Positions 1-64,000 of a DNA stretch of 64,000 nucleotides are shown here, piece by piece. The DNA lies in assembly GCA_963693365.1 (NCBI GenBank), contig CAVNZM010000003.1, positions 965,506-1,029,505 on the forward strand, in the 5' to 3' direction. The stretch is from Amoebidium appalachense (taxonomy: Eukaryota; Protista; Ichthyosporea). The notes beneath the pieces were generated by a model that was not told the DNA's origin, did no database searches, and worked only from the letters and a program-made list of their open reading frames with translations. Numbering within the stretch: position 1 is the first letter of the stretch; each line of letters begins with the position of its first letter. Made by a program: the position numbers and the translations under genes.

Positions 1-2
1 CG

Positions 3-137
3 CGCGACAAGGGCACGCGCGCACAGACCCAGAAGGAAAAGGAAAAACGAAAGGCTCGGCAACTCAAAAAACTGGTGTTTGAACACCAACAGGAGCAAGT
101 GGGTCTGAGGCGCAGCGCAAGGCGTGCACGCCTGTAG
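3..137 (+). CDS. 3' end of an upstream ORF entering the window (basic, charged tail)
   Basis: Frame 3 is open from the window edge to TAG at 135-137: RDKGTRAQTQKEKEKRKARQLKKLVFEHQQEQVGLRRSARRARL*. Same strand as the downstream cassette genes. Confidence 0.35.
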   Translation, partial: RDKGTRAQTQKEKEKRKARQLKKLVFEHQQEQVGLRRSARRARL

Positions 138-278
138 GGTGTGGCCTCCCATTTCGGAAAAACCACCCGTCTTGAAAAAAAAAAAACAAAGACGCCCCAC
201 CAACCGGCTGCCTTCAAAACTAGCCCAAATGGGTAACTGCCATATCAGGCTAATCGCCCATGTGCGGGCCGCTGGCCC

Positions 279-370
279 TGACCCGACCCGGCCTTTTCCG
301 GGTCGCCCCGACCCGATTCGACCCTGCCGCGACCCGACCCGGCTTGATGCGGTCCGACCCGACCCGGCCC
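279..370. repeat. Cluster of GACCCGACCCGG / CGACCC motifs
   Basis: gacccgacccggcc, cccgacccgattcgaccc, gacccgacccggc and cgacccgacccggccc, plus one inverted gggtcg, lie directly upstream of the MTase ORF. Confidence 0.8.
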
Positions 371-411
371 GTGGCCTGTGAAATTTTGGCTGCCCACAGG
401 TGCGGATCATC

Positions 412-966
412 ATGGGGCTGGGCAGCTGCTGCGGGGTGTACAAGGCATGTACACAGGACAAGAGGAAGGCCGGAGTGGACACTGACAAGGTGCAGACACC
501 AGCATGGGTGCTGGATGCACTCGAAAAGGAGTTTGGCGCACTCAATGACCCCTGCCCCATCACCTGGCGGGAGGGGGAGGACCCTTGCGCACTCACAGAC
601 GACGACGTGTGGTCCACCGAGAAAATAAACTATGTCAACCCTCCCTTCTCTGAGATTCCCCCATTTTTACGCATGGCCATACGGATGTACATATCCAAGG
701 GTAGAAAGAGCGTGCTGCTCGTGCCTGCACGCACGGAGGCACGCTGGTTCCATGACCTGGCGTTCAGGTACGCCGCAGAGATACGCATCCTGAGGGGTAG
801 GATCAAGTTTGAGGGGTTCAAGAGGTCATCCCCAGAGGGCGTGTGCCTGCTTTTGTTCACAGAGCCTCAGCCTGTCGGTGGCCCGCGTGTAGTGCACGTG
901 TCGTGGATGCCTGAGGCATACCCGCGCAGCTCAAAGGCAGGGGCCGTGTTGGGGCTGGATTTCTAG
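412..966 (+). CDS. Phage Dam-family DNA N6-adenine methyltransferase (~184 aa)
   Basis: Motif order typical of the phage N6-adenine MTase family: D-x2-QTP, EFG..DPC, W....YVNPPFS (NPPF/Y catalytic motif IV), VLLVPART...WFH, EIRILRGRIKF. First ATG at 412 (the ORF track starts at GTG 400). Confidence 0.9.
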   Translation: MGLGSCCGVYKACTQDKRKAGVDTDKVQTPAWVLDALEKEFGALNDPCPITWREGEDPCALTDDDVWSTEKINYVNPPFSEIPPFLRMAIRMYISKGRKSVLLVPARTEARWFHDLAFRYAAEIRILRGRIKFEGFKRSSPEGVCLLLFTEPQPVGGPRVVHVSWMPEAYPRSSKAGAVLGLDF

Positions 967-1037
967 CTTAAGATCTACTTAGTGTAGGGTCTAGATCATA
1001 AAAATGTGTGTTAGAGTGTATGTAGTGCGTGCACACC

Positions 1038-1301
1038 ATGGCCAACACCTACCAAATCGTGCTGAACGACCAGTTTCAGCCCCTCACTGCGCGTACGTCA
1101 AACGCCACGCACACAGACTTTAGCTACTATGGCCAGCAGGCGATGGCACAGGCCGTTGCGGACAAGATATGCCCGCACGGTACCCGCCACCCCTTCTTCC
1201 TCAAACCAAGCACCATGGCAGGGTCTGCAGCAGGCCGATTTGCTCGCCCCAGACCCACCTTTGCGGCACTCAGGCGTGCACATGGCAGGCCCATGCACTG
1301 A
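1038..1301 (+). CDS. Small hypothetical protein (87 aa)
   Basis: ACCATGG start context. Non-repetitive ORF filling the gap between the MTase and the next gene, with AATAAA-like signals after the stop. Confidence 0.5.
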   Translation: MANTYQIVLNDQFQPLTARTSNATHTDFSYYGQQAMAQAVADKICPHGTRHPFFLKPSTMAGSAAGRFARPRPTFAALRRAHGRPMH

Positions 1302-1399
1302 CCGTTAGTGTACGTAGTAGGCCATGGCCAAGCGGGCAATTGGCAACCAATAATAAAAAATATTGTGCATGCATAAGTAAACGTGCAAGTCACGTCACC

Positions 1400-1984
1400 A
1401 TGGGGGTGTCATCGCAAGGCAGGAGCGGCAACACGCGTGTCATCTACGTGCAGAACCGGCCAAACAAGGCCTCAGAGGTAGCCAAGTGGGTGGGGGCCCT
1501 GGCGGGCGGTGCTGCCTTGGGGGCAGGGGGGTACTATGCATGGAAGCACAAGGGGGACATTGCGAGGGGGGTGGGCAACTACATGTACAACAAGGCTGCG
1601 GATGCTGCCACCTACACTGCAGGGAAGGCGGGGGAGGCGGGGGGGACGGTGTTCAAGGGCCTCAAGGGGGTTGCCCGTGCCACAGGCGATGCTGCCATGC
1701 AGGGCACGCAACGTGCAGGGCAGGGCGCGCAGAATGGTGCATTCAGTGCGTGGAAGACCCTGAGGAATGGCACGAGGGATGTGGGCAACTACCTGCTGCA
1801 CAACACCCAGAATGCGTTGGGATTTGGGCCGTCCATCTCAAACACTGCAGGCACGCGCGCGGGAAACAGCTATGAGTGGAGAGGGGGCGGAGGGGGCGGC
1901 ACACAGGTGCTGGTGGGCGGCAAGCCCTACGTCTGGCCGCCTACCAAACCTCCGAACGTCTCCGGCCGCGGCATCCCTAATTGA
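1400..1984 (+). CDS. Gly/Ala-rich basic protein with a hydrophobic segment; possible virion or membrane-active protein (194 aa)
   Basis: ACCATGG start at 1400, in frame with ORF 1169-1984. MG N-terminus, WVGALAGGAALGAGGYYAW hydrophobic stretch, then amphipathic Gly/Ala/Lys repeats. GC-rich third codon positions. Confidence 0.7.
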   Translation: MGVSSQGRSGNTRVIYVQNRPNKASEVAKWVGALAGGAALGAGGYYAWKHKGDIARGVGNYMYNKAADAATYTAGKAGEAGGTVFKGLKGVARATGDAAMQGTQRAGQGAQNGAFSAWKTLRNGTRDVGNYLLHNTQNALGFGPSISNTAGTRAGNSYEWRGGGGGGTQVLVGGKPYVWPPTKPPNVSGRGIPN

Positions 1985-2235
1985 GAAAAACCATATTTGG
2001 TAAGTTGGAGCAAAACAGTGCGAGAGGGTGTTCTGATTGGTGGATCTCCTGCGTTCCTATTGGATAGCTTTTCGCGAAGAATTTGAAAAGAGTCACCTTC
2101 CTGTGCAAAGTCTGGAGCCAACTGCAGCATGCGTGACCGAAGGGCACAAAGAGGCGCCCGTGGGCGATGTTTTTTTCCCAAAACTCTAACCCACTCTAGC
2201 CTACTTTCTTGCAAACAGCAAACTTCTTGAAAAAA

Positions 2236-3282
2236 ATGGAAGACTTTGACTACTACCCTCCTACCCTAGCACCCCTTACTAGCAATCCTGCAGCCACTGC
2301 CGCCGCTGCTTCTGCTCTTGCCGCCCCTGGTCGCCCTATTTCACCTCTGCCAGACCTGGAAATAGATCTTCCCACGGACCGCCGCACCTTTACCTGGGCG
2401 GGTGACGAGGGCGCCTCTGCTGTGGTTTCCTGCTACAACATCCTGCTGGATGGCTACCTTGCGGGTCTCTATGCATCTCTCATCCCCAGGCAGCGTGCCT
2501 CTGAGAGGTTTGGCGACTTCACGCTGGGCTACAATGCAGGGGGGTGTGCGTTCTACCGGCTGCACTCCATGTGCCCGGGCAGCCCTTGCAAGATGTGGTT
2601 TTTTGAGATGCTGCTGTGCTGCCTCTTCACACCACAGCAGGTGCTCGAGCACTCTACCAACGTATCCCTGTTGGTTTGCGCGTGCACCAATGTGCTCATG
2701 CTTGAGGGGGTGGCTGAGTCTGCGGCAAGGACCCTCCTGCAAGAGTTCCCCACCTATGACCATGCCTACAAGCATGAGCAGGAGCTGAATGACTGGGTGT
2801 GGGTGCGCGATGATCTGCGTCGGCTGCTGCGTCGGCTGGAGAGTGCCTGGGACGACATCGCCAAGGTCATCAACCGGTCTGAGCATCCTCGGCTCTCTCA
2901 GCGTGAGAGTGAAGATGTGGCCAGGTGCCTGGGTGTGGTTGTGGCGTGCTTCCTGCTGACCATGATGGTCACTGTAAGAGCAACACTGTCCAAGTCTGCC
3001 CCCTTCTTCAGCGAGTCTGCCCTGTTTGTCCTGCAGCAGATGCAGGCCCTTCTCAAGGGGTTTGCTGGTGACAGCGAGACTGAGAGAGCCAAGATCATGT
3101 TTGCTGCGAGGATCTCAAAGGCCATCAAGCTGAAGCACAAGTCTCCCTATAGGGCAACCAAAACCATTAAACCCAAGACCCCACAGGGCAAGGAAAACGT
3201 TGCCCCCCTCAGCAGCAGCAGCAACATGGGTGGTGCCCCCTACCGTTTGCCAAGTGGACGCCGTGGCAACAACAACTACTAG
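2236..3282 (+). CDS. Hypothetical protein (348 aa), mostly helical with a basic C-terminal tail
   Basis: Long intronless non-repetitive ORF with codon bias like its neighbours. AAAATGG start at 2236. No family motif recognised. Confidence 0.75.
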   Translation: MEDFDYYPPTLAPLTSNPAATAAAASALAAPGRPISPLPDLEIDLPTDRRTFTWAGDEGASAVVSCYNILLDGYLAGLYASLIPRQRASERFGDFTLGYNAGGCAFYRLHSMCPGSPCKMWFFEMLLCCLFTPQQVLEHSTNVSLLVCACTNVLMLEGVAESAARTLLQEFPTYDHAYKHEQELNDWVWVRDDLRRLLRRLESAWDDIAKVINRSEHPRLSQRESEDVARCLGVVVACFLLTMMVTVRATLSKSAPFFSESALFVLQQMQALLKGFAGDSETERAKIMFAARISKAIKLKHKSPYRATKTIKPKTPQGKENVAPLSSSSNMGGAPYRLPSGRRGNNNY

Positions 3283-3566
3283 GCAACCATAGTGGTTAGG
3301 CTAGGCACTCTTTAGTGATCATGATGATGATGCATATGGTGGACTGTGCCCACTATTTTTACGTTTTCTTTTCCCTCTCAGCTTGAACTTATAAGTATAG
3401 ACACTCTGGTTGTGAATATATTGGGTATAAACCCTATATTTCTACGTTTTTTTCGTTTTTTTACAAGACAACCGACGGCAAAAATAAACTTTTTATCTTT
3501 TACGAAAGATCCAAAAAAACAGAATTCAAGTTGAAGACTACTATGGTGCAATGCACACGTGTGCCT

Positions 3567-3569
<3 letters not shown>

Positions 3570-3654
<85 letters not shown>

Positions 3655-3775
3655 CAAAAGACTAACGAAAATCTATGAAGATTTTAACGAAGAAATAAAA
3701 AATAAAAATAAAAATAAAAACCAAAGGCAACCAACAATCACCCTACCACACCCTTCTACGTGTGCATGCATGCGT

Positions 3776-3835
<60 letters not shown>

Positions 3836-3846
3836 ATGTGTGTGTG

Positions 3847-3885
<39 letters not shown>
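3570..3885. repeat. Two (TG)n microsatellites between convergent cassette genes
   Basis: TG runs at ~3570-3653 and ~3780-3885. Confidence 0.95.
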
Positions 3886-3886
<1 letters not shown>

Positions 3887-3887
3887 T

Positions 3888-4862
3888 CTAAATGTTGCTG
3901 TTTGGCCCGTGGGGTGGCTCTGCCACAACCACTTGGTAGACCTTCGCGGTCTCCGATGTTTCGGGCCTCATCCGTTTGTTGTCACGTTCCGTGACAACGA
4001 GGCTGAACAGTTTGGACTTGATGCCCTCGTTAAGGGCCGTCAGAATGTCCCGTGCCGTTTCCTCCACCCACAGGCGATCCATCACCTCGAACAGGAAGTT
4101 GTGCACAAGTCGTTGCAGGTTATCCCGCAGCCCTCGTTCCTTGTGCATTATGCGGGGGTGGCAGTTTGGGGGTGAGACCATCCAATCGACCGTGATAAAC
4201 TCGACGTACTTCTTCGACTCCGACCACGTCGTGTCGACAAACGTGATGAATCGCCTAACGTCGTTAATGTTATCGTCGTCGAAAACTCTCGGGGACACCG
4301 AGTCCAGGAAACCACCCACACGGCCTTCGTACACGTACAACCCCCATGCATCCCCCTCGGCCCACTTCACTAGTTCCCCCAAGTCTCTCTTGAACCGTGT
4401 CTCGTGCCCATCCTCATAGTTGGGTGCGGTGATAGTGAACGTCCATTCCCCCTGCTCGTTGATTTCCCCCTTAAAAATGTCCGTGCCTAACACTTGGTTG
4501 AGACGTCCTGGTAGGGCCTTCTTTTCCTCCATCGACCACGTGCCTGTGTGTGTGTTCACCTTGGTAATTGCACGTTCCCGCTCCATCACTTCGTCCTCGA
4601 AAAACTGCCATACTTCCACCCTCTCCATGCTCGTCTTGGCCCAGTCGGCAATCATCTCCCTATAGGTGGGTGAAACGGGGCGTGTGACCCACTCTTTAGT
4701 ACGGTGATTGTAGTACCTGTAGGTACCGTTGAAAATGTGCAGGTGGGGTTGGGCTGCCACGTCGAGATAGTGGCCAAACATGTGTTGGTTGGTTGCTTTT
4801 CTTATGAAGGGGGGACCAAGTTCGAGGTCGTCCTCTGAGGAATCAATACGATGAGAAGACAT
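3888..4862 (-). CDS. Hypothetical protein (324 aa)
   Basis: Intronless complex-sequence ORF rich in W/F/E, with an AT-rich upstream region. No family recognised. Confidence 0.75.
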   Translation of the reverse strand: MSSHRIDSSEDDLELGPPFIRKATNQHMFGHYLDVAAQPHLHIFNGTYRYYNHRTKEWVTRPVSPTYREMIADWAKTSMERVEVWQFFEDEVMERERAITKVNTHTGTWSMEEKKALPGRLNQVLGTDIFKGEINEQGEWTFTITAPNYEDGHETRFKRDLGELVKWAEGDAWGLYVYEGRVGGFLDSVSPRVFDDDNINDVRRFITFVDTTWSESKKYVEFITVDWMVSPPNCHPRIMHKERGLRDNLQRLVHNFLFEVMDRLWVEETARDILTALNEGIKSKLFSLVVTERDNKRMRPETSETAKVYQVVVAEPPHGPNSNI

Positions 4863-5248
4863 GTTGTTGTGTGGTGATTGATTGTTCTAAGTCTCACTGA
4901 GTAAAAGGATGGTGTGGTGTCTTTTAAAAGTCTTTATTCTGTGCGAAAAGAGATGATTGTGAAAATGTTTAAGAGTTTTTTCTAAGTTTTTTCTTCACAA
5001 AAAACGAACGAAAACGAGACGAGACTGAGAGAATACGTAATATTACGTAACATTCAATTTCGCTTGATTTCATTGGCTCATAAGTGACGCAAAGTATTTG
5101 GCGCAATCATTTACTCTCTCACTCATGTACGTACCAAGTCAACTCAGTCGCGGCGGCACACAGTGTTTTTTTTTTTTTTTTGGGAAGAAGTTTATTTCGT
5201 GGCATCACCCGGAGGTAAAGAGATTCTGAATAAACAGACATGTGCCTA

Positions 5249-6172
5249 TTACATCCTGAGCATTTTGGCCTTGTCCTCCCCAGGCATGGGCGTGCCAGCA
5301 CGCTTAGCCTGCCCCATGTCTACATCACCCCCCTCCCCCTCACTACCCGCACCATCACTGACCAACTCCATCAGACCATCTAAATCAAACACCTGAACCT
5401 TGCGGGCAACGAGCTTGGTACGCACAGTGTTGCTCTTCTTGTTGTAGATGACACTGGTGGCGGCAGCAGACACCCATGCAGTCACCTCACGGCACCTGGC
5501 ACGCTGGGAGTTCATAAACTCCACAAACTCATCCACAGAGGCTGCGTTGTTGCCCAGCTTGAAGAGGCAGGCGTTGCGGCCAGTGGGGTTGGGGAGCTCC
5601 ACCGTCACGTTGAAGTAGGTGTCGCCCAGTCCCCCCTCCATGTCTGCCTTGCTCACAGGCCCGGCCCCCAGCACCTCGTACAGGTTGGGAGAGTGCTTGG
5701 ACCACAGGCTGCTGTTGATCTTGACAGGCACGGTGTCCACGTCAACCCCCTTGAGCATCTCGTGCTCCTTGTGCATCCACAGCACATCCCTGGCCATGCT
5801 GCAGACGTAGGGCCACAGGTCGACGGCGTAGGCCACCTCAAAGGGCTCGGGGTGGCGCTGCGACTTGATCCTGATGGTGGGCTTGGCGTCCCAGGGAGCG
5901 GTGCTGGGGACCAACTCAATCAGCATCTGCCCGTTGATGTTGATGTTGGGCAGGTTGTACACCTGAACCGCTAGCACGTCGTTGGAAGTACTGGTCCATG
6001 GCAGGCCCAAGGTGGCCTTACCCACGCCGTTGAGGAACACATCCCTGTACAGCGGCATCTTGTCCCCCTCACTGTTGTTGGTGTTTTCTTTGCCACTGCT
6101 TGCCGCGGCGATGCTGGTCCTTTTGACGGTGGATAGACCAGCCCTTTGACGTGTCAGTGTTGGCTTGACCAT
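5249..6172 (-). CDS. Candidate T7 gp2.5 / NCLDV-type OB-fold ssDNA-binding protein (307 aa)
   Basis: ATG at 6172. The C-terminal beta pattern REVTAWVSAAATSVIY..VRTKLVARKVQVFD is followed by an acidic, Gly-rich flexible tail, matching the layout of T7-type SSBs. The ORF is secure; the function is inferred. Confidence 0.5.
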   Translation of the reverse strand: MVKPTLTRQRAGLSTVKRTSIAAASSGKENTNNSEGDKMPLYRDVFLNGVGKATLGLPWTSTSNDVLAVQVYNLPNININGQMLIELVPSTAPWDAKPTIRIKSQRHPEPFEVAYAVDLWPYVCSMARDVLWMHKEHEMLKGVDVDTVPVKINSSLWSKHSPNLYEVLGAGPVSKADMEGGLGDTYFNVTVELPNPTGRNACLFKLGNNAASVDEFVEFMNSQRARCREVTAWVSAAATSVIYNKKSNTVRTKLVARKVQVFDLDGLMELVSDGAGSEGEGGDVDMGQAKRAGTPMPGEDKAKMLRM

Positions 6173-6337
6173 TGTGCTGTTGCTTGGGGGGTGTGGTGAA
6201 CGTGACTGTGGCGTGCACCTCAACAGTGACTGTCTGGCTCATGGTTGGTTGGTGTGATGTTGCTGCCGGAGGCTGTTTATGTACACAGGGTGGTGAGGCT
6301 GGTGCATTTTTGGCCAATGAGTTATTTCTGCGATCCT

Positions 6338-6488
6338 ATTGGATAGAATTGGGATGGAATTTGGAGTACACGTTGCTATTGGATAGCTGGCCGGCAAGTG
6401 GCTCTCCAGATGCTAATTTCCCATTGGATGCGCTTTTTCATTGGATAGAATCGGCCCAAGAATCAGGATCCGAATTCCGATTGGATAG
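6338..6488 (-). promoter_or_regulatory. Cluster of extended CCAAT boxes (CTATCCAAT on the minus strand)
   Basis: ATTGGATAG at 6338, 6378, 6440 and 6480, with ATTGGATG at 6423. The same motif is at 2059, upstream of ORF 2236. Confidence 0.7.
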
Positions 6489-6772
6489 AATTCGAAGGCT
6501 TTCAGATTTCCCGCATTCCTTTGTCAGGAACATGAGTGCGCAGCACATGTACGCGTGCACGTACGCGTACACGTGTTCCGCCCTCTCTCTCTCTTTAATT
6601 ATTTAATCATTTAATTGATACCACGTGCTCTGCACGTGTTTTACACACACACACACACACACAGTGTGTGCACGTGCTCCTGTACATATATCCACCCACA
6701 TCTCATATCCCATATCGCGATATGTGTACACAGATATCGCCATATCTCATATCCACATATCCCATATCCTGA

Positions 6773-6815
6773 GGGGGGCGGGACCGTGTGAATGTGACGT
6801 CACTTGTGACGTCAC
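6773..6815. promoter_or_regulatory. GC box plus two tandem CRE/ATF palindromes
   Basis: GGGGCGGG at ~6775-6783. GTGACGTCAC at 6794-6803 and 6806-6815. Confidence 0.6.
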
Positions 6816-6848
6816 CATTCACGGGGTGCCGCGCCCCTCATTGTAGTG

Positions 6849-6942
6849 CCCAGATATCTCGTCCAATAGGACGGCGGCCCGCTCCACGGATCAGCCAATA
6901 GGGTGCGGTCTGTGGGATAAAAATAGCGCATGCCCTGGCTGT
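6849..6942 (+). repeat. Dispersed repeat module A, copy 1
   Basis: Near-identical to ~37026-37119 (ccagatatctcg..ccaatag..acggcggcccgctccacggatcagccaat..gggtgcggtctgtgggataaaaatagcgcatgccctgg). Confidence 0.9.
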
Positions 6943-7735
6943 GGGCCACTGCTGCCTCCGAGAGTGCAAACGCTTCACTGGCCCTGTGGGGAAAGAAAAA
7001 AAAAAGAGGGGGGGGGGGGGGGGGGGAGTCAGTTCGAATGTACTACATGGGGGAAGGGGGGTTCGGGCATTGTGAGCTTCCTGAAAGAAGGTGGAGTTCA
7101 GGTTTCTAAGGGGGGGAAGGGGGGGAGGGGGGGGGGGGGGGGGGTTTCCGGGGGGAGGGGGGGGGGGGGGGGGGGGGGGGATAGATGGCAACCACTTGAA
7201 TAGAAGGTGGGTCTCGAATAAGCTAAAGATGGGGAAAAGAGGAGAAGCTGGGGATATAATTGGATCGCAGTGGGATTGAAAGTGGGGTAAGTTTCTTTTA
7301 TGGCTAACAAGGGGGGGCTCGAAAGCAAAATCGACACGGGTATTTAGAGGATTAAAGAAGTATGTTGAAGTGAAAATGAAAATAGTGGAAATAGCAGGGT
7401 TTCAAATTGATGTGCCGGGGGGTTTAAGGGGGCCCACGGGGGAGGGAGGGGGGGGGGGGGGGGGGGGGGGAGGGTGGCCGGAAGAGGGAGATACAGCTGT
7501 GGGGGAAGAAATGGACATGGGGCAATTCATAGTATCAGTCTGCAATTCCATCTTTCAAATTGAGATTTCGTGTTTCTTGAATTGCTTCGTAAAAGAACTC
7601 TGGAGTGCCATTTTTTTCTTCTTTTTTTTTTTAATATAAAAAAAGTAGGGTCTTTACAAAATATTCCGTTTTGATTGGCTCGTTCATCAACCCGACCACG
7701 TGTTTGGTGGGTGGTGGTGGTGGTGGTGCCCCCCT

Positions 7736-7766
<31 letters not shown>

Positions 7767-7866
7767 ATCTTAGTTTTTTTTAGGGTCACCCGTATATGTC
7801 ACTGTATGTGTGTCTGTGTGTGTGCTGTTACTTCCATGGTGTGTGTGTGTGTGTGTGTGTGTGGGG

Positions 7867-7897
<31 letters not shown>

Positions 7898-8474
7898 AAG
7901 GTGGGGAAGGATATTTTCAGTGGATACGTGGGTTCCCAAGGTGATGCTCACTGTGTCTAAAGTATGATGCTTCACAAAACGTGCTTCATCTATCATGTAG
8001 CATAGCAGCTTATCAGATCAAGATGTCTAAGTGATATATGTGCACAGTCGGATAATGCAGTTTGAAGAGACTCTGATTTGGGCTCTGTCTGTAAGACCCC
8101 AGCCACTTCACTCAACAGAAATCAACTTGTTGTGCGCTTAGTTAATTTGCAGAAAGAAAAAAAGAAAACTTTGAAATCCTGCTCTGAGCAGATATATTCT
8201 GCTTGCCAATGGGTCAAGTTAATTATTTCTTTTTCTGCTGCCGCGGGCTTAACAATTCTCGCGTTCAGCAGAACAATTCTGCTCTTTGACCTAAATATTT
8301 ATTTTTTCTTTTTGCGGATGATTCTGCTCATTTGAATGCAGAGTTCTGCACAAGGCTGAATAATTTTGCTAGTAGAGCATAATAATCATTCTTTTGCTGA
8401 CTAAATATGCCGACTAGTTATGCCTTATGTGCAAATATTCTTGGCCTACCGAGAGAGGAGAGAAAAATATAACG

Positions 8475-8508
<34 letters not shown>

Positions 8509-9017
8509 AGGAGGGGGAAGAAGGGGGGGGAAGGGGGGGGGGGGGGGGGGGGGGGGGGGAGGGGGGGGGGGGCTGTGACTTCTTTGTGATCCCTTTGAAC
8601 AAAAAATCACAGGCAACGAATAATGATATACAGCATAAAAGGGGGGAAAAAAACGGTTCGCTTGCCATGGTAGACGAAAGGAGTCACTGTGTGCCACGTG
8701 CGTGCAACTGGTTCCATAGACCAGTGTGCGATTTATGATGCGTGCGCGGCATGTGCCCAAATTCTCGCAAAAAGGCACAGTTTTTGTGTGTGTGAGTGTG
8801 TAATATGAATTTGTATTTATTTTAATAGCTTGGGCCCCTATGTACGTGTACAGTGTGCCGGGGTGCGTGTTCGTGGGTGTGTGTCTGTGTTTAACGTGCT
8901 GTGTGTATGTATGCGTGTGTGAGTGTGCGGGTGCGTGCGTTTGCGCGTGTGCTTGTTCTGTGTGTGTATTTGTGTGTTTGTGTGTTTTCTTTCTTTCTTT
9001 CTTTTTTTTTTGAGAGA

Positions 9018-9053
<36 letters not shown>

Positions 9054-10596
9054 AGGTGTGTGCATGTGTGCGCATATGCGTGTGTGTGTGGGTCGTGTGT
9101 GTGCATATGCGTGTGTGTGTGTGTGTATGCGGGTGACACTGCGCGAATTTCGTGTGTGTGTGTGTGTATGTGTGCGCCTGTGTGTTTGTTTGTTTGTCAG
9201 TGTGTGGGTGGGTATGCGTGTGCGTGTGCGTGTGCGTGTGCGTGTGTGCATGTGTGTGTGTGTGCGTGTGTTTGTGTGTGTGTGTGCGTGTGTGTGTGCA
9301 GGACCGTTCCCTACATGTGTGTGTCTGTGTGTGTGCCAGTGTATAATTTGTGTACCTTCCAAACAAAATCCCCATGCAAGCGAAATAAATAAGAAAACAA
9401 CTTCTAAATCCACAAACTAAAACAAAACAGAAATGGCCTTTCCAATTCAAACCCCAATAATAAAAACGTGGCATATGCGATATATGCATGTGCACACTCA
9501 AAATGATATGTGTGATTATGGGTCCATTTTAAGATTTCACTTTTACATACTGCAGCGTGCATGATGCTCAACTTTCAAGCCCATGCGCATGCATTGGCCT
9601 GCCTGTGCAATGCCATTGCCTTATGTCCGTAATGTGCCATAGAACGCGAGGGTGTCATGCAGTTCACGGCATTCTCGTGCCTGTGCTTAAGTTGTCCCCC
9701 CCCCCCCCCCCCCCCACCCCCATCCCCCTCCCCCCCCGCCCCTTCCCCCCCGGGGGTCCCTCCCCACCCCCCCCCCCCCCCCTTCCCCCCCACCTCCCTG
9801 CCCTCTCCCCCCCCCCCCCCCCTCCCCCCTTCCCGCCGAGTCCTTCCAACCCCCTGAGCCCCGCTCCCCCCTCCATTCTCCCCCTTCCTCCTCGCTCCTC
9901 CTGTCCCGTGGGGCTGTTTTGGGACGGGTCCCGGGTGAAAGCTTCGAAGATGTTGTTGTCCCCCCCCTCCCCCCCCCCCCCTCCCCTACACCCCCCCCCC
10001 CCCCCCCTCCTCCTCTTCACCCAACACCACCACCAAACCCACCCACCCATGGCCACAAGAACAAGAAAAAAAGAAAAAAAAGAAAGAAAAAAAAAAAACA
10101 AAAAAAAAAAGCACCTCACCCCAGAAAACGGTGAGGGGAGAGGGGATGGTGGTGGTGGTGGTGGTGGTGGTGGTGGCGGTGTTTTTTGAGTGGGTGGGTG
10201 GGTGGGCTGGTGGTGGTGGTGGTGGTGGGGGGGGGGGGGGGGGGGGGGGGGGGGGAGGGGGCAAGGCCTCGTAATCTTGGAGGCGTTGGTAGGGGGGGGG
10301 GGGGGGGTGGTGGTGGTGGTGTTTTGTGCGTGGGTGGGTGGGTGGGAGTGGGGGGGGGGGGGGGGGGGGGGGGGTTCGAGGAGGGGGTGTGGGTGGGTTC
10401 AAAATGCTAAACCAACCCTATTATGGCCGTGGAACTTGAAACTCTTGACCTTGCTCTCCCATTTGGCTGTCAATGAAATTGTGAGTGACCCCTCCCCTGG
10501 TCACTTATGCAGGTCAAGCCATCAGAGGTTAGTGGATGGTCACATGACGGGGATGTGTGCGTGCTGTCGTGTGCCTCTTTTTTTTTTTTGGTCTGT

Positions 10597-10642
<46 letters not shown>

Positions 10643-12109
10643 ATAAATTCAAACATGGCCACCCAAACGTGACTTTTGTTTTTCTAGAACTCGAAAAAAA
10701 AATACGTTGCATTTCAACCAAGGCCTCCCAAATACCAACAATAGGAGGCCTTGGTTCTCAACAAATTTGTAAACGCGGAAAAAGTTGTGTAGTAAGTCAT
10801 GGATACACCATGGCATACACAGCGGCAGCATGCAGATATATCCGCCACACTATATGCCATGCGGTGTTCTTGGTTACGTAAGTGCCGGCACAGCTGATAA
10901 CCTCTGGACATCGGGAATTTCCTAATTAGTTGAAACGTTGCATTCGAACTATCCATTTCTTGGGAGCACGTTATGAAGAGGTGATGACTTCACGATGATT
11001 ACTAGGCCTCTGTTATTATTGAAATAGAAATAATTGAAAATATTTATTTTATTATCAGTGTTAATCCAGAGGCATAGATGTATTTATCTTGCTTTTACCC
11101 TTGCTACGTTACCATTTCCTCATGTTACCGCGACACATGTACACCAAATTTATTTGATTCCAGTGGCAAGATATCTCTTATCGTATATCCATTTATTTTT
11201 TTCATTTTATATTTTCCAGCTATGTTTGCACCGTTCAAACGTTGTAAGACGCTGTAAGACGCTCTTCAACGTTTCTGTGTCAGTTTTGTGTTCACCAACT
11301 TGACTATTTATAGACAACTAATATAGTGATATACTCTGTCAATTACAATAGAGATTATAGAAAAGAAAGGGACTATCAGCTAAGTAGCGCTTTCTTTCAG
11401 CTAACTTCTTTATATGGTAGAAAATTTGGTTGTTAACAGCTATTAGGGCAATTTGTTGGAGCCGTTTTCGCATACTCTGGAAGAAAATAGGTTGTGTTCG
11501 TACCACCACTCAAACGATCTCTTGACAAAGTGCTCCTTGACGGTCAAAGCACTGTGGTTTGAAACGCGTTTTTAGTTTTTCTTCTTTTTTTAACTCAACC
11601 AGCGATTAAGAACTTTTTTTTGCAGAGCATGGTTACTTTTTTGCCTTTTCAACCGGATGAATGACATTTTTTTTAGGTGAAAAACGCGCACTTGTGGACG
11701 AGAGCACGGTAAGAAAATACCGCGTTACGAATACACGCAAACACGTACACAAAGAGGCATACGCACGCACGTATACCTATACGCAACAAAGGCCACCAAT
11801 ACTGAAGATGGGCTATATATATAAGTCACAACAGTAAGAGGCTTTCATCCATAGAATTGATCGTAGTTTTTATTTTCCAAACTTGCACTATCATTTGTAT
11901 ACTTTTCGCTTTCAATCAACTAAGCTAATGAACTTTTTATTACCACTACCAGTAGCACTTTTTGGCACCCTCCCTTGAGTACAAGCACGTCAGCATTCCT
12001 TACATGAACGTACACGAAAACCTGTAACGGTAGGGGAACATCCTCCGAGCCACCACACTTCCGGGGGTGGACTGCCTCATCTGCCTGGCTAGGCAGCAAA
12101 GGGCTGGCC

Positions 12110-13384
12110 ATGCAAGCGCTGGCCAACCACCCACCGACACCCAGCCACACCCGCGTTGAAAAAACCCCGCCCCATGCCTATATTGAGCCCCCCCTCGACG
12201 CTCTGCTGTGCGGCTCCCAGTCGGTTGCCAGCTTTCTGGGCCGGGCGATGAAGGCGCCTCCGAGCCGGTGTGTGGGCGGTGATGGGAACCTGGCGACGGC
12301 TACAAACTCGGGGGGTTACGAGGAGAAAGGGCAACAAAGAGACCTCCCCAGACAACTACATTTGCTGGAACGTGCACCCGATGGGGGTGGGGTGGAAACG
12401 AGCGAGAGGACGGACGGAGAGGGGAGTGAAGTGGAGGGGTGTACACACACGGAAAGGGAGAGGTTACCGGAGAGGGGTGGGGAGGAGAGGGAAGGGGGGA
12501 AGGAAAGAATGACAGCGGGCAGGGTGGTGCGTAGAAGTGAGTTGGGGCAAATAGGCGGTCAACAGACGGCGAACATGCATGAAGAGGTTGAAAAGGGGAG
12601 GCCGGGAAAGACGTTTTCGGGGCTGATGGACTCGGCGCAGGCAAGAGAAAAGGGTGGGCGGGGGCTGTCCGAACTGGTACTACAGGGGCCCAACAGGGAA
12701 AACATGAGCGCAGGTGTGCCGGGGGCTCAAACATCGCCTCTGTCTATGGTGAGTAGGGGGAGTGGGACGGCGCTCACGAGAACAAACTCGGCGCTTCGAC
12801 CACAAATATCGCCAACACCACTCGCTCCGTCAACATTTTCACCGATAAGGGAAGATGCATCACCGGGCATCAACCAAACGCAACCTACGGAAAGTGATGA
12901 GTTCCCTTTGGAAAGAATATTGGGGATAGAGTTGCAACCGATGCCGGAAACCACAACAAACACGACGCTAGGGGAGATGGTTGCGGGGGACGTTTGTGAA
13001 TCTTGCAATCAAGCGATAGAAGCGGATGTTGTGGTAGGGGGGATGGGTGAGGAGAATGAGACGGGGGATGAGGATGGTTTTGTGCTTTCGCCCGTAAAGG
13101 GATGTTGTGGGAAAAGCGCGAGTGACCCAAGCGGCCACGCGGTGCAGAAGCCTACGCGAGCGACAAATAGTTCAGACGGGGGGAAAAAGGTGCGGTTTAT
13201 GGAGGCAAACAACACGACACACCTGATATCGTTTGATGGGGAGAGCAGGAGAGGGGCGTGGGGGGGCGTGGGAGAAGCGAAGAAAACGGAGAAGGGAAAG
13301 AACGAGGCGATGTACAGGGAGGCGGCGGAACAACATAACGAGTTGAAGAATGTGTTTGATATGATCGATGCGTATATCCCGTAG
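12110..13384 (+). CDS. Disordered hypothetical protein or large terminal exon with a KKVRF (RVxF, PP1-docking-like) motif
   Basis: 424-aa non-microsatellite ORF rich in G/E/S/T/P, ending GGKKVRFMEANNTTHLISF and a short helix. The true start is unresolved; the frame is open from ~12008. Confidence 0.6.
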   Translation: MQALANHPPTPSHTRVEKTPPHAYIEPPLDALLCGSQSVASFLGRAMKAPPSRCVGGDGNLATATNSGGYEEKGQQRDLPRQLHLLERAPDGGGVETSERTDGEGSEVEGCTHTERERLPERGGEEREGGKERMTAGRVVRRSELGQIGGQQTANMHEEVEKGRPGKTFSGLMDSAQAREKGGRGLSELVLQGPNRENMSAGVPGAQTSPLSMVSRGSGTALTRTNSALRPQISPTPLAPSTFSPIREDASPGINQTQPTESDEFPLERILGIELQPMPETTTNTTLGEMVAGDVCESCNQAIEADVVVGGMGEENETGDEDGFVLSPVKGCCGKSASDPSGHAVQKPTRATNSSDGGKKVRFMEANNTTHLISFDGESRRGAWGGVGEAKKTEKGKNEAMYREAAEQHNELKNVFDMIDAYIP

Positions 13385-13536
13385 CCTCTTTTTTTCTTTC
13401 TTTTTTTTCCTTTTTCTTTTTTTTTTCCTTTTTTTTTTTTTTTTTTTTTTAGAGGGAGGAGGTTTGGGGGGGGGGGGGGGGGGGGGGACACTGACAAGGG
13501 AAGGGTTTAGGTGCTGCGCGAAGGAAAATGGATCCG

Positions 13537-13572
<36 letters not shown>

Positions 13573-13639
13573 AATATGGGAGGGGAAATCCATGTAGAGG
13601 ACAAGTGTGTTGTAATATGGCCGTGGTGTGTGTGTGTGT

Positions 13640-13673
<34 letters not shown>

Positions 13674-14311
13674 CTGTGTGCCTGCTAACCGGGCAGTCGC
13701 CATCAGCACTGTTTGAGCAGGCGGGTGTGTGTGTGTGTATGTGTGTGTGTGTGTGCGCGCGCACGTGCAAGGGCATTGTATGCACACGTGTGGTTGTGTG
13801 TTGTTTCTTCGCTGTAATGTGTGATTTCTACCGGTGTTAGTGGTTGCAGCTCCTTTCTTTCCATTAGTACGACACTCCAAAGAACGCTAAAGGTATAAGG
13901 TGCGTCGCGTTGTTCCATGTACGCCTTGCACCATTCAGTGTTAAATGTGCTAGGCGCACTTTTTGTATCGAAGGCTGTGAAACGGTGTGCTAGTCGGCTT
14001 GCAAGTTTGGCAATGCATTCCGCTGTGTGGGTTTCCTTTAACAGATCAGGCCGTGAACGTGAAACATAACCATGTATGTTTAAACCTCATGCTTTCAAAG
14101 TAGTGATTTAGATAGCACACGTACACCCACACACGCGCGCACACGTAAGTTGCACACGCTTTCCTTGTACACGCACTTACACACACACCAACATACACAC
14201 ACACACAACGCACACACTCGTGTGCGTGTGCCCCCGCGCGCGCACACACACACACGCACTCACACCCACACCCACGTGCACACACTCGGAAGCACACACA
14301 CACATACACGT

Positions 14312-14359
<48 letters not shown>

Positions 14360-14364
14360 GTACA

Positions 14365-14410
<46 letters not shown>

Positions 14411-14779
14411 CGGCTCAGGCGCCTTAGGCAGCGGTATTCTTAGTACCTTTTTTCATCCTTCCCTTTCCCTAGAGCAATACATAACCACATATCATAGGTT
14501 TCAACCACCTTATCCACTTCTCTTCTTTACCTTTTTGCTCTACGATCTTTGTAACAGTTAGTTCCCTTGCCCGTGTTTTTTTTTTTTTTTCCCGCTGTTA
14601 CGGATATATGCAAATTCCTGTGGAGCGGCAGGATATGTCTACATGCAGGGGGGTCTGAAATCTGGGGTTGATATTAGCCGCACCTAACAATACGAAGAGT
14701 GAATTCTGACATATATAGCTGAAATGTGTCCAACCCTCCCCTCCCCCCCCCCCCCTTCCCCCCCCCCCCCCCCTCCCCC

Positions 14780-14866
14780 GCCCCTTCTCTCCCCGTGCGC
14801 TGGGCCACCAAGGCAAGCCTCAGACTGGCCTTGGTGTGCTGGGTACGTACACGCACACAAACATGG

Positions 14867-14916
<50 letters not shown>

Positions 14917-14986
14917 GTGCACACAAACACACACACATGGACATGCACATGCACACACATGCACACAACGCCTGCGTGCAGGAACG

Positions 14987-15042
<56 letters not shown>

Positions 15043-15450
15043 CACACATGCACACGCACGCACACACACACACACACACACACAGACACACACACACACG
15101 CAGGCACGCGTGCACACCCGCACACATGCACACATGATGAAAGTGGAGGCCATCTCGGCCTGGCGCTTACAATCGCGAATTGTGGATTTAAAAAGGGTGG
15201 TTGCAGGGGGAGGGGAAGGGGGAGGGGGGGGGGGGGGGGGGGAGGTGGGCAAATGGGGATTGCCTTGGGTCATTATGTGTGAATGTGGTAGTAAATGGAT
15301 GCGCCACCTTCTAAATATGGAAATTCCACTTTTTGAAATGTGTACATGCCCTACCTACTACATCTGACACTTTTTTGCAACTTTCGTTGAATGCGGCAAT
15401 GAAAGCGCATTTTAGAATTTCCGCATGGAAATCGGCAAATTTCAGAATTT
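14780..15450 (+). repeat. Dispersed repeat module C, copy 1 (copy 2 at ~23265-23900)
   Basis: Blocks shared in the same order: ctgggccac..ggcaagc..ttggtgtgctgg, (CA)n, aattgtgg.tta.aagggtggt, gtgaatgtgg.ag.aaat, tacatctgacac, aaagcgcatttta, gaaatcggcaa.tttcagaa. Confidence 0.8.
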
Positions 15451-15572
15451 TTGCACAGTTGGCAAATTTCAGTAATCCCGCAAAGAAATCGGAAATTTTC
15501 AGACTCTTTGTACATTTGGCAAATTTCTGTATTTCCGCAAAGAAAACGGAAATTTTCAGAATTTCCGCACAA
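15408..15572. repeat. Short tandem repeat, ~27-28 bp unit (GGCAAATTTCAG..TTTCCGCA.AGAAATC)
   Basis: About six degenerate units with alternating variants. Confidence 0.8.
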
Positions 15573-16077
15573 GTTTGACCATGTTATTTGCCTGTTAATG
15601 GGTTAAAACGGCTCGAGTGCCTACTGGCAGGTGCCTGTGAGTTCCTTAAATCCAACCTAGGCTTACTTCTAGTTTCGGAAATTCCAGAAATTTAGATCAT
15701 CCGAATAGAAATATTGTGAATTTAGATAATCCGAATATTGAGATATCCCAGATATCTGTATCAGATATATATGTTTGAGGCCTGGGCATCTTGTTCAATC
15801 GGAGTGCTCGTGTGTGTTTTTATATGTGTTTGCGTGTGTATTGGATAGGCGAACGAGCGGGAGCGTGTATGTGTGGGGGGGTGGGGGGCTGGGGCACAGA
15901 GGGTGGGTGGGTGTTGGGGGGGGGGGAGGGGGGGGGGGGGGGGGGGATTATAGTAGTATGTGGAAATTCTAAAGCACACACACATACAGCTCGAGTCTAG
16001 AACACAATAAAAAAATTGTCAGCTGAGATAGTACACTAGGTCTAGAGTGATACACGTTCGGCCATTAACATTTTCAA

Positions 16078-16334
16078 AGAGGCTCTGAACCAACCACTGC
16101 TTCTCCCATTCTAGAGGCTGGGCCACGAGCCACATTGGTGAAATCATTTGTTGATAAATGTCACGAAGCCATTTTGGCGCTTAGCTTCAAGATGACTCCA
16201 ACTTTGATGTCGATATTGGTAATATGACCATACACGATTACGTCTTCTGATTGGTGCAAGACATCTGAGAATTGTGGCTCTCGGCTTGCCGCACAAACGC
16301 TAAAATGGGAGAAGCGGTGGTTGGTTTAACATCT
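16078..16334. mobile_element. MITE, Kolobok-like (AG...CT ends, TTAA-type target)
   Basis: Inverted repeats aaccaaccactgcttctcccattctag and ctaaaatgggagaagcggtggttggtt match at 25/27 positions, plus inner gagccaca / tgtggctc. Right flank is TTAA (16335-16338); left flank is TCAA (16074-16077). Confidence 0.7.
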
Positions 16335-16427
16335 TTAAGTTTCTCTGCCCAATCAGTAGTTATTCCCGGCCTTCCCCTCATGTTACCCTTGTACCGTCCC
16401 TATCAGGACTAGATAGTTGCCTTCATC

Positions 16428-16460
<33 letters not shown>

Positions 16461-16608
16461 ATGACGTGTGGATGTGTGCGAGTGTACATACGTATGTGTG
16501 GGCAAGGGGATGGCAGGGGGCGGGGGCAAATGGGTAAGGGGGAAGGGGGGAAGGGGGGGGGGGGGGGGGGGAGGAGGGGGGGGGGGGGGGGGGAGGGGGG
16601 AGGGAAGA

Positions 16609-16923
16609 GACCCTACTCATAAACCAGACACAGCATTCTAAACTTTTTGAACTTCCACATCAGCCTACGTAGACTGCAACAGTCTTTCTTGCTAATTTCA
16701 AATCCGAAACCCCCCCCCCCCCCCCCCCCAATAGATCCATCTACAAATCCGTAAACACTCCATTAGTCTAATTCACTAACCCCCCCCCCCCCCCCCCCCC
16801 ATCTAGGTCTATTTACAAAGAAGCCCCTAATTAGACTATCCACAAATCAGAAATGCACCGGGGCCTACAGGTCACAAGTTCTCAGAGAATTCAGAAACCC
16901 GATGTCTACTGATATCTACAAAT

Positions 16924-16964
<41 letters not shown>

Positions 16965-17170
16965 ATGTTAACGTCTGCGTACCAATAAATTCTAAACCCA
17001 TCATTAGGGTTATCTACAAATCAGAAAAACCCCATTAAGTCTACCAAGTCCTACAAATCAGAAAATCGGCTTATTACGTATATCTACCGTATCAGAAAAT
17101 CACCTTGTTAGGTCCATCTGAACCAAAAATCCGCCATCGGCCTATCTTCGAAACCCAAAATTAGGTCTAC
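16609..17170 (+). repeat. Dispersed repeat module B with ~30-bp TCTATCTACAAATCAGAAAA subrepeats (copy 2 at ~37523-38200)
   Basis: Both copies begin gaccctactcataaac.agacacagcat...actttttgaacttccacatcagcc...tagactgcaacagtctttcttgctaa, followed by repeated ctacaaatcagaaa units. Confidence 0.85.
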
Positions 17171-17227
17171 CTATGAACTAGGATCCCCCCCCCCCCCCCC
17201 CCCCCCCCCCACGTCCAACAAAGGGGG

Positions 17228-20200
17228 AAGTGAAATACTTACGCATACTTTGCCAGTAAAACGGGCAGTGTAATGCCAACGCATACTTAGCACGTCAAAC
17301 CGGGCAGAGAAATACCCACGCATACTTCGCACATAAAACAGGCGGTGGAATACCAACACATACTTAGCACGTAAAACAGGCAAAGAAATACCAATATATA
17401 TACATACTTCGCACCTCAAAACTGGCAGAAAATTACCAACACACACTTCGCGCGTAAAACTGGCAGTGGAACACAAACGCATACTTCGCACATAAAACGG
17501 CTAGTGGAATACCAACACATATGGCGCACATTAAACGGGCAGTGGATTACCAACACATACTTTACACGTTAAACGGTTGCCAACACATACTTCGCACGTT
17601 AAGGGGCGGTGTATAATCCATGCATACTTCGCACGTAAAACAGGCTGTGTAATTCCAACGGATACTTCGCGCCTTTTAAAACGGGCAGACAAATACAAAC
17701 GCATACTTCTCACACAAAACGGGCGGTGTAATTCATACGCATACTTCGCACGTAAAACAGGCAGAGAAATACTAACTCATACTTCGCACGTAAAACGGGC
17801 AGTGTATTTCCAATGCCATACTTCACACTTAAAACAGGCAGAAAAATACCAACACCTACTTTGCACGTAAACCGGCCGGTGTAATTCCAGCGCATACTTT
17901 GCACGTAAAACAGGCGGTGTAATACTAAGCCATACTTCGCACATCAAAACGGGCATAAAAATTCATACGCATACTTCGCACGTAAAACTGGCAGTGTAAT
18001 ACCAACACATACTTCGTACGTAAAACGGGTAGTGGAATTCCAACAAATACTTTGACGTCAAAACGGGCAGAGAAATACCAACACATACTTAGCACGTAAA
18101 ACGGGCGGCGTAAAACCAATGCATACTTCGTATGTCAAAACGGGCATAGAAATACCAACATATGCTTCGCACGTTAAATGGGCGGTGTAATTCTAATGCA
18201 TGCTTCGCACGTAAAATGGGCCCGGGCAAAGAAATACCACCGCATACTTGGCACGTAAAACGGGCGGTGGAATACCAACACATACTTCGCAGGTCAAAAT
18301 GGGCAGAGAAATATCAACACATACTTCGCACGTTAAACGGGCAGTGGAATACCAACGCCTACTTTTCACGTCAAAACAGGTGGTGCCACAATACCAACGC
18401 ATACTTCACATGTAAAACGGGCAGTGGAATACCAGCACTTACTTTGCAAGTCAAAAACGGACAGAGCAATACTAACACATACCTCGTACGTCAAAACGAG
18501 CATCGAAATACCAACACATACTTAAAATGTAAAACGGGCAGTGAAACACCTACACATCAAGGCTTCACACGTAAAACAGGAGTGGAATATCAAACTTTGC
18601 ACTTCAAAACGGGCAGAGAAGTACCAACATATACTTCGCACGTCAAAATGGGCGGAGTAATACCGACGCATACTTCACACGTAAAATGGGCAGGGAAATA
18701 AAACTCATACTTCGCACATAAAACGTGCAGCGGAATACGAACCGAAACTTTGCACATCAAACCGGGCAGAACGTACTACTGAACAACACATACTTTGCAC
18801 GTAAAAATGGCAGTGGAATCCTCCCAACGCATACTTCGCACATCAAAGCGGGCAGAGTAATACAGACACATACTTCGCACGTCAAAACGGGCATTGAAAT
18901 ACCAACGCATTTTTCGCACGTAAACTATTTAGTGGAATAGTAACACATGCTTTGCACGTAAAACGGGCAGTGCATTACCAACGCATGGTTCGCAGTGAAA
19001 ACGGGTAGTGTAATACCAACGCATGCTTCACACATAAAACGGGCACTTTAATCCCAACGCATACTTCGCACGTAAAACGGGCAGTGTAATACCGAAGCCT
19101 ACTTTGCACGTCAATACGGGCAGAGAAATTCCAACCACACTTTGCAAGTAAAACGGGTGGTGTAATTCCAACGCAAAAGTCGCACATAAAATGGACAGAG
19201 AAATGCCAACGCATACTTCGCAAGTAAAACAGGCAGTGGAATACCAACACAGCTTCGCACGGAACGGGTAGTGGAATACCAATGCATACTTCGCACGTCA
19301 AAACTGGCAGAGAAATGCCAACGCATACTTTGCACGTAAAACGGGCGGTGTAATTCCAACGCATACTGCGCACGTAAAACGGGAAGAGAGATACCAGCAC
19401 ATACCGTGCTTGGCGCTTAAAACAGGCGGTGTAATACCAACACATATTTCGCACGTAAAACGGGCGGTGTACTGGTAATTCCAAAACATACTTCGCACGT
19501 AAAACGGGCTATGAAATTCCAATGCACACTTCACACGTAAAACATGCAGTGTAAGTCCAACGCATACTTCACAGGTAAAACAGGCAGAGAAATACCAATG
19601 CATACTTCGCGCGAAAAACGGGCGGTGTAATTCCAACGCATACTTGGCACGTAAAACGGGAAGAGAAATACCAACACATACCGTGCTTACACATATTTCG
19701 CACGTAAAACGGGCGGTGTACTTGTAATTCCAACACATACTTCGCACGTAAAACCGGCAGAAAAATACCAACGCATATTTGGACGTAAAACGTGCGGTGT
19801 AATTCCAACGCATACTTCGCACTTAAAACAGGCAGAGAAATACCAACGCATACTTTGCACGTAAAATGGGCAGCCTGAGAAATACCAGCACATACTTCGC
19901 ACGCAGTGTACTAATTCCAACGCATTCTTCGCACATAAAACGAGCAAAGAAATACCAACGCATACTTGGCACGTAAAGTGGGCGGTGTAATTCCAACGCA
20001 TACTTCGCACGTAAAACGGGCGGGGAAATTTCAAAGCATTCTTCGCACGTAAAACCGGTTGTGTAATTTCAAAGCATACTTTGCACGTAAAACGGGCGGT
20101 GTAATTCCAAAGCTTACTTTACACGTAAAACGGGGAGAGAAATACCAACGCATACTTCGCACGTAAAATGGGGGGTGTGATTCCAACCCACACTTTGCCT

Positions 20201-22880
20201 GTAAAACGGACAGAGAAATACCAGCCCATACTTCGCACGTAAAAAGCGCAGTGTAACACGTAAAACGGCAGAGAAATGCCAACACATACTTCGCACGTAA
20301 AACGGGCAGTGTAATTCCAACACATAATTTACATGTAAAACGGGCAGCCTGAGAAATACCAGCACATACTTCGCACGTAAAACGGGCGGTGTAATTCCAT
20401 CACATACTATCTCACACGTTAACCTCTAGGGGACCAGACTTTTTGATTCTACCGGCTCTCGGTAGGGACCTAAACAACTCTATTGCGGCTCATAATCGAT
20501 AGAAAAGGCTCAAATAAAATGCATATGCCGACAGGTATATCTTACCTACAAACGTTACTAAGATGGTTTGGGGAAAATATCGTTATTTCGTATACTTTGA
20601 TATCTGTTTCTGAAGTGACTTTCGAGATTTTGAGAAAATCTTGGAGTTGCCATCGAATGTCGACTGAACCGGCCAATCATGTTTTGCCAATTCAAGTTGG
20701 AGCCATTTTCAAAATGGTCTAATCAGAAGATTGCATTGACAGCATTTGGATGTCGTCAAGCCGGCAAGCACCCTTTGTAGATAAACATGGCATATACAAG
20801 GTATCGTTATTAGAGTTAAGTTCCTTTTTTTTTTTTTGCATAACGAAGGATAAGTATATTTTCTAATCACGTGCAACTTTCATTTGGCTAGTTCCAATCA
20901 ACTTCATGTTCACATTAGAGCACAAACTTGGTCGTCTCCGTGCTAGTGACCTCGATCTCGATCTCGTGAAATTTACGGTCCTCAAGATGTTAAATGGACA
21001 GCCTGATAAATTCCAGCACATACTTCGCACGTCATTCGGGCGGTGAGATTCCCATGCATACTTCGCAAGTAAACCGGCAGAGAAATGCCAACGCATACTT
21101 CGCACGTAAAATGGGCAGTGTAATTCCAACACATACTTTGTATGTAAAACGGGCAGCCTGAGTAATACCAACACGTACTTCGCACGTAAAACGGGCAGTG
21201 TAATTCCAACGCTTACTTCGCACGCAAAACGGGGAGAGAAATACCAACGCATACTTCGCACGTAAAATGGGGGGTGTAATTCCAACGCATACTTTGGACG
21301 TAAAACGGGCATAGAAATACCAACACATCCTTAGCACGTAAAACGGGCGGTGTAATTCCAACGCATACTTTGGACGTAAAACGGGCATAGAAATACCAAC
21401 GCATACTTCGCACGTAAAACGGGCGGTGTAATTCCAACGCATACTTCACACGTAAAGCGGCAGGGTAATACCAACGCATAATTCGTGCCACGTAAAACGG
21501 CGGTGTAATTCCAACGCATGCTTTGCACGTAAAACAAGCAGTGTAATTCCAACGCATACTTCGCACGTAAAATGGGCAGAGAAATACCAATGCATACTTC
21601 GCACATAAAAGGCGCGGTGTCATTCCAACTCATACTTCGCACGTAAAACGGGCGGTGTAATTCCAACGCATACTTCGCACGTAAATCGGGCGGTGCTATT
21701 CCAACGCATACTTTGCACGTAAAACGGTCAGAGAAATACCAACGCATACTTCGCACGTAAAACGGGCGGCGTGATTCCAACGAATACTTAGCACGTAAAA
21801 CAGGCAGAGAAATACCAACACATACTTCGCACGTCAAACGGGCAGCCTGCGATATACCAGCACATACTTCGCACGTAAAACGGGCGGTGTAATTCCAACG
21901 CATACTTCGCACGTAAAACGGGCAGAGAAATACCAACCCATGCTTCGCACGTAAAACGGGCGGTGCAATTTCAACCCATACTTCGCACGTTAAACGGACA
22001 GCCTGATAAATATAACGCATACTTCGCACGTAAAACGGGCGGTGTCATTCCAATGCATACTTTGCACGTAAAATGGGCTTTCATGGTTAACCCCCACTCA
22101 TTGGGTTCATTTGGTGGCAAACTAAGTGCCGTGCATGATACTTACCCAATCTAAAGCTCTTTATGGAAATGTTACAAACAATGTTCGTAGATGCATCATA
22201 TCAGAAACAACAAAATACTACCAAATATCACTAACAGAATTTGCATTACTGCCGCTCTGTCCGACAAAGCCATGATCATAATATTTCAGTAAATCCATTA
22301 TAAAAAAAACATTGCGTACTACTAAGTGGTTGTTTTGCGAAGACTTCCAGCGGCTAGTAATCATACCGGGAGTAATACGGTAACAGGCTATATACGGTAT
22401 ATCTGCATACTTCGCACGTGAAACGGGCAGTAGAATAAAAATGCATACTTCACAGATGAAACTGGCAGTGGAATACCAACACATACTTGGAAAGTAAAAA
22501 GGGCAGTAGAATACCAACACATACTTCGCACATAAAACGGGCAGTGAAATACCAATGCATACTTCGTACACCAAGAGGGGTGGTGGAATACCAACACATA
22601 CTTTAAACGTCATAAGGGTCAGTGAAATACCAACACATACTTCGCATATGAAACGGGCAGTGGAATACCAACGCATACTTCGCACATCAAAATGAGCAGT
22701 GCAAATACCAATACATACTAACTTACGTAAAACGGGGGCCGTCGAATACCAACACATACTTCGCACATCAAAAAGGGCAGTGAAATACGAACGCATACTT
22801 CGCACATCAAAAGGGTCGGTCAAATAGTGTTGCATACTTCGCGGTGGAATGCCAGCGCATATTACTTTGCACGTGAAAAG
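17228..22880. repeat. 38-bp tandem array (minisatellite/satellite) in three blocks, roughly 120 units
   Basis: Core CCAACGCATACTTCGCACGTAAAACGGGC joined by linker AGAGAAATA or (A/G)GTGTAATT, often alternating. Blocks at ~17228-20418, 20994-22078 and 22404-22880. Unit count estimated from length. Confidence 0.95.
20423..20989. mobile_element. Non-autonomous piggyBac-like element inserted in the array
   Basis: TTAA at 20419-20422 and 20990-20993. Terminal inverted repeats CCTCTAGGGGACC and GGTCCTCAAGATG match at 10/13. Removing the insert restores cacgttaaa.ggacagcctgataaa, the same unit seen intact at ~21986-22010. Confidence 0.85.
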
Positions 22881-23178
22881 GGGCTGCCCTTCATCCCAGT
22901 GACCTGTTACTAGCTGCCTGCCCTTGCTGCTGACCTGTTCGCAAACAGCCAGTCGAGCTCTGCTACTGCCTCTATAACAGCCAACACAGCTTCTATAGGC
23001 CACCGCTCACGGAGCATCTACAAGAACACTATCGGCAAGATGGACGTGTTGGTATTGTCCTCCCCCCCCCCCCCCCCCCCCCCCCCCGGCTGCCAACCCT
23101 CCCCCTCAACCAGATTGAGTGGCACCCCGGCTACCCACACATGTGGGTACACCCGTACACCCACCCCTTGCCCTAAAG

Positions 23179-23212
<34 letters not shown>

Positions 23213-23421
23213 CCTCTACCACGAATACCCTCAGTCTGTGTCACCCTAACATCCCCCCTCTCCTGACGCCCTTGCACTGGGCCACTTGGGCAAGCTCGAG
23301 GCCAGCTTTGGTGTGCTGGTACATGCAAACACATAAGCACACACATGTCATGCTGGCACACACGCGGGTGCACACACACACACACACACACATGCTCGCA
23401 CGCACGGGCACAAGCACACAC

Positions 23422-23470
<49 letters not shown>

Positions 23471-24199
23471 TTGCTCGCACGCATACACCCACGTGCACCC
23501 ACCCACACAGACACCCACACAAACAAGGACACGCACACACAGAGAGAGACACGTACTTACACACACACACACACTTGCACACACACATTTAAAGACCAAC
23601 ACGGGACCTGGGCTGCCCATTGCAAATTGTGGGTTAGAAGGGTGGTGGCAGCAGCAACAGGGGGAGGGGGGGGGGGGGGGGGGGGGGTTGAATGGGGATG
23701 GACCACGGTTTAAGCGGATAACATAATTTTTATTCGTGAATGTGGCAGAAAATACCGCTTTCTAAATACAGAAAAGTCCACATTTTGCCCTGTGTGTACA
23801 CTGCTTATGATACATCTGACACCGTATTTTGTACCTTTCAGTGACTGATGAGACTAGAAAGCGCATTTTATCCACACAGAAATCGGCAATTTTCAGAAAC
23901 ATGCACGGCCTATGGCGGCATGGCAATTAGAGCCTGAAGACAATGGTCGTCTCCATGTTCTTGTGTGTGTGTGTGTGTGTGTGTGTGGCGGCGGCGGCGG
24001 CGGTGTTTGGGGGAAAGGGGGGGGGGGAGGGGAAGGAGGGGGGGGGGGGGGGGGGGGGAGGGGGAGGAGGGCAGAGCAGGGGATCCGGAGAAGGCAGGGG
24101 GTGGTCAGGATCCGAGGGGCGACCAAGGAGGAGTACGGCAGGGTCACCCCCCCCCCCCCCCCCCCCCCCCGGGCCCCCCCCCCCATCCCGAAAGAAAAA

Positions 24200-24733
24200 C
24201 AAAAAAATAACTTGACACAAAAAAACACTTGCACACACACATCCCATCCCCCCCCCCCCCCCCCTCCTCCCCCCTCCCCCTCCCCTCCACCACCACCACC
24301 ACCTCCCCCCCCCCCCCCCCCCCCCCCTTCCCCCTTCCCCCTCCATTTTTATCCCATACTCCACCCAAAGGGCCCCTATGTTGTCAATTTTTAGTGTTTC
24401 AGAGTGCAGAGTGCACAATCACGGCAGACAACAAATGCACTTTTTGCTAGGCACACACAAAGGTTGGGCATAATTTTGCAGACACAAAAGATTATGCATA
24501 GTATTGCAGAGCCCATTCCCTGGAAGAGGGGGGGGGGGGGGGGGGGGGGATGGTGTAGGAGGGACGACAAGCACGCACGTATTTGGAAGCAATAAGATAT
24601 TTCTTTAGGGTGTCATATGAGAGTCCGGTTTATGAAAATTAAACGTGCAGGGACTGTTGAGCAAATTAGTATTAATGATTGTGTCTATTGTATGTGCGCA
24701 TGTGTGCACAGGTGTGCGTGTGTGTGTGTGTGT

Positions 24734-24820
<87 letters not shown>

Positions 24821-24951
24821 GGGGTGCATTTCGATATATGCTTGTGTTGGTGCCTGTGTCCATGTGTGTATGTGTTAGTGGTTTCATGGTGCTTGTGAGT
24901 GTGTGTATGCATGTGTGCTTGTGTGTGTGTGTGCGTGCGTGCGCATGCATG

Positions 24952-25026
<75 letters not shown>

Positions 25027-25226
25027 CACGGTGTGTGTGTGTGTGCGTGTCTTGTGTGTGTGTGTGTGTGTGCGTGTGTGTGTCTGTGCGGGTGCACTTC
25101 GATCTATGCTTGTGTTGGTGCCTGTGTCTATGTGTGTATGTGTTAGTGGTTTCATGATGGTGCTTGTGTGTGTGTGTGTATGCATTTGTGCTTGTGTGTG
25201 TGTGTGCGCGCGCGCGCGCATGCATG

Positions 25227-25319
<93 letters not shown>

Positions 25320-25371
25320 CGGTGTGTGTGTGTGTTGCATGTGTGTGTGTGTGTTTGTGTGTGTGTGCATG

Positions 25372-25412
<41 letters not shown>

Positions 25413-25423
25413 ATGCATGCATG

Positions 25424-25469
<46 letters not shown>

Positions 25470-26067
25470 CAAGTGCAAATTCGTTGTATGCACATGGGTG
25501 CAACAATTGCAATTAGATTAAAGGTTTCAAACCCCAGGGCCTCCCATCTGCCCCTCTTCCTCCACAGCCCTCCTCCCCGCGTTTACACCATCACCCTGAC
25601 TCACCTCTCCCCACGTGCCCGTACCATTTCTTAACTTCTACCCTTTGCCAACCAGAAGCCCCCGTCCCCCCCCCCCCCCCACCCCCTCTCCTCCTCCCCC
25701 CCCCCCCATCCCCGCCCGCATTGCCTTCTTCCTGTCACCACCTAGTTGCCTCCCGATGTGCCAACCCTCCCCCTCTCCCCCCTCCCGTGCATCTTCCATC
25801 TCTCCTTAGTGACCCCCCCCCTCCCCCACCACCACCACCACCAAAGACCACCCCCACAGACACACACACATACACAGACACACTCCCAGGCCTGTGTCAA
25901 CCACCGGAATGTGTTTGTGCGCGTGGGCAGCGCGTGTGTATGTGCCTGTATACGTACGTGGGTGTATCGATGTGTGTGTAGTGTGTGTGTGCCGGTGTGT
26001 GTGTATGTGTTTGTGTATCTTCTTGTGCCAGTGTGTGTGTGCGCACGCATGTGTATGTGTGTGGCCG

Positions 26068-26100
<33 letters not shown>

Positions 26101-26197
26101 TGGGGAAAAAGAACCTACGTTGGAAAAAGCATAATGCAACTAGTGCTGATAGGACCATCTTATCTCTGGGCAGGCAGAAGGTGTGTGTGTGCGCGCG

Positions 26198-26244
<47 letters not shown>

Positions 26245-26400
26245 CGTGTGTGTACACGTGTGTGAAAGGGGGGGGGGGGGGGGGGGGGGGGATATGGCCT
26301 CATGAAAAAAGAAATGGCGCAAAGGAAACCCGAGCCTTTTGGGGGAGAAATGGCTGTGCACGTGTGTATGTGTACGTTGGGGGGAGGGGAGGGAGGGGGG
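24200..26400 (+). repeat. Dispersed repeat module D, copy 1 (copy 2 at ~38590-40400)
   Basis: Collinear unique blocks between microsatellites, e.g. tttatcccatactccacccaaagggcccctatgttgtc, gggtgtcatatgagagtcc, ctctccccacgtgccc.taccatttctta and ggaaaaagcat.at.caactagtgctgata.gaccatc.tatctctg. Confidence 0.9.
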
Positions 26401-27032
26401 GGGGGGGGGGGGGGGGGTGTTGGAGTACACTGGTACTCCCGGCTAGCAATGTCTGTTAGAGAAAGTTTCTGAGCAATTGAATAATTGTTTCAACACTCAC
26501 TCGAGTGCATAGAACTTTTGTTTACGGTCATATTCATATATGGTAGTTATATGTTTGAGCCAAAACTGTACCAATGCAACGTGCTAATTGTGCTCATTAA
26601 TTAATATTCCCGGTTCAGATGATGTCATGTCTATATTTGCCACAGGATTCTATTCTTAGAGTGGTAGTGTGCTTTATTCCCGGATATTCTCAGAATATGT
26701 TTAGTTGTGTGAAGTAAGATTTACATTTAACTGCAATTGGTGTGTTAAACACGTTTATTTGTGTGCTTTAGTGCAAGTTAACTAGCCACTCAACATGCAC
26801 AGTTAACTTTTATATCTTTAACGACTTGTTTTCATTGTGCTCTCTTTTCGGCCATGCTGTACATGGCCCACCACCAGGGTGCACACGAGGCCACCATGAG
26901 GTGGCCAACGACTATATAAAGCAGTGCCTCCCATGTCACAAACATGGGAAGCAGAACATTTGATTTACACTTTTCTACTGTCGTTTTCAGTGCACAAAAC
27001 ACATAGACTAGTTACCCATCATACACGACACT

Positions 27033-27164
27033 ATGTCTGACAAGTTACAGTTGCAGCAACTAGTCCAACTACTGGAGCAGAGGTTGGCCTCACAAGATGC
27101 AATCATTTCTGACTTACAGAAGGAACAACGTGCACTAGAACTAGCTTCTATGAACACAATGTCC

Positions 27165-27227
<63 letters not shown>

Positions 27228-27245
27228 CGGGTGCAGCCTGATTAA
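27033..27245 (+). CDS. Possible short coiled-coil ORF or first exon
   Basis: MSDKLQLQQLVQLLEQRLASQDAIISDLQKEQRALE has a heptad pattern, and TATATAAA lies at ~26913. The frame then runs into a long poly-G tract, so the end is unreliable. Confidence 0.3.
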
Positions 27246-27961
27246 TAATAGTGCGAAGCAGGCATATTTTAAATGCAAAGGTGTAAACAGACAAATATGA
27301 GATACCTGCACGAAAGACACGTGTGGGGTGGTTCTATAGAGGATTGGGAGAGCCAGCTGGACCGAAATAATTAGAACCATCATCACCAAGGCCACTGAGA
27401 ACCAATACACGTGCTGGTGGTGTAGGCGCCAAAAAAAAGCCTAAGTTAGGTTTTACAATGGTTTTAAAGTTTTAAAGTGAGGCGGCTTGACATGCTGCGG
27501 CACCATTTGAATTTTTTGATTCTACGTAGACTACCAGAGCACAACAGATTTAATAAAGAGCACTTGCCACGTGCACCCTGATATATCGATTGTGTAGATC
27601 AGTACTATAGCACAGAGTCTGACAAGACAGCAATCATGTGGGCCCCCGATATTCATGTGTGGCCTATTATGTTGTGTACATATGTGCTTTGCCCAAGGCC
27701 ATGTGCTTGACCACGGGTGCCGCGTCAGCCCACGTGCACGTACACGTGCATGCGCATGGCATTGCAGCAGTCTGAGAGTCACTGCGTGGCGAGCTTTGTG
27801 AGTATCGAACAGGCGTCATGTATGTTGACACTTGCATACACGTTTGTCTTGGCAAGTGGCAGTCCCTGAATGGATTGATGGGTGGCGGGAATCACAGATC
27901 ATGAGGTCTGAAGTGCCTGTGTGTGTGTGTGTGCGTGTGTGCGTGTGTGCGTGTGTGCGTG

Positions 27962-28006
<45 letters not shown>

Positions 28007-28305
28007 ACGTACGCGTGTGTGTGTGACGGTGTGTGTGTGTGTGTGTGATACAGTGTGTGTGTGCGTGCGTGCGTGTGTGTGTGTGGTGTCTGTCGTGTCT
28101 TGTGTACACGTGTGTGTGTGTGTGTGTGTGCATGTGCGTGTACATATTACACGTGTTTGTGTGTCACGGTGTGCACACGTTTGTCAATGAATGTGCACGC
28201 GTGTGTGTGTGCCCGCGCGTGTGTCTACTGTCATGCGTGTGTGTGTGTGCACATACCACGGTGCCGCGATGGGTACGTGTGTGTGTCTGCGATGTACACG
28301 TGCCA

Positions 28306-28346
<41 letters not shown>

Positions 28347-30588
28347 TACGAAGCGAAAACTTCAGGGGATTGCCTCAGAGATTTTGTACACGTGTTTCTC
28401 CGAGCTTCGCACGCGGCGGCGGCAGTAGAACCAATCCATGAACGGTTCGGTCCAAACCGCCAGACCGGGGTTTGTAATGTCGAACCAAACCGAACCGTTA
28501 CGAGTCGGTTCAAACCGGTCGAACCATGCATATGTGTCCCTTATGGTTTTCCTGTGTAATTTTCTATGTTTATGCGTGTAGAAGTGTGTGTGGGTGCCTG
28601 TGCGTGTATGTTTAGTGTTTTTGGGGAGCCGTTTTCCAGCGGGGAGTGAACGGTGGTGGGTCCCCCGCCTGAACTTGTTCTACTCGCCCCACCTCCGGCT
28701 CCCTCCCTGGACCGGCCTGGCCGAATCTCCCCGGCCACGGCTCAGACCGGGATGGGGGTTTACGCTGTTTACTCGAGGCAAAGACCGGGATGTCAAACCG
28801 AAATAATGCATTGAGTAGAACTGAAGCCATGAAATGGTCTGATTGGACAAAATGTAAAGGCTCAAAGGACCATTGGCTGGTGCGAGTTGGCACCAATTTA
28901 ATATTTTGTGACGCTCAGGCATGCGCCCCACATAAAAAATGTTGATTAGCCACAAACGTGGGTGCATGCATCTCGCCATCTCAGTGTACTGTGTATGTTC
29001 ATTTATGTGTAACTGCTGACTAAAAAAGGATAACTTATGAATATTTCATATTTCGTTTTTTCTATCTTTCTTTTCTCTTCTTTTTATTTCTTTCTTTTTT
29101 TTGCGGTTCTGATCAGAGAATATGCTGGTCTCTGATGACCGAGCCCAGTGTAGATGTACAAAAAACACATTCCACCTGCGAGTCAGAATTGATATGGGCT
29201 CTGAGCAGAGAGGAATCCACTGATAAAGCTTTGCCCCGTCTACGCCGTCAGGCAGATTACCGTTTTCAATAATGCGAAATTATCTCATTCCCTAACAGTT
29301 TCATATTTTGGACTGGTAAACATTTGGTGGATATTCAGTGTGTTCTGATCTTTCTGAAACAAAATGTGTGATCGTGAGTGAATGTAAACAAACGGCTGGC
29401 TGCGCCAACCCGCTATTCTGTCCTGACACACTTGGAATCGTCCCCCTACACTAATACTTGGGGAAAGTCAGCAAATTTCACAGGAATGCTGTAAAAACAG
29501 CTACCGTTTCACAGCTTTTTTGGGGCGTTGTGTTCCGTAATTAACATTTGATTAGTTTATATATATATATATAGAAGATGTTTTATGCGTGTTATAAAAT
29601 GTAAATATCTTACAAAAGTTGAAAAATTGCTTGTTTTAGTTCCCGATGTACTTGAAGTAACTGTGGGGTACAAGGAATAAAGTTAGGGAGAAAATTGGAT
29701 CACACAGTCCAATTACACTTGGCTGCTTCTTGGTTTTCATTGTTTGTAAGTCATGCATTGCACTTTAGCGTAAAAATTACGTAGACCAGTTAAACCAATC
29801 GGAGTCTTTAAAGTTGTTCGAGAACCGATTCCGATTGGTTATAGACCCCACGACGCCATGTGTTCACCCTATACTACATCGTTACACTGATTTTCCACTC
29901 AGCGATTACACAGGAAAAATGAGGTGACGAACATAACATGAAGTTACCGAGATTCGCAGAGGCTTTATTTAAGTTTATTAATTGAATACTAATATTGAAG
30001 TGTAATAAATGACAAAACGTTCAGTTTAGTGCAAAGTTGTAACATTTCAAGATCGAAGCTGGTTTTCTATCATCAAGATTTGCGAGATGTGATTTGAGCT
30101 CTAGGGGGTTAAGCGCCAGGCTTGAGTCACCAACTTTCCACTGAGGCTGGTCAGTGCAGTTGGGTGTAATTTTTGAAACGTAAGCTTACACCGAAAGTGT
30201 TGGGGTTTGAGTTTACTGTCGTACACGTATTAGTTTTCCTCACTGACTTTCATTGCTACCCCATTCATTGCCTAGTGGCTGCTACCTTTTGCATACGGCA
30301 GAGTTCACCCAAAGTCTTTACGACCCTTCTTCCTTCGCCAACTGCCGAGATTTAGCTAGACAAGGAGAAACATCATCCCACATGCGCACGAGCATAGCAT
30401 AGAGGCGTTGGTATGCGTTATGAACACACATTACTTGCATGTCGGCGCTTTATATTTCAGTGAGCAGCTTCTAACTCCGTATGGCATTCTAGAACATGCT
30501 AGTAAACGCAACATCAACTCCAGCATTTAGTTTCTGATCACATCATAACGTTCACCTGTTGCACTGGGTTTGGCCCAGACGTTTCACC

Positions 30589-32969
30589 ATGGGCAACACA
30601 CAGAACAAATCGGTTAAGCTGGCGTCAGTTTTGAACAATGCTAGCATACTTAGCGTCGTAGATCACGGCAACAAGACCCGGCCGCAAAACGGTGCGAGAA
30701 GTGAAAATGGGAACCCCATGGATGTGCTTTCGGGGGGTACCACACCAATTAGCGTGCGGACACCCCCCATCAAACCAACCGGGAAGTCGCAGTTTTCGAA
30801 ATTCAAAAAGAATTCACTTTTGCGCAGCCGGGGGGGTTCGGCGCCAAACGTTAATCCTACACCAGTGGTCGCCATTTCGCTCGATGTGGATGTTGACATG
30901 GAAGATGCCATGCCCCAACAAAGTGCAAAGAGCATCTCGTTTGACCATGCAGAGCGCCTGTCACAGCATTCACGACCAAATTCAATAGACCACACAAGCA
31001 AGAGCGGAAAGGGGCTCGTTTCTATGCCCCGTGTCTTGAAGAAACACGCTTATCACCACAGCAAAGTAGCACATTCTCACAGTGACGGCAGTTTAAATAA
31101 CAGATCATTGCAATCAGTATCACTAGTTGCACCTGTTGCGGAAACAAAACCACGGCCTGTGAGCCAGTTGACGGCCGATAACTCGATGCCAAATATACCG
31201 AGGTTTATGTCGTTGGATCAGTTTCAGCCCGTCAGGCAAGTGGGCACAGGCAGCTTCGGTGTCGTCACTCTGTCAAGGTGAGCACGGGCAAAATCTCTTG
31301 CTTGGCTTTTCCAAAGTTTCTACTTTTGCACTGATGCATGCTTAAGATCTTGGCTAATGTCGAAGGGATGAGCATAGATCTTGCGTGTTGCTGTCGTGGC
31401 TGCTTACGTGTTATGGGAATCTTCTGTAGCATGTGTGCAGCAACGGAAAATGGTTTCAAAAGTGCAGTTACTCTACCTGGGGATGGGGGAAAAGGGGGGG
31501 GGGGGGGGGGGGAGAAGGGGAGGATATGCAGTATCTACTGCACACTGTCCACCATCAAACGGCCACAGACACTAATCCGGTTAATACCCTAACAGACATC
31601 GACCCACGGGTGTACCTTGTGTCGTCAAGATGATACACAAGCGCGACACCTTTGCCAAGAAACAGCACGAACATGTTTTGTGGGAGCGTTTCACTCTTGC
31701 GACCTTAACCCTCTCGGACTGTCCGTTCACCGTGCGCGCGCTCGGAATGTTCCAGGACCCTGAAAACCTCTACATCATATCGGAGTTTGTCCCCGGAGGT
31801 GAACTGTTCACCTATTTGGGCCTGCACAACTCGTTCAACGAAGCGACGGCGCGGTTTTACGTTGCCCAATTACTATTGGCTCTTGAGCATATGCATGACT
31901 ACCAGGACATTGTTTATCGCGACATCAAGCCGGAGAACATCCTATTGGACGCGGACGGCTACATCCGATTGGTCGATTTTGGTTTCGCGAAACGCCTGCG
32001 GAGAAACGACAGGACGTTCACGGTCTGCGGCACCCCGGACTATCTTGCGCCCGAGGTTTTGCTCGGCAAGGGCCATGGGCGGGAGGTGGATTTGTGGGCC
32101 ACTGGAGTGTTCATGTGGGAGCTACTGACTGGTAAAGAACCACCCACACCCACCCACCCCCCCCTCCCCGCAAAAAAAAAAAAAAAAAAAAAAAATCCCA
32201 CTTGTTCTCTTTTGCACTCGTTTACATGTAAGTTAGCATTGTGACTTAGGGGTTTTGTAATGAATGTGATCCCCCTGCACAATTCCCCTTAGCAGACGTC
32301 AGCAGTTTTTTTATATTTATGTAGACCACCATGTAAGCAAATCCCGTAATCGAACAGCCCATTTTTGGGCCCGAGTTCACATTGATACTGCATAAAGTTT
32401 CTTGTGCATAATAATCTAAATATATCTTTCATCCAACAACCCAACAAAAAATTATTTCACCAAATAACCAACCATTTGCCTCTCCTGCAGGCTCTGTCCC
32501 CTTCACCGCAACCACGCGCATGGACATGTACCGCAAAATCATCGCCGGCCGCTACGAAATCCCGGACTTTTTCTCGCCGGCCGCAGCAGATCTCATCGCT
32601 GGACTTCTGACGGTCGATCGTGCGGCGCGCCTCGGGTGTTCCGTCGACGGAATCGTCGAGGTGAGGGCACACCCATGGTTCGACGGATTTGATTGGGAGG
32701 CCCTGCTGCAGAAGAAAATGCGGCCCCCTATACTCCCGGTAACACGGGGTCCATGGGATCCGTCAAATTACGCGAGCACGACTTTGGCCCCGACGCCTTC
32801 GAACGAACCTCTGGAGGTTTCGCAGGAAGAGATTGATTTGTATTTTCAGGATTTCGACGTGGTTTTGATCGGACGGGATTTGGTGGTGGAGGATGAGTTT
32901 GTGCTGGTTGAGCCGGCGCCATTTGGGGATTTGGGAAAAACACCGGAAAACGGTGAAGTGTCCCATTGA
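30589..32969 (+). CDS. cAMP-dependent protein kinase catalytic-subunit-like AGC kinase (PKA/PRKX-like), ~567 aa; exons 30589-31277, 31596-32131, 32491-32969
   Basis: GTGSFGVV, VVK, HVLWE, EFVPGGELF, YRDIKPEN, DFGFAK, RTFTVCGTPDYLAPE, HPWF and C-tail FQDF. Both GT-AG introns give in-frame joins. MGN N-terminus. Confidence 0.95.
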
Positions 32970-33851
32970 AATTTTGAATCTTCGTGTGGGTTGTGACAAT
33001 TAATGTGTTAAGGTAATCAATAGTGCCCTCTTGGAGGCAGTTTTGGCTGATGAAGGAATGTATTGAGAATTTAATGCAATCTGTTGTATAAATCAATAAA
33101 TCGGGCCCCGGTGGCTCCTAGGTAAATTCACATAAGGCTTGATTGTTTACTTATTTATTTATTTATTTATTTATTTGGGAGGGGGGGGGGGGGGGGGGGG
33201 GGGGGGAGGGGAATGAAGAGTGGTGCTTGTATGATAGAGAATATGTACAGTTCTCTCCACTGAATGTACTACACAGCTTCTGATGCACTATATGGGATTG
33301 ATGGAGTAGTTAGCTGCTTGATGCACATATAAGGTAACATATTAATTAACATCATAGGCACTTAACACGTACAGTAAGGCTGTTGAAACTTCATATATCT
33401 ACTGTTGAACTTGAGATAACACATGCCGTAGCTTCTGGCTAATGCATTGGCCAGCAAAAATGCAACGCCATAGGGATAAATAAAATGAATAAATAAATAA
33501 AGTACCACGTGGATACTAAACTTTTTTTGAAATGATGAAGTAGTCACTCGGAATACAAATATTAATATTATCTAACAGGGCCCCTTACGCATTACAATGA
33601 TACACCCCTTATTGCAATATTCTTCCCCCCACAATCTAGTCAGGCTGGGGCAAAAGCCCCGGAGCTAAGTGTGTACTAGTAGTTAGAATAGTTACAGTTA
33701 CAATGTTTTATAATTTAATTAACTGACTGCACCTTGATGAGCACCCCAACTATAGGGTACAGTGAGTCGGTGCTGTGTGGAAAACGGTAGCCATATATGA
33801 CTTTCTATGAGGGCTCCCTGGGGGGTCCCTTTGAAAACAAAACGGGATTTT

Positions 33852-33895
<44 letters not shown>

Positions 33896-34032
33896 AAAAG
33901 GAATTGAATCGTTGACGTATGGATGCGGCCGCCAAGCCTTGATACGACGGTATAGGGGAACAAATAGAGTTCTCCCAATACCGCATGATAGTAAATATAT
34001 GGACAACACCATTTGTCCCCGGGGAGCCCGTG

Positions 34033-34087
<55 letters not shown>

Positions 34088-34594
34088 GGGGAACCCAACT
34101 ACTTGATTTCTTCTTCTTATAATTAGTCTATATGGTGCTTCATAGAATAAGAAAAACCCTGATATATATCAGCACCCGACATCTATGTACGTGATCATGA
34201 TATGCTGCTGAGGGGATATTCCGAGCAAAACCCTCCCATACCTGAGACTGGTATCTCTTTGCCTGGAGTAAACAGCGTATTTAAACCCCCAACACCATTG
34301 ATGGTAATCTACTAATTAATCAAATGTCGTGTTCGTTAAAGCAACGTGGGCCTGATGCCGCGAAGTTGTGAATATACTCAGCTCGATTGTCATAGTCTCT
34401 TACGTATACCCGTTCCAAATTTTATGGTGACGCGAGCTTTTCCTGCCCCCCCTCCCCCCCCCCCCCTCCCCTCCGTGCCCTCCGCCCTCCCCCCCACACC
34501 CTTCCCAGGCCTCCCCCCGGGGTATCGCGAACCTACCCTTCCTCACACAGATGTCAAACCTGTAACGTGTTATTTCAAATTCCCCTCCCCTCTC

Positions 34595-34635
<41 letters not shown>

Positions 34636-35587
34636 ACAACAACAACAACAACAACCAAAAAAAAAAAAAAAAGAAAGAAAAACCAACAACACCCACCCAC
34701 ACACACACACACACACGGGGCGCGCACACATACACAGTCTCACACACACACATACATACACACACATGCTCATGCACGCACAGGTACACGTACCGGGAGT
34801 AATGGAAATTCGTGCCTTCATATTCCCGAGGGTCATCTAGCAACCTGCAACAGGCGGATATTTCAGCCAATCAGCTTGCTCGCATTTGCCACACGTAATC
34901 ATAAAAAGTTTTGCCGCATAGAGTCTGCTAGACCATTGCTCCGATCATCTTAAGGTCGCTTTGTTTTCAAAAACCTATGATTATTTGGTTATTGTTCTTC
35001 TGATCAATATTGAAATACAAATTTTAAATCACACATGCATTACAGACCTACTCATTTCCCACCTGTTAAAGTGGTGATTTCTACTTGATGCGGCACGAAT
35101 TTCCGGGGGTTTGGTTAGTGTGTGTGTGTGCGTGTGTGTGCGTATGTGAGTGTGTGTGAGTGTGTATGTGTGTGTTTGGGGGGGGGGGGGGGGGGGGGGG
35201 GGATTGAAATCAGGGGGAAACGAAGGGTACGTGAAGGGCCGATTTGCTAAATTTCCGAAGGGGCCCCAAGCTGGGGGAGGGGGAGGGGGAGGGGAGGGGG
35301 GCGGAAGGGAGCCCGGGGGGGAGGGGGGGAGGGGGGAAAGGAGCCCGAGGGGAAGGGGGGGAGGGGGGGGGGGGGAGGGGAGGTACACGGTCTATATTTT
35401 GGGACATGGTGGAAGCACAGCCCCTCGTGTGCATGTATCGCTTGCTGCGTTTTCCAGCACGGCCACACACTGGACGAGGGGCGCCGTAGGCGCCCCGAGC
35501 TATACATATGTACACTGGGCTTACAGGATATTTATGCACCCATAACTCACTTGGGTGGAAGTCTAGATAAGAAAGACAAAGCTAAAA

Positions 35588-36490
35588 CTACCAATCAAAC
35601 TTAGCCGAATTTAGGAGAAAATCTATCACAGAGAACCCCTCCAAATGGAGGTTCTCTGCCGGAAGTGAATCTACAGAGCTAGAAAAAGAGGCTAAGGTCT
35701 TTGGGGGGAGTGCCCCCGTGAGCAAACCACATCTAACGACACAAACCGTTTTTATAAAGGTACCTGAGCATCGAGTACATTTAGTGGGCCTATATGTATT
35801 CATCAGGAAACGATTACAACGCCAAGCTAAAGCCATTTGCTCATTACGGCCGTCTATTATGTCTTTAAGAAATGCGTTTATCCGGCATATATCTATCCTA
35901 ACAGTATCCCGCATATATGAGACTAATTCCTTATTGTGATCATGCCGTAATTTTGGGTGTTTGCGAATTCCAAATGTTTTTCTACGACAGGGAGAGAAAT
36001 CTCAGGAGATAGATATACTGGGGTATACGTAGGAGCCGGGGCGGTGTGGAGCACAAACAAGGGGTGGTGTGGTGCAGACAAGCGGAGGTGGTCTAAATGA
36101 AACTGAAACTTCAGTGCTAATTCTTGGATGTGGTGAGGGGGTGGAGGAAAAGCAAACAAAGAATCAAACAAACGCGGGAGATAGGGGAAAGACCTGTGAG
36201 AAAGGAGCAAGCCGGGTCGTAGTGAAAATCCAGAAGTGGCTGGAGGGCCAGGGGGATAATCTCCTCCGATGCTAGCGCCAGTAGTGGGAGGCCGTATTCA
36301 CACAGTGGTCGAACGTACGTGCAGTAGAGTTGGTACCGGTTATACGGGTGAAGGGATGCCTCCCGCCCGCCCAAATAAGTCCGCCGGAACAAGTGTAGGC
36401 AGTGTGTGACGCTGTCCACGCGGGCCGCAACCATTTGCACAGACAATAACCCGTATGCATCGAATGGCACACCCAAATACCTAAAAAGCG
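35588..36490 (-). pseudogene. 5'-truncated, decayed non-LTR retrotransposon (LINE) ORF2 C-terminal part
   Basis: FRYLGVPF...RYQLYCTYVRPLCEYG matches the RT end/thumb signature, followed by LAWR...KCTRC, a zinc-knuckle-like segment. Broken across several frames. Confidence 0.75.
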
Positions 36491-36680
36491 CGCGTCGTTA
36501 TTGAGATATCCGGAGATATCTGTAACGGATATGGTTGAGGCCTCGTTTGGGCATCTTGTACATGTACAATATAATAGGATCGCCTGTATACATACATGTG
36601 TGTGCGCTTGTGTATTTGTCTGTGTGTTGGGTGGACCGGCGGGCACAAGGGTGTGTGTGTGTGTGTCTGTGTGTGTCTGT

Positions 36681-36711
<31 letters not shown>

Positions 36712-37025
36712 GGGGGGGAGGAGGGGCAGGGTGGGGGTGGGGGTGGGGGGGGGGGGGGGGGTGAGGGGATTGTAATATTGCGTGGAAATTATATAGCACA
36801 CACGCATTGAGTCCAGCACGTTGGCAAAAAAAAAAAAAAAGCCGATGTCCTGAGCAACTACACAAGATATAGAGTGATACGCTGTCAGCCATCAATTGCA
36901 ACATTCCTCTTTCAGGCTTTAAAATCTTAATCTTTCACTGCCCAATCATAAATTTAAATTCTTATTCTGCCCCGCATGTTCGCCTTGTGCTGTCTCTTAT
37001 TAGTTGCCATGGTCATTGAGATATT

Positions 37026-38563
37026 CCAGATATCTCGCCCAATAGAACGGCGGCCCGCTCCACGGATCAGCCAATGGGGTGCGGTCTGTGGGATAAAAAT
37101 AGCGCATGCCCTGGTTGTGTATAACTGGCCCTGTCCAGAGCGGGATCGACTATGGTGTTGGTGGTGGCCGGGTGGTAATGGACCAGGTGGTGGTCATGGG
37201 AGGCGGGACGCGGGCAGGGGGGGGGAAGGGGGGGAGTAAGGGGGCCCGGGGAGGGGGGGGGGGGAGGGGGGAGGGGGGGGGGGGGGGGGTCAAGCAAGAG
37301 GGGGTCAAATTGGCAGTTTGGACGGTTAAAAAAAAAGGGGGGGGGTGTGTGTGTGTGTGTGCGTGTGTGTATACGCGTGTGTACACGTGTTTAATTTGTT
37401 TTTGTGTGCGTGCGTGTGTAGGTGTGGGGAAAGGGGGAGGGAGCCCAGGCCGCGGGGGGAGGGGGGGGGTTCGGGGGTTAAATGCGTTTGGGGGGGGGGG
37501 GGGGGGGGGGGAAGGAGAAGGGGACCCTACTCATAAACAAGACACAGCATCCTTGACTTTTTGAACTTCCACATCAGCCCTATAGACTGCAACAGTCTTT
37601 CTTGCTAACCTCAATTTTTCTGAAGTCGAAACCCACCAAATTAATAGATTTAGATCTATCTACAAATCCGTGAACGCCCCCGTTAACGTTAGTTCCATTC
37701 ACTACCCCCCCCCCCCCCCCCCCCCCCCCTCACCCCATGGCCAAACAAGATCAATTTAGTCAAAAATTTGTCGGAGCCAACTAACTACAGGTCTTTCTCA
37801 GATCGGAAGTCCAATGTCTATATACAAATCAAACACTCCCCCACCCCCCTTAAGGTCTATTCACCAACCAAACCCTTCCCCCTCCCCCCCCCCCCCCCCC
37901 CCCCCCCATACATACTAGGACGTCTACCTGTTAAATCAAAACCCCTTACTAATAAACCGTTAATAAGGGTTATAAGGGTTATCTACAAATCAGAGAACCC
38001 CCCATATAATATTAGGTCAATCTACCCCCGTATTAGGTCTATCTACAAATCAGAAAATCCATTTATTAGTTCCATCTAGATCTACAAATCAGAAAATCCC
38101 CTTACTAGCTAGGTCTATCTACAAATCGGAAACCCCCCATTATAATTAGTTCTATCGACAAATTCGAAACCCCCAATTCGGTCTACCTGTCAAATAGAAC
38201 CCCCCCCCCCCCCCCCCCCCCCCCCCATAAGCCCTATTTTCAATCAGTGCTTCGAGTACAATTACTGTATGATTGTAATCGTAATTCCCGGAAAATCGAC
38301 ATGATTCGCAGATTCTCATGATATATCCCCTCCCTCCTCCCCTCCCCCCCCCCCCCCTCTCCCCCCTCCTTCCTCTTGCATGCCTTCCTCCCACCCCCCC
38401 ACGCTCTTCCCTTCACTTCCCTGTCCCTCTTCCCTTCCTCCCCCCAGGATCCCCACCTCCTCTTTACCACCTAAGATAGTCGAATTGCCCCCCCCCCCCC
38501 CCCCCCCTTCCCCCCCTTCCCCTTCCCCCCCCCCCCCCCCCCTTCCCCCCCCCTTCCCTTCCC

Positions 38564-38594
<31 letters not shown>

Positions 38595-38986
38595 AAAAAA
38601 CACTTGCACACACACAATGTCATCCCCTCCGCCACCTCCCCTCATTTTTATCCCATACTCCACCCAAAGGGCCCCTATGTTGTCTATTTTTTTTTGTTAC
38701 AGACTGCAAAGTGCACAATAACGGTGGACAAAAAATGCAATTTTTGCTGGGCACACGCAAAGTTTATGCATAATATTGCAGACACACGAAGATGAAGAAT
38801 AATAATGCAAAGCCCATTACCCGGGGCGGGGAAGGAGGGATTGTGTAGGAGGGAGTGCTCACAAGCACACACCCTTTGGAAGCATGAAGGTGTTTCTTTG
38901 GGGTGTCATATGAGAGTCCAGTTATGCAACGTACAAGGGCTGTTGAGAAAAGTAGTATAAATGCTTGTGTCTAATGTGCGTGCGTG

Positions 38987-39026
<40 letters not shown>

Positions 39027-39193
39027 TGTGTGTGTGTGTGTATGTGTGTGTGTGTGTGCACGCTTGCGCACATGTATTTCGATGCATTCTTGTGTAGGTG
39101 CCTGCGTCCATCAGTATGTGTGTGTGTGTGTGTGTGTATGTGTGTGTGTGTGTGGTGTCACGGTGTGTGCGTGTGTGTGTGTGTGTGTGCGTG

Positions 39194-39226
<33 letters not shown>

Positions 39227-39231
39227 ACGTA

Positions 39232-39281
<50 letters not shown>

Positions 39282-39453
39282 CATATTTGGATGTGTACAC
39301 GTGGTTGCAACTGGAGGATAAAGGTTTTACAACCCCCCCACATGCTCCTCTTCCTCCACACCCCTCCTCCCCTCGTTTACGTCACCAACCTGACTCCCCT
39401 CTCCCCACGTGCCCATACCATTTCTTACCTACCACCCTTTGCCAACCCCCAAG

Positions 39454-39493
<40 letters not shown>

Positions 39494-40208
39494 TTCCCCC
39501 CCCCCCCCTTCCCCGCCCGCACGGCCTTCCCCCTGTCACCAACTGGTAGCCTCCCGATGTGCCTACCCCGTCCCCCCCCCCCCCCCCCCCCCCCCCCCAA
39601 ACAAACACAGATCCTAAAAATGACACATTTGTTCACCCCGACGGTATCCTCCCTATATATGTATATATTCCTACTTTTTTTTTTAGTTGTATAAATATAA
39701 ATATAACTTTGCCCTGTGCTCTGCCCCTTTCCTATCCCTTCCTCCATTTCCCAGCCTCCTTAACCGTCTGTTCATATGACCCCCCCCCCCCCCCCCCCCC
39801 CCCCTTCCCCCCCCTTACTCCCACTTCTTCCATCTCTCCTTAGTGTCCCCACCTCCTCTTCCCCCTTCCTCTTCCCCCCCACCACCACCAAAAACATCCC
39901 CACAGACACACACACACACACACTCTCTCTCTCTCTCTCTCTGCGTCAACCATTGAAAATTCCGGTGTGTGCGCGTGGGCAGCGTGTGTGTGTTTGTGTG
40001 TGTTTGTATGTACGTGGATGTAATATTGTGTGTATGTGTGTGCCTGTGTGTGTTTATGTGTGTGTGTGTGGGGGGGGGGGGGGGGGGGAGGGGGGGGGGA
40101 GGGGGGATGGGGAAAAAGAACGTATACTGGAAAAAGCATGATCCAACTAGTGCTGATAAGACCATCATATCTCTGCGCGGGCAGAACATGTGCGTGCCGG
40201 TGTGTGTG

Positions 40209-40273
<65 letters not shown>

Positions 40274-40400
40274 ACAGGGGGAGGGGGGGGGGGAGGAGGA
40301 TGGCCCCATGAAAAGAAAAACGGGAAAAGGAAAACCGAGCCATTGAGTGAGATAGGGCTGTGTGTATGGTGGTGGTGGAAGGGGGGGGGGGGGGGGGGGG
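37026..40400 (+). repeat. Second copy of the modular repeat (A, B, D in order) lacking the 38-bp array
   Basis: Module A at 37026-37119, B at 37523-38200 and D at 38590-40400, each matching the earlier copies. Confidence 0.8.
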
Positions 40401-43387
40401 GAAGGGGGGGAGGGGGGGAGGGGGCCCGGGAAATGTATTACTCGTTATGTTTTGATTGGTAGGAAAACACTTAGGCTACACTTTAGCTTGTCATGTGTGA
40501 TTCATAGTTTAGTCAACCACTTTAGTTTTGTGTGTTGCCGTGCTGTGACCAATCAGTAGACTTAGTCAGAAAGTGTCTGGGTCTTTGTAGTCAGTGATAA
40601 GTTAGAAACATCACCTCTTTCCTCGGTACTTTTCACCTCAATACTTCCTAGTAGCTGTGACCTATCGTGTGCGTTCCTGTGTTGCCGGATCTATCGTGGA
40701 AACAATCAGTTCATTGTGATTGGTTTTTTTAGACATAGTAGATCTGATTTCCAACAGGTCGGAAAACATGTATTGATTTGACTTAAGGGAATTTCGAGTA
40801 TATATACGAGATCGAAATAAATTTATTTTAGTCGTTTCTAAACATTGATGTCTGTTGTGTACACTGCTCCGATCGTTCCGTGTTTTGTTGCTGTGTGTCT
40901 GTGGTGTTTTCACAGTGCACCACTGTGTCTCTGCTTCTGTCCCAAATACTTATAAAATTTAACAGAACGTGACTGCAGCGTGTGTGTGGTGTTGCCTGGT
41001 GTATTCCTATTGCTGTGAGAGTGTGGGGGCATCTCCCCTTCGCGGAGTTTCTCGCTTGAGAAGTGGTTTCTTCAACGCCTGGTGGTCCACTGCAACCTAT
41101 TATAACTTCTACACGCTGTCTACTACGCTTCTATGCGACCTATTGGCGGTGGGCTGCTGCAACTTCTTCAGCTACTTCTGCGCTGCGTGAGTGGAGGGGC
41201 GGCTACTTGGTCGTCGGGGAGCTTTCCAAGTGACTGCCAGTCCTTAGCCTCCAGTCGTATGGCAATGACCGGGTTTGCTTGCATGCATTCTGTAATTGTG
41301 TTTTTTTCTGTGTGTCCTGCCACAACTAGGCCACCTTATCAGAGAGCTAGATGCAGTTTCTCCGGGTTATCTAGGGGCCGGGCACGTTGGGATTGTTTTT
41401 TAGCTCAGATTTGGTCTGCATTGCTCTTTTAGAGGCTGACTTGCTTGCTGCGCCTCGGTAGGTTTTGAGGGGGGCCTGTTGGGAAGCAGCAGTAATGATG
41501 TCTTCTTGCGGAGTGTGGTCTGGTCAACATCGATGCATATGACTAGTTGGAGCAAACTAGTTTCACGCATACACGTACACTTAAGGTTTTGCCCGCAGCT
41601 TGGTGTCCTTTGTCACTTGTCGCTTTATTTTTATTTCGTAGCTTTGGCTTTTTCAGTTCTATTGGTGGTTATGTTGCCTGTGGCTGCACGTTGCCTTCGT
41701 CAACGAATCAATAAAACCGAGTCAAAAGAAAAAGTTGATGTGCTTAAAGAACAAAAAAAAGAGATATCCCAGTGACACACCCAGATATCTCAAGAAAACC
41801 TTCATGTGGCGAGTAGGCTCACTGAAATACGGACCCAAAGGTGTGAAAGTACAAATATTGGAGAACAAACACTATAGTCAGTAGACAACATACTGACTCG
41901 TATGAGAAGAACGACAAGTTGCCCGGCTGCCCACAACAAGAAACCCTCAATAAAGTCAACCTGATATGAATTCTGCCACAGAAATACGGTAAACGTAAGA
42001 AACGTTTGCATATTGTTTCTACTTCGTACAAGTGCAAGATTTCTGCCGAATCCAGAGGTGGATCCGGAAGTGGGTGCACGCGACCTCTAATATGAGCTGT
42101 AGTATCTGTCTGTACGTACGTGCCGTGTATGTCAGCCGAAGCGGCTCGCCCATGTGCGCACTGGTGTGTTAATGTGTACGTATATATGATATACGTGCCA
42201 CGCGTGTGTCTGTGTCACAGGTGTGCGCGCTTTCGTCCATGTGCACGTGCTGGTGTCCGTATAAACGAGTCTGATGTGCCCTTAAGCTTCGCCCACTGCA
42301 TCACATGCACATGTGTATGGGTGCAGGTCGTATACATGGCCCCCCCTTATCTGACAGATAATATATAAATTTAGAAGGTCAGGAGGCCTTCTAGTTGCCG
42401 CCGGAGGTGCTGCGTCTGTGTTTTTTTTTTGTCAAGCCAAGTTTTGGGACGTCTCACTGAGTCACCGGCTCTTTCAAGCTAGTGGGTTGCACCAGCCGCG
42501 GGGCCCGGGTACCATATCAGGAGCGGGCAATTTTTGAATTCTCCCTCCCCGGCCCCGCCGGGGAAAATTTGAGGTTTTTGGACCTCAAAGAAGTCAAATC
42601 CTGCAAAATCCACTACCGGGAGGCCAAAAAGGGTGATTTTACAAAAAAGGAGGGACATACATGAAAAAGAGAAAATGGGCGAGTTCAGTGGGCTGCCGAT
42701 AAGTATATTTCGTGCTGGGCCGGTATACATGCTGCCGTGGTTGTTGCTGTAGACGGCAGTATGGCATCGCATGTGTCACGTGACCTGCACGTGAATGCGA
42801 CCATGTGCAGGCACTGAGTCTAGGGGGATTTGTATGTGTGTTTTGGAGCACCGACAAGGCAGAGCCAGGGTGAGGGATGTGTAAACATGGAGTTTAGGGA
42901 GATCGTGCTGCTATTGTAACATGTGCACAAAACAGCCACGTGCACCGGCACACTCCGGTGTACAGAACAATAATATGCACATGCGTCACTGTAATATCAT
43001 GTATGCGCATGCCGCACAAGGTTTAGGAGACCACCACAGTATATACTATTTTCTTTTGGTTGATATCCATGTAGGAATGGTGTGTTGCAGTTGTCATGAT
43101 CAGCCTGAGGCAGGCACGTGCACTCACTGAATCACTAGAACTCATGAATAAAAAATACATTCGCTAAAAACGGCAAGGTAAATTTGGGGCCAAGCTATTA
43201 TTTCCCCCTTTTAAACGTTTTTTTAGCTCCAAGAACTTCGACGCCAAAATTTCTATATTTGGCCATCGTATATGATAATGAACACGTGTACTTAAATTAA
43301 AGTAGTTATATAAATATGAGCGGCCCGTTACAAATACAGTGACGAAAAACAGTGACCCACGAGCAGTTTTTCTTTCTATCCCCCCCC

Positions 43388-43432
<45 letters not shown>

Positions 43433-44740
43433 CAGACACACACACCACCACCACGGTGACCACCACCACCACCACCACCACCACTCACCCCTTAAAAAAA
43501 CCACACACATACGTGCACGTGTACACACACACACAGAACACCACCACCACCTCCACTGGACCCCATTTCCTCGTTGTTTTCTTAAGCCTTCAGACCAGTC
43601 CTGCACACTGGAGTTAAACAATTGAATTCACCTAGGCTGACATGCATCCACCCCCGCCTTCCACTTCCCTCCCCCCCACCCCCTCCCCCCACCCCCCCAC
43701 CCCCACCCCCTCCCCCTCGATGAAGAAGGGCCCCCGTAAGCCTTGGGGGGGGGGGGGGGGGGGGGGGGGAAGGGGGAGCTCTTGAGCCTCCGGGTAGGGA
43801 AGTGGGGTCCGGGGATCCGGAGGGAGGGGAGGGGGGGGGGGGGGGGGGGGGAAGGGGCATATAATATTGGGCCTAGATATCATAGTATGGGGCCCCGGGG
43901 GAGGGAGAGGTGGGGGGGGGAGGGGGGAGGATCCACGGGAAAGACCTTTAGGTGCATGTTCTTATTTATACCCCCTTCGAATCATCCCCCTCTCCCCCCC
44001 CCTCCCCCCCCCTGAGTGCAGGCCGTGACGTAGCTACGATAACCCTGCAGAAGGCAACAAAAATGTATTAATTACTAGCACTATACATGTGTTCATAGTG
44101 CAGCTTGCACCACGTATGATCTCAGCAACTTTAAAGTAGTCACAAAGTTTAGTTATTTTCATTATTTTCATTGCTCTGAACTCTATTACTCTGAAATGAT
44201 CACCGTGCATGTGCCGCAAGATAACAACCCTATATGTGTGCAGCTGCTGCCTGCAGGTTAGACTCGCTGAAAAGACAATTGTCAGTGTGCATCCGACGCT
44301 TGCAGCTGCAGCTAGCCTCTGCAACATTAATACTTGCCAAGTGAATGCTCTTACACTTGATCATCATTCACTCAAAAAACCGAGGACCGACAGATTAAAT
44401 ATTAATGTCGATCCGAATGATCAGCAAGTGTCTATGCGTACTACTATATATACACACACGTAAAATGCGAAGCTATCAGTTACAAGGCACACCTGCTGCA
44501 CTGGCACACATACACATACACACCGGCAGATCGATGCTGTCAAAATTTACTTTCATGTACTTCGTAGGTCCGACACAGGTGCACATGAACACGTACATAT
44601 GTACAAGCCGCGCACACACCACACCACACATACACACACACACACACACACTCACACACACACACGCACACACGCACACACGCACACACGCACACACGCA
44701 CGCACGCACGCACACACACACACACACGCACGCACGCGCG

Positions 44741-44807
<67 letters not shown>

Positions 44808-45243
44808 CACACACACACACACACACATCACTGGGTGCGCTCGCTGGGGATTAGTTTTTTGGCACGCTGTTGACTTTATCGTGTGTTTATTATTTGCTAT
44901 TTATTGGCCAGCGGCCAACATTTAAAAATATACTATATACCTAAAAATAGATACTGACTACGGCCAGCAGACATTATACACCTTCCAGGACACATTAACA
45001 CCAATAGTCTAACACACCATACTCTCGATCACAAAGAATTCCTAACAAACAGAGAAAAGTGCAAAGGCTCTGTACTATTACTCAGATTCTAAATTTTAAT
45101 TCTTTACAGTAAACTTCGGAATGAAAGCTAGCCCCCCCCCCCCCCCCCCCCCCCTCCCCCCTAACATGACTGTACGAAGAACAGGTATAACTTGAAGCAC
45201 TACAACACATATGAGATCCGTTACATTGGTGTACATTCCAATA

Positions 45244-46893
45244 TTAGACACTAGTTTGGCTACTCTGACTACTCTGAGATCCTGATTGGCTGCCTGCAGA
45301 CTTGCGGCCACGATTACTTTGCTTTCGATCGTGCCATTGCAGCTGCGTCTCTCCAGCAGGTGGCAACGCCAGGCCCAGCACAGCAGATGCACGAGAAGGG
45401 GGTGGGAACTGCCCACCAGCCGAGGGCTGGCCCACATGGCCCAAGTAAGGATGGGGACCGTGCTGCGGCAGTAGCCCAGGCATGGGGAAGGCAGGGCCGG
45501 GCTGAGGCGGCATGATGCCCCACGGTGGGGGCCAGCCATGTGGGTGGTGCGGGCCTGGATGGGGTGCAGGGGGCATGTGCGGCACATGGCCCTGCTGCAT
45601 GTCAAGCGCGGGTGCTGGTGGCATGGCATCCTGATTGGCTGCAACCCAACGTGGGCAGCTCTTGGCCCGATTGGAGCCGGGGCAGCCCTTGCCCTGGCGG
45701 CCACACGTCTTGCCGGTCTTGGGGGCTCTCTGGGGTGGCTGCATAGGAGGGGGCACCGGCAAATCCATCTGCAGGGGCCCCTCAGGGCCAATGTTGCGAT
45801 GCTTTTTGCCCACTAGCATGGGCAAGGGCCGCTCACGCTGCGCCCCTGCATCGACACCGTCTGGAACAGGGAGGGGTGGCAAGGGGGCAGGCCGTATGGT
45901 TGCTGGCACAGCGTCTGCCCTCTCCTCGCGCATACGCTTGCGGTGATCTGCCAGGCCCTCGTGTGTGGAGCGCTGTGCATGTGCCGTCTGCCAGGTCTTC
46001 CACTTGTCGAAATGCTTCTTGATGTAGGCCGCATCCTTCATGTAGATTCCCCCAGCCACAGAGGCAGCCTTGTTGAAGTCTTGGGCCAAAGCCTCGAACA
46101 GCTGGCCGTTGGGCTTTGCATGTGCCTTGTAGGTGCCCAGGAGCAGCGTGCTGAATAGCTTGCGCTCCTGAGGGGTAAGCACCGGAAGGAAGGGGATGGC
46201 CACATGTTGCTTCTGCGCCAGGAACTTGTAGTCGCCCCTCAGTGCAGGGTCCGGCTGTGGTGCACCACGCGCCACCTGGTTGCCCCCCCCCCATGGCAGC
46301 ACCGTCACCCTCCTCGACCTCACAGTCCTCTGGCCCGCCCATCACGCCATTGGCTGCAGGCTCGATGTTATCAGACGGAGGTGGGGGTGCGGGCACCGCA
46401 ACTGGCTCCTGCGCCGGGGCATTGGCCACACAGGAGAGCGGGGCAAAGTTGAAGTACTCCTCCGGTAGCTTGTAGCAGCCTACGGGTACCCACTGGGGGT
46501 CGAGGTGATGGCCGTACAGCATCAGCGCCAGTGCCTCCATGTCGTCAACAATCCAGGGGCTGTAGTGGGGGGGCCCCGATGCCTGGCCCAGGCGGTTGCG
46601 GTAGTGTGCACGCAGGTTGTGGCGGTGGCGCCTATTGGACATGGTGGCGTCCAGCAGGCGCAGCGACATGCGTGTGGCCCCAAAGTGGGTGGCCAGGGGG
46701 TTGTGCACTGCCCCCTCCACCTCGTTGGTGCCCCGGATGCAGCGGTAGCGCATGAGCCCATCTGCGTCGGCAGTGGTCTCGTAGTAGAGGGGCAGGCCGG
46801 GGGGGTCCGACAGACAGCCATTTTGGGCGTGTTCGAGCAGCGACTGTGGGGGCACAAGCAAACATCAGAGAGATGGGTGGGTGGTGGTGGTGG

Positions 46894-46928
<35 letters not shown>

Positions 46929-46931
46929 GGT

Positions 46932-46964
<33 letters not shown>

Positions 46965-47036
46965 TGGGGTTGCTAAGGAAAAAAACGAGCAGGGAAAGGC
47001 AAAAAACAACTGGCTAGGCAGCAAGGGCCGTGCGGG

Positions 47037-47108
<72 letters not shown>

Positions 47109-47679
47109 ATGTTTGGGGGGGGAGGGGGGGGGGGGGGGGGGAGGCTAGGGTGTGCGTGTGTGTGCAGATGAACCAAGGATGACAAATAAGCGAAGAATCT
47201 TTTCTGTGGTGGTGGAGTTGTTGGGCGCCTGCAGGGGAGGGGGGGGGGGGGGGGATGTTGCCTCGAGTCTTTCAAAGCCATCCTTCTTGAACAGAGGCTT
47301 GCCATCCGGTCCGGGCGGCACATCCTTGTAGGTGTTTTTGAACTCCACCAGCCGCGAGACCAGCGTGTATGGGTCGGGAATAACCCGCCGGATGCGCTCC
47401 ATGAAGTAGCTCAGGTCGCCGCCCTTGAGCTCGGTTTCAATGTCGATGCCCTTCTGCTCCAGCACCCCCTGTGAGGCAGGATGCCAATATTAATTTACTA
47501 CGCACACTGCAATTTGGGTTTGGTAGACTTTGATACCTGCCGTTATTGTAGGACCCCTCCCCTCCACCCCCCCCATCTTCTCCCCCAACACAAGTAAAAA
47601 ATGCATGTGGCTATTTCCCCCCACAACCCTACATTATTTCTCTCTAGGCATATGAATAACCCCCACTCTCCTCCCCCCC

Positions 47680-47720
<41 letters not shown>

Positions 47721-48760
47721 TTGCCCCCCCTCTCTCTGAGGCTCAGGCTCTCTCTCTTCCCTCAGAAGTTTTGTCGAAGGTGTGCATGGTTGTGGGTGGA
47801 ATGGTGAGTGTGTGCTAACGAGTGTATGTGTGTGTGCGCGTCAGTCACGCATGTTGTTGTTGCCGTTTTTTTTATTTTTATTTTTTATTTTTTATTTTGG
47901 GGGGGGGGGGGGGGGGGGGGGCACCTTCACATGTCCGTAATCCTCTTCATTCCACACAAATATTGCCTCGCTGAGTGCGCGTGCGTACTCAGCCCTGCGG
48001 GGGTGTGACTTGTACGTGCCGTCCGCCGTGTTTGCAATGGAGTGGAAGGCGTCATTCAGCACAGTCTGCCACACCACCTCCCCAGGCGGTGCCTGGCCCA
48101 ACATGCCCTCTCTGGGAGCTGCCTCGGGTCCCCCTGGGGCTGCCTCAAGGCCCCCCGGGGCTGCCTGGGGGTCCTGGGGGGGTGCCTGTGGGCCGGCAAG
48201 GGGTTGCTGCTGCTCGGCAGGGGGAGGACTGGCAGGGGGAGGGGCTGGGTCAGGGACCACCGGCACCTCGGCACCTGGGTCCGGTGGGGGCTGAATGGGC
48301 CGTAGCCACTGCAGGTGCACCATCAGCTCAAAGGGCGGCGGGCCCAGCTCTCCCAGGGTCTTGCCCTTGTCGGGGCCAAAGGGCACCTGCATGGCCGGCG
48401 ACAGCACCTGATCCACCCGCACCACAGCATGCTTCTTGCCCACCTTCATGCCCCCCCAGCGCTCCGGCTGCACAGCCAGCACCACCCCGGTGGCTGCTGC
48501 AGCATGTGGGCCCCGCCGGGGCACAATCTCAACCCCTTCACCGAGTGCCTTTGCATGAAGCCGCGCTGCATGTCATAGAGGGAAGCAAAAAACTCAGCCA
48601 AAAAGCCACAGCACCAACGTTTTTCTCTTCGCTCCACAAAAATCAAATGCATATTCCTTAGCAACCCCCTTCCCCCCCCCCCCCCCCCCTTCTCCCTCCC
48701 CCCCCCCCCTCTCCCAGTGCCCAGCTTGTGTGGCACTTGCACGTGTTAACAGTGCTATAG

Positions 48761-48792
<32 letters not shown>

Positions 48793-50400
48793 ACCACCAC
48801 CACCACCACCAATCACCCCCTCCTTTGATAGCCACCCGACACCCAGCATAACACAACTGGAACACTGGCCCATGTGGTCAGCCACCCCCCCCCCCCCCCC
48901 CCCCCCCCTCCTCCCCCTCCCCTCTCCTCTGGGGGGCCCACAATCTTTCTATATCTGGCATAAGCACATAAGCACTGGGGCAAAAAGCAGGTGGGATACA
49001 CACCTGACAGGTTTGGCCTATCGACCACGGCCGAGTAGACCTGCAGGGACGCATATGCATCAAGGGCAGCGTAGGTGGCCTGCACCTCTGATAGCGGCTC
49101 GTGCCAGTTGGAGCATCGAACAAGTGCCGGCTTGGGCAGCTTCTTGCCTATGACCTGGGCAGTGATGTCGGCCAAGCCCCGGGCCGCAGAGGTGATAGCT
49201 GCACGGGCATAGCAGAACCGGCCCAGCTCCAGATAGCTGGCCACAGGGGTGCCGTAGTCCTTGTTGAGGTGGGCCGAGTCCGTGCCGATCTGCTTGCCCA
49301 CCTTGATGATGCTGGGGTCCCTAAGCAGCGCAATCAGCTCGTCCACCAGCCGCGCGGGCGGGCTGTGGTTGGGGCCCATGCGTGCCAAGTGGAAGATGTA
49401 CACGGCCCGTGCGGTGGCAATCTGCAGCGTGCAAACCTTGGACCGCGCCTGGCCCACCCGATAGACCCACTCGCAGTCCAGCCCCACCACGCGGTGCTGC
49501 TGCCCCTCCAGGTCGGCACGAATGGCCGCTGTAGCCACCACCGCCCCCTGGCAGTCGGTGTACACCGGCTTAGGGTAGTTGGCCGGCAGCTCCAGCCCAG
49601 GCAGACCGTCCGTCACGCTTACCAGCGCAGCCTCGTTCAGACGGACGGGGCATTTTGGCCGGGCTAGGGTTGGAAACATGCGCTCAACAAACGCCCGGTC
49701 TTGGCAGCACCGATCTGTGTAGAAGAAGGCCGGGCCCTTGCTGTTGAGCGCCGCCGTGGTGGCAGAGATGCGCTGGATCACGGGCTCAATCTCCTGGTGG
49801 CTGCAGTCCCGTGTAAATACCTGCGCCCGGATCTCTGGGGTGCCGCACTGTGTGAGAGGGCATCTCCGAGCAGCCATGCATGTTCTAGCTTCCCTTACCA
49901 CATGGCCCTTCACGAGACTTCAGTGCCCACACAATCCTTTCCCCCTCCCTCCCCCCAAACCCATGTGCCCACATACTTTCCCCTCCCTCTCCCCCCAAAA
50001 CCCTTCCCCCTCCTTCCCCCCAAACCCATGTGCCCACATACTTTCCCCAGGCCTCCCTTTCCCCCAAAATCTTCCCCCCCCCCTCCCCCCCTAAACCCAT
50101 GTACCTACAATCCTTCCCCCTTCCTCCCCCTAAACCCTTGTGATCACAATCCTTTCCCCCTCTCTGCCTTCCCCCCAAACCCATGTGCCCACGATCCTTC
50201 CCCACTCCCCCTCCCCCCAAACCATGGGACAGCCCTCCATATGGCACCTACTGTCCCCCCCCCCCCCCCCCCCCCCCACCCCACCCCGGGCCTCTTGCCC
50301 TCTCTACCTTCAACCCCGACGGTGGTGTCTCCCCCCCCCCCCCCCCCCTGCATCCCCTTGCAATCACTGGCCCCTACTCCCATTCTGCTTGGCAGAAGCT

Positions 50401-50448
<48 letters not shown>

Positions 50449-50987
50449 ATCCCCCCGCCAAAAGAAAGCTCCACCCCAGCCCACCCCAATCTCTACCCAG
50501 CAAAAACACATACACACATATCTGGAGCTTCCTAGTTTTTGCTCGACAGGGCAAGAATTGTCCCCAAAACCCACATACTACAAACCTCTACTCACAGTGT
50601 GCCACCTCATTAAATGTGGAGCCTAAGAGATTTAAAGGCCCTAGAGGGGGGAGGGGGGGGGGGGAGGGGGGGGAGGGGGGGCGTGTGTGTGTGAGTGTGG
50701 GGGGGGGGGGGGGGGGGGCGTGTGGGGGGGGGGGGGGAGGGGGGAAGGGGGCCTGGGGGAGAGTGGGGGGAGGGGGGAGAAGAGGAGGGACCACACACCG
50801 CCAAGCTCGTTTACACAAGTCCATAGGCCTCGGTACAGAGGCTCCCCATTGATGCCGGTGAGCTTCCCAATTTGGAAGGTGTGGTCGGCCTTGAGCACGT
50901 TGTTTACGGGCTTGAGCTGCGTGTCCAGGCTCTGGTACTTTGCCGTGCGGTCGCTGAACTCAGTATACACGGCACTCAGGTATTTGC
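45244..50987 (-). mobile_element. KDZ-superfamily (Zisupton/Dileera-like) transposase gene with an inserted WRN-like 3'-5' exonuclease; exons 50987-50799, 49834-49004, 48565-47925, 47468-47262, 46843-45244; 5' exon(s) not found
   Basis: Spliced motifs in order: KYL..VY, LKADHTF, VNELGEIR, FYTDRCC, [VGLDCEW..TLQIAT..KVG..D..SNW.EPLS..Q..YAALDA], NDAFH..SHP....ARALSEAIF, RIRRVIP, GCLSDPP..LY, YRCIRGTNEVEG.VH, Y.FLA..Q....LPV.T..E..LF. All exon phases are compatible. One extra base in a C10 run (46283-46292) shifts the last exon. Confidence 0.85.
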
Positions 50988-51144
50988 CTGAACCCCAAGT
51001 ACTGTTAGAACTCCACCACCCTCCCATCAGGACCATCCCCCCCATTCCCTCTAGTCCCTCGTGTTCATCTCACCTCTCTGTATTTTCGTAAGTCTGTATG
51101 GCTTTTCCCATCTCAAAAACGCTACACACCCATCTCCGGCCGTT

Positions 51145-51177
<33 letters not shown>

Positions 51178-51869
51178 ACATGTTATTGCCTTTTATGGTT
51201 ATCTTTTTCCCGCACTTTTCATTTCGACCAATAATCTTTGAGTATATCACATTCCTGGGTTGCGCAAACACCCTGCCAAACTTCGAAGTGTGGTCGGCAC
51301 GCTGTGAGCCATGGCCACGCACGGTGACCACTGTGGCAAAGAGACAAGGGTTTCAACTTTAGTGACATGTTACCATTCAGGATAGGCGTATTACATACTT
51401 CGACCCTAATAATTGTTCCAGGCTTTGAGTTTGAATAGGTTTCTATCAACACACAAGACTAGCGTAGTTCTCCCCCACTCCCCCCCCCCCCCCCCCCCCC
51501 CGCGCCCCCACCCAACAAACACACACACACGCACAAACCACTAGAAGGCGATGAACATGTAAGTTCGGCGCCTCGCCTCACATCCAACTGTAGTCCACTT
51601 CAGGACCAATAGTTGCAGATAGACGGATCGAGAAACGATGGCCCAATTGCAAGCATTGTAGACTGGCAACAGAACGACCACAATTAGTATCCGGAAAACA
51701 ACTTTAACCAACGGGCTGGAACACCACATTGCGGCCGTACGTTTGGTAGGTTTTTTTGTGCGAGACGGAGAGGAATATTGACCGTTTGAATGTGTGCTTG
51801 TTCTGTTCCGGCTTTTTAAGGTGCACGTTGTTGCTCTTATTTGTGTGTGCGTGTGTGCGTGTGCGTGAG

Positions 51870-51901
<32 letters not shown>

Positions 51902-51929
51902 TACGTGCGTACGTGCGTGCGTGCGTACG

Positions 51930-51984
<55 letters not shown>

Positions 51985-53135
51985 CCGTGTATAAAGTCGT
52001 GTGTGTGTGTGTGCGCGAGATGTGTCTGTGTGTGTTTATATGTGTGTGTGTGCATGGGGGGGGAGGGGGGGGGGGAGGGGGCTAGTGAGGAAGTGCTGCA
52101 CATGCGGCACACCTTAGCGTCTGTAGACTGTAGAGCCACCCCCCCCCCCCACCTCTCTGTCCCCCCTCCCTCTGTCTCTCTTCTCTCCCTCTCTCTCCCT
52201 TCATCAGTCCATACATCCCTGCCTCCCTCCCTCCCTCTCTCCCTCCCTCTCTTTCTCAACCCCCCCCCCCCCCCCCCCCGCCCTCTCTCTCCTGGGTACC
52301 TTTTTGCTGTCTGCTAACATGCACTTTAGCAGGGCCGATAAATCTTGGGTAAATGCCCTCCCCCTCCCCCCCCCTCCCCTCCCCCCTCCCCCCAACCTTC
52401 TGCCTGGATCTACGGTTCAGATCTAAGAATGGACCCAACCCACGGGCTGCTGGGGCAGACCCACATTGCACAGGTAGCATTATTTCCCCCCCCCTCCCCC
52501 CTTTCCCCCTCATCTGCTATTCGCCCCCCCTTCCCCTCCTGCCTCCCCCCACCCTCCCCCCTCCTCCCCCCAGGCGCTTTTTTGTATCATATCACCCCCA
52601 GGCTCCTTTGGCCTATGCTTTACTCTGTGTACACCACTGCCATTCTCTAACCATCCACCCCTGCCCCCCCCCTCCCCCTCTCTTCCCCCTCCCCCCCCCC
52701 CCCCCCCTCCCCCCCCCCCCCCCCCCCCCGCGGAACCCCCCTGCTCCAAATCCCGCTCTTTCATGTGGGCATAGCACCTCCTAATAAAGGGGTTTGTTCA
52801 AGTGGGCTCAGAATAATACAGTACGAGCCTCCATGTGTTTTCTTCTACTCTGTTGATCCTTCCCCCTCCCCCCCCCCCCCCCCCCCCCCCCCCCTCCCTC
52901 CCTCCCTCAATCCATGAGCAATAATAAATTATAAACATAATGATAATTGCAATATGATATTATAATGATAGTAACAATATCAGTATACACGACAACAACA
53001 ACAAAAAAAGAAGATAACGTTAAGAACAAGCACAAAAGAAATCAGCAACAGAAAAAACCGAAAAGAAACACTGAACTTTAACCCAAAAAGAACAAAACGC
53101 TAACCCGGTGTTTTGTATGTGGTAAATCCGACCAG

Positions 53136-53830
53136 GTGGTGATGATCAAAGACTACCTCCTCTCATACCAGTGGGAGACCGGGTGGGAGGAGTCCGAGAT
53201 AGACGAATGGTGTCTGGAATTACGCCAGCACGGCATACGCACCATGGCCGTTTTGCACTACCTCCTACCCGTTGATTGGACAAATATCAGCATACCCGTA
53301 CTACCGAAAAAGCTTCTGATGAAAGCGTGCGGGGTGAGAAGGGACTCCACGCCTACGCTGCCAACGCACGCGAACCCGTTTGCAACCCTGAACATGACGT
53401 CACATTCCACCCCCGTGCAACACGTGACACAATCGCACATACCACATACCATTGCGCATACCGATGGGTCAACATCGGCATATGACGGTCTGAATTTTGT
53501 GTCTGTCGATAACGAGGTATAGAGCTCCCCCCCTCTCCCCCCCCCCGGGCCCTGCCCTGCTCTAACTCCCTCTTGATGATGGGATCTGTGCAAGTGGCTT
53601 CTGACTGCACGATTGTTGGGTTTATGAATGGCGTTTTTGTTTTTGCGAAATTTTCGGTATTTTTGCTTCCATGTTTCCCTTTTTCTAATGCCCCCCCCCC
53701 CCCCCCCCCCCCCGGCCCCTCCCCCCTTCGGAGGTTTTCCAGACAAAAGTCGGGCTACATGAACACAGTGTCCACACACATGCGAACACTGCGCACTCAC
53801 ACACCCACACTTTAAATGGCATGCACACTT

Positions 53831-53917
<87 letters not shown>

Positions 53918-53970
53918 TGGTCGTAAACCCGCAGCCACGTGCTTTACCACGTTCACATGCCCCCCCCTCC

Positions 53971-54007
<37 letters not shown>

Positions 54008-54731
54008 CGCTTTCCCTCCCCACAACTTTCATGTTCATACACGTGCACCCATAAAGGGGCAGATTGCACCCTAGACGTACCCCCTATGCCTCCTCCCTGT
54101 CTCACCCTCTTCCTTGTTTTCATGTTTCCCTCACTGTGCCCCCCTCCCCCCCCCCCCCCCCCCTACCCCCTCCAAAGTCTCACAGCTTCTCTTTGTACCC
54201 CCCTGATGTTGGGCTCGGTTCATGTTTCTCGTTATTTATTTTGGTGTCTATGATTGTGTTATTTTTTTTGTCGTAATCCATGTTTCACGTTGGTTTTTGG
54301 CGTCGTTTTATCCGATCGAAACCCCCCCCCCCCCCCCCCCCCCTTCCCCTCCGCCTCCCCGTAATGCATCCCCATCCCCTCCCCCCCCCCCCCCCCCGCG
54401 CCCACAAATACACACAAGCACACACACCGTCCCCGCGTCCCTTCCTTTGTCAATATGATTGTCCCCCCCACTCTCTCCGGTTTCCTCTTCTCCCCAACTC
54501 TCCCATGTTTCTCTCCTCCTCCCCTCTGCTCAATGGCCTTCCAACCTCAAGAAAACACCCATTCAGTTGTTTGTCGAGAAATCATGCCGTGAATGTGAGA
54601 GGTCAATACAGATGCCACACTGCTTACCATCCAACAACCCCTCTCCCCCCTCCCCCCCCCCCCCCCCCCCAACACCTTCTCCCCACCACCTCCTCCCCCT
54701 CCCCCCCCCCCCCTTCCTCCTCCCCCCCCCC

Positions 54732-54765
<34 letters not shown>

Positions 54766-55510
54766 CTTCCATTCGCCCCATTTCCCCCCCCCCCCCCAAA
54801 AAAAAAAAAAAAAAAAAAAAAGCAGGAGAGCAGTATGGGTGAGGGAGATCAAGACGACCGCTCAAGAGATGGAGAGGAAGAGGAGCTTTTTGAAGGTTGG
54901 TGTTCCTCCCCCCCCCCCCCCCCCCCCAACCACTACCACCACCACCAAAAAAAAAAAAAAAAAAAGGATGGCCTCTGCTTATTATGCATACTCTTTCATG
55001 TATGCTTTGCGATCTGTATTGTGTTGTCCGTCATGAATATGCACTTTGTACTCTATAATTCACATTCTAACCCTCCCCCCTTCCCCCCCCCCCCCCCCCC
55101 CCCCCCCCCCATGACTTGGGCCCTCCCTGAGGATGGGCTCTGCTTATGACGCATACTGTGCGCATGGCTGATGTTCCTTACTTGAATGTTTGCCTTTGCA
55201 TGTGTCCTGCACCATACTTCTCATCGTGTATGCGTACTTCGTACCGTGTTCGGCATTCAACCCCCCCCCCGGGCACACAGAAACACACACCCCTACCTCG
55301 TCTCCCTTCCTCCTCGGTGTGCCCATGCACTCTCTCAATCCGCCACTCACCTGCTGTTTACCTCGCTATTGATAGGATGTTGTGAAGAACACCGTTCCGA
55401 TCATGAGATTGCCTTTTTGTCTTTTGCCTTTTGGGGGGAGGGGAGAGGGGGGAAAGGGGGTGGGGGGGAGGCGGTGGGGTGTTTTGGGGGGGGGGGGGGG
55501 GGGGGGGGAG

Positions 55511-55544
<34 letters not shown>

Positions 55545-56782
55545 GGGAGGGGGGTGGATGGATGGGGGTCACCCATCGCACCCACAAGCTAAATAATGTT
55601 AAACATGCAAAGATGTATCATGTATGCGGGCACATCGACAAACACCCTTCCAACTACCTCCTGTACCCCTCCTCCCCCGCTTCCCCCCTAATCAAGAAAA
55701 AAAGGATATCAATAAATAAAAAAAATAAAAAGGTGGGGAAAAAAAAAAAGAAAAGCACACAAGCTCACGTGTGTGTGTATGACATTCCTCACGTCTGCAC
55801 ACAAATATGGGAACAAATACACAGGCATACACACACACATACACACACACACACACACCGAAAATCATAAAAAAAAACCTCCCAAACACATTCAAACACC
55901 TGCCCCACCACATACCCCACTCACACGCTAAACCATACACACACAGGTTTCCGCCGGCTAGGCCGAGCAACCACCGTAGCAGATTACATGACGGTATTAT
56001 CTGAAGTGGCGAGAGCAAAAAAACTACACCCATACTACCAAATGACAGAGGGATTCTATTCACGCATAGGCACGTCACAACCAACACACTCCAAAGCACA
56101 CAGGCTCGTACGTTTTCTGCGACAGTATTCGCACGAGCCGTCAGTTTTGGCGATTTTGCAAAATCCCGGAAATTTCACGATCGTGCAGGCTCGGAGGATT
56201 CTTGCGGACGCCGCGGCGAAAATTCCCGGAGCTTTGGAGGAATTGGGCCAGGAGTCTTATATGTACACGCCGCGAACGCACATGCAAGGGGAAATGCCGA
56301 GACGATCATCGGAGCAATCGAAAATGAACGGACAAAACCACGTAAATTTGCAAGTGAACGAAGATTTAACGGGAGGTGTGAACGTTGGAATAGGTGGCGA
56401 GATAATGTCCGTTGGGATAGACGGGAGCGGTGGGCAGCTGCTTACTGAGGAAACGGGAGATAACGGTGTGATAGATTCTGGGGAAATTGAAGAGGAAGAT
56501 GAAGAGGTGATAGTGACAGACCACCACCACCACGACGACTTGCATGGGGGGGTTGGTGTTGGTATGGGTTTAGGTGTGGGTTTGGGAAATTTACGAAATT
56601 TCGTAGAACATAGTTTTGTTGTGGGGGGAAGTAGGGTGGTAGGTACGGGGGCTTTGGTTTCGACCGAATCGCACGATGATACAGATCTGGACGATATCGG
56701 ACAGCCCGGGATAGTGATGGAGGGACATGGGCATCCAATCAATGTGGATAGTTATCACGAGGATTTTATTGGGGCTACGTGA
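53136..56782 (+). CDS. Host gene with an N-terminal SAM-like domain and acidic disordered C-terminus; exons 53136-53516, 54826-54895, 55947-56782 (start and possible extra exons unresolved)
   Basis: W...EIDEWCLELRQHGIRTMAVLHYL...DWTNISIPVLPKKLLMKA resembles a SAM helical pattern. AG/GT boundaries give in-frame joins DNE|ESSM and LFEG|FRRLGR into ORF 55988-56782. Confidence 0.65.
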
Positions 56783-57360
56783 TTGGGTTAGATGCCGTGT
56801 GGATAGGAGGTATGTGGTTTATTTTATGTTCGTGATGATGGGAGTTTCGTGGCTCTTTTCGCTTCTAAGATGGGGTGTAGGTTGGAGAATGTCGTTTTGC
56901 CTGATAGGGTGGGTGTACATAGTGGAATTTGGTTAGAATACTTCCTTTTTTGTATGTTTTTTTTCTCGTTCATTTTTTTTTTCCGGACATTAGTACTGGC
57001 AATGTGTGTATGTGTGTGTGTGTGTGCTTGTGGAAGGCACTACACCGTAATACGGCAACCAGGACATGTATAGTGTGGGGGTATATGGGGGTGCATATAA
57101 AAGTGCCCCATTTCAATATTAGAAATATTAGAAAAGGATGTGTACTGGTCAGACTTTATTTTGCCTTTTTATAACAGCATGATGGCAAGATGATACGGTG
57201 TAATCGGTTACATGGCCCAAGAGTCGTGATATAGTGTGTATGTGTACAGCTGCTTGTGAGTGTGGTGGGTTTATAAACGAAGAGTGGGTGAGTATGCAGG
57301 TGCACGAGCTGAAAGTTTGCCTGGGAGGGTGTCATGTGTGTGTTTTTTCTTTCTTTTTTT

Positions 57361-57413
<53 letters not shown>

Positions 57414-57592
57414 GAGGGGGGGGAGGGGGGGGGGGGGGGGGGGGGAGAGGGAGGGGAAAGATGGAGGTCTGAGTTGAGATACATCCTGCGTAAGGAGGTT
57501 GTCGGGGGAGGAGGGGGGGAGAGAGGGGGGTTCGATGGACACAACTTTGAGGGGGCCAATATATTTAGTCTACATTGCGTTAACCTACCCAC

Positions 57593-58093
57593 CTCTTGGT
57601 AGTACTCCACATGGCCCCCCGTCACATTCCACCGATTGACCTCTGAGTCGTAGACGCTCGATACTTCGTCCAAAATATCCCCCCAAACCCCGTGATATTT
57701 CCATAGGACCCCATATGTGTTGATGTCCGTCTTCACTTCTGCAATCGGCCTGCATGTGTGTTTATGTATGTTGGTGGTGGTGGTTGTTGTTCGGGGGGAG
57801 GGGGAGGGCTGGGGGGAGGGGGGGGGGGGGGGGGGTGGATGGGGATGGGTGTGTGGGTATGTGTGTGCATGTGTGCGTGTGTGTGTGTGTGTGGTGGTGG
57901 TGGTGGGGGGGGGGGGGGGGGGGGGGGTGCTGGCGTGTGTGCGTGTGCGTGTGCGTGTGTGTGCGCGTGCATGCACGCACGCGTGCGTGTGCGTTTACGT
58001 GTGTGTGTGTCTGTGTGCGTCTGTGTGAATGTGGTTTGTGTAGGCTGGCTAATTGGCCGAGAGGGCAGGCTATGGTGGGGAACTTTTTCTTTT

Positions 58094-58139
<46 letters not shown>

Positions 58140-58280
58140 GCAGAATGGGTTGGTGTGGGACCTATAGACTCTTTGAAAGGAGGCAAAAGGAGGCACATAC
58201 AAGAGAAGGGGACAAGAGGGCGATTGCTGGAGGGACATTGGGGTAGTGTGTGGGTGTATTGGGTGTGTATGTGTGTGTGT

Positions 58281-58342
<62 letters not shown>

Positions 58343-58451
58343 TGATTTTTAAGCACAACTGGGTGGGTGGTTAATGCACGTAGAGGGGATTCACAATTCA
58401 CGAACTGCAAAGGTTTCTATGGCTCCAAGAAAAAGCAGGCGGCCGGCCCCT

Positions 58452-58482
<31 letters not shown>

Positions 58483-59482
58483 GGGGGAGGGGGGGGGGAG
58501 GGGAGGCGGGGGGGGATGATTTTTAAGCACAACTGGGTGGGTGGTTAATGCACGTAGAGGGGATTCACAATTCACGAACTGCAAAGGTTTCTATGGCTCC
58601 AAGAAAAAGCAGGCGGCCGGCCCCTTTTTTTTTGGGGGGGGGGGGGGGGGGAGGGGGGGGAGGGGAGGGCGGGGGGGGGGGGGGGGGGGGGAGGGGGGGG
58701 GGGGGAGGAAAGGCACCCCGCGGGGGGGGGGGGGGGGGGAGGTAGCCGGGGGGTGGGGGGAGGGGGGGGGGGGGGATATTTCAAATTGGGGGGATGGAAA
58801 AAAAGGCAAACACCGGGTTTAAAGACTATGTAGGTATTCTCAATGGCATGCATGGAATTCTCTTTGTATGTCGGGCCCCCCCCTAAATGGGCATACCATA
58901 GGTGGTAAAAACCAATCAGTGTGCTAGATCTTTTTCGGTATCCATTGAGAGAAGTCGACATAGACATTAAGGTAACTCTAGGGGGATGGATTTTCGCTAA
59001 AACTTGTGGGTGCGCATCAGATCGAGATCGATCATGTTCCATAATTGATCCAGATGGTAAATCGAGGCCAAAAGCCCGAAAGTTCATCGTTTAATTTAAA
59101 CCCCATGTCAATTGTGAGAGAATTAGCACACATACTGGGGGAGATTTTGAAAATTCAAATATAAAGCGGGGGGGGGGGGGGGGGGGGGGGGTATTTAGTT
59201 ATATCGGAAAGGTGGTATCCCTTGGAAAAATCGTGTTCTACTTCTTAGCGGTCTGGGGAAGAAGGTCAGCCAGAGGGGGGGGGGCTGGGGTTGGGGGGGA
59301 GGATGAACCGGGGGGGGGGGGGGTTTAAAGGGAATTCCAGTGGGAAAATTGGGTGGATAACGAGCATTTTTCGGGAGGGTAGGGGACCAGTCAGGAATAA
59401 TATTCGGTAGGTGGGGCAAGAAATATCCCGGCACTATGGGAGCGGGGAGGGTGTGGGGAGGGGGGGAGGGTGAAGTGGTGAA

Positions 59483-59519
<37 letters not shown>

Positions 59520-59713
59520 GGGGGGGGGGGGTGGAAGGGGGAGGAGGGGAGGTTAGGGGGGGACGGGGGGTGAGGGAGGGGAAGGCGGGAGGGGATCAAT
59601 ACCTTAGGCCGACAGTGTACCACACACCCGTTGCAAGGTCTGTGTGTGAGACTTTGGTGTGCACATAGCCAAGTAGATGCACACCCATACGCCCTAGGTG
59701 GGTAGCACACGCC

Positions 59714-59798
<85 letters not shown>

Positions 59799-62611
59799 GT
59801 GCGTGTGTGTGTGTGTGTGCGCGCGCGCGCAGGCGTGCGTATGTGTGTGTGTGCGCGCGTGCAAGAATGCGTGCTTGCGTGCCTTTGAGTGCGTGTGCGT
59901 GTGTGCATGTTTTTGTACCAAATGGGTTGGTGGGGCAGTTAAATTGAGGAAAGGGTGTAGTGTCTCGTTTTTTGAACTGCGGTTTGAAAGGTGCTTTGCA
60001 CAAGCAAGCTTGCTCTAGGCACATAACAAAAAGTGGGTGTTTGGGTTTGTGCGCAAGGCAAATCGAGGTGTATGTGCCTTTACTTAACCTTGAATTCCTG
60101 TACTCATGTTGTGTTGTCATTATACGCATGGGTTCAAAGGAGCAAGGTTGGGGGAAGGGGGGGGGGGGGGGGAGGCTTTTGCACGTTACACGGAACCAGA
60201 AAGTTGGTAGATTTTAGGTTGCAATCAATCCAAAACCACCCACAACACTTTCATACCTTTGTTCCCTCCATCGCTTTGGTGGTGGTATGTGGCCCACACC
60301 CGGCATTTAGGATAGCGGTTACTGCACTGCACCCTTTTGAAATTTCAAGAAAGAATGTGTCCGTGCATTCCAACGTATACTGGGAGTCCCATTGGTATAG
60401 GGGGACTAGGACGGCGGGGAGTTTTGTGGGTGCAGATTGGTGGGTGTATACACATATGGGGGTAGGGGGGAAGATTGTGTTGTTGTTGATGAAAATGGGG
60501 TTGTAGGTGTGGGTGTGTTGTCTGTTTGGGTGGTGGTGGTGGTGGTGGTGGTGGTGATGGCGGTATTCGTTGTGTAGGTTGTGATAGGTGTGGTGTTGGT
60601 TAAGGGGGAGGAGGGTGCAAGATTAGCTGTGTTTAAGGCAGTAGTGGTTGCAGTTTGTAAGTCGGAAGATGTGGTGGTGGGTGTGCGCGATGTGAAAAGG
60701 GTGGTGCTATTTGCTGATTCGGATGTAGAGTTTAATGGGGGAGAATTTGTGGTGGTGGTGGTTAAGCTAATGAATGGTGTCGTGGTGGTTGAGGTGGTTG
60801 AAGAGGTTTAGGGGGCTGTATTGGTGGTGAGGTAGGTGTAGGAAGGGGTGGTGGTGTTTGTGGTGGCTGTATTTGAAATAGTAAAGGTGGGTGTGGTGGT
60901 GGGTGTATTCGTTGTGGGTGAAGTCAATGGTGTTGGTGTGGTGGTGGTAGCAGAGTTTATAGTTGATTTGGTGGGTGTTTGGCTGGTAGTTGATGTTGTG
61001 AGTTTCGTAGTAGTGGCGGTGGTAGAATTCGTCGTGGTGAAACTGGTGGTCTTTCGTTGTGGTGGTTGTGGTAGGTGATTTCGTCGTCGTGGTTGTGGTA
61101 GATTGTTTCATGCTAGGAGAAGTGGTAGGTGAATTCGTCGAAGTTGGTTGCTCGGTTGTTGTGTTAATATTAGATGATTTCGTTGTGCTGGTTGTGGTAG
61201 AGGCTTTCGTTGTGGTGGTGGTTATATTAGGAGGTTTCGTTGTAGTAGCATTACTTGAGAATGTGTTGGTAGTAGAAAGTGATTTTGTTGTGGTGTAAGT
61301 TGAAATTATTTTCGTTGTGTTGGTGGTGGTCGTGAGGGGCAGCAACGCGGTGGTGGTGGTTGAAAGTTTCATTGTGGTGGTGGTTGAAAGTTTCGTTGTG
61401 GTGGTGGTTGAAAGTTTCGCTGTGGTGGTGGTTGAAAGTTTCGTTGTGGTGGTGGGGGGTTTCGTTGTGGTCGTGTTAGGTGTTTTCGTTGTGGTGGTCA
61501 TGGCAGAAGGCTTGTATGTGGTTGCAGTTGTAATAATGGTAGCATTGGAAGTTTCAGGTTGCGTAGTGGTAGGTGGTTGTAGCAAGGGTGACTTGTTTTG
61601 TTGCGATTGTGGTGGACGAGAAAGATGCCACTGCCCGGCGTAGTTTTCCGTTGTCATGCCTTCCATATCCGACTGCTCTGACATTCACCGTTCGGTATCT
61701 GTTGTGTTTTGGATGGGGTTGGTGAGTGTGAAAGAGAAAGGGAGGGAGGGGAGGGGAAAGATACGGGGGGGGGGGGGGGGGGGGATGGGGGGGAGGAGGG
61801 TTGGGGGGGGGGGGAAGGGTTGAGGAGGGGGAGTATTGCCGGGGGTGGGGGTGGGGGGAGGGTGGATGGGGAGAAGGGGGGAAAGAAGGGTGATTTCTGG
61901 TTGGCTAACACAAAACCCCCCCCAACCTCCCTATTCCAACTCCAGAACAACCCCCCTCCCTCCTCCTCCCCCTCTCCTCCCGCCTCCCCGCGGACCCCCG
62001 CCCCCCCCTCTTCTTCTTAGGAAAACAAGGTTGAACGGGACAACAAAAAGGGGCGAGTATCACCCTCCACTCAGACGTTTTCTACGTTATGCACCCAACA
62101 TCCCTTTACTTGGAACCATAACATGAAGCGAATATAGACATACAGTACTAGTGTTTTTTTTAATACAGTGTGCTGTATTAGAAACTGGCATGCGTGTAAT
62201 CGAAATTTTCCAAATTTCATAGAAATTCTTCAAAGATATCGTAGCTACAGCACTCACGTGCACCCGCCAAAGCCAATATCCACGACGTTGCACCCATTTA
62301 ATGCTTTGCAGCGCCTTGCACACTCTTGGATACTGACTGCTGGTGGTGTGCGCCCTTCCCTGCTGGACGTGTTTCCACTCTCTGCATGTGGGAGTCACGC
62401 TTTTTAACCAATAAATTCCCTCTTCTGATGATTGGTTACTTACTACAGAAGGCTTCAGGATTTTTTTAGGGCTCTTGATTTCGGTGTGACCTCCCCTCTC
62501 ATTCCAACCCCCAGACGCACACCAGTGGCACCGCACGCACGCACGCACGCACGCATGCACGCATGTACGCACGCACGCACACACGCACACACGCACTCAC
62601 GGACGCACACA

Positions 62612-62703
<92 letters not shown>

Positions 62704-62817
62704 CACACGCACACACGCACAACCCACACGCAAACACACACACGCACACAAAATCACACACACACACGCACGCACACACACACACTCGCACGCACGCAAG
62801 CACACACACACACACCG

Positions 62818-62878
<61 letters not shown>

Positions 62879-62880
62879 GT

Positions 62881-62950
<70 letters not shown>

Positions 62951-62952
62951 CA

Positions 62953-62999
<47 letters not shown>

Positions 63000-63168
63000 G
63001 CATACTCACACACACTAACTCCAACCTAAAACATCGCGTCAAATTCTGTTCCCCACAGTTAACTGGTCTCTCCTACCCAGCTGTACATGTTTCTGAATTA
63101 CGAAAAATGCTTCCCACTAGTATTGCTTGTGTCGCGAGCACTGTAGCAACCAAGGCCAACGGAAACAT
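57593..63168 (-). CDS. Secreted Thr-rich (mucin-like) protein with a spherulin-4 / GH135-like domain; frameshifted as assembled; 3' end unresolved
   Basis: Signal peptide [19 protein letters not shown] from 63168, then a tentative ECARRC..LNGC module at ~62240-62330 and a Thr-rich exon at ~61698-60257 ending VLVPLYQW...[11 protein letters not shown]. Exon 59712-59603 reads [10 protein letters not shown] and exon 57749-57593 reads [13 protein letters not shown]...LDE...YYQE. These are the spherulin-4 motifs in order, with compatible phases. Confidence 0.7.
58341..58632 (+). repeat. Identical ~110-bp direct duplication flanked by poly-G (intronic)
   Basis: gatgatttttaagcacaactggg...gcggccggccccttttt at ~58341-58460 and ~58515-58632. 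Confidence 0.9.
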
Positions 63169-64000
63169 TTTCCACCGTATTCCTTCGGTGCTGTGAAAAT
63201 TGTGATTCGAACTTGAGTACAGATGTCTTGCATGTGTGTGCCGTTTTACCCCGGTGCATGCAGTGCAGCAGATACTTTTGCCCTATAAGCACGGATACCT
63301 TCTACTGGAGCCTAGCTCGGCTCGACTTCTAACAGGCTCATTAAAGCGCTTTGCAAGTCATACATACACATGCATGAAAAATTATATGCTGTAAAGCCAC
63401 ACTATTTAGCTGCATGTAAATTGCTCTGTTTCAAACAGTGATACAAAAACGCACCCTGATAGCATGCCCGAGATGCTATAGGTAGTAACAACCTCTTTCG
63501 GAATCAACAATTTGTGACGGTCGCCACATTCTGCACTTCTTGGCAACTGCCCTTTCTATGGATATAGCTGATGAGGAATGTGCCGAGGATAAGATTACAG
63601 CTAACTAGGTAGTTCATCGGCTCGGGTTGGCCGGCAAAATGAGGGCTAGAAAGTCATGTTAATAGTGCGCATTAAATAGTTTTTAGTTTAGGTTTGGGAA
63701 AATAAAATCCTACTAGCAAATTAATTAAGAAAGGTGGTTCGTTCACTCAGGTCTACAATTACTTAGCCTATGGGATTGCCCGGGATCTTACAAGTACAAT
63801 CTTATCGCCGGACATACAGAATGTCATGATTGGTTGTCACTAATCCCCCAAGATGTGAAGATTCTTCGTTTCGATGAAACAACCTCAAGGAGAATTGATT
63901 GTACTAATATTTGATGTTCTCTCTAACTATTGCCCGGTATTTCTTATCCAATCAAAATACAAAGTTTTTTCTTGCTCATGATGTTTTCGATCATATTTAT

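What the first reader, a model, noticed from the sequence alone, without database searches (positions are those of the whole stretch)
1..6848. End of a probable endogenous DNA virus with a Dam methylase, an SSB-like gene and four orphan ORFs
Seen: six tightly packed intronless ORFs (four +, two -, convergent) with shared promoter motifs, ending at a sharp junction, in a genome whose other genes have microsatellite-filled introns. Known: phage-type Dam MTases are common cargo of Polinton-like viruses, virophages and NCLDVs. Inferred: this is the terminal ~7 kb of an integrated virus, and its mostly unrecognisable gene set may mark an undescribed lineage. The ORFs are intact, suggesting a recent insertion.
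Basis: partly seen in the sequence, partly recalled or inferred. Interest (0 to 1): 0.8.

Follow-up and report, generated by a model that had tools for sequence, protein, structure and literature searches.

The report
Hairpin-ended endogenous virus-like element
This is the end of a mobile element, present in dozens of near-identical copies in a eukaryote's genome, that carries a phage-type DNA methylase and stops at a conserved DNA hairpin; it is likely an integrated Polinton-like virus of a kind already reported from protists, although its capsid and integrase genes would lie outside the window.

Summary
The six intronless ORFs are real, and ORF1 is a phage-type adenine methylase (PF05869). 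Public sequencing contigs show that the stretch is a young multicopy family. Relative to flank depth, the Dam region is roughly 13-31x, the SSB-like gene 30-50x and the terminus 35-100x. Copies share a 71-nt hairpin with compensatory changes and stop at ...TGTAGT (6847; junction 6847-6849), then enter different flanks. ORF4 and ORF5 are low-copy swappable cassettes. ORF5 has a foreign composition. The SSB call rests only on language-model neighbours. No capsid, polymerase or integrase gene is in the window and no genome was held, so membership is untested. Best reading (0.68): the right terminal repeat and adjacent genes of an endogenous Polinton-like/adintovirus-type virus. Dam-bearing ~30 kb elements (44 copies) are described in Amoebidium, and terminal palindromes in Halocafeteria PLVs and virophages. 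Main rival (0.14): a giant CACTA/Plavaka-type transposon; this copy ends in TAGTG, but 3 of 7 junctions seen lack that G. The host is unidentified. Verdict: a real element, probably a new member of a known kind and possibly one already catalogued.

The parts
412..966 (+). ORF1: phage-type N6-adenine DNA methyltransferase (184 aa), with DPCP and NPPF motifs intact and an N-terminal MGLGSCC extension that resembles a myristoylation/palmitoylation signal (pattern recalled)
   Evidence: PF05869 E 1.3e-13; phrog_111 E 1e-24; motifs in alignment A2; extension shared with P0002 (69%) and absent from P0003-P0005
1038..1301 (+). ORF2: small basic orphan protein (87 aa, pI 10.9)
   Evidence: no Pfam or PHROG hit; a contig over 984-1333 has 0 differences at depth 211.6 in X1; pI
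1400..1984 (+). ORF3: Gly/Ala-rich basic orphan (194 aa) with amphipathic stretches; a candidate virion or membrane-active protein (inference only)
   Evidence: G+A 34%, hydrophobic moment 0.56 and two [MLI]xGG-type sites; no family hit; some copies diverge after 1941
2236..3282 (+). ORF4: low-copy accessory cassette (about 1944-3559), 348-aa orphan
   Evidence: contig depth 17.5 (X1) and 74.5 (X2), about 2x flank; ATTGGATAG at 2059; no homologue in viral contigs
3571..3885 (.). Two (TG)n arrays and A-rich tracts at the convergence point of the two gene blocks
3888..4862 (-). ORF5: accessory cassette (about 3897-5032), 324-aa orphan of foreign composition
   Evidence: depth 44.8 (X1) and 220 (X2), 4-8x flank; CGC/GCG o/e 0.32 and other CpG o/e 1.24, against other-CpG o/e of 0.36-0.52 in the other five ORFs; no homologue
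5249..6172 (-). ORF6: putative viral single-stranded DNA-binding protein (307 aa, acidic tail); unproven
   Evidence: ESM Atlas: top three clusters are mostly or partly viral (0.91-0.93); clusters with Pox_I3, DUF2738 and DUF5871 at 0.86-0.88 carry those families on only 10-12% of members. No sequence or fold confirmation
6314..6488 (-). CCAAT-box array upstream of ORF6; low-copy and replaced in some copies
   Evidence: joint 6292->6816 with 58 other letters between in X15
6540..6847 (.). High-copy terminal segment, likely a terminal inverted repeat: palindromes at 6534-6585 and 6712-6745, a (CA)n tract, ATATCCC repeats, then the terminal hairpin
   Evidence: depth rises steeply from about 6542; folds z -3.2 and -2.3; repeats
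6770..6840 (.). 71-nt imperfect terminal hairpin with two GTGACGTCAC palindromes in its core
   Evidence: -35.3 kcal/mol, z -8.3, 0 of 200 shuffles as stable; paired changes 6790 G>T and 6820 C>A at identical contig depth
6841..6849 (+). Element end TTGTAGT(GC); last base shared by all junctions seen is 6847
   Evidence: loose ends and contig ends
6849..6943 (+). Host target: a small dispersed repeat whose uninterrupted paralog at 37015-37119 reads GAGATAT-TCCAG-ATATCTC
   Evidence: 96% paralog; related site at 15737-15757

Best explanation
Positions 1-6847 are one end of a young, multicopy mobile element with a phage-type DNA adenine methylase and a conserved terminal hairpin, and it is likely an integrated Polinton-like (adintovirus-type) DNA virus whose capsid, polymerase and integrase genes would lie upstream of the window. 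SHOWN: multicopy status; one shared end entering different flanks; a hairpin kept through paired changes; a swappable central cassette (ORF4, ORF5); mostly synonymous differences between copies; CpG depletion like that of a transposon in the window. INFERRED: 6540-6847 is a terminal inverted repeat. An element-encoded integrase would insert the genome, here beside the 5-bp spacer of a small host palindrome. After excision the terminal hairpin would serve as origin or primer, or as the integrase site, and ORF6 would coat the displaced single strand. The host would silence copies by CpG methylation. The Dam would protect viral DNA from restriction by co-infecting giant viruses, as proposed for PLV methylases.
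For: Depth against flank (8.5-12 in X1; 27.5-35 in X2): Dam contigs 159 and 859; ORF6 sites about 346 and 1351; hairpin sites 403-610 and 2479-2728. The hairpin-to-ORF6 ratio of about 1.2-2.0 fits two ends per element, though the tool warns that contig depth is not copy number. An X2 contig ends exactly at 6847 and other copies continue into different flanks. Hairpin z -8.3. Of the 31 best-supported coding differences, 18 are synonymous and 0 are stops, against 23% expected, p 3e-5 (one lies beside an indel; 393 further rows were not shown). The Dam indels are in frame (3 and 6 nt). Dam is phage-type: the best 80 IMG/VR loci match at 29-41%, and 5 of the 9 loci whose neighbours I scanned show clear phage genes. 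ORF6's neighbours are viral. Precedents: Dam in ~30 kb Amoebidium adintoviruses, 44 copies (PMC11244446); methylases in over half of 632 PLVs and virophages, with TSDs of 5-7 bp in three integrated ones (PMC7805220); palindromes inside TIRs next to TSDs in Halocafeteria virophages and PLV subtype 4 (10.64898/2026.07.28.741278).
Against: No MCP, A32 ATPase, pPolB, helicase or integrase lies in the window, and the other end is unseen. The SSB assignment is not confirmed by HMM, BLAST or fold. The end 5'-ACTACA is not the AG...CT end I recall for Polintons. This copy ends in TAGTG like CACTA elements. The element carries host-style microsatellites. A higher depth at the end would also arise from truncated copies that share one end. 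The host is not identified (one search was uninformative), so the link to Amoebidium is circumstantial.
Confidence: 0.68

Rival explanations
1. A giant cut-and-paste DNA transposon of the CACTA/EnSpm-Plavaka (CMCT) clade that carries captured viral or bacterial genes. A DDE transposase would bind the subterminal ATATC repeats and cut at CAC...GTG ends.
For: The window copy ends TTGTAGTG (5'-CACTACAA). Comparison with the uninterrupted paralogs leaves G6848 best explained as element sequence. EnSpm termini are CAC..GTG with 3-bp TSDs (PMC12730594). Giant Plavaka elements of 17-19 kb carry an adenine methylase in red algae (10.1101/2025.02.11.637652). Plavaka giant repeats occur in Amoebidium.
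Against: 3 of 7 distinct junctions seen have T or A instead of G after TGTAGT, and an X2 contig ends at 6847 (lists were truncated). Plavaka termini (CATCA..TGATG; TGT..ACA) do not match. The red-algal methylase is PF01555 plus SET, not PF05869. An SSB-like gene and a 71-nt hairpin are not expected.
Confidence: 0.14
2. The end of an endogenous giant virus (Nucleocytoviricota), or of a Mriyavirus-like small relative, with an SSB and a Dam near the terminus.
For: ORF6's neighbours include Nucleocytoviricota clusters and DUF2738/Pox_I3. T7-like SSBs are known in NCLDVs and gamadviruses (PMC11253617). Giant virus insertions are common in some protists.
Against: Dozens of near-identical copies share one precise end, whereas the giant-virus insertions described in PMC11244446 are divergent and incomplete. 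The hairpin is not the centre of a large inverted repeat, as a replicated telomere junction would be.
Confidence: 0.09
3. A Helitron-like or other HUH rolling-circle element whose 3' end is the hairpin followed by TAG, inserted before a T.
For: A hairpin lies just before the end, all junctions read GTAG-T, and the end is over-represented relative to the interior. Helitrons capturing ssDNA-binding genes is recalled, not tested.
Against: The end is GTAG, not CTRR, and the hairpin is 71 nt rather than about 16-20 nt (definition recalled). Reading T6847 as target leaves an unexplained extra G against the paralogs.
Confidence: 0.06
4. Ordinary single-copy host genes.
For: GC content is similar to the host's, and the element contains microsatellites.
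Against: Multicopy depth, a shared end with different flanks, transposon-like CpG depletion (0.47-0.74 in five ORFs against 0.88-1.22 in six host exon stretches), a phage-type methylase and no introns.
Confidence: 0.02

Closest known systems
Amoebidium appalachense adintoviruses (PMC11244446)
   Same: Dam methyltransferase named as a marker; compact, hypermethylated, multicopy insertions with terminal repeats; 44 copies, the same order as the depth-based estimate here.
   Different: Their VLTF3, MCP, mCP and PolB could not be looked for. The text and supplement passages searched do not mention an SSB, a hairpin or swappable cassettes (0 hits for SSB and single-strand in the supplement). Fig. 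S4B is an image I could not see. The host here is unidentified.
Halocafeteria seosinensis endogenous virophages and PLV subtype 4 (bioRxiv 10.64898/2026.07.28.741278)
   Same: Palindromes at the TIR extremity next to the target site, proposed to prime replication; gene modules swapped between copies.
   Different: 52-nt palindromes in the example shown against 71 nt here. Those elements are lower in GC than their host, and the authors found no evidence of 5mC silencing, whereas this element is CpG-depleted.
Polinton-like viruses in general (PMC7805220; bioRxiv 10.64898/2026.06.19.733378)
   Same: DNA methyltransferase cargo, mostly orphan genes, TIRs.
   Different: No relative of ORF2-ORF6 was found; the defining capsid module is untested.
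EnSpm/CACTA and Plavaka giant transposons (PMC12730594; bioRxiv 10.1101/2025.02.11.637652)
   Same: This copy ends ...GTG; subterminal repeats; giant Plavakas can carry an adenine methylase.
   Different: The terminal G is not shared by all junctions; a different methylase family; no transposase seen.
Phage N6-adenine methyltransferases (PF05869, phrog_111)
   Same: DPCP and NPPF motifs; 29-41% identity.
   Different: An N-terminal MGLGSCC extension is found only here and in P0002 among the five aligned; the score is below the TIGR01712 equivalog cut-off.

Membership tests
Polinton-like virus / adintovirus | Double jelly-roll major capsid, minor capsid and A32-like packaging ATPase | not testable with these tools
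   Not among the six ORFs; upstream DNA not held
Adintovirus / Polinton | Protein-primed PolB plus rve integrase | not testable with these tools
   Outside the window
Polinton-like virus / adintovirus | Terminal inverted repeats | tested here: inconclusive
   Only one end seen; terminal depth about 1.2-2.0x that of ORF6
Polinton-like virus / adintovirus | Target-site duplication of 5-7 bp | tested here: inconclusive
   The flank begins at the 5-bp spacer of a 7-bp inverted repeat in the paralog; the left flank is unseen
Polinton-like virus / adintovirus | Integrated, multicopy, intronless genes with a defined end (typical, not diagnostic) | tested here: met
EnSpm/CACTA transposon | Invariant CAC...GTG termini | tested here: inconclusive
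   Met in this copy; 4 of 7 junctions seen have G at 6848 and 3 of 7 do not
Plavaka transposon | Termini TGT..ACA (A) or CATCA..TGATG (B) | tested here: not met
   End reads TGTAGT(G); definitions from PMC12730594
EnSpm/Plavaka transposon | DDE transposase with C(2)C and H(3-4)H motifs | not testable with these tools
   None among the six ORFs; upstream unseen
Helitron | 3' CTRR end with a short hairpin (definition recalled) | tested here: not met
   GTAG end and 71-nt hairpin
Endogenous giant virus (Nucleocytoviricota) | NCLDV core genes (MCP, VLTF3, D5, A32) | not testable with these tools
   Upstream unseen
Dam PF05869 | Score above the gathering cut-off, with catalytic NPPF | tested here: met
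   51.4 against 28.1 bits; motifs
TIGR01712 phage_N6A_met equivalog | Score at least 97.05 bits | tested here: not met
   42.9 bits
Viral OB-fold SSB (Pox_I3 / DUF2738 / T7 gp2.5-like) | OB fold or profile match | tested here: inconclusive
   Atlas leads at 0.86-0.88; model pLDDT 34, so the fold searches are meaningless; no BLAST match to T7 gp2.5; no Pfam hit

The most novel reading that the evidence does not exclude
An undescribed lineage of hairpin-ended integrating DNA viruses, or a virus-transposon hybrid with CACTA-like ends. It would replicate from a 71-nt terminal hairpin, swap accessory genes at a fixed convergence point, and encode a lipid-anchored (myristoylated/palmitoylated) DNA adenine methylase that travels with the virion or membrane.
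Probability: 0.15. Interest if true: 0.7.

Novelty: new member of a known kind. Interest (0 to 1): 0.36.

Why it matters
If it is a Polinton-like virus, it adds a young, high-copy family with three testable details: a terminal hairpin kept by paired base changes, which bears on the open question of how palindrome-ended PLVs and virophages replicate; a fixed cassette slot where a compositionally foreign gene has been swapped in; and a Dam methylase with an apparent lipidation signal. If the host is Amoebidium, the element may be one of the 44 adintoviruses already reported and only these details would be new. If the ends prove to be CACTA-type, it would be a giant transposon carrying viral-type genes, which would be more surprising.

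Tried and rejected
No genome held, so the upstream DNA was not read.

Homologue searches that found nothing useful:
- ORF6: one hit in 1.84 billion representatives, to a repeat-rich 1045-aa protein judged spurious; 0 of 1265 candidates; none in viral or metagenome contigs; no solved-structure match (best E 0.36); one E 0.4 phage match; no match to T7 gp2.5.
- ORF3, ORF4 and ORF5: none in viral contigs; ORF5 none in phages; ORF5's Atlas result is under 0.9.
- Close Dam relatives: none in viral or prokaryote contigs, and no solved relative.
- Exact look-ups: 0 of 7 element proteins and 0 of 2 host ORF versions are in the collection.

Structure: single-sequence models of ORF6 and ORF5 had pLDDT 34 and 37, so the fold searches are uninformative.

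Hairpin pattern: 0 matches in viral contigs. In metagenomes, 120 loci matched, from 9 of 64 parts scanned; none encodes an element ORF and they share only the short core. PF10927 was sought in 50 of the 80 Dam-bearing viral records, with 0 hits and no positive control. The 80 loci hold no ORF2-6 relative.

Host identification by the kinase exon was inconclusive, with best identities of 33-54%.

Empty-site reading rejected: the contigs that carry 6850-6930 with other upstream DNA are paralogs of the flank repeat, and one shares the 6900 A>G change with the 37-kb copy.

Depth in X14 and X15 is very uneven and their contigs contain adapter sequence, so they were not used for copy estimates. No RNA holder was listed, which says nothing on expression. 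No Rfam match. Earlier findings: nothing for this element; one search returned two unrelated notes. Paper searches with no result.
Full report
OBSERVATION. The window starts inside a gene-rich block. Six intronless ATG ORFs lie at 412-966, 1038-1301, 1400-1984 and 2236-3282 (+) and at 3888-4862 and 5249-6172 (-). Three exceed 300 aa; 0 of 200 Markov simulations gave three (mean 0.01), and coding density is about 65%. Simple-repeat content is 3.4% against 10.2% in the rest of the window, but the element holds two (TG)n arrays between ORF4 and ORF5. A host kinase gene at 30.5-33 kb has GT-AG introns with homopolymer tracts. ATTGGATAG occurs 6 times in the window (chance mean 0.36), five of them upstream of ORF4 or ORF6.

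GENES. ORF1 is a phage-type adenine methylase: PF05869 at 51.4 bits against a cut-off of 28.1, phrog_111, below the TIGR01712 cut-off, with DPCP and NPPF intact. Its closest relative is P0002 (69%, from a 1961-nt Logan contig); the other three hits are 34-38%. Both begin MGLGSCC, which resembles a myristoylation plus palmitoylation signal (pattern recalled, untested). The 80 best IMG/VR loci match at 29-41%. Of 9 loci whose neighbours I scanned, 5 show clear phage genes, 3 gave other or unknown families, and 2 had no hit (L150 is counted among the 3: primase-helicase). ORF6 has no sequence relative in any search. In the ESM Atlas its three best clusters (0.91-0.93) are 47-86% viral, and clusters bearing Pox_I3, DUF2738 or DUF5871 on 10-12% of members score 0.86-0.88. 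That makes 'viral SSB' a reasonable lead, not a result; the model was too poor to test it. ORF2-ORF5 remain orphans.

IT IS A MULTICOPY ELEMENT. Of 24 listed runs, 20 hold the stretch or a part of it. I laid 6 of them. The tool warns that contig depth is not copy number, so the ratios below are rough. Flank contigs have depth 8.5-12 in X1 and 27.5-35 in X2. Dam contigs have 159 and 859, ORF6 sites about 346 and 1351, ORF5 44.8 and 220, ORF4 17.5 and 74.5, and hairpin sites 403-610 and 2479-2728. The small run X4 holds the element but none of 7201-9000. A 350-nt contig over ORF2 has no difference at depth 212 in X1, so the family is young. Of the 31 best-supported coding differences, 18 are synonymous and none is a stop (23% expected, p 3e-5; 393 further rows were not shown), and the two Dam indels are in frame. 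ORF4 and ORF5 sit in a low-copy slot between two high-copy blocks, and other contigs leave the window's sequence at 1941, 3449, 3493 and 5032/5033. ORF5 differs in composition: CGC/GCG o/e 0.32 and other CpG o/e 1.24, against other CpG o/e 0.36-0.52 in the other five ORFs. It is likely a recent import. Those five ORFs are CpG-depleted (0.47-0.74) like the transposon at 45-50 kb (0.48-0.71) and unlike host exons (0.88-1.22), as expected if the host methylates repeats.

THE END. Depth rises steeply from about 6542 and falls to flank level after about 6850. The last 310 nt hold three palindromes. The last, 6770-6840, folds at -35.3 kcal/mol, z -8.3, with 0 of 200 shuffles as stable. One variant carries 6790 G>T and 6820 C>A at identical contig depth, which is a compensatory pair; another pairs 6771 G>A with a changed 3' arm (assignment to one contig is inferred from equal depth). 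All seven distinct junctions I could see share TGTAGT at 6842-6847. Four continue with GC and three with T or A, and one X2 contig stops exactly at 6847 (the lists were cut). The flank is a small host repeat with a 96% paralog at 37026-37119, which uninterrupted reads GAGATAT-TCCAG-ATATCTC; a related site lies at 15737. The window's flank resumes at the spacer (CCCAG, 6849), so a 5-bp duplication centred on a palindrome is a sharp prediction for the unseen left end. The contigs that first looked like empty sites are paralogs of this repeat.

HOW IT LIKELY WORKS. The multicopy spread, the fixed end, the conserved hairpin, the cassette exchange and the selection on the ORFs are shown. The rest is inferred. 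The end is about twice as deep as ORF6 in X2 (1.2-1.8x in X1), which fits a terminal inverted repeat. An integrase encoded upstream would insert the genome. After excision the hairpin would act as origin, primer or integrase site, and ORF6 would bind the displaced strand. Host CpG methylation would keep copies silent, and the Dam would protect the DNA from restriction by co-infecting giant viruses, as proposed for PLV methylases (10.64898/2026.06.19.733378, passages). I put this at 0.68, a CACTA/Plavaka-type giant transposon at 0.14, a giant-virus or Mriyavirus-like end at 0.09, a Helitron-like element at 0.06 and host genes at 0.02.

COMPARISON WITH WHAT IS KNOWN. PMC11244446 (section 7 and the first part read, further passages and supplement passages seen; Fig. 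S4B is an image not seen) reports 44 Amoebidium adintovirus insertions of about 30 kb marked by VLTF3, Dam, capsid genes and PolB, and also Plavaka giant repeats. 10.64898/2026.07.28.741278 (section 7 read, other passages seen) reports palindromes in the TIRs of Halocafeteria virophages and one PLV subtype and proposes hairpin priming. PMC7805220 (passages) gives methylases in over half of 632 PLVs and virophages. PMC12730594 and 10.1101/2025.02.11.637652 (passages) give EnSpm and Plavaka termini and an adenine methylase in giant red-algal Plavakas. PMC11253617 (passages) gives T7-like SSBs in gamadviruses and NCLDVs. PMC8502044 and PMC11296320 (passages) were seen for adintovirus and PLV definitions. 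The element looks like a PLV or adintovirus end, but its defining genes could not be tested. The host was not identified, so I cannot say whether this copy is already catalogued. Two searches for this combination of features returned no paper; they cover only the held library.

VERDICT. It is a real, young mobile element, most likely a new member of a known kind of endogenous virus. Interest 0.36.

Noticed in passing
window 17225-22815: A 38-bp tandem satellite in several blocks; the largest has 63.6 copies at about 70% identity.
   Followed up: no
window ~45244-51091 (-): A probable DNA transposon gene with a 3'-5' exonuclease domain (PF01612, E 5.5e-15), CpG-depleted exons and microsatellite-filled introns; family not determined.
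   Followed up: partly
window 30538-32969 (+): A host protein kinase gene with GT-AG introns; relatives at only 33-54% identity.
   Followed up: partly
window 6850-6943, 37015-37119, 15737-15757: A small dispersed host repeat with two CCAAT boxes, a TATA-like box and a 7-bp inverted repeat; it is the element's insertion target.
   Followed up: yes
window 412-432: The Dam N-terminus MGLGSCC, conserved in P0002, resembles a lipidation signal, which is odd for a DNA methylase.
   Followed up: partly
window 5034-5049: A perfect 16-bp palindrome (TACGTAATATTACGTA) exactly at the boundary where the ORF5 cassette is swapped.
   Followed up: no
window 1-137 and 307-371: Open frames run in from upstream, possibly the end of a seventh gene. 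A (CCCGA)n repeat lies upstream of the Dam.
   Followed up: no
window 6536-6631: Run X20, under a fourth organism label, holds two low-depth contigs like the subterminal segment, suggesting a related element in another species.
   Followed up: no
window 6677-6849 in runs X14 and X15: Terminal contigs at depth up to about 2400 run into the same flanks in both runs, one for about 2 kb. This could be enrichment libraries or amplified loci; unresolved.
   Followed up: partly
window 12110-13384 (+) and 60767-61684 (-): Long open frames without a Pfam hit, the second Thr-rich and mucin-like.
   Followed up: partly
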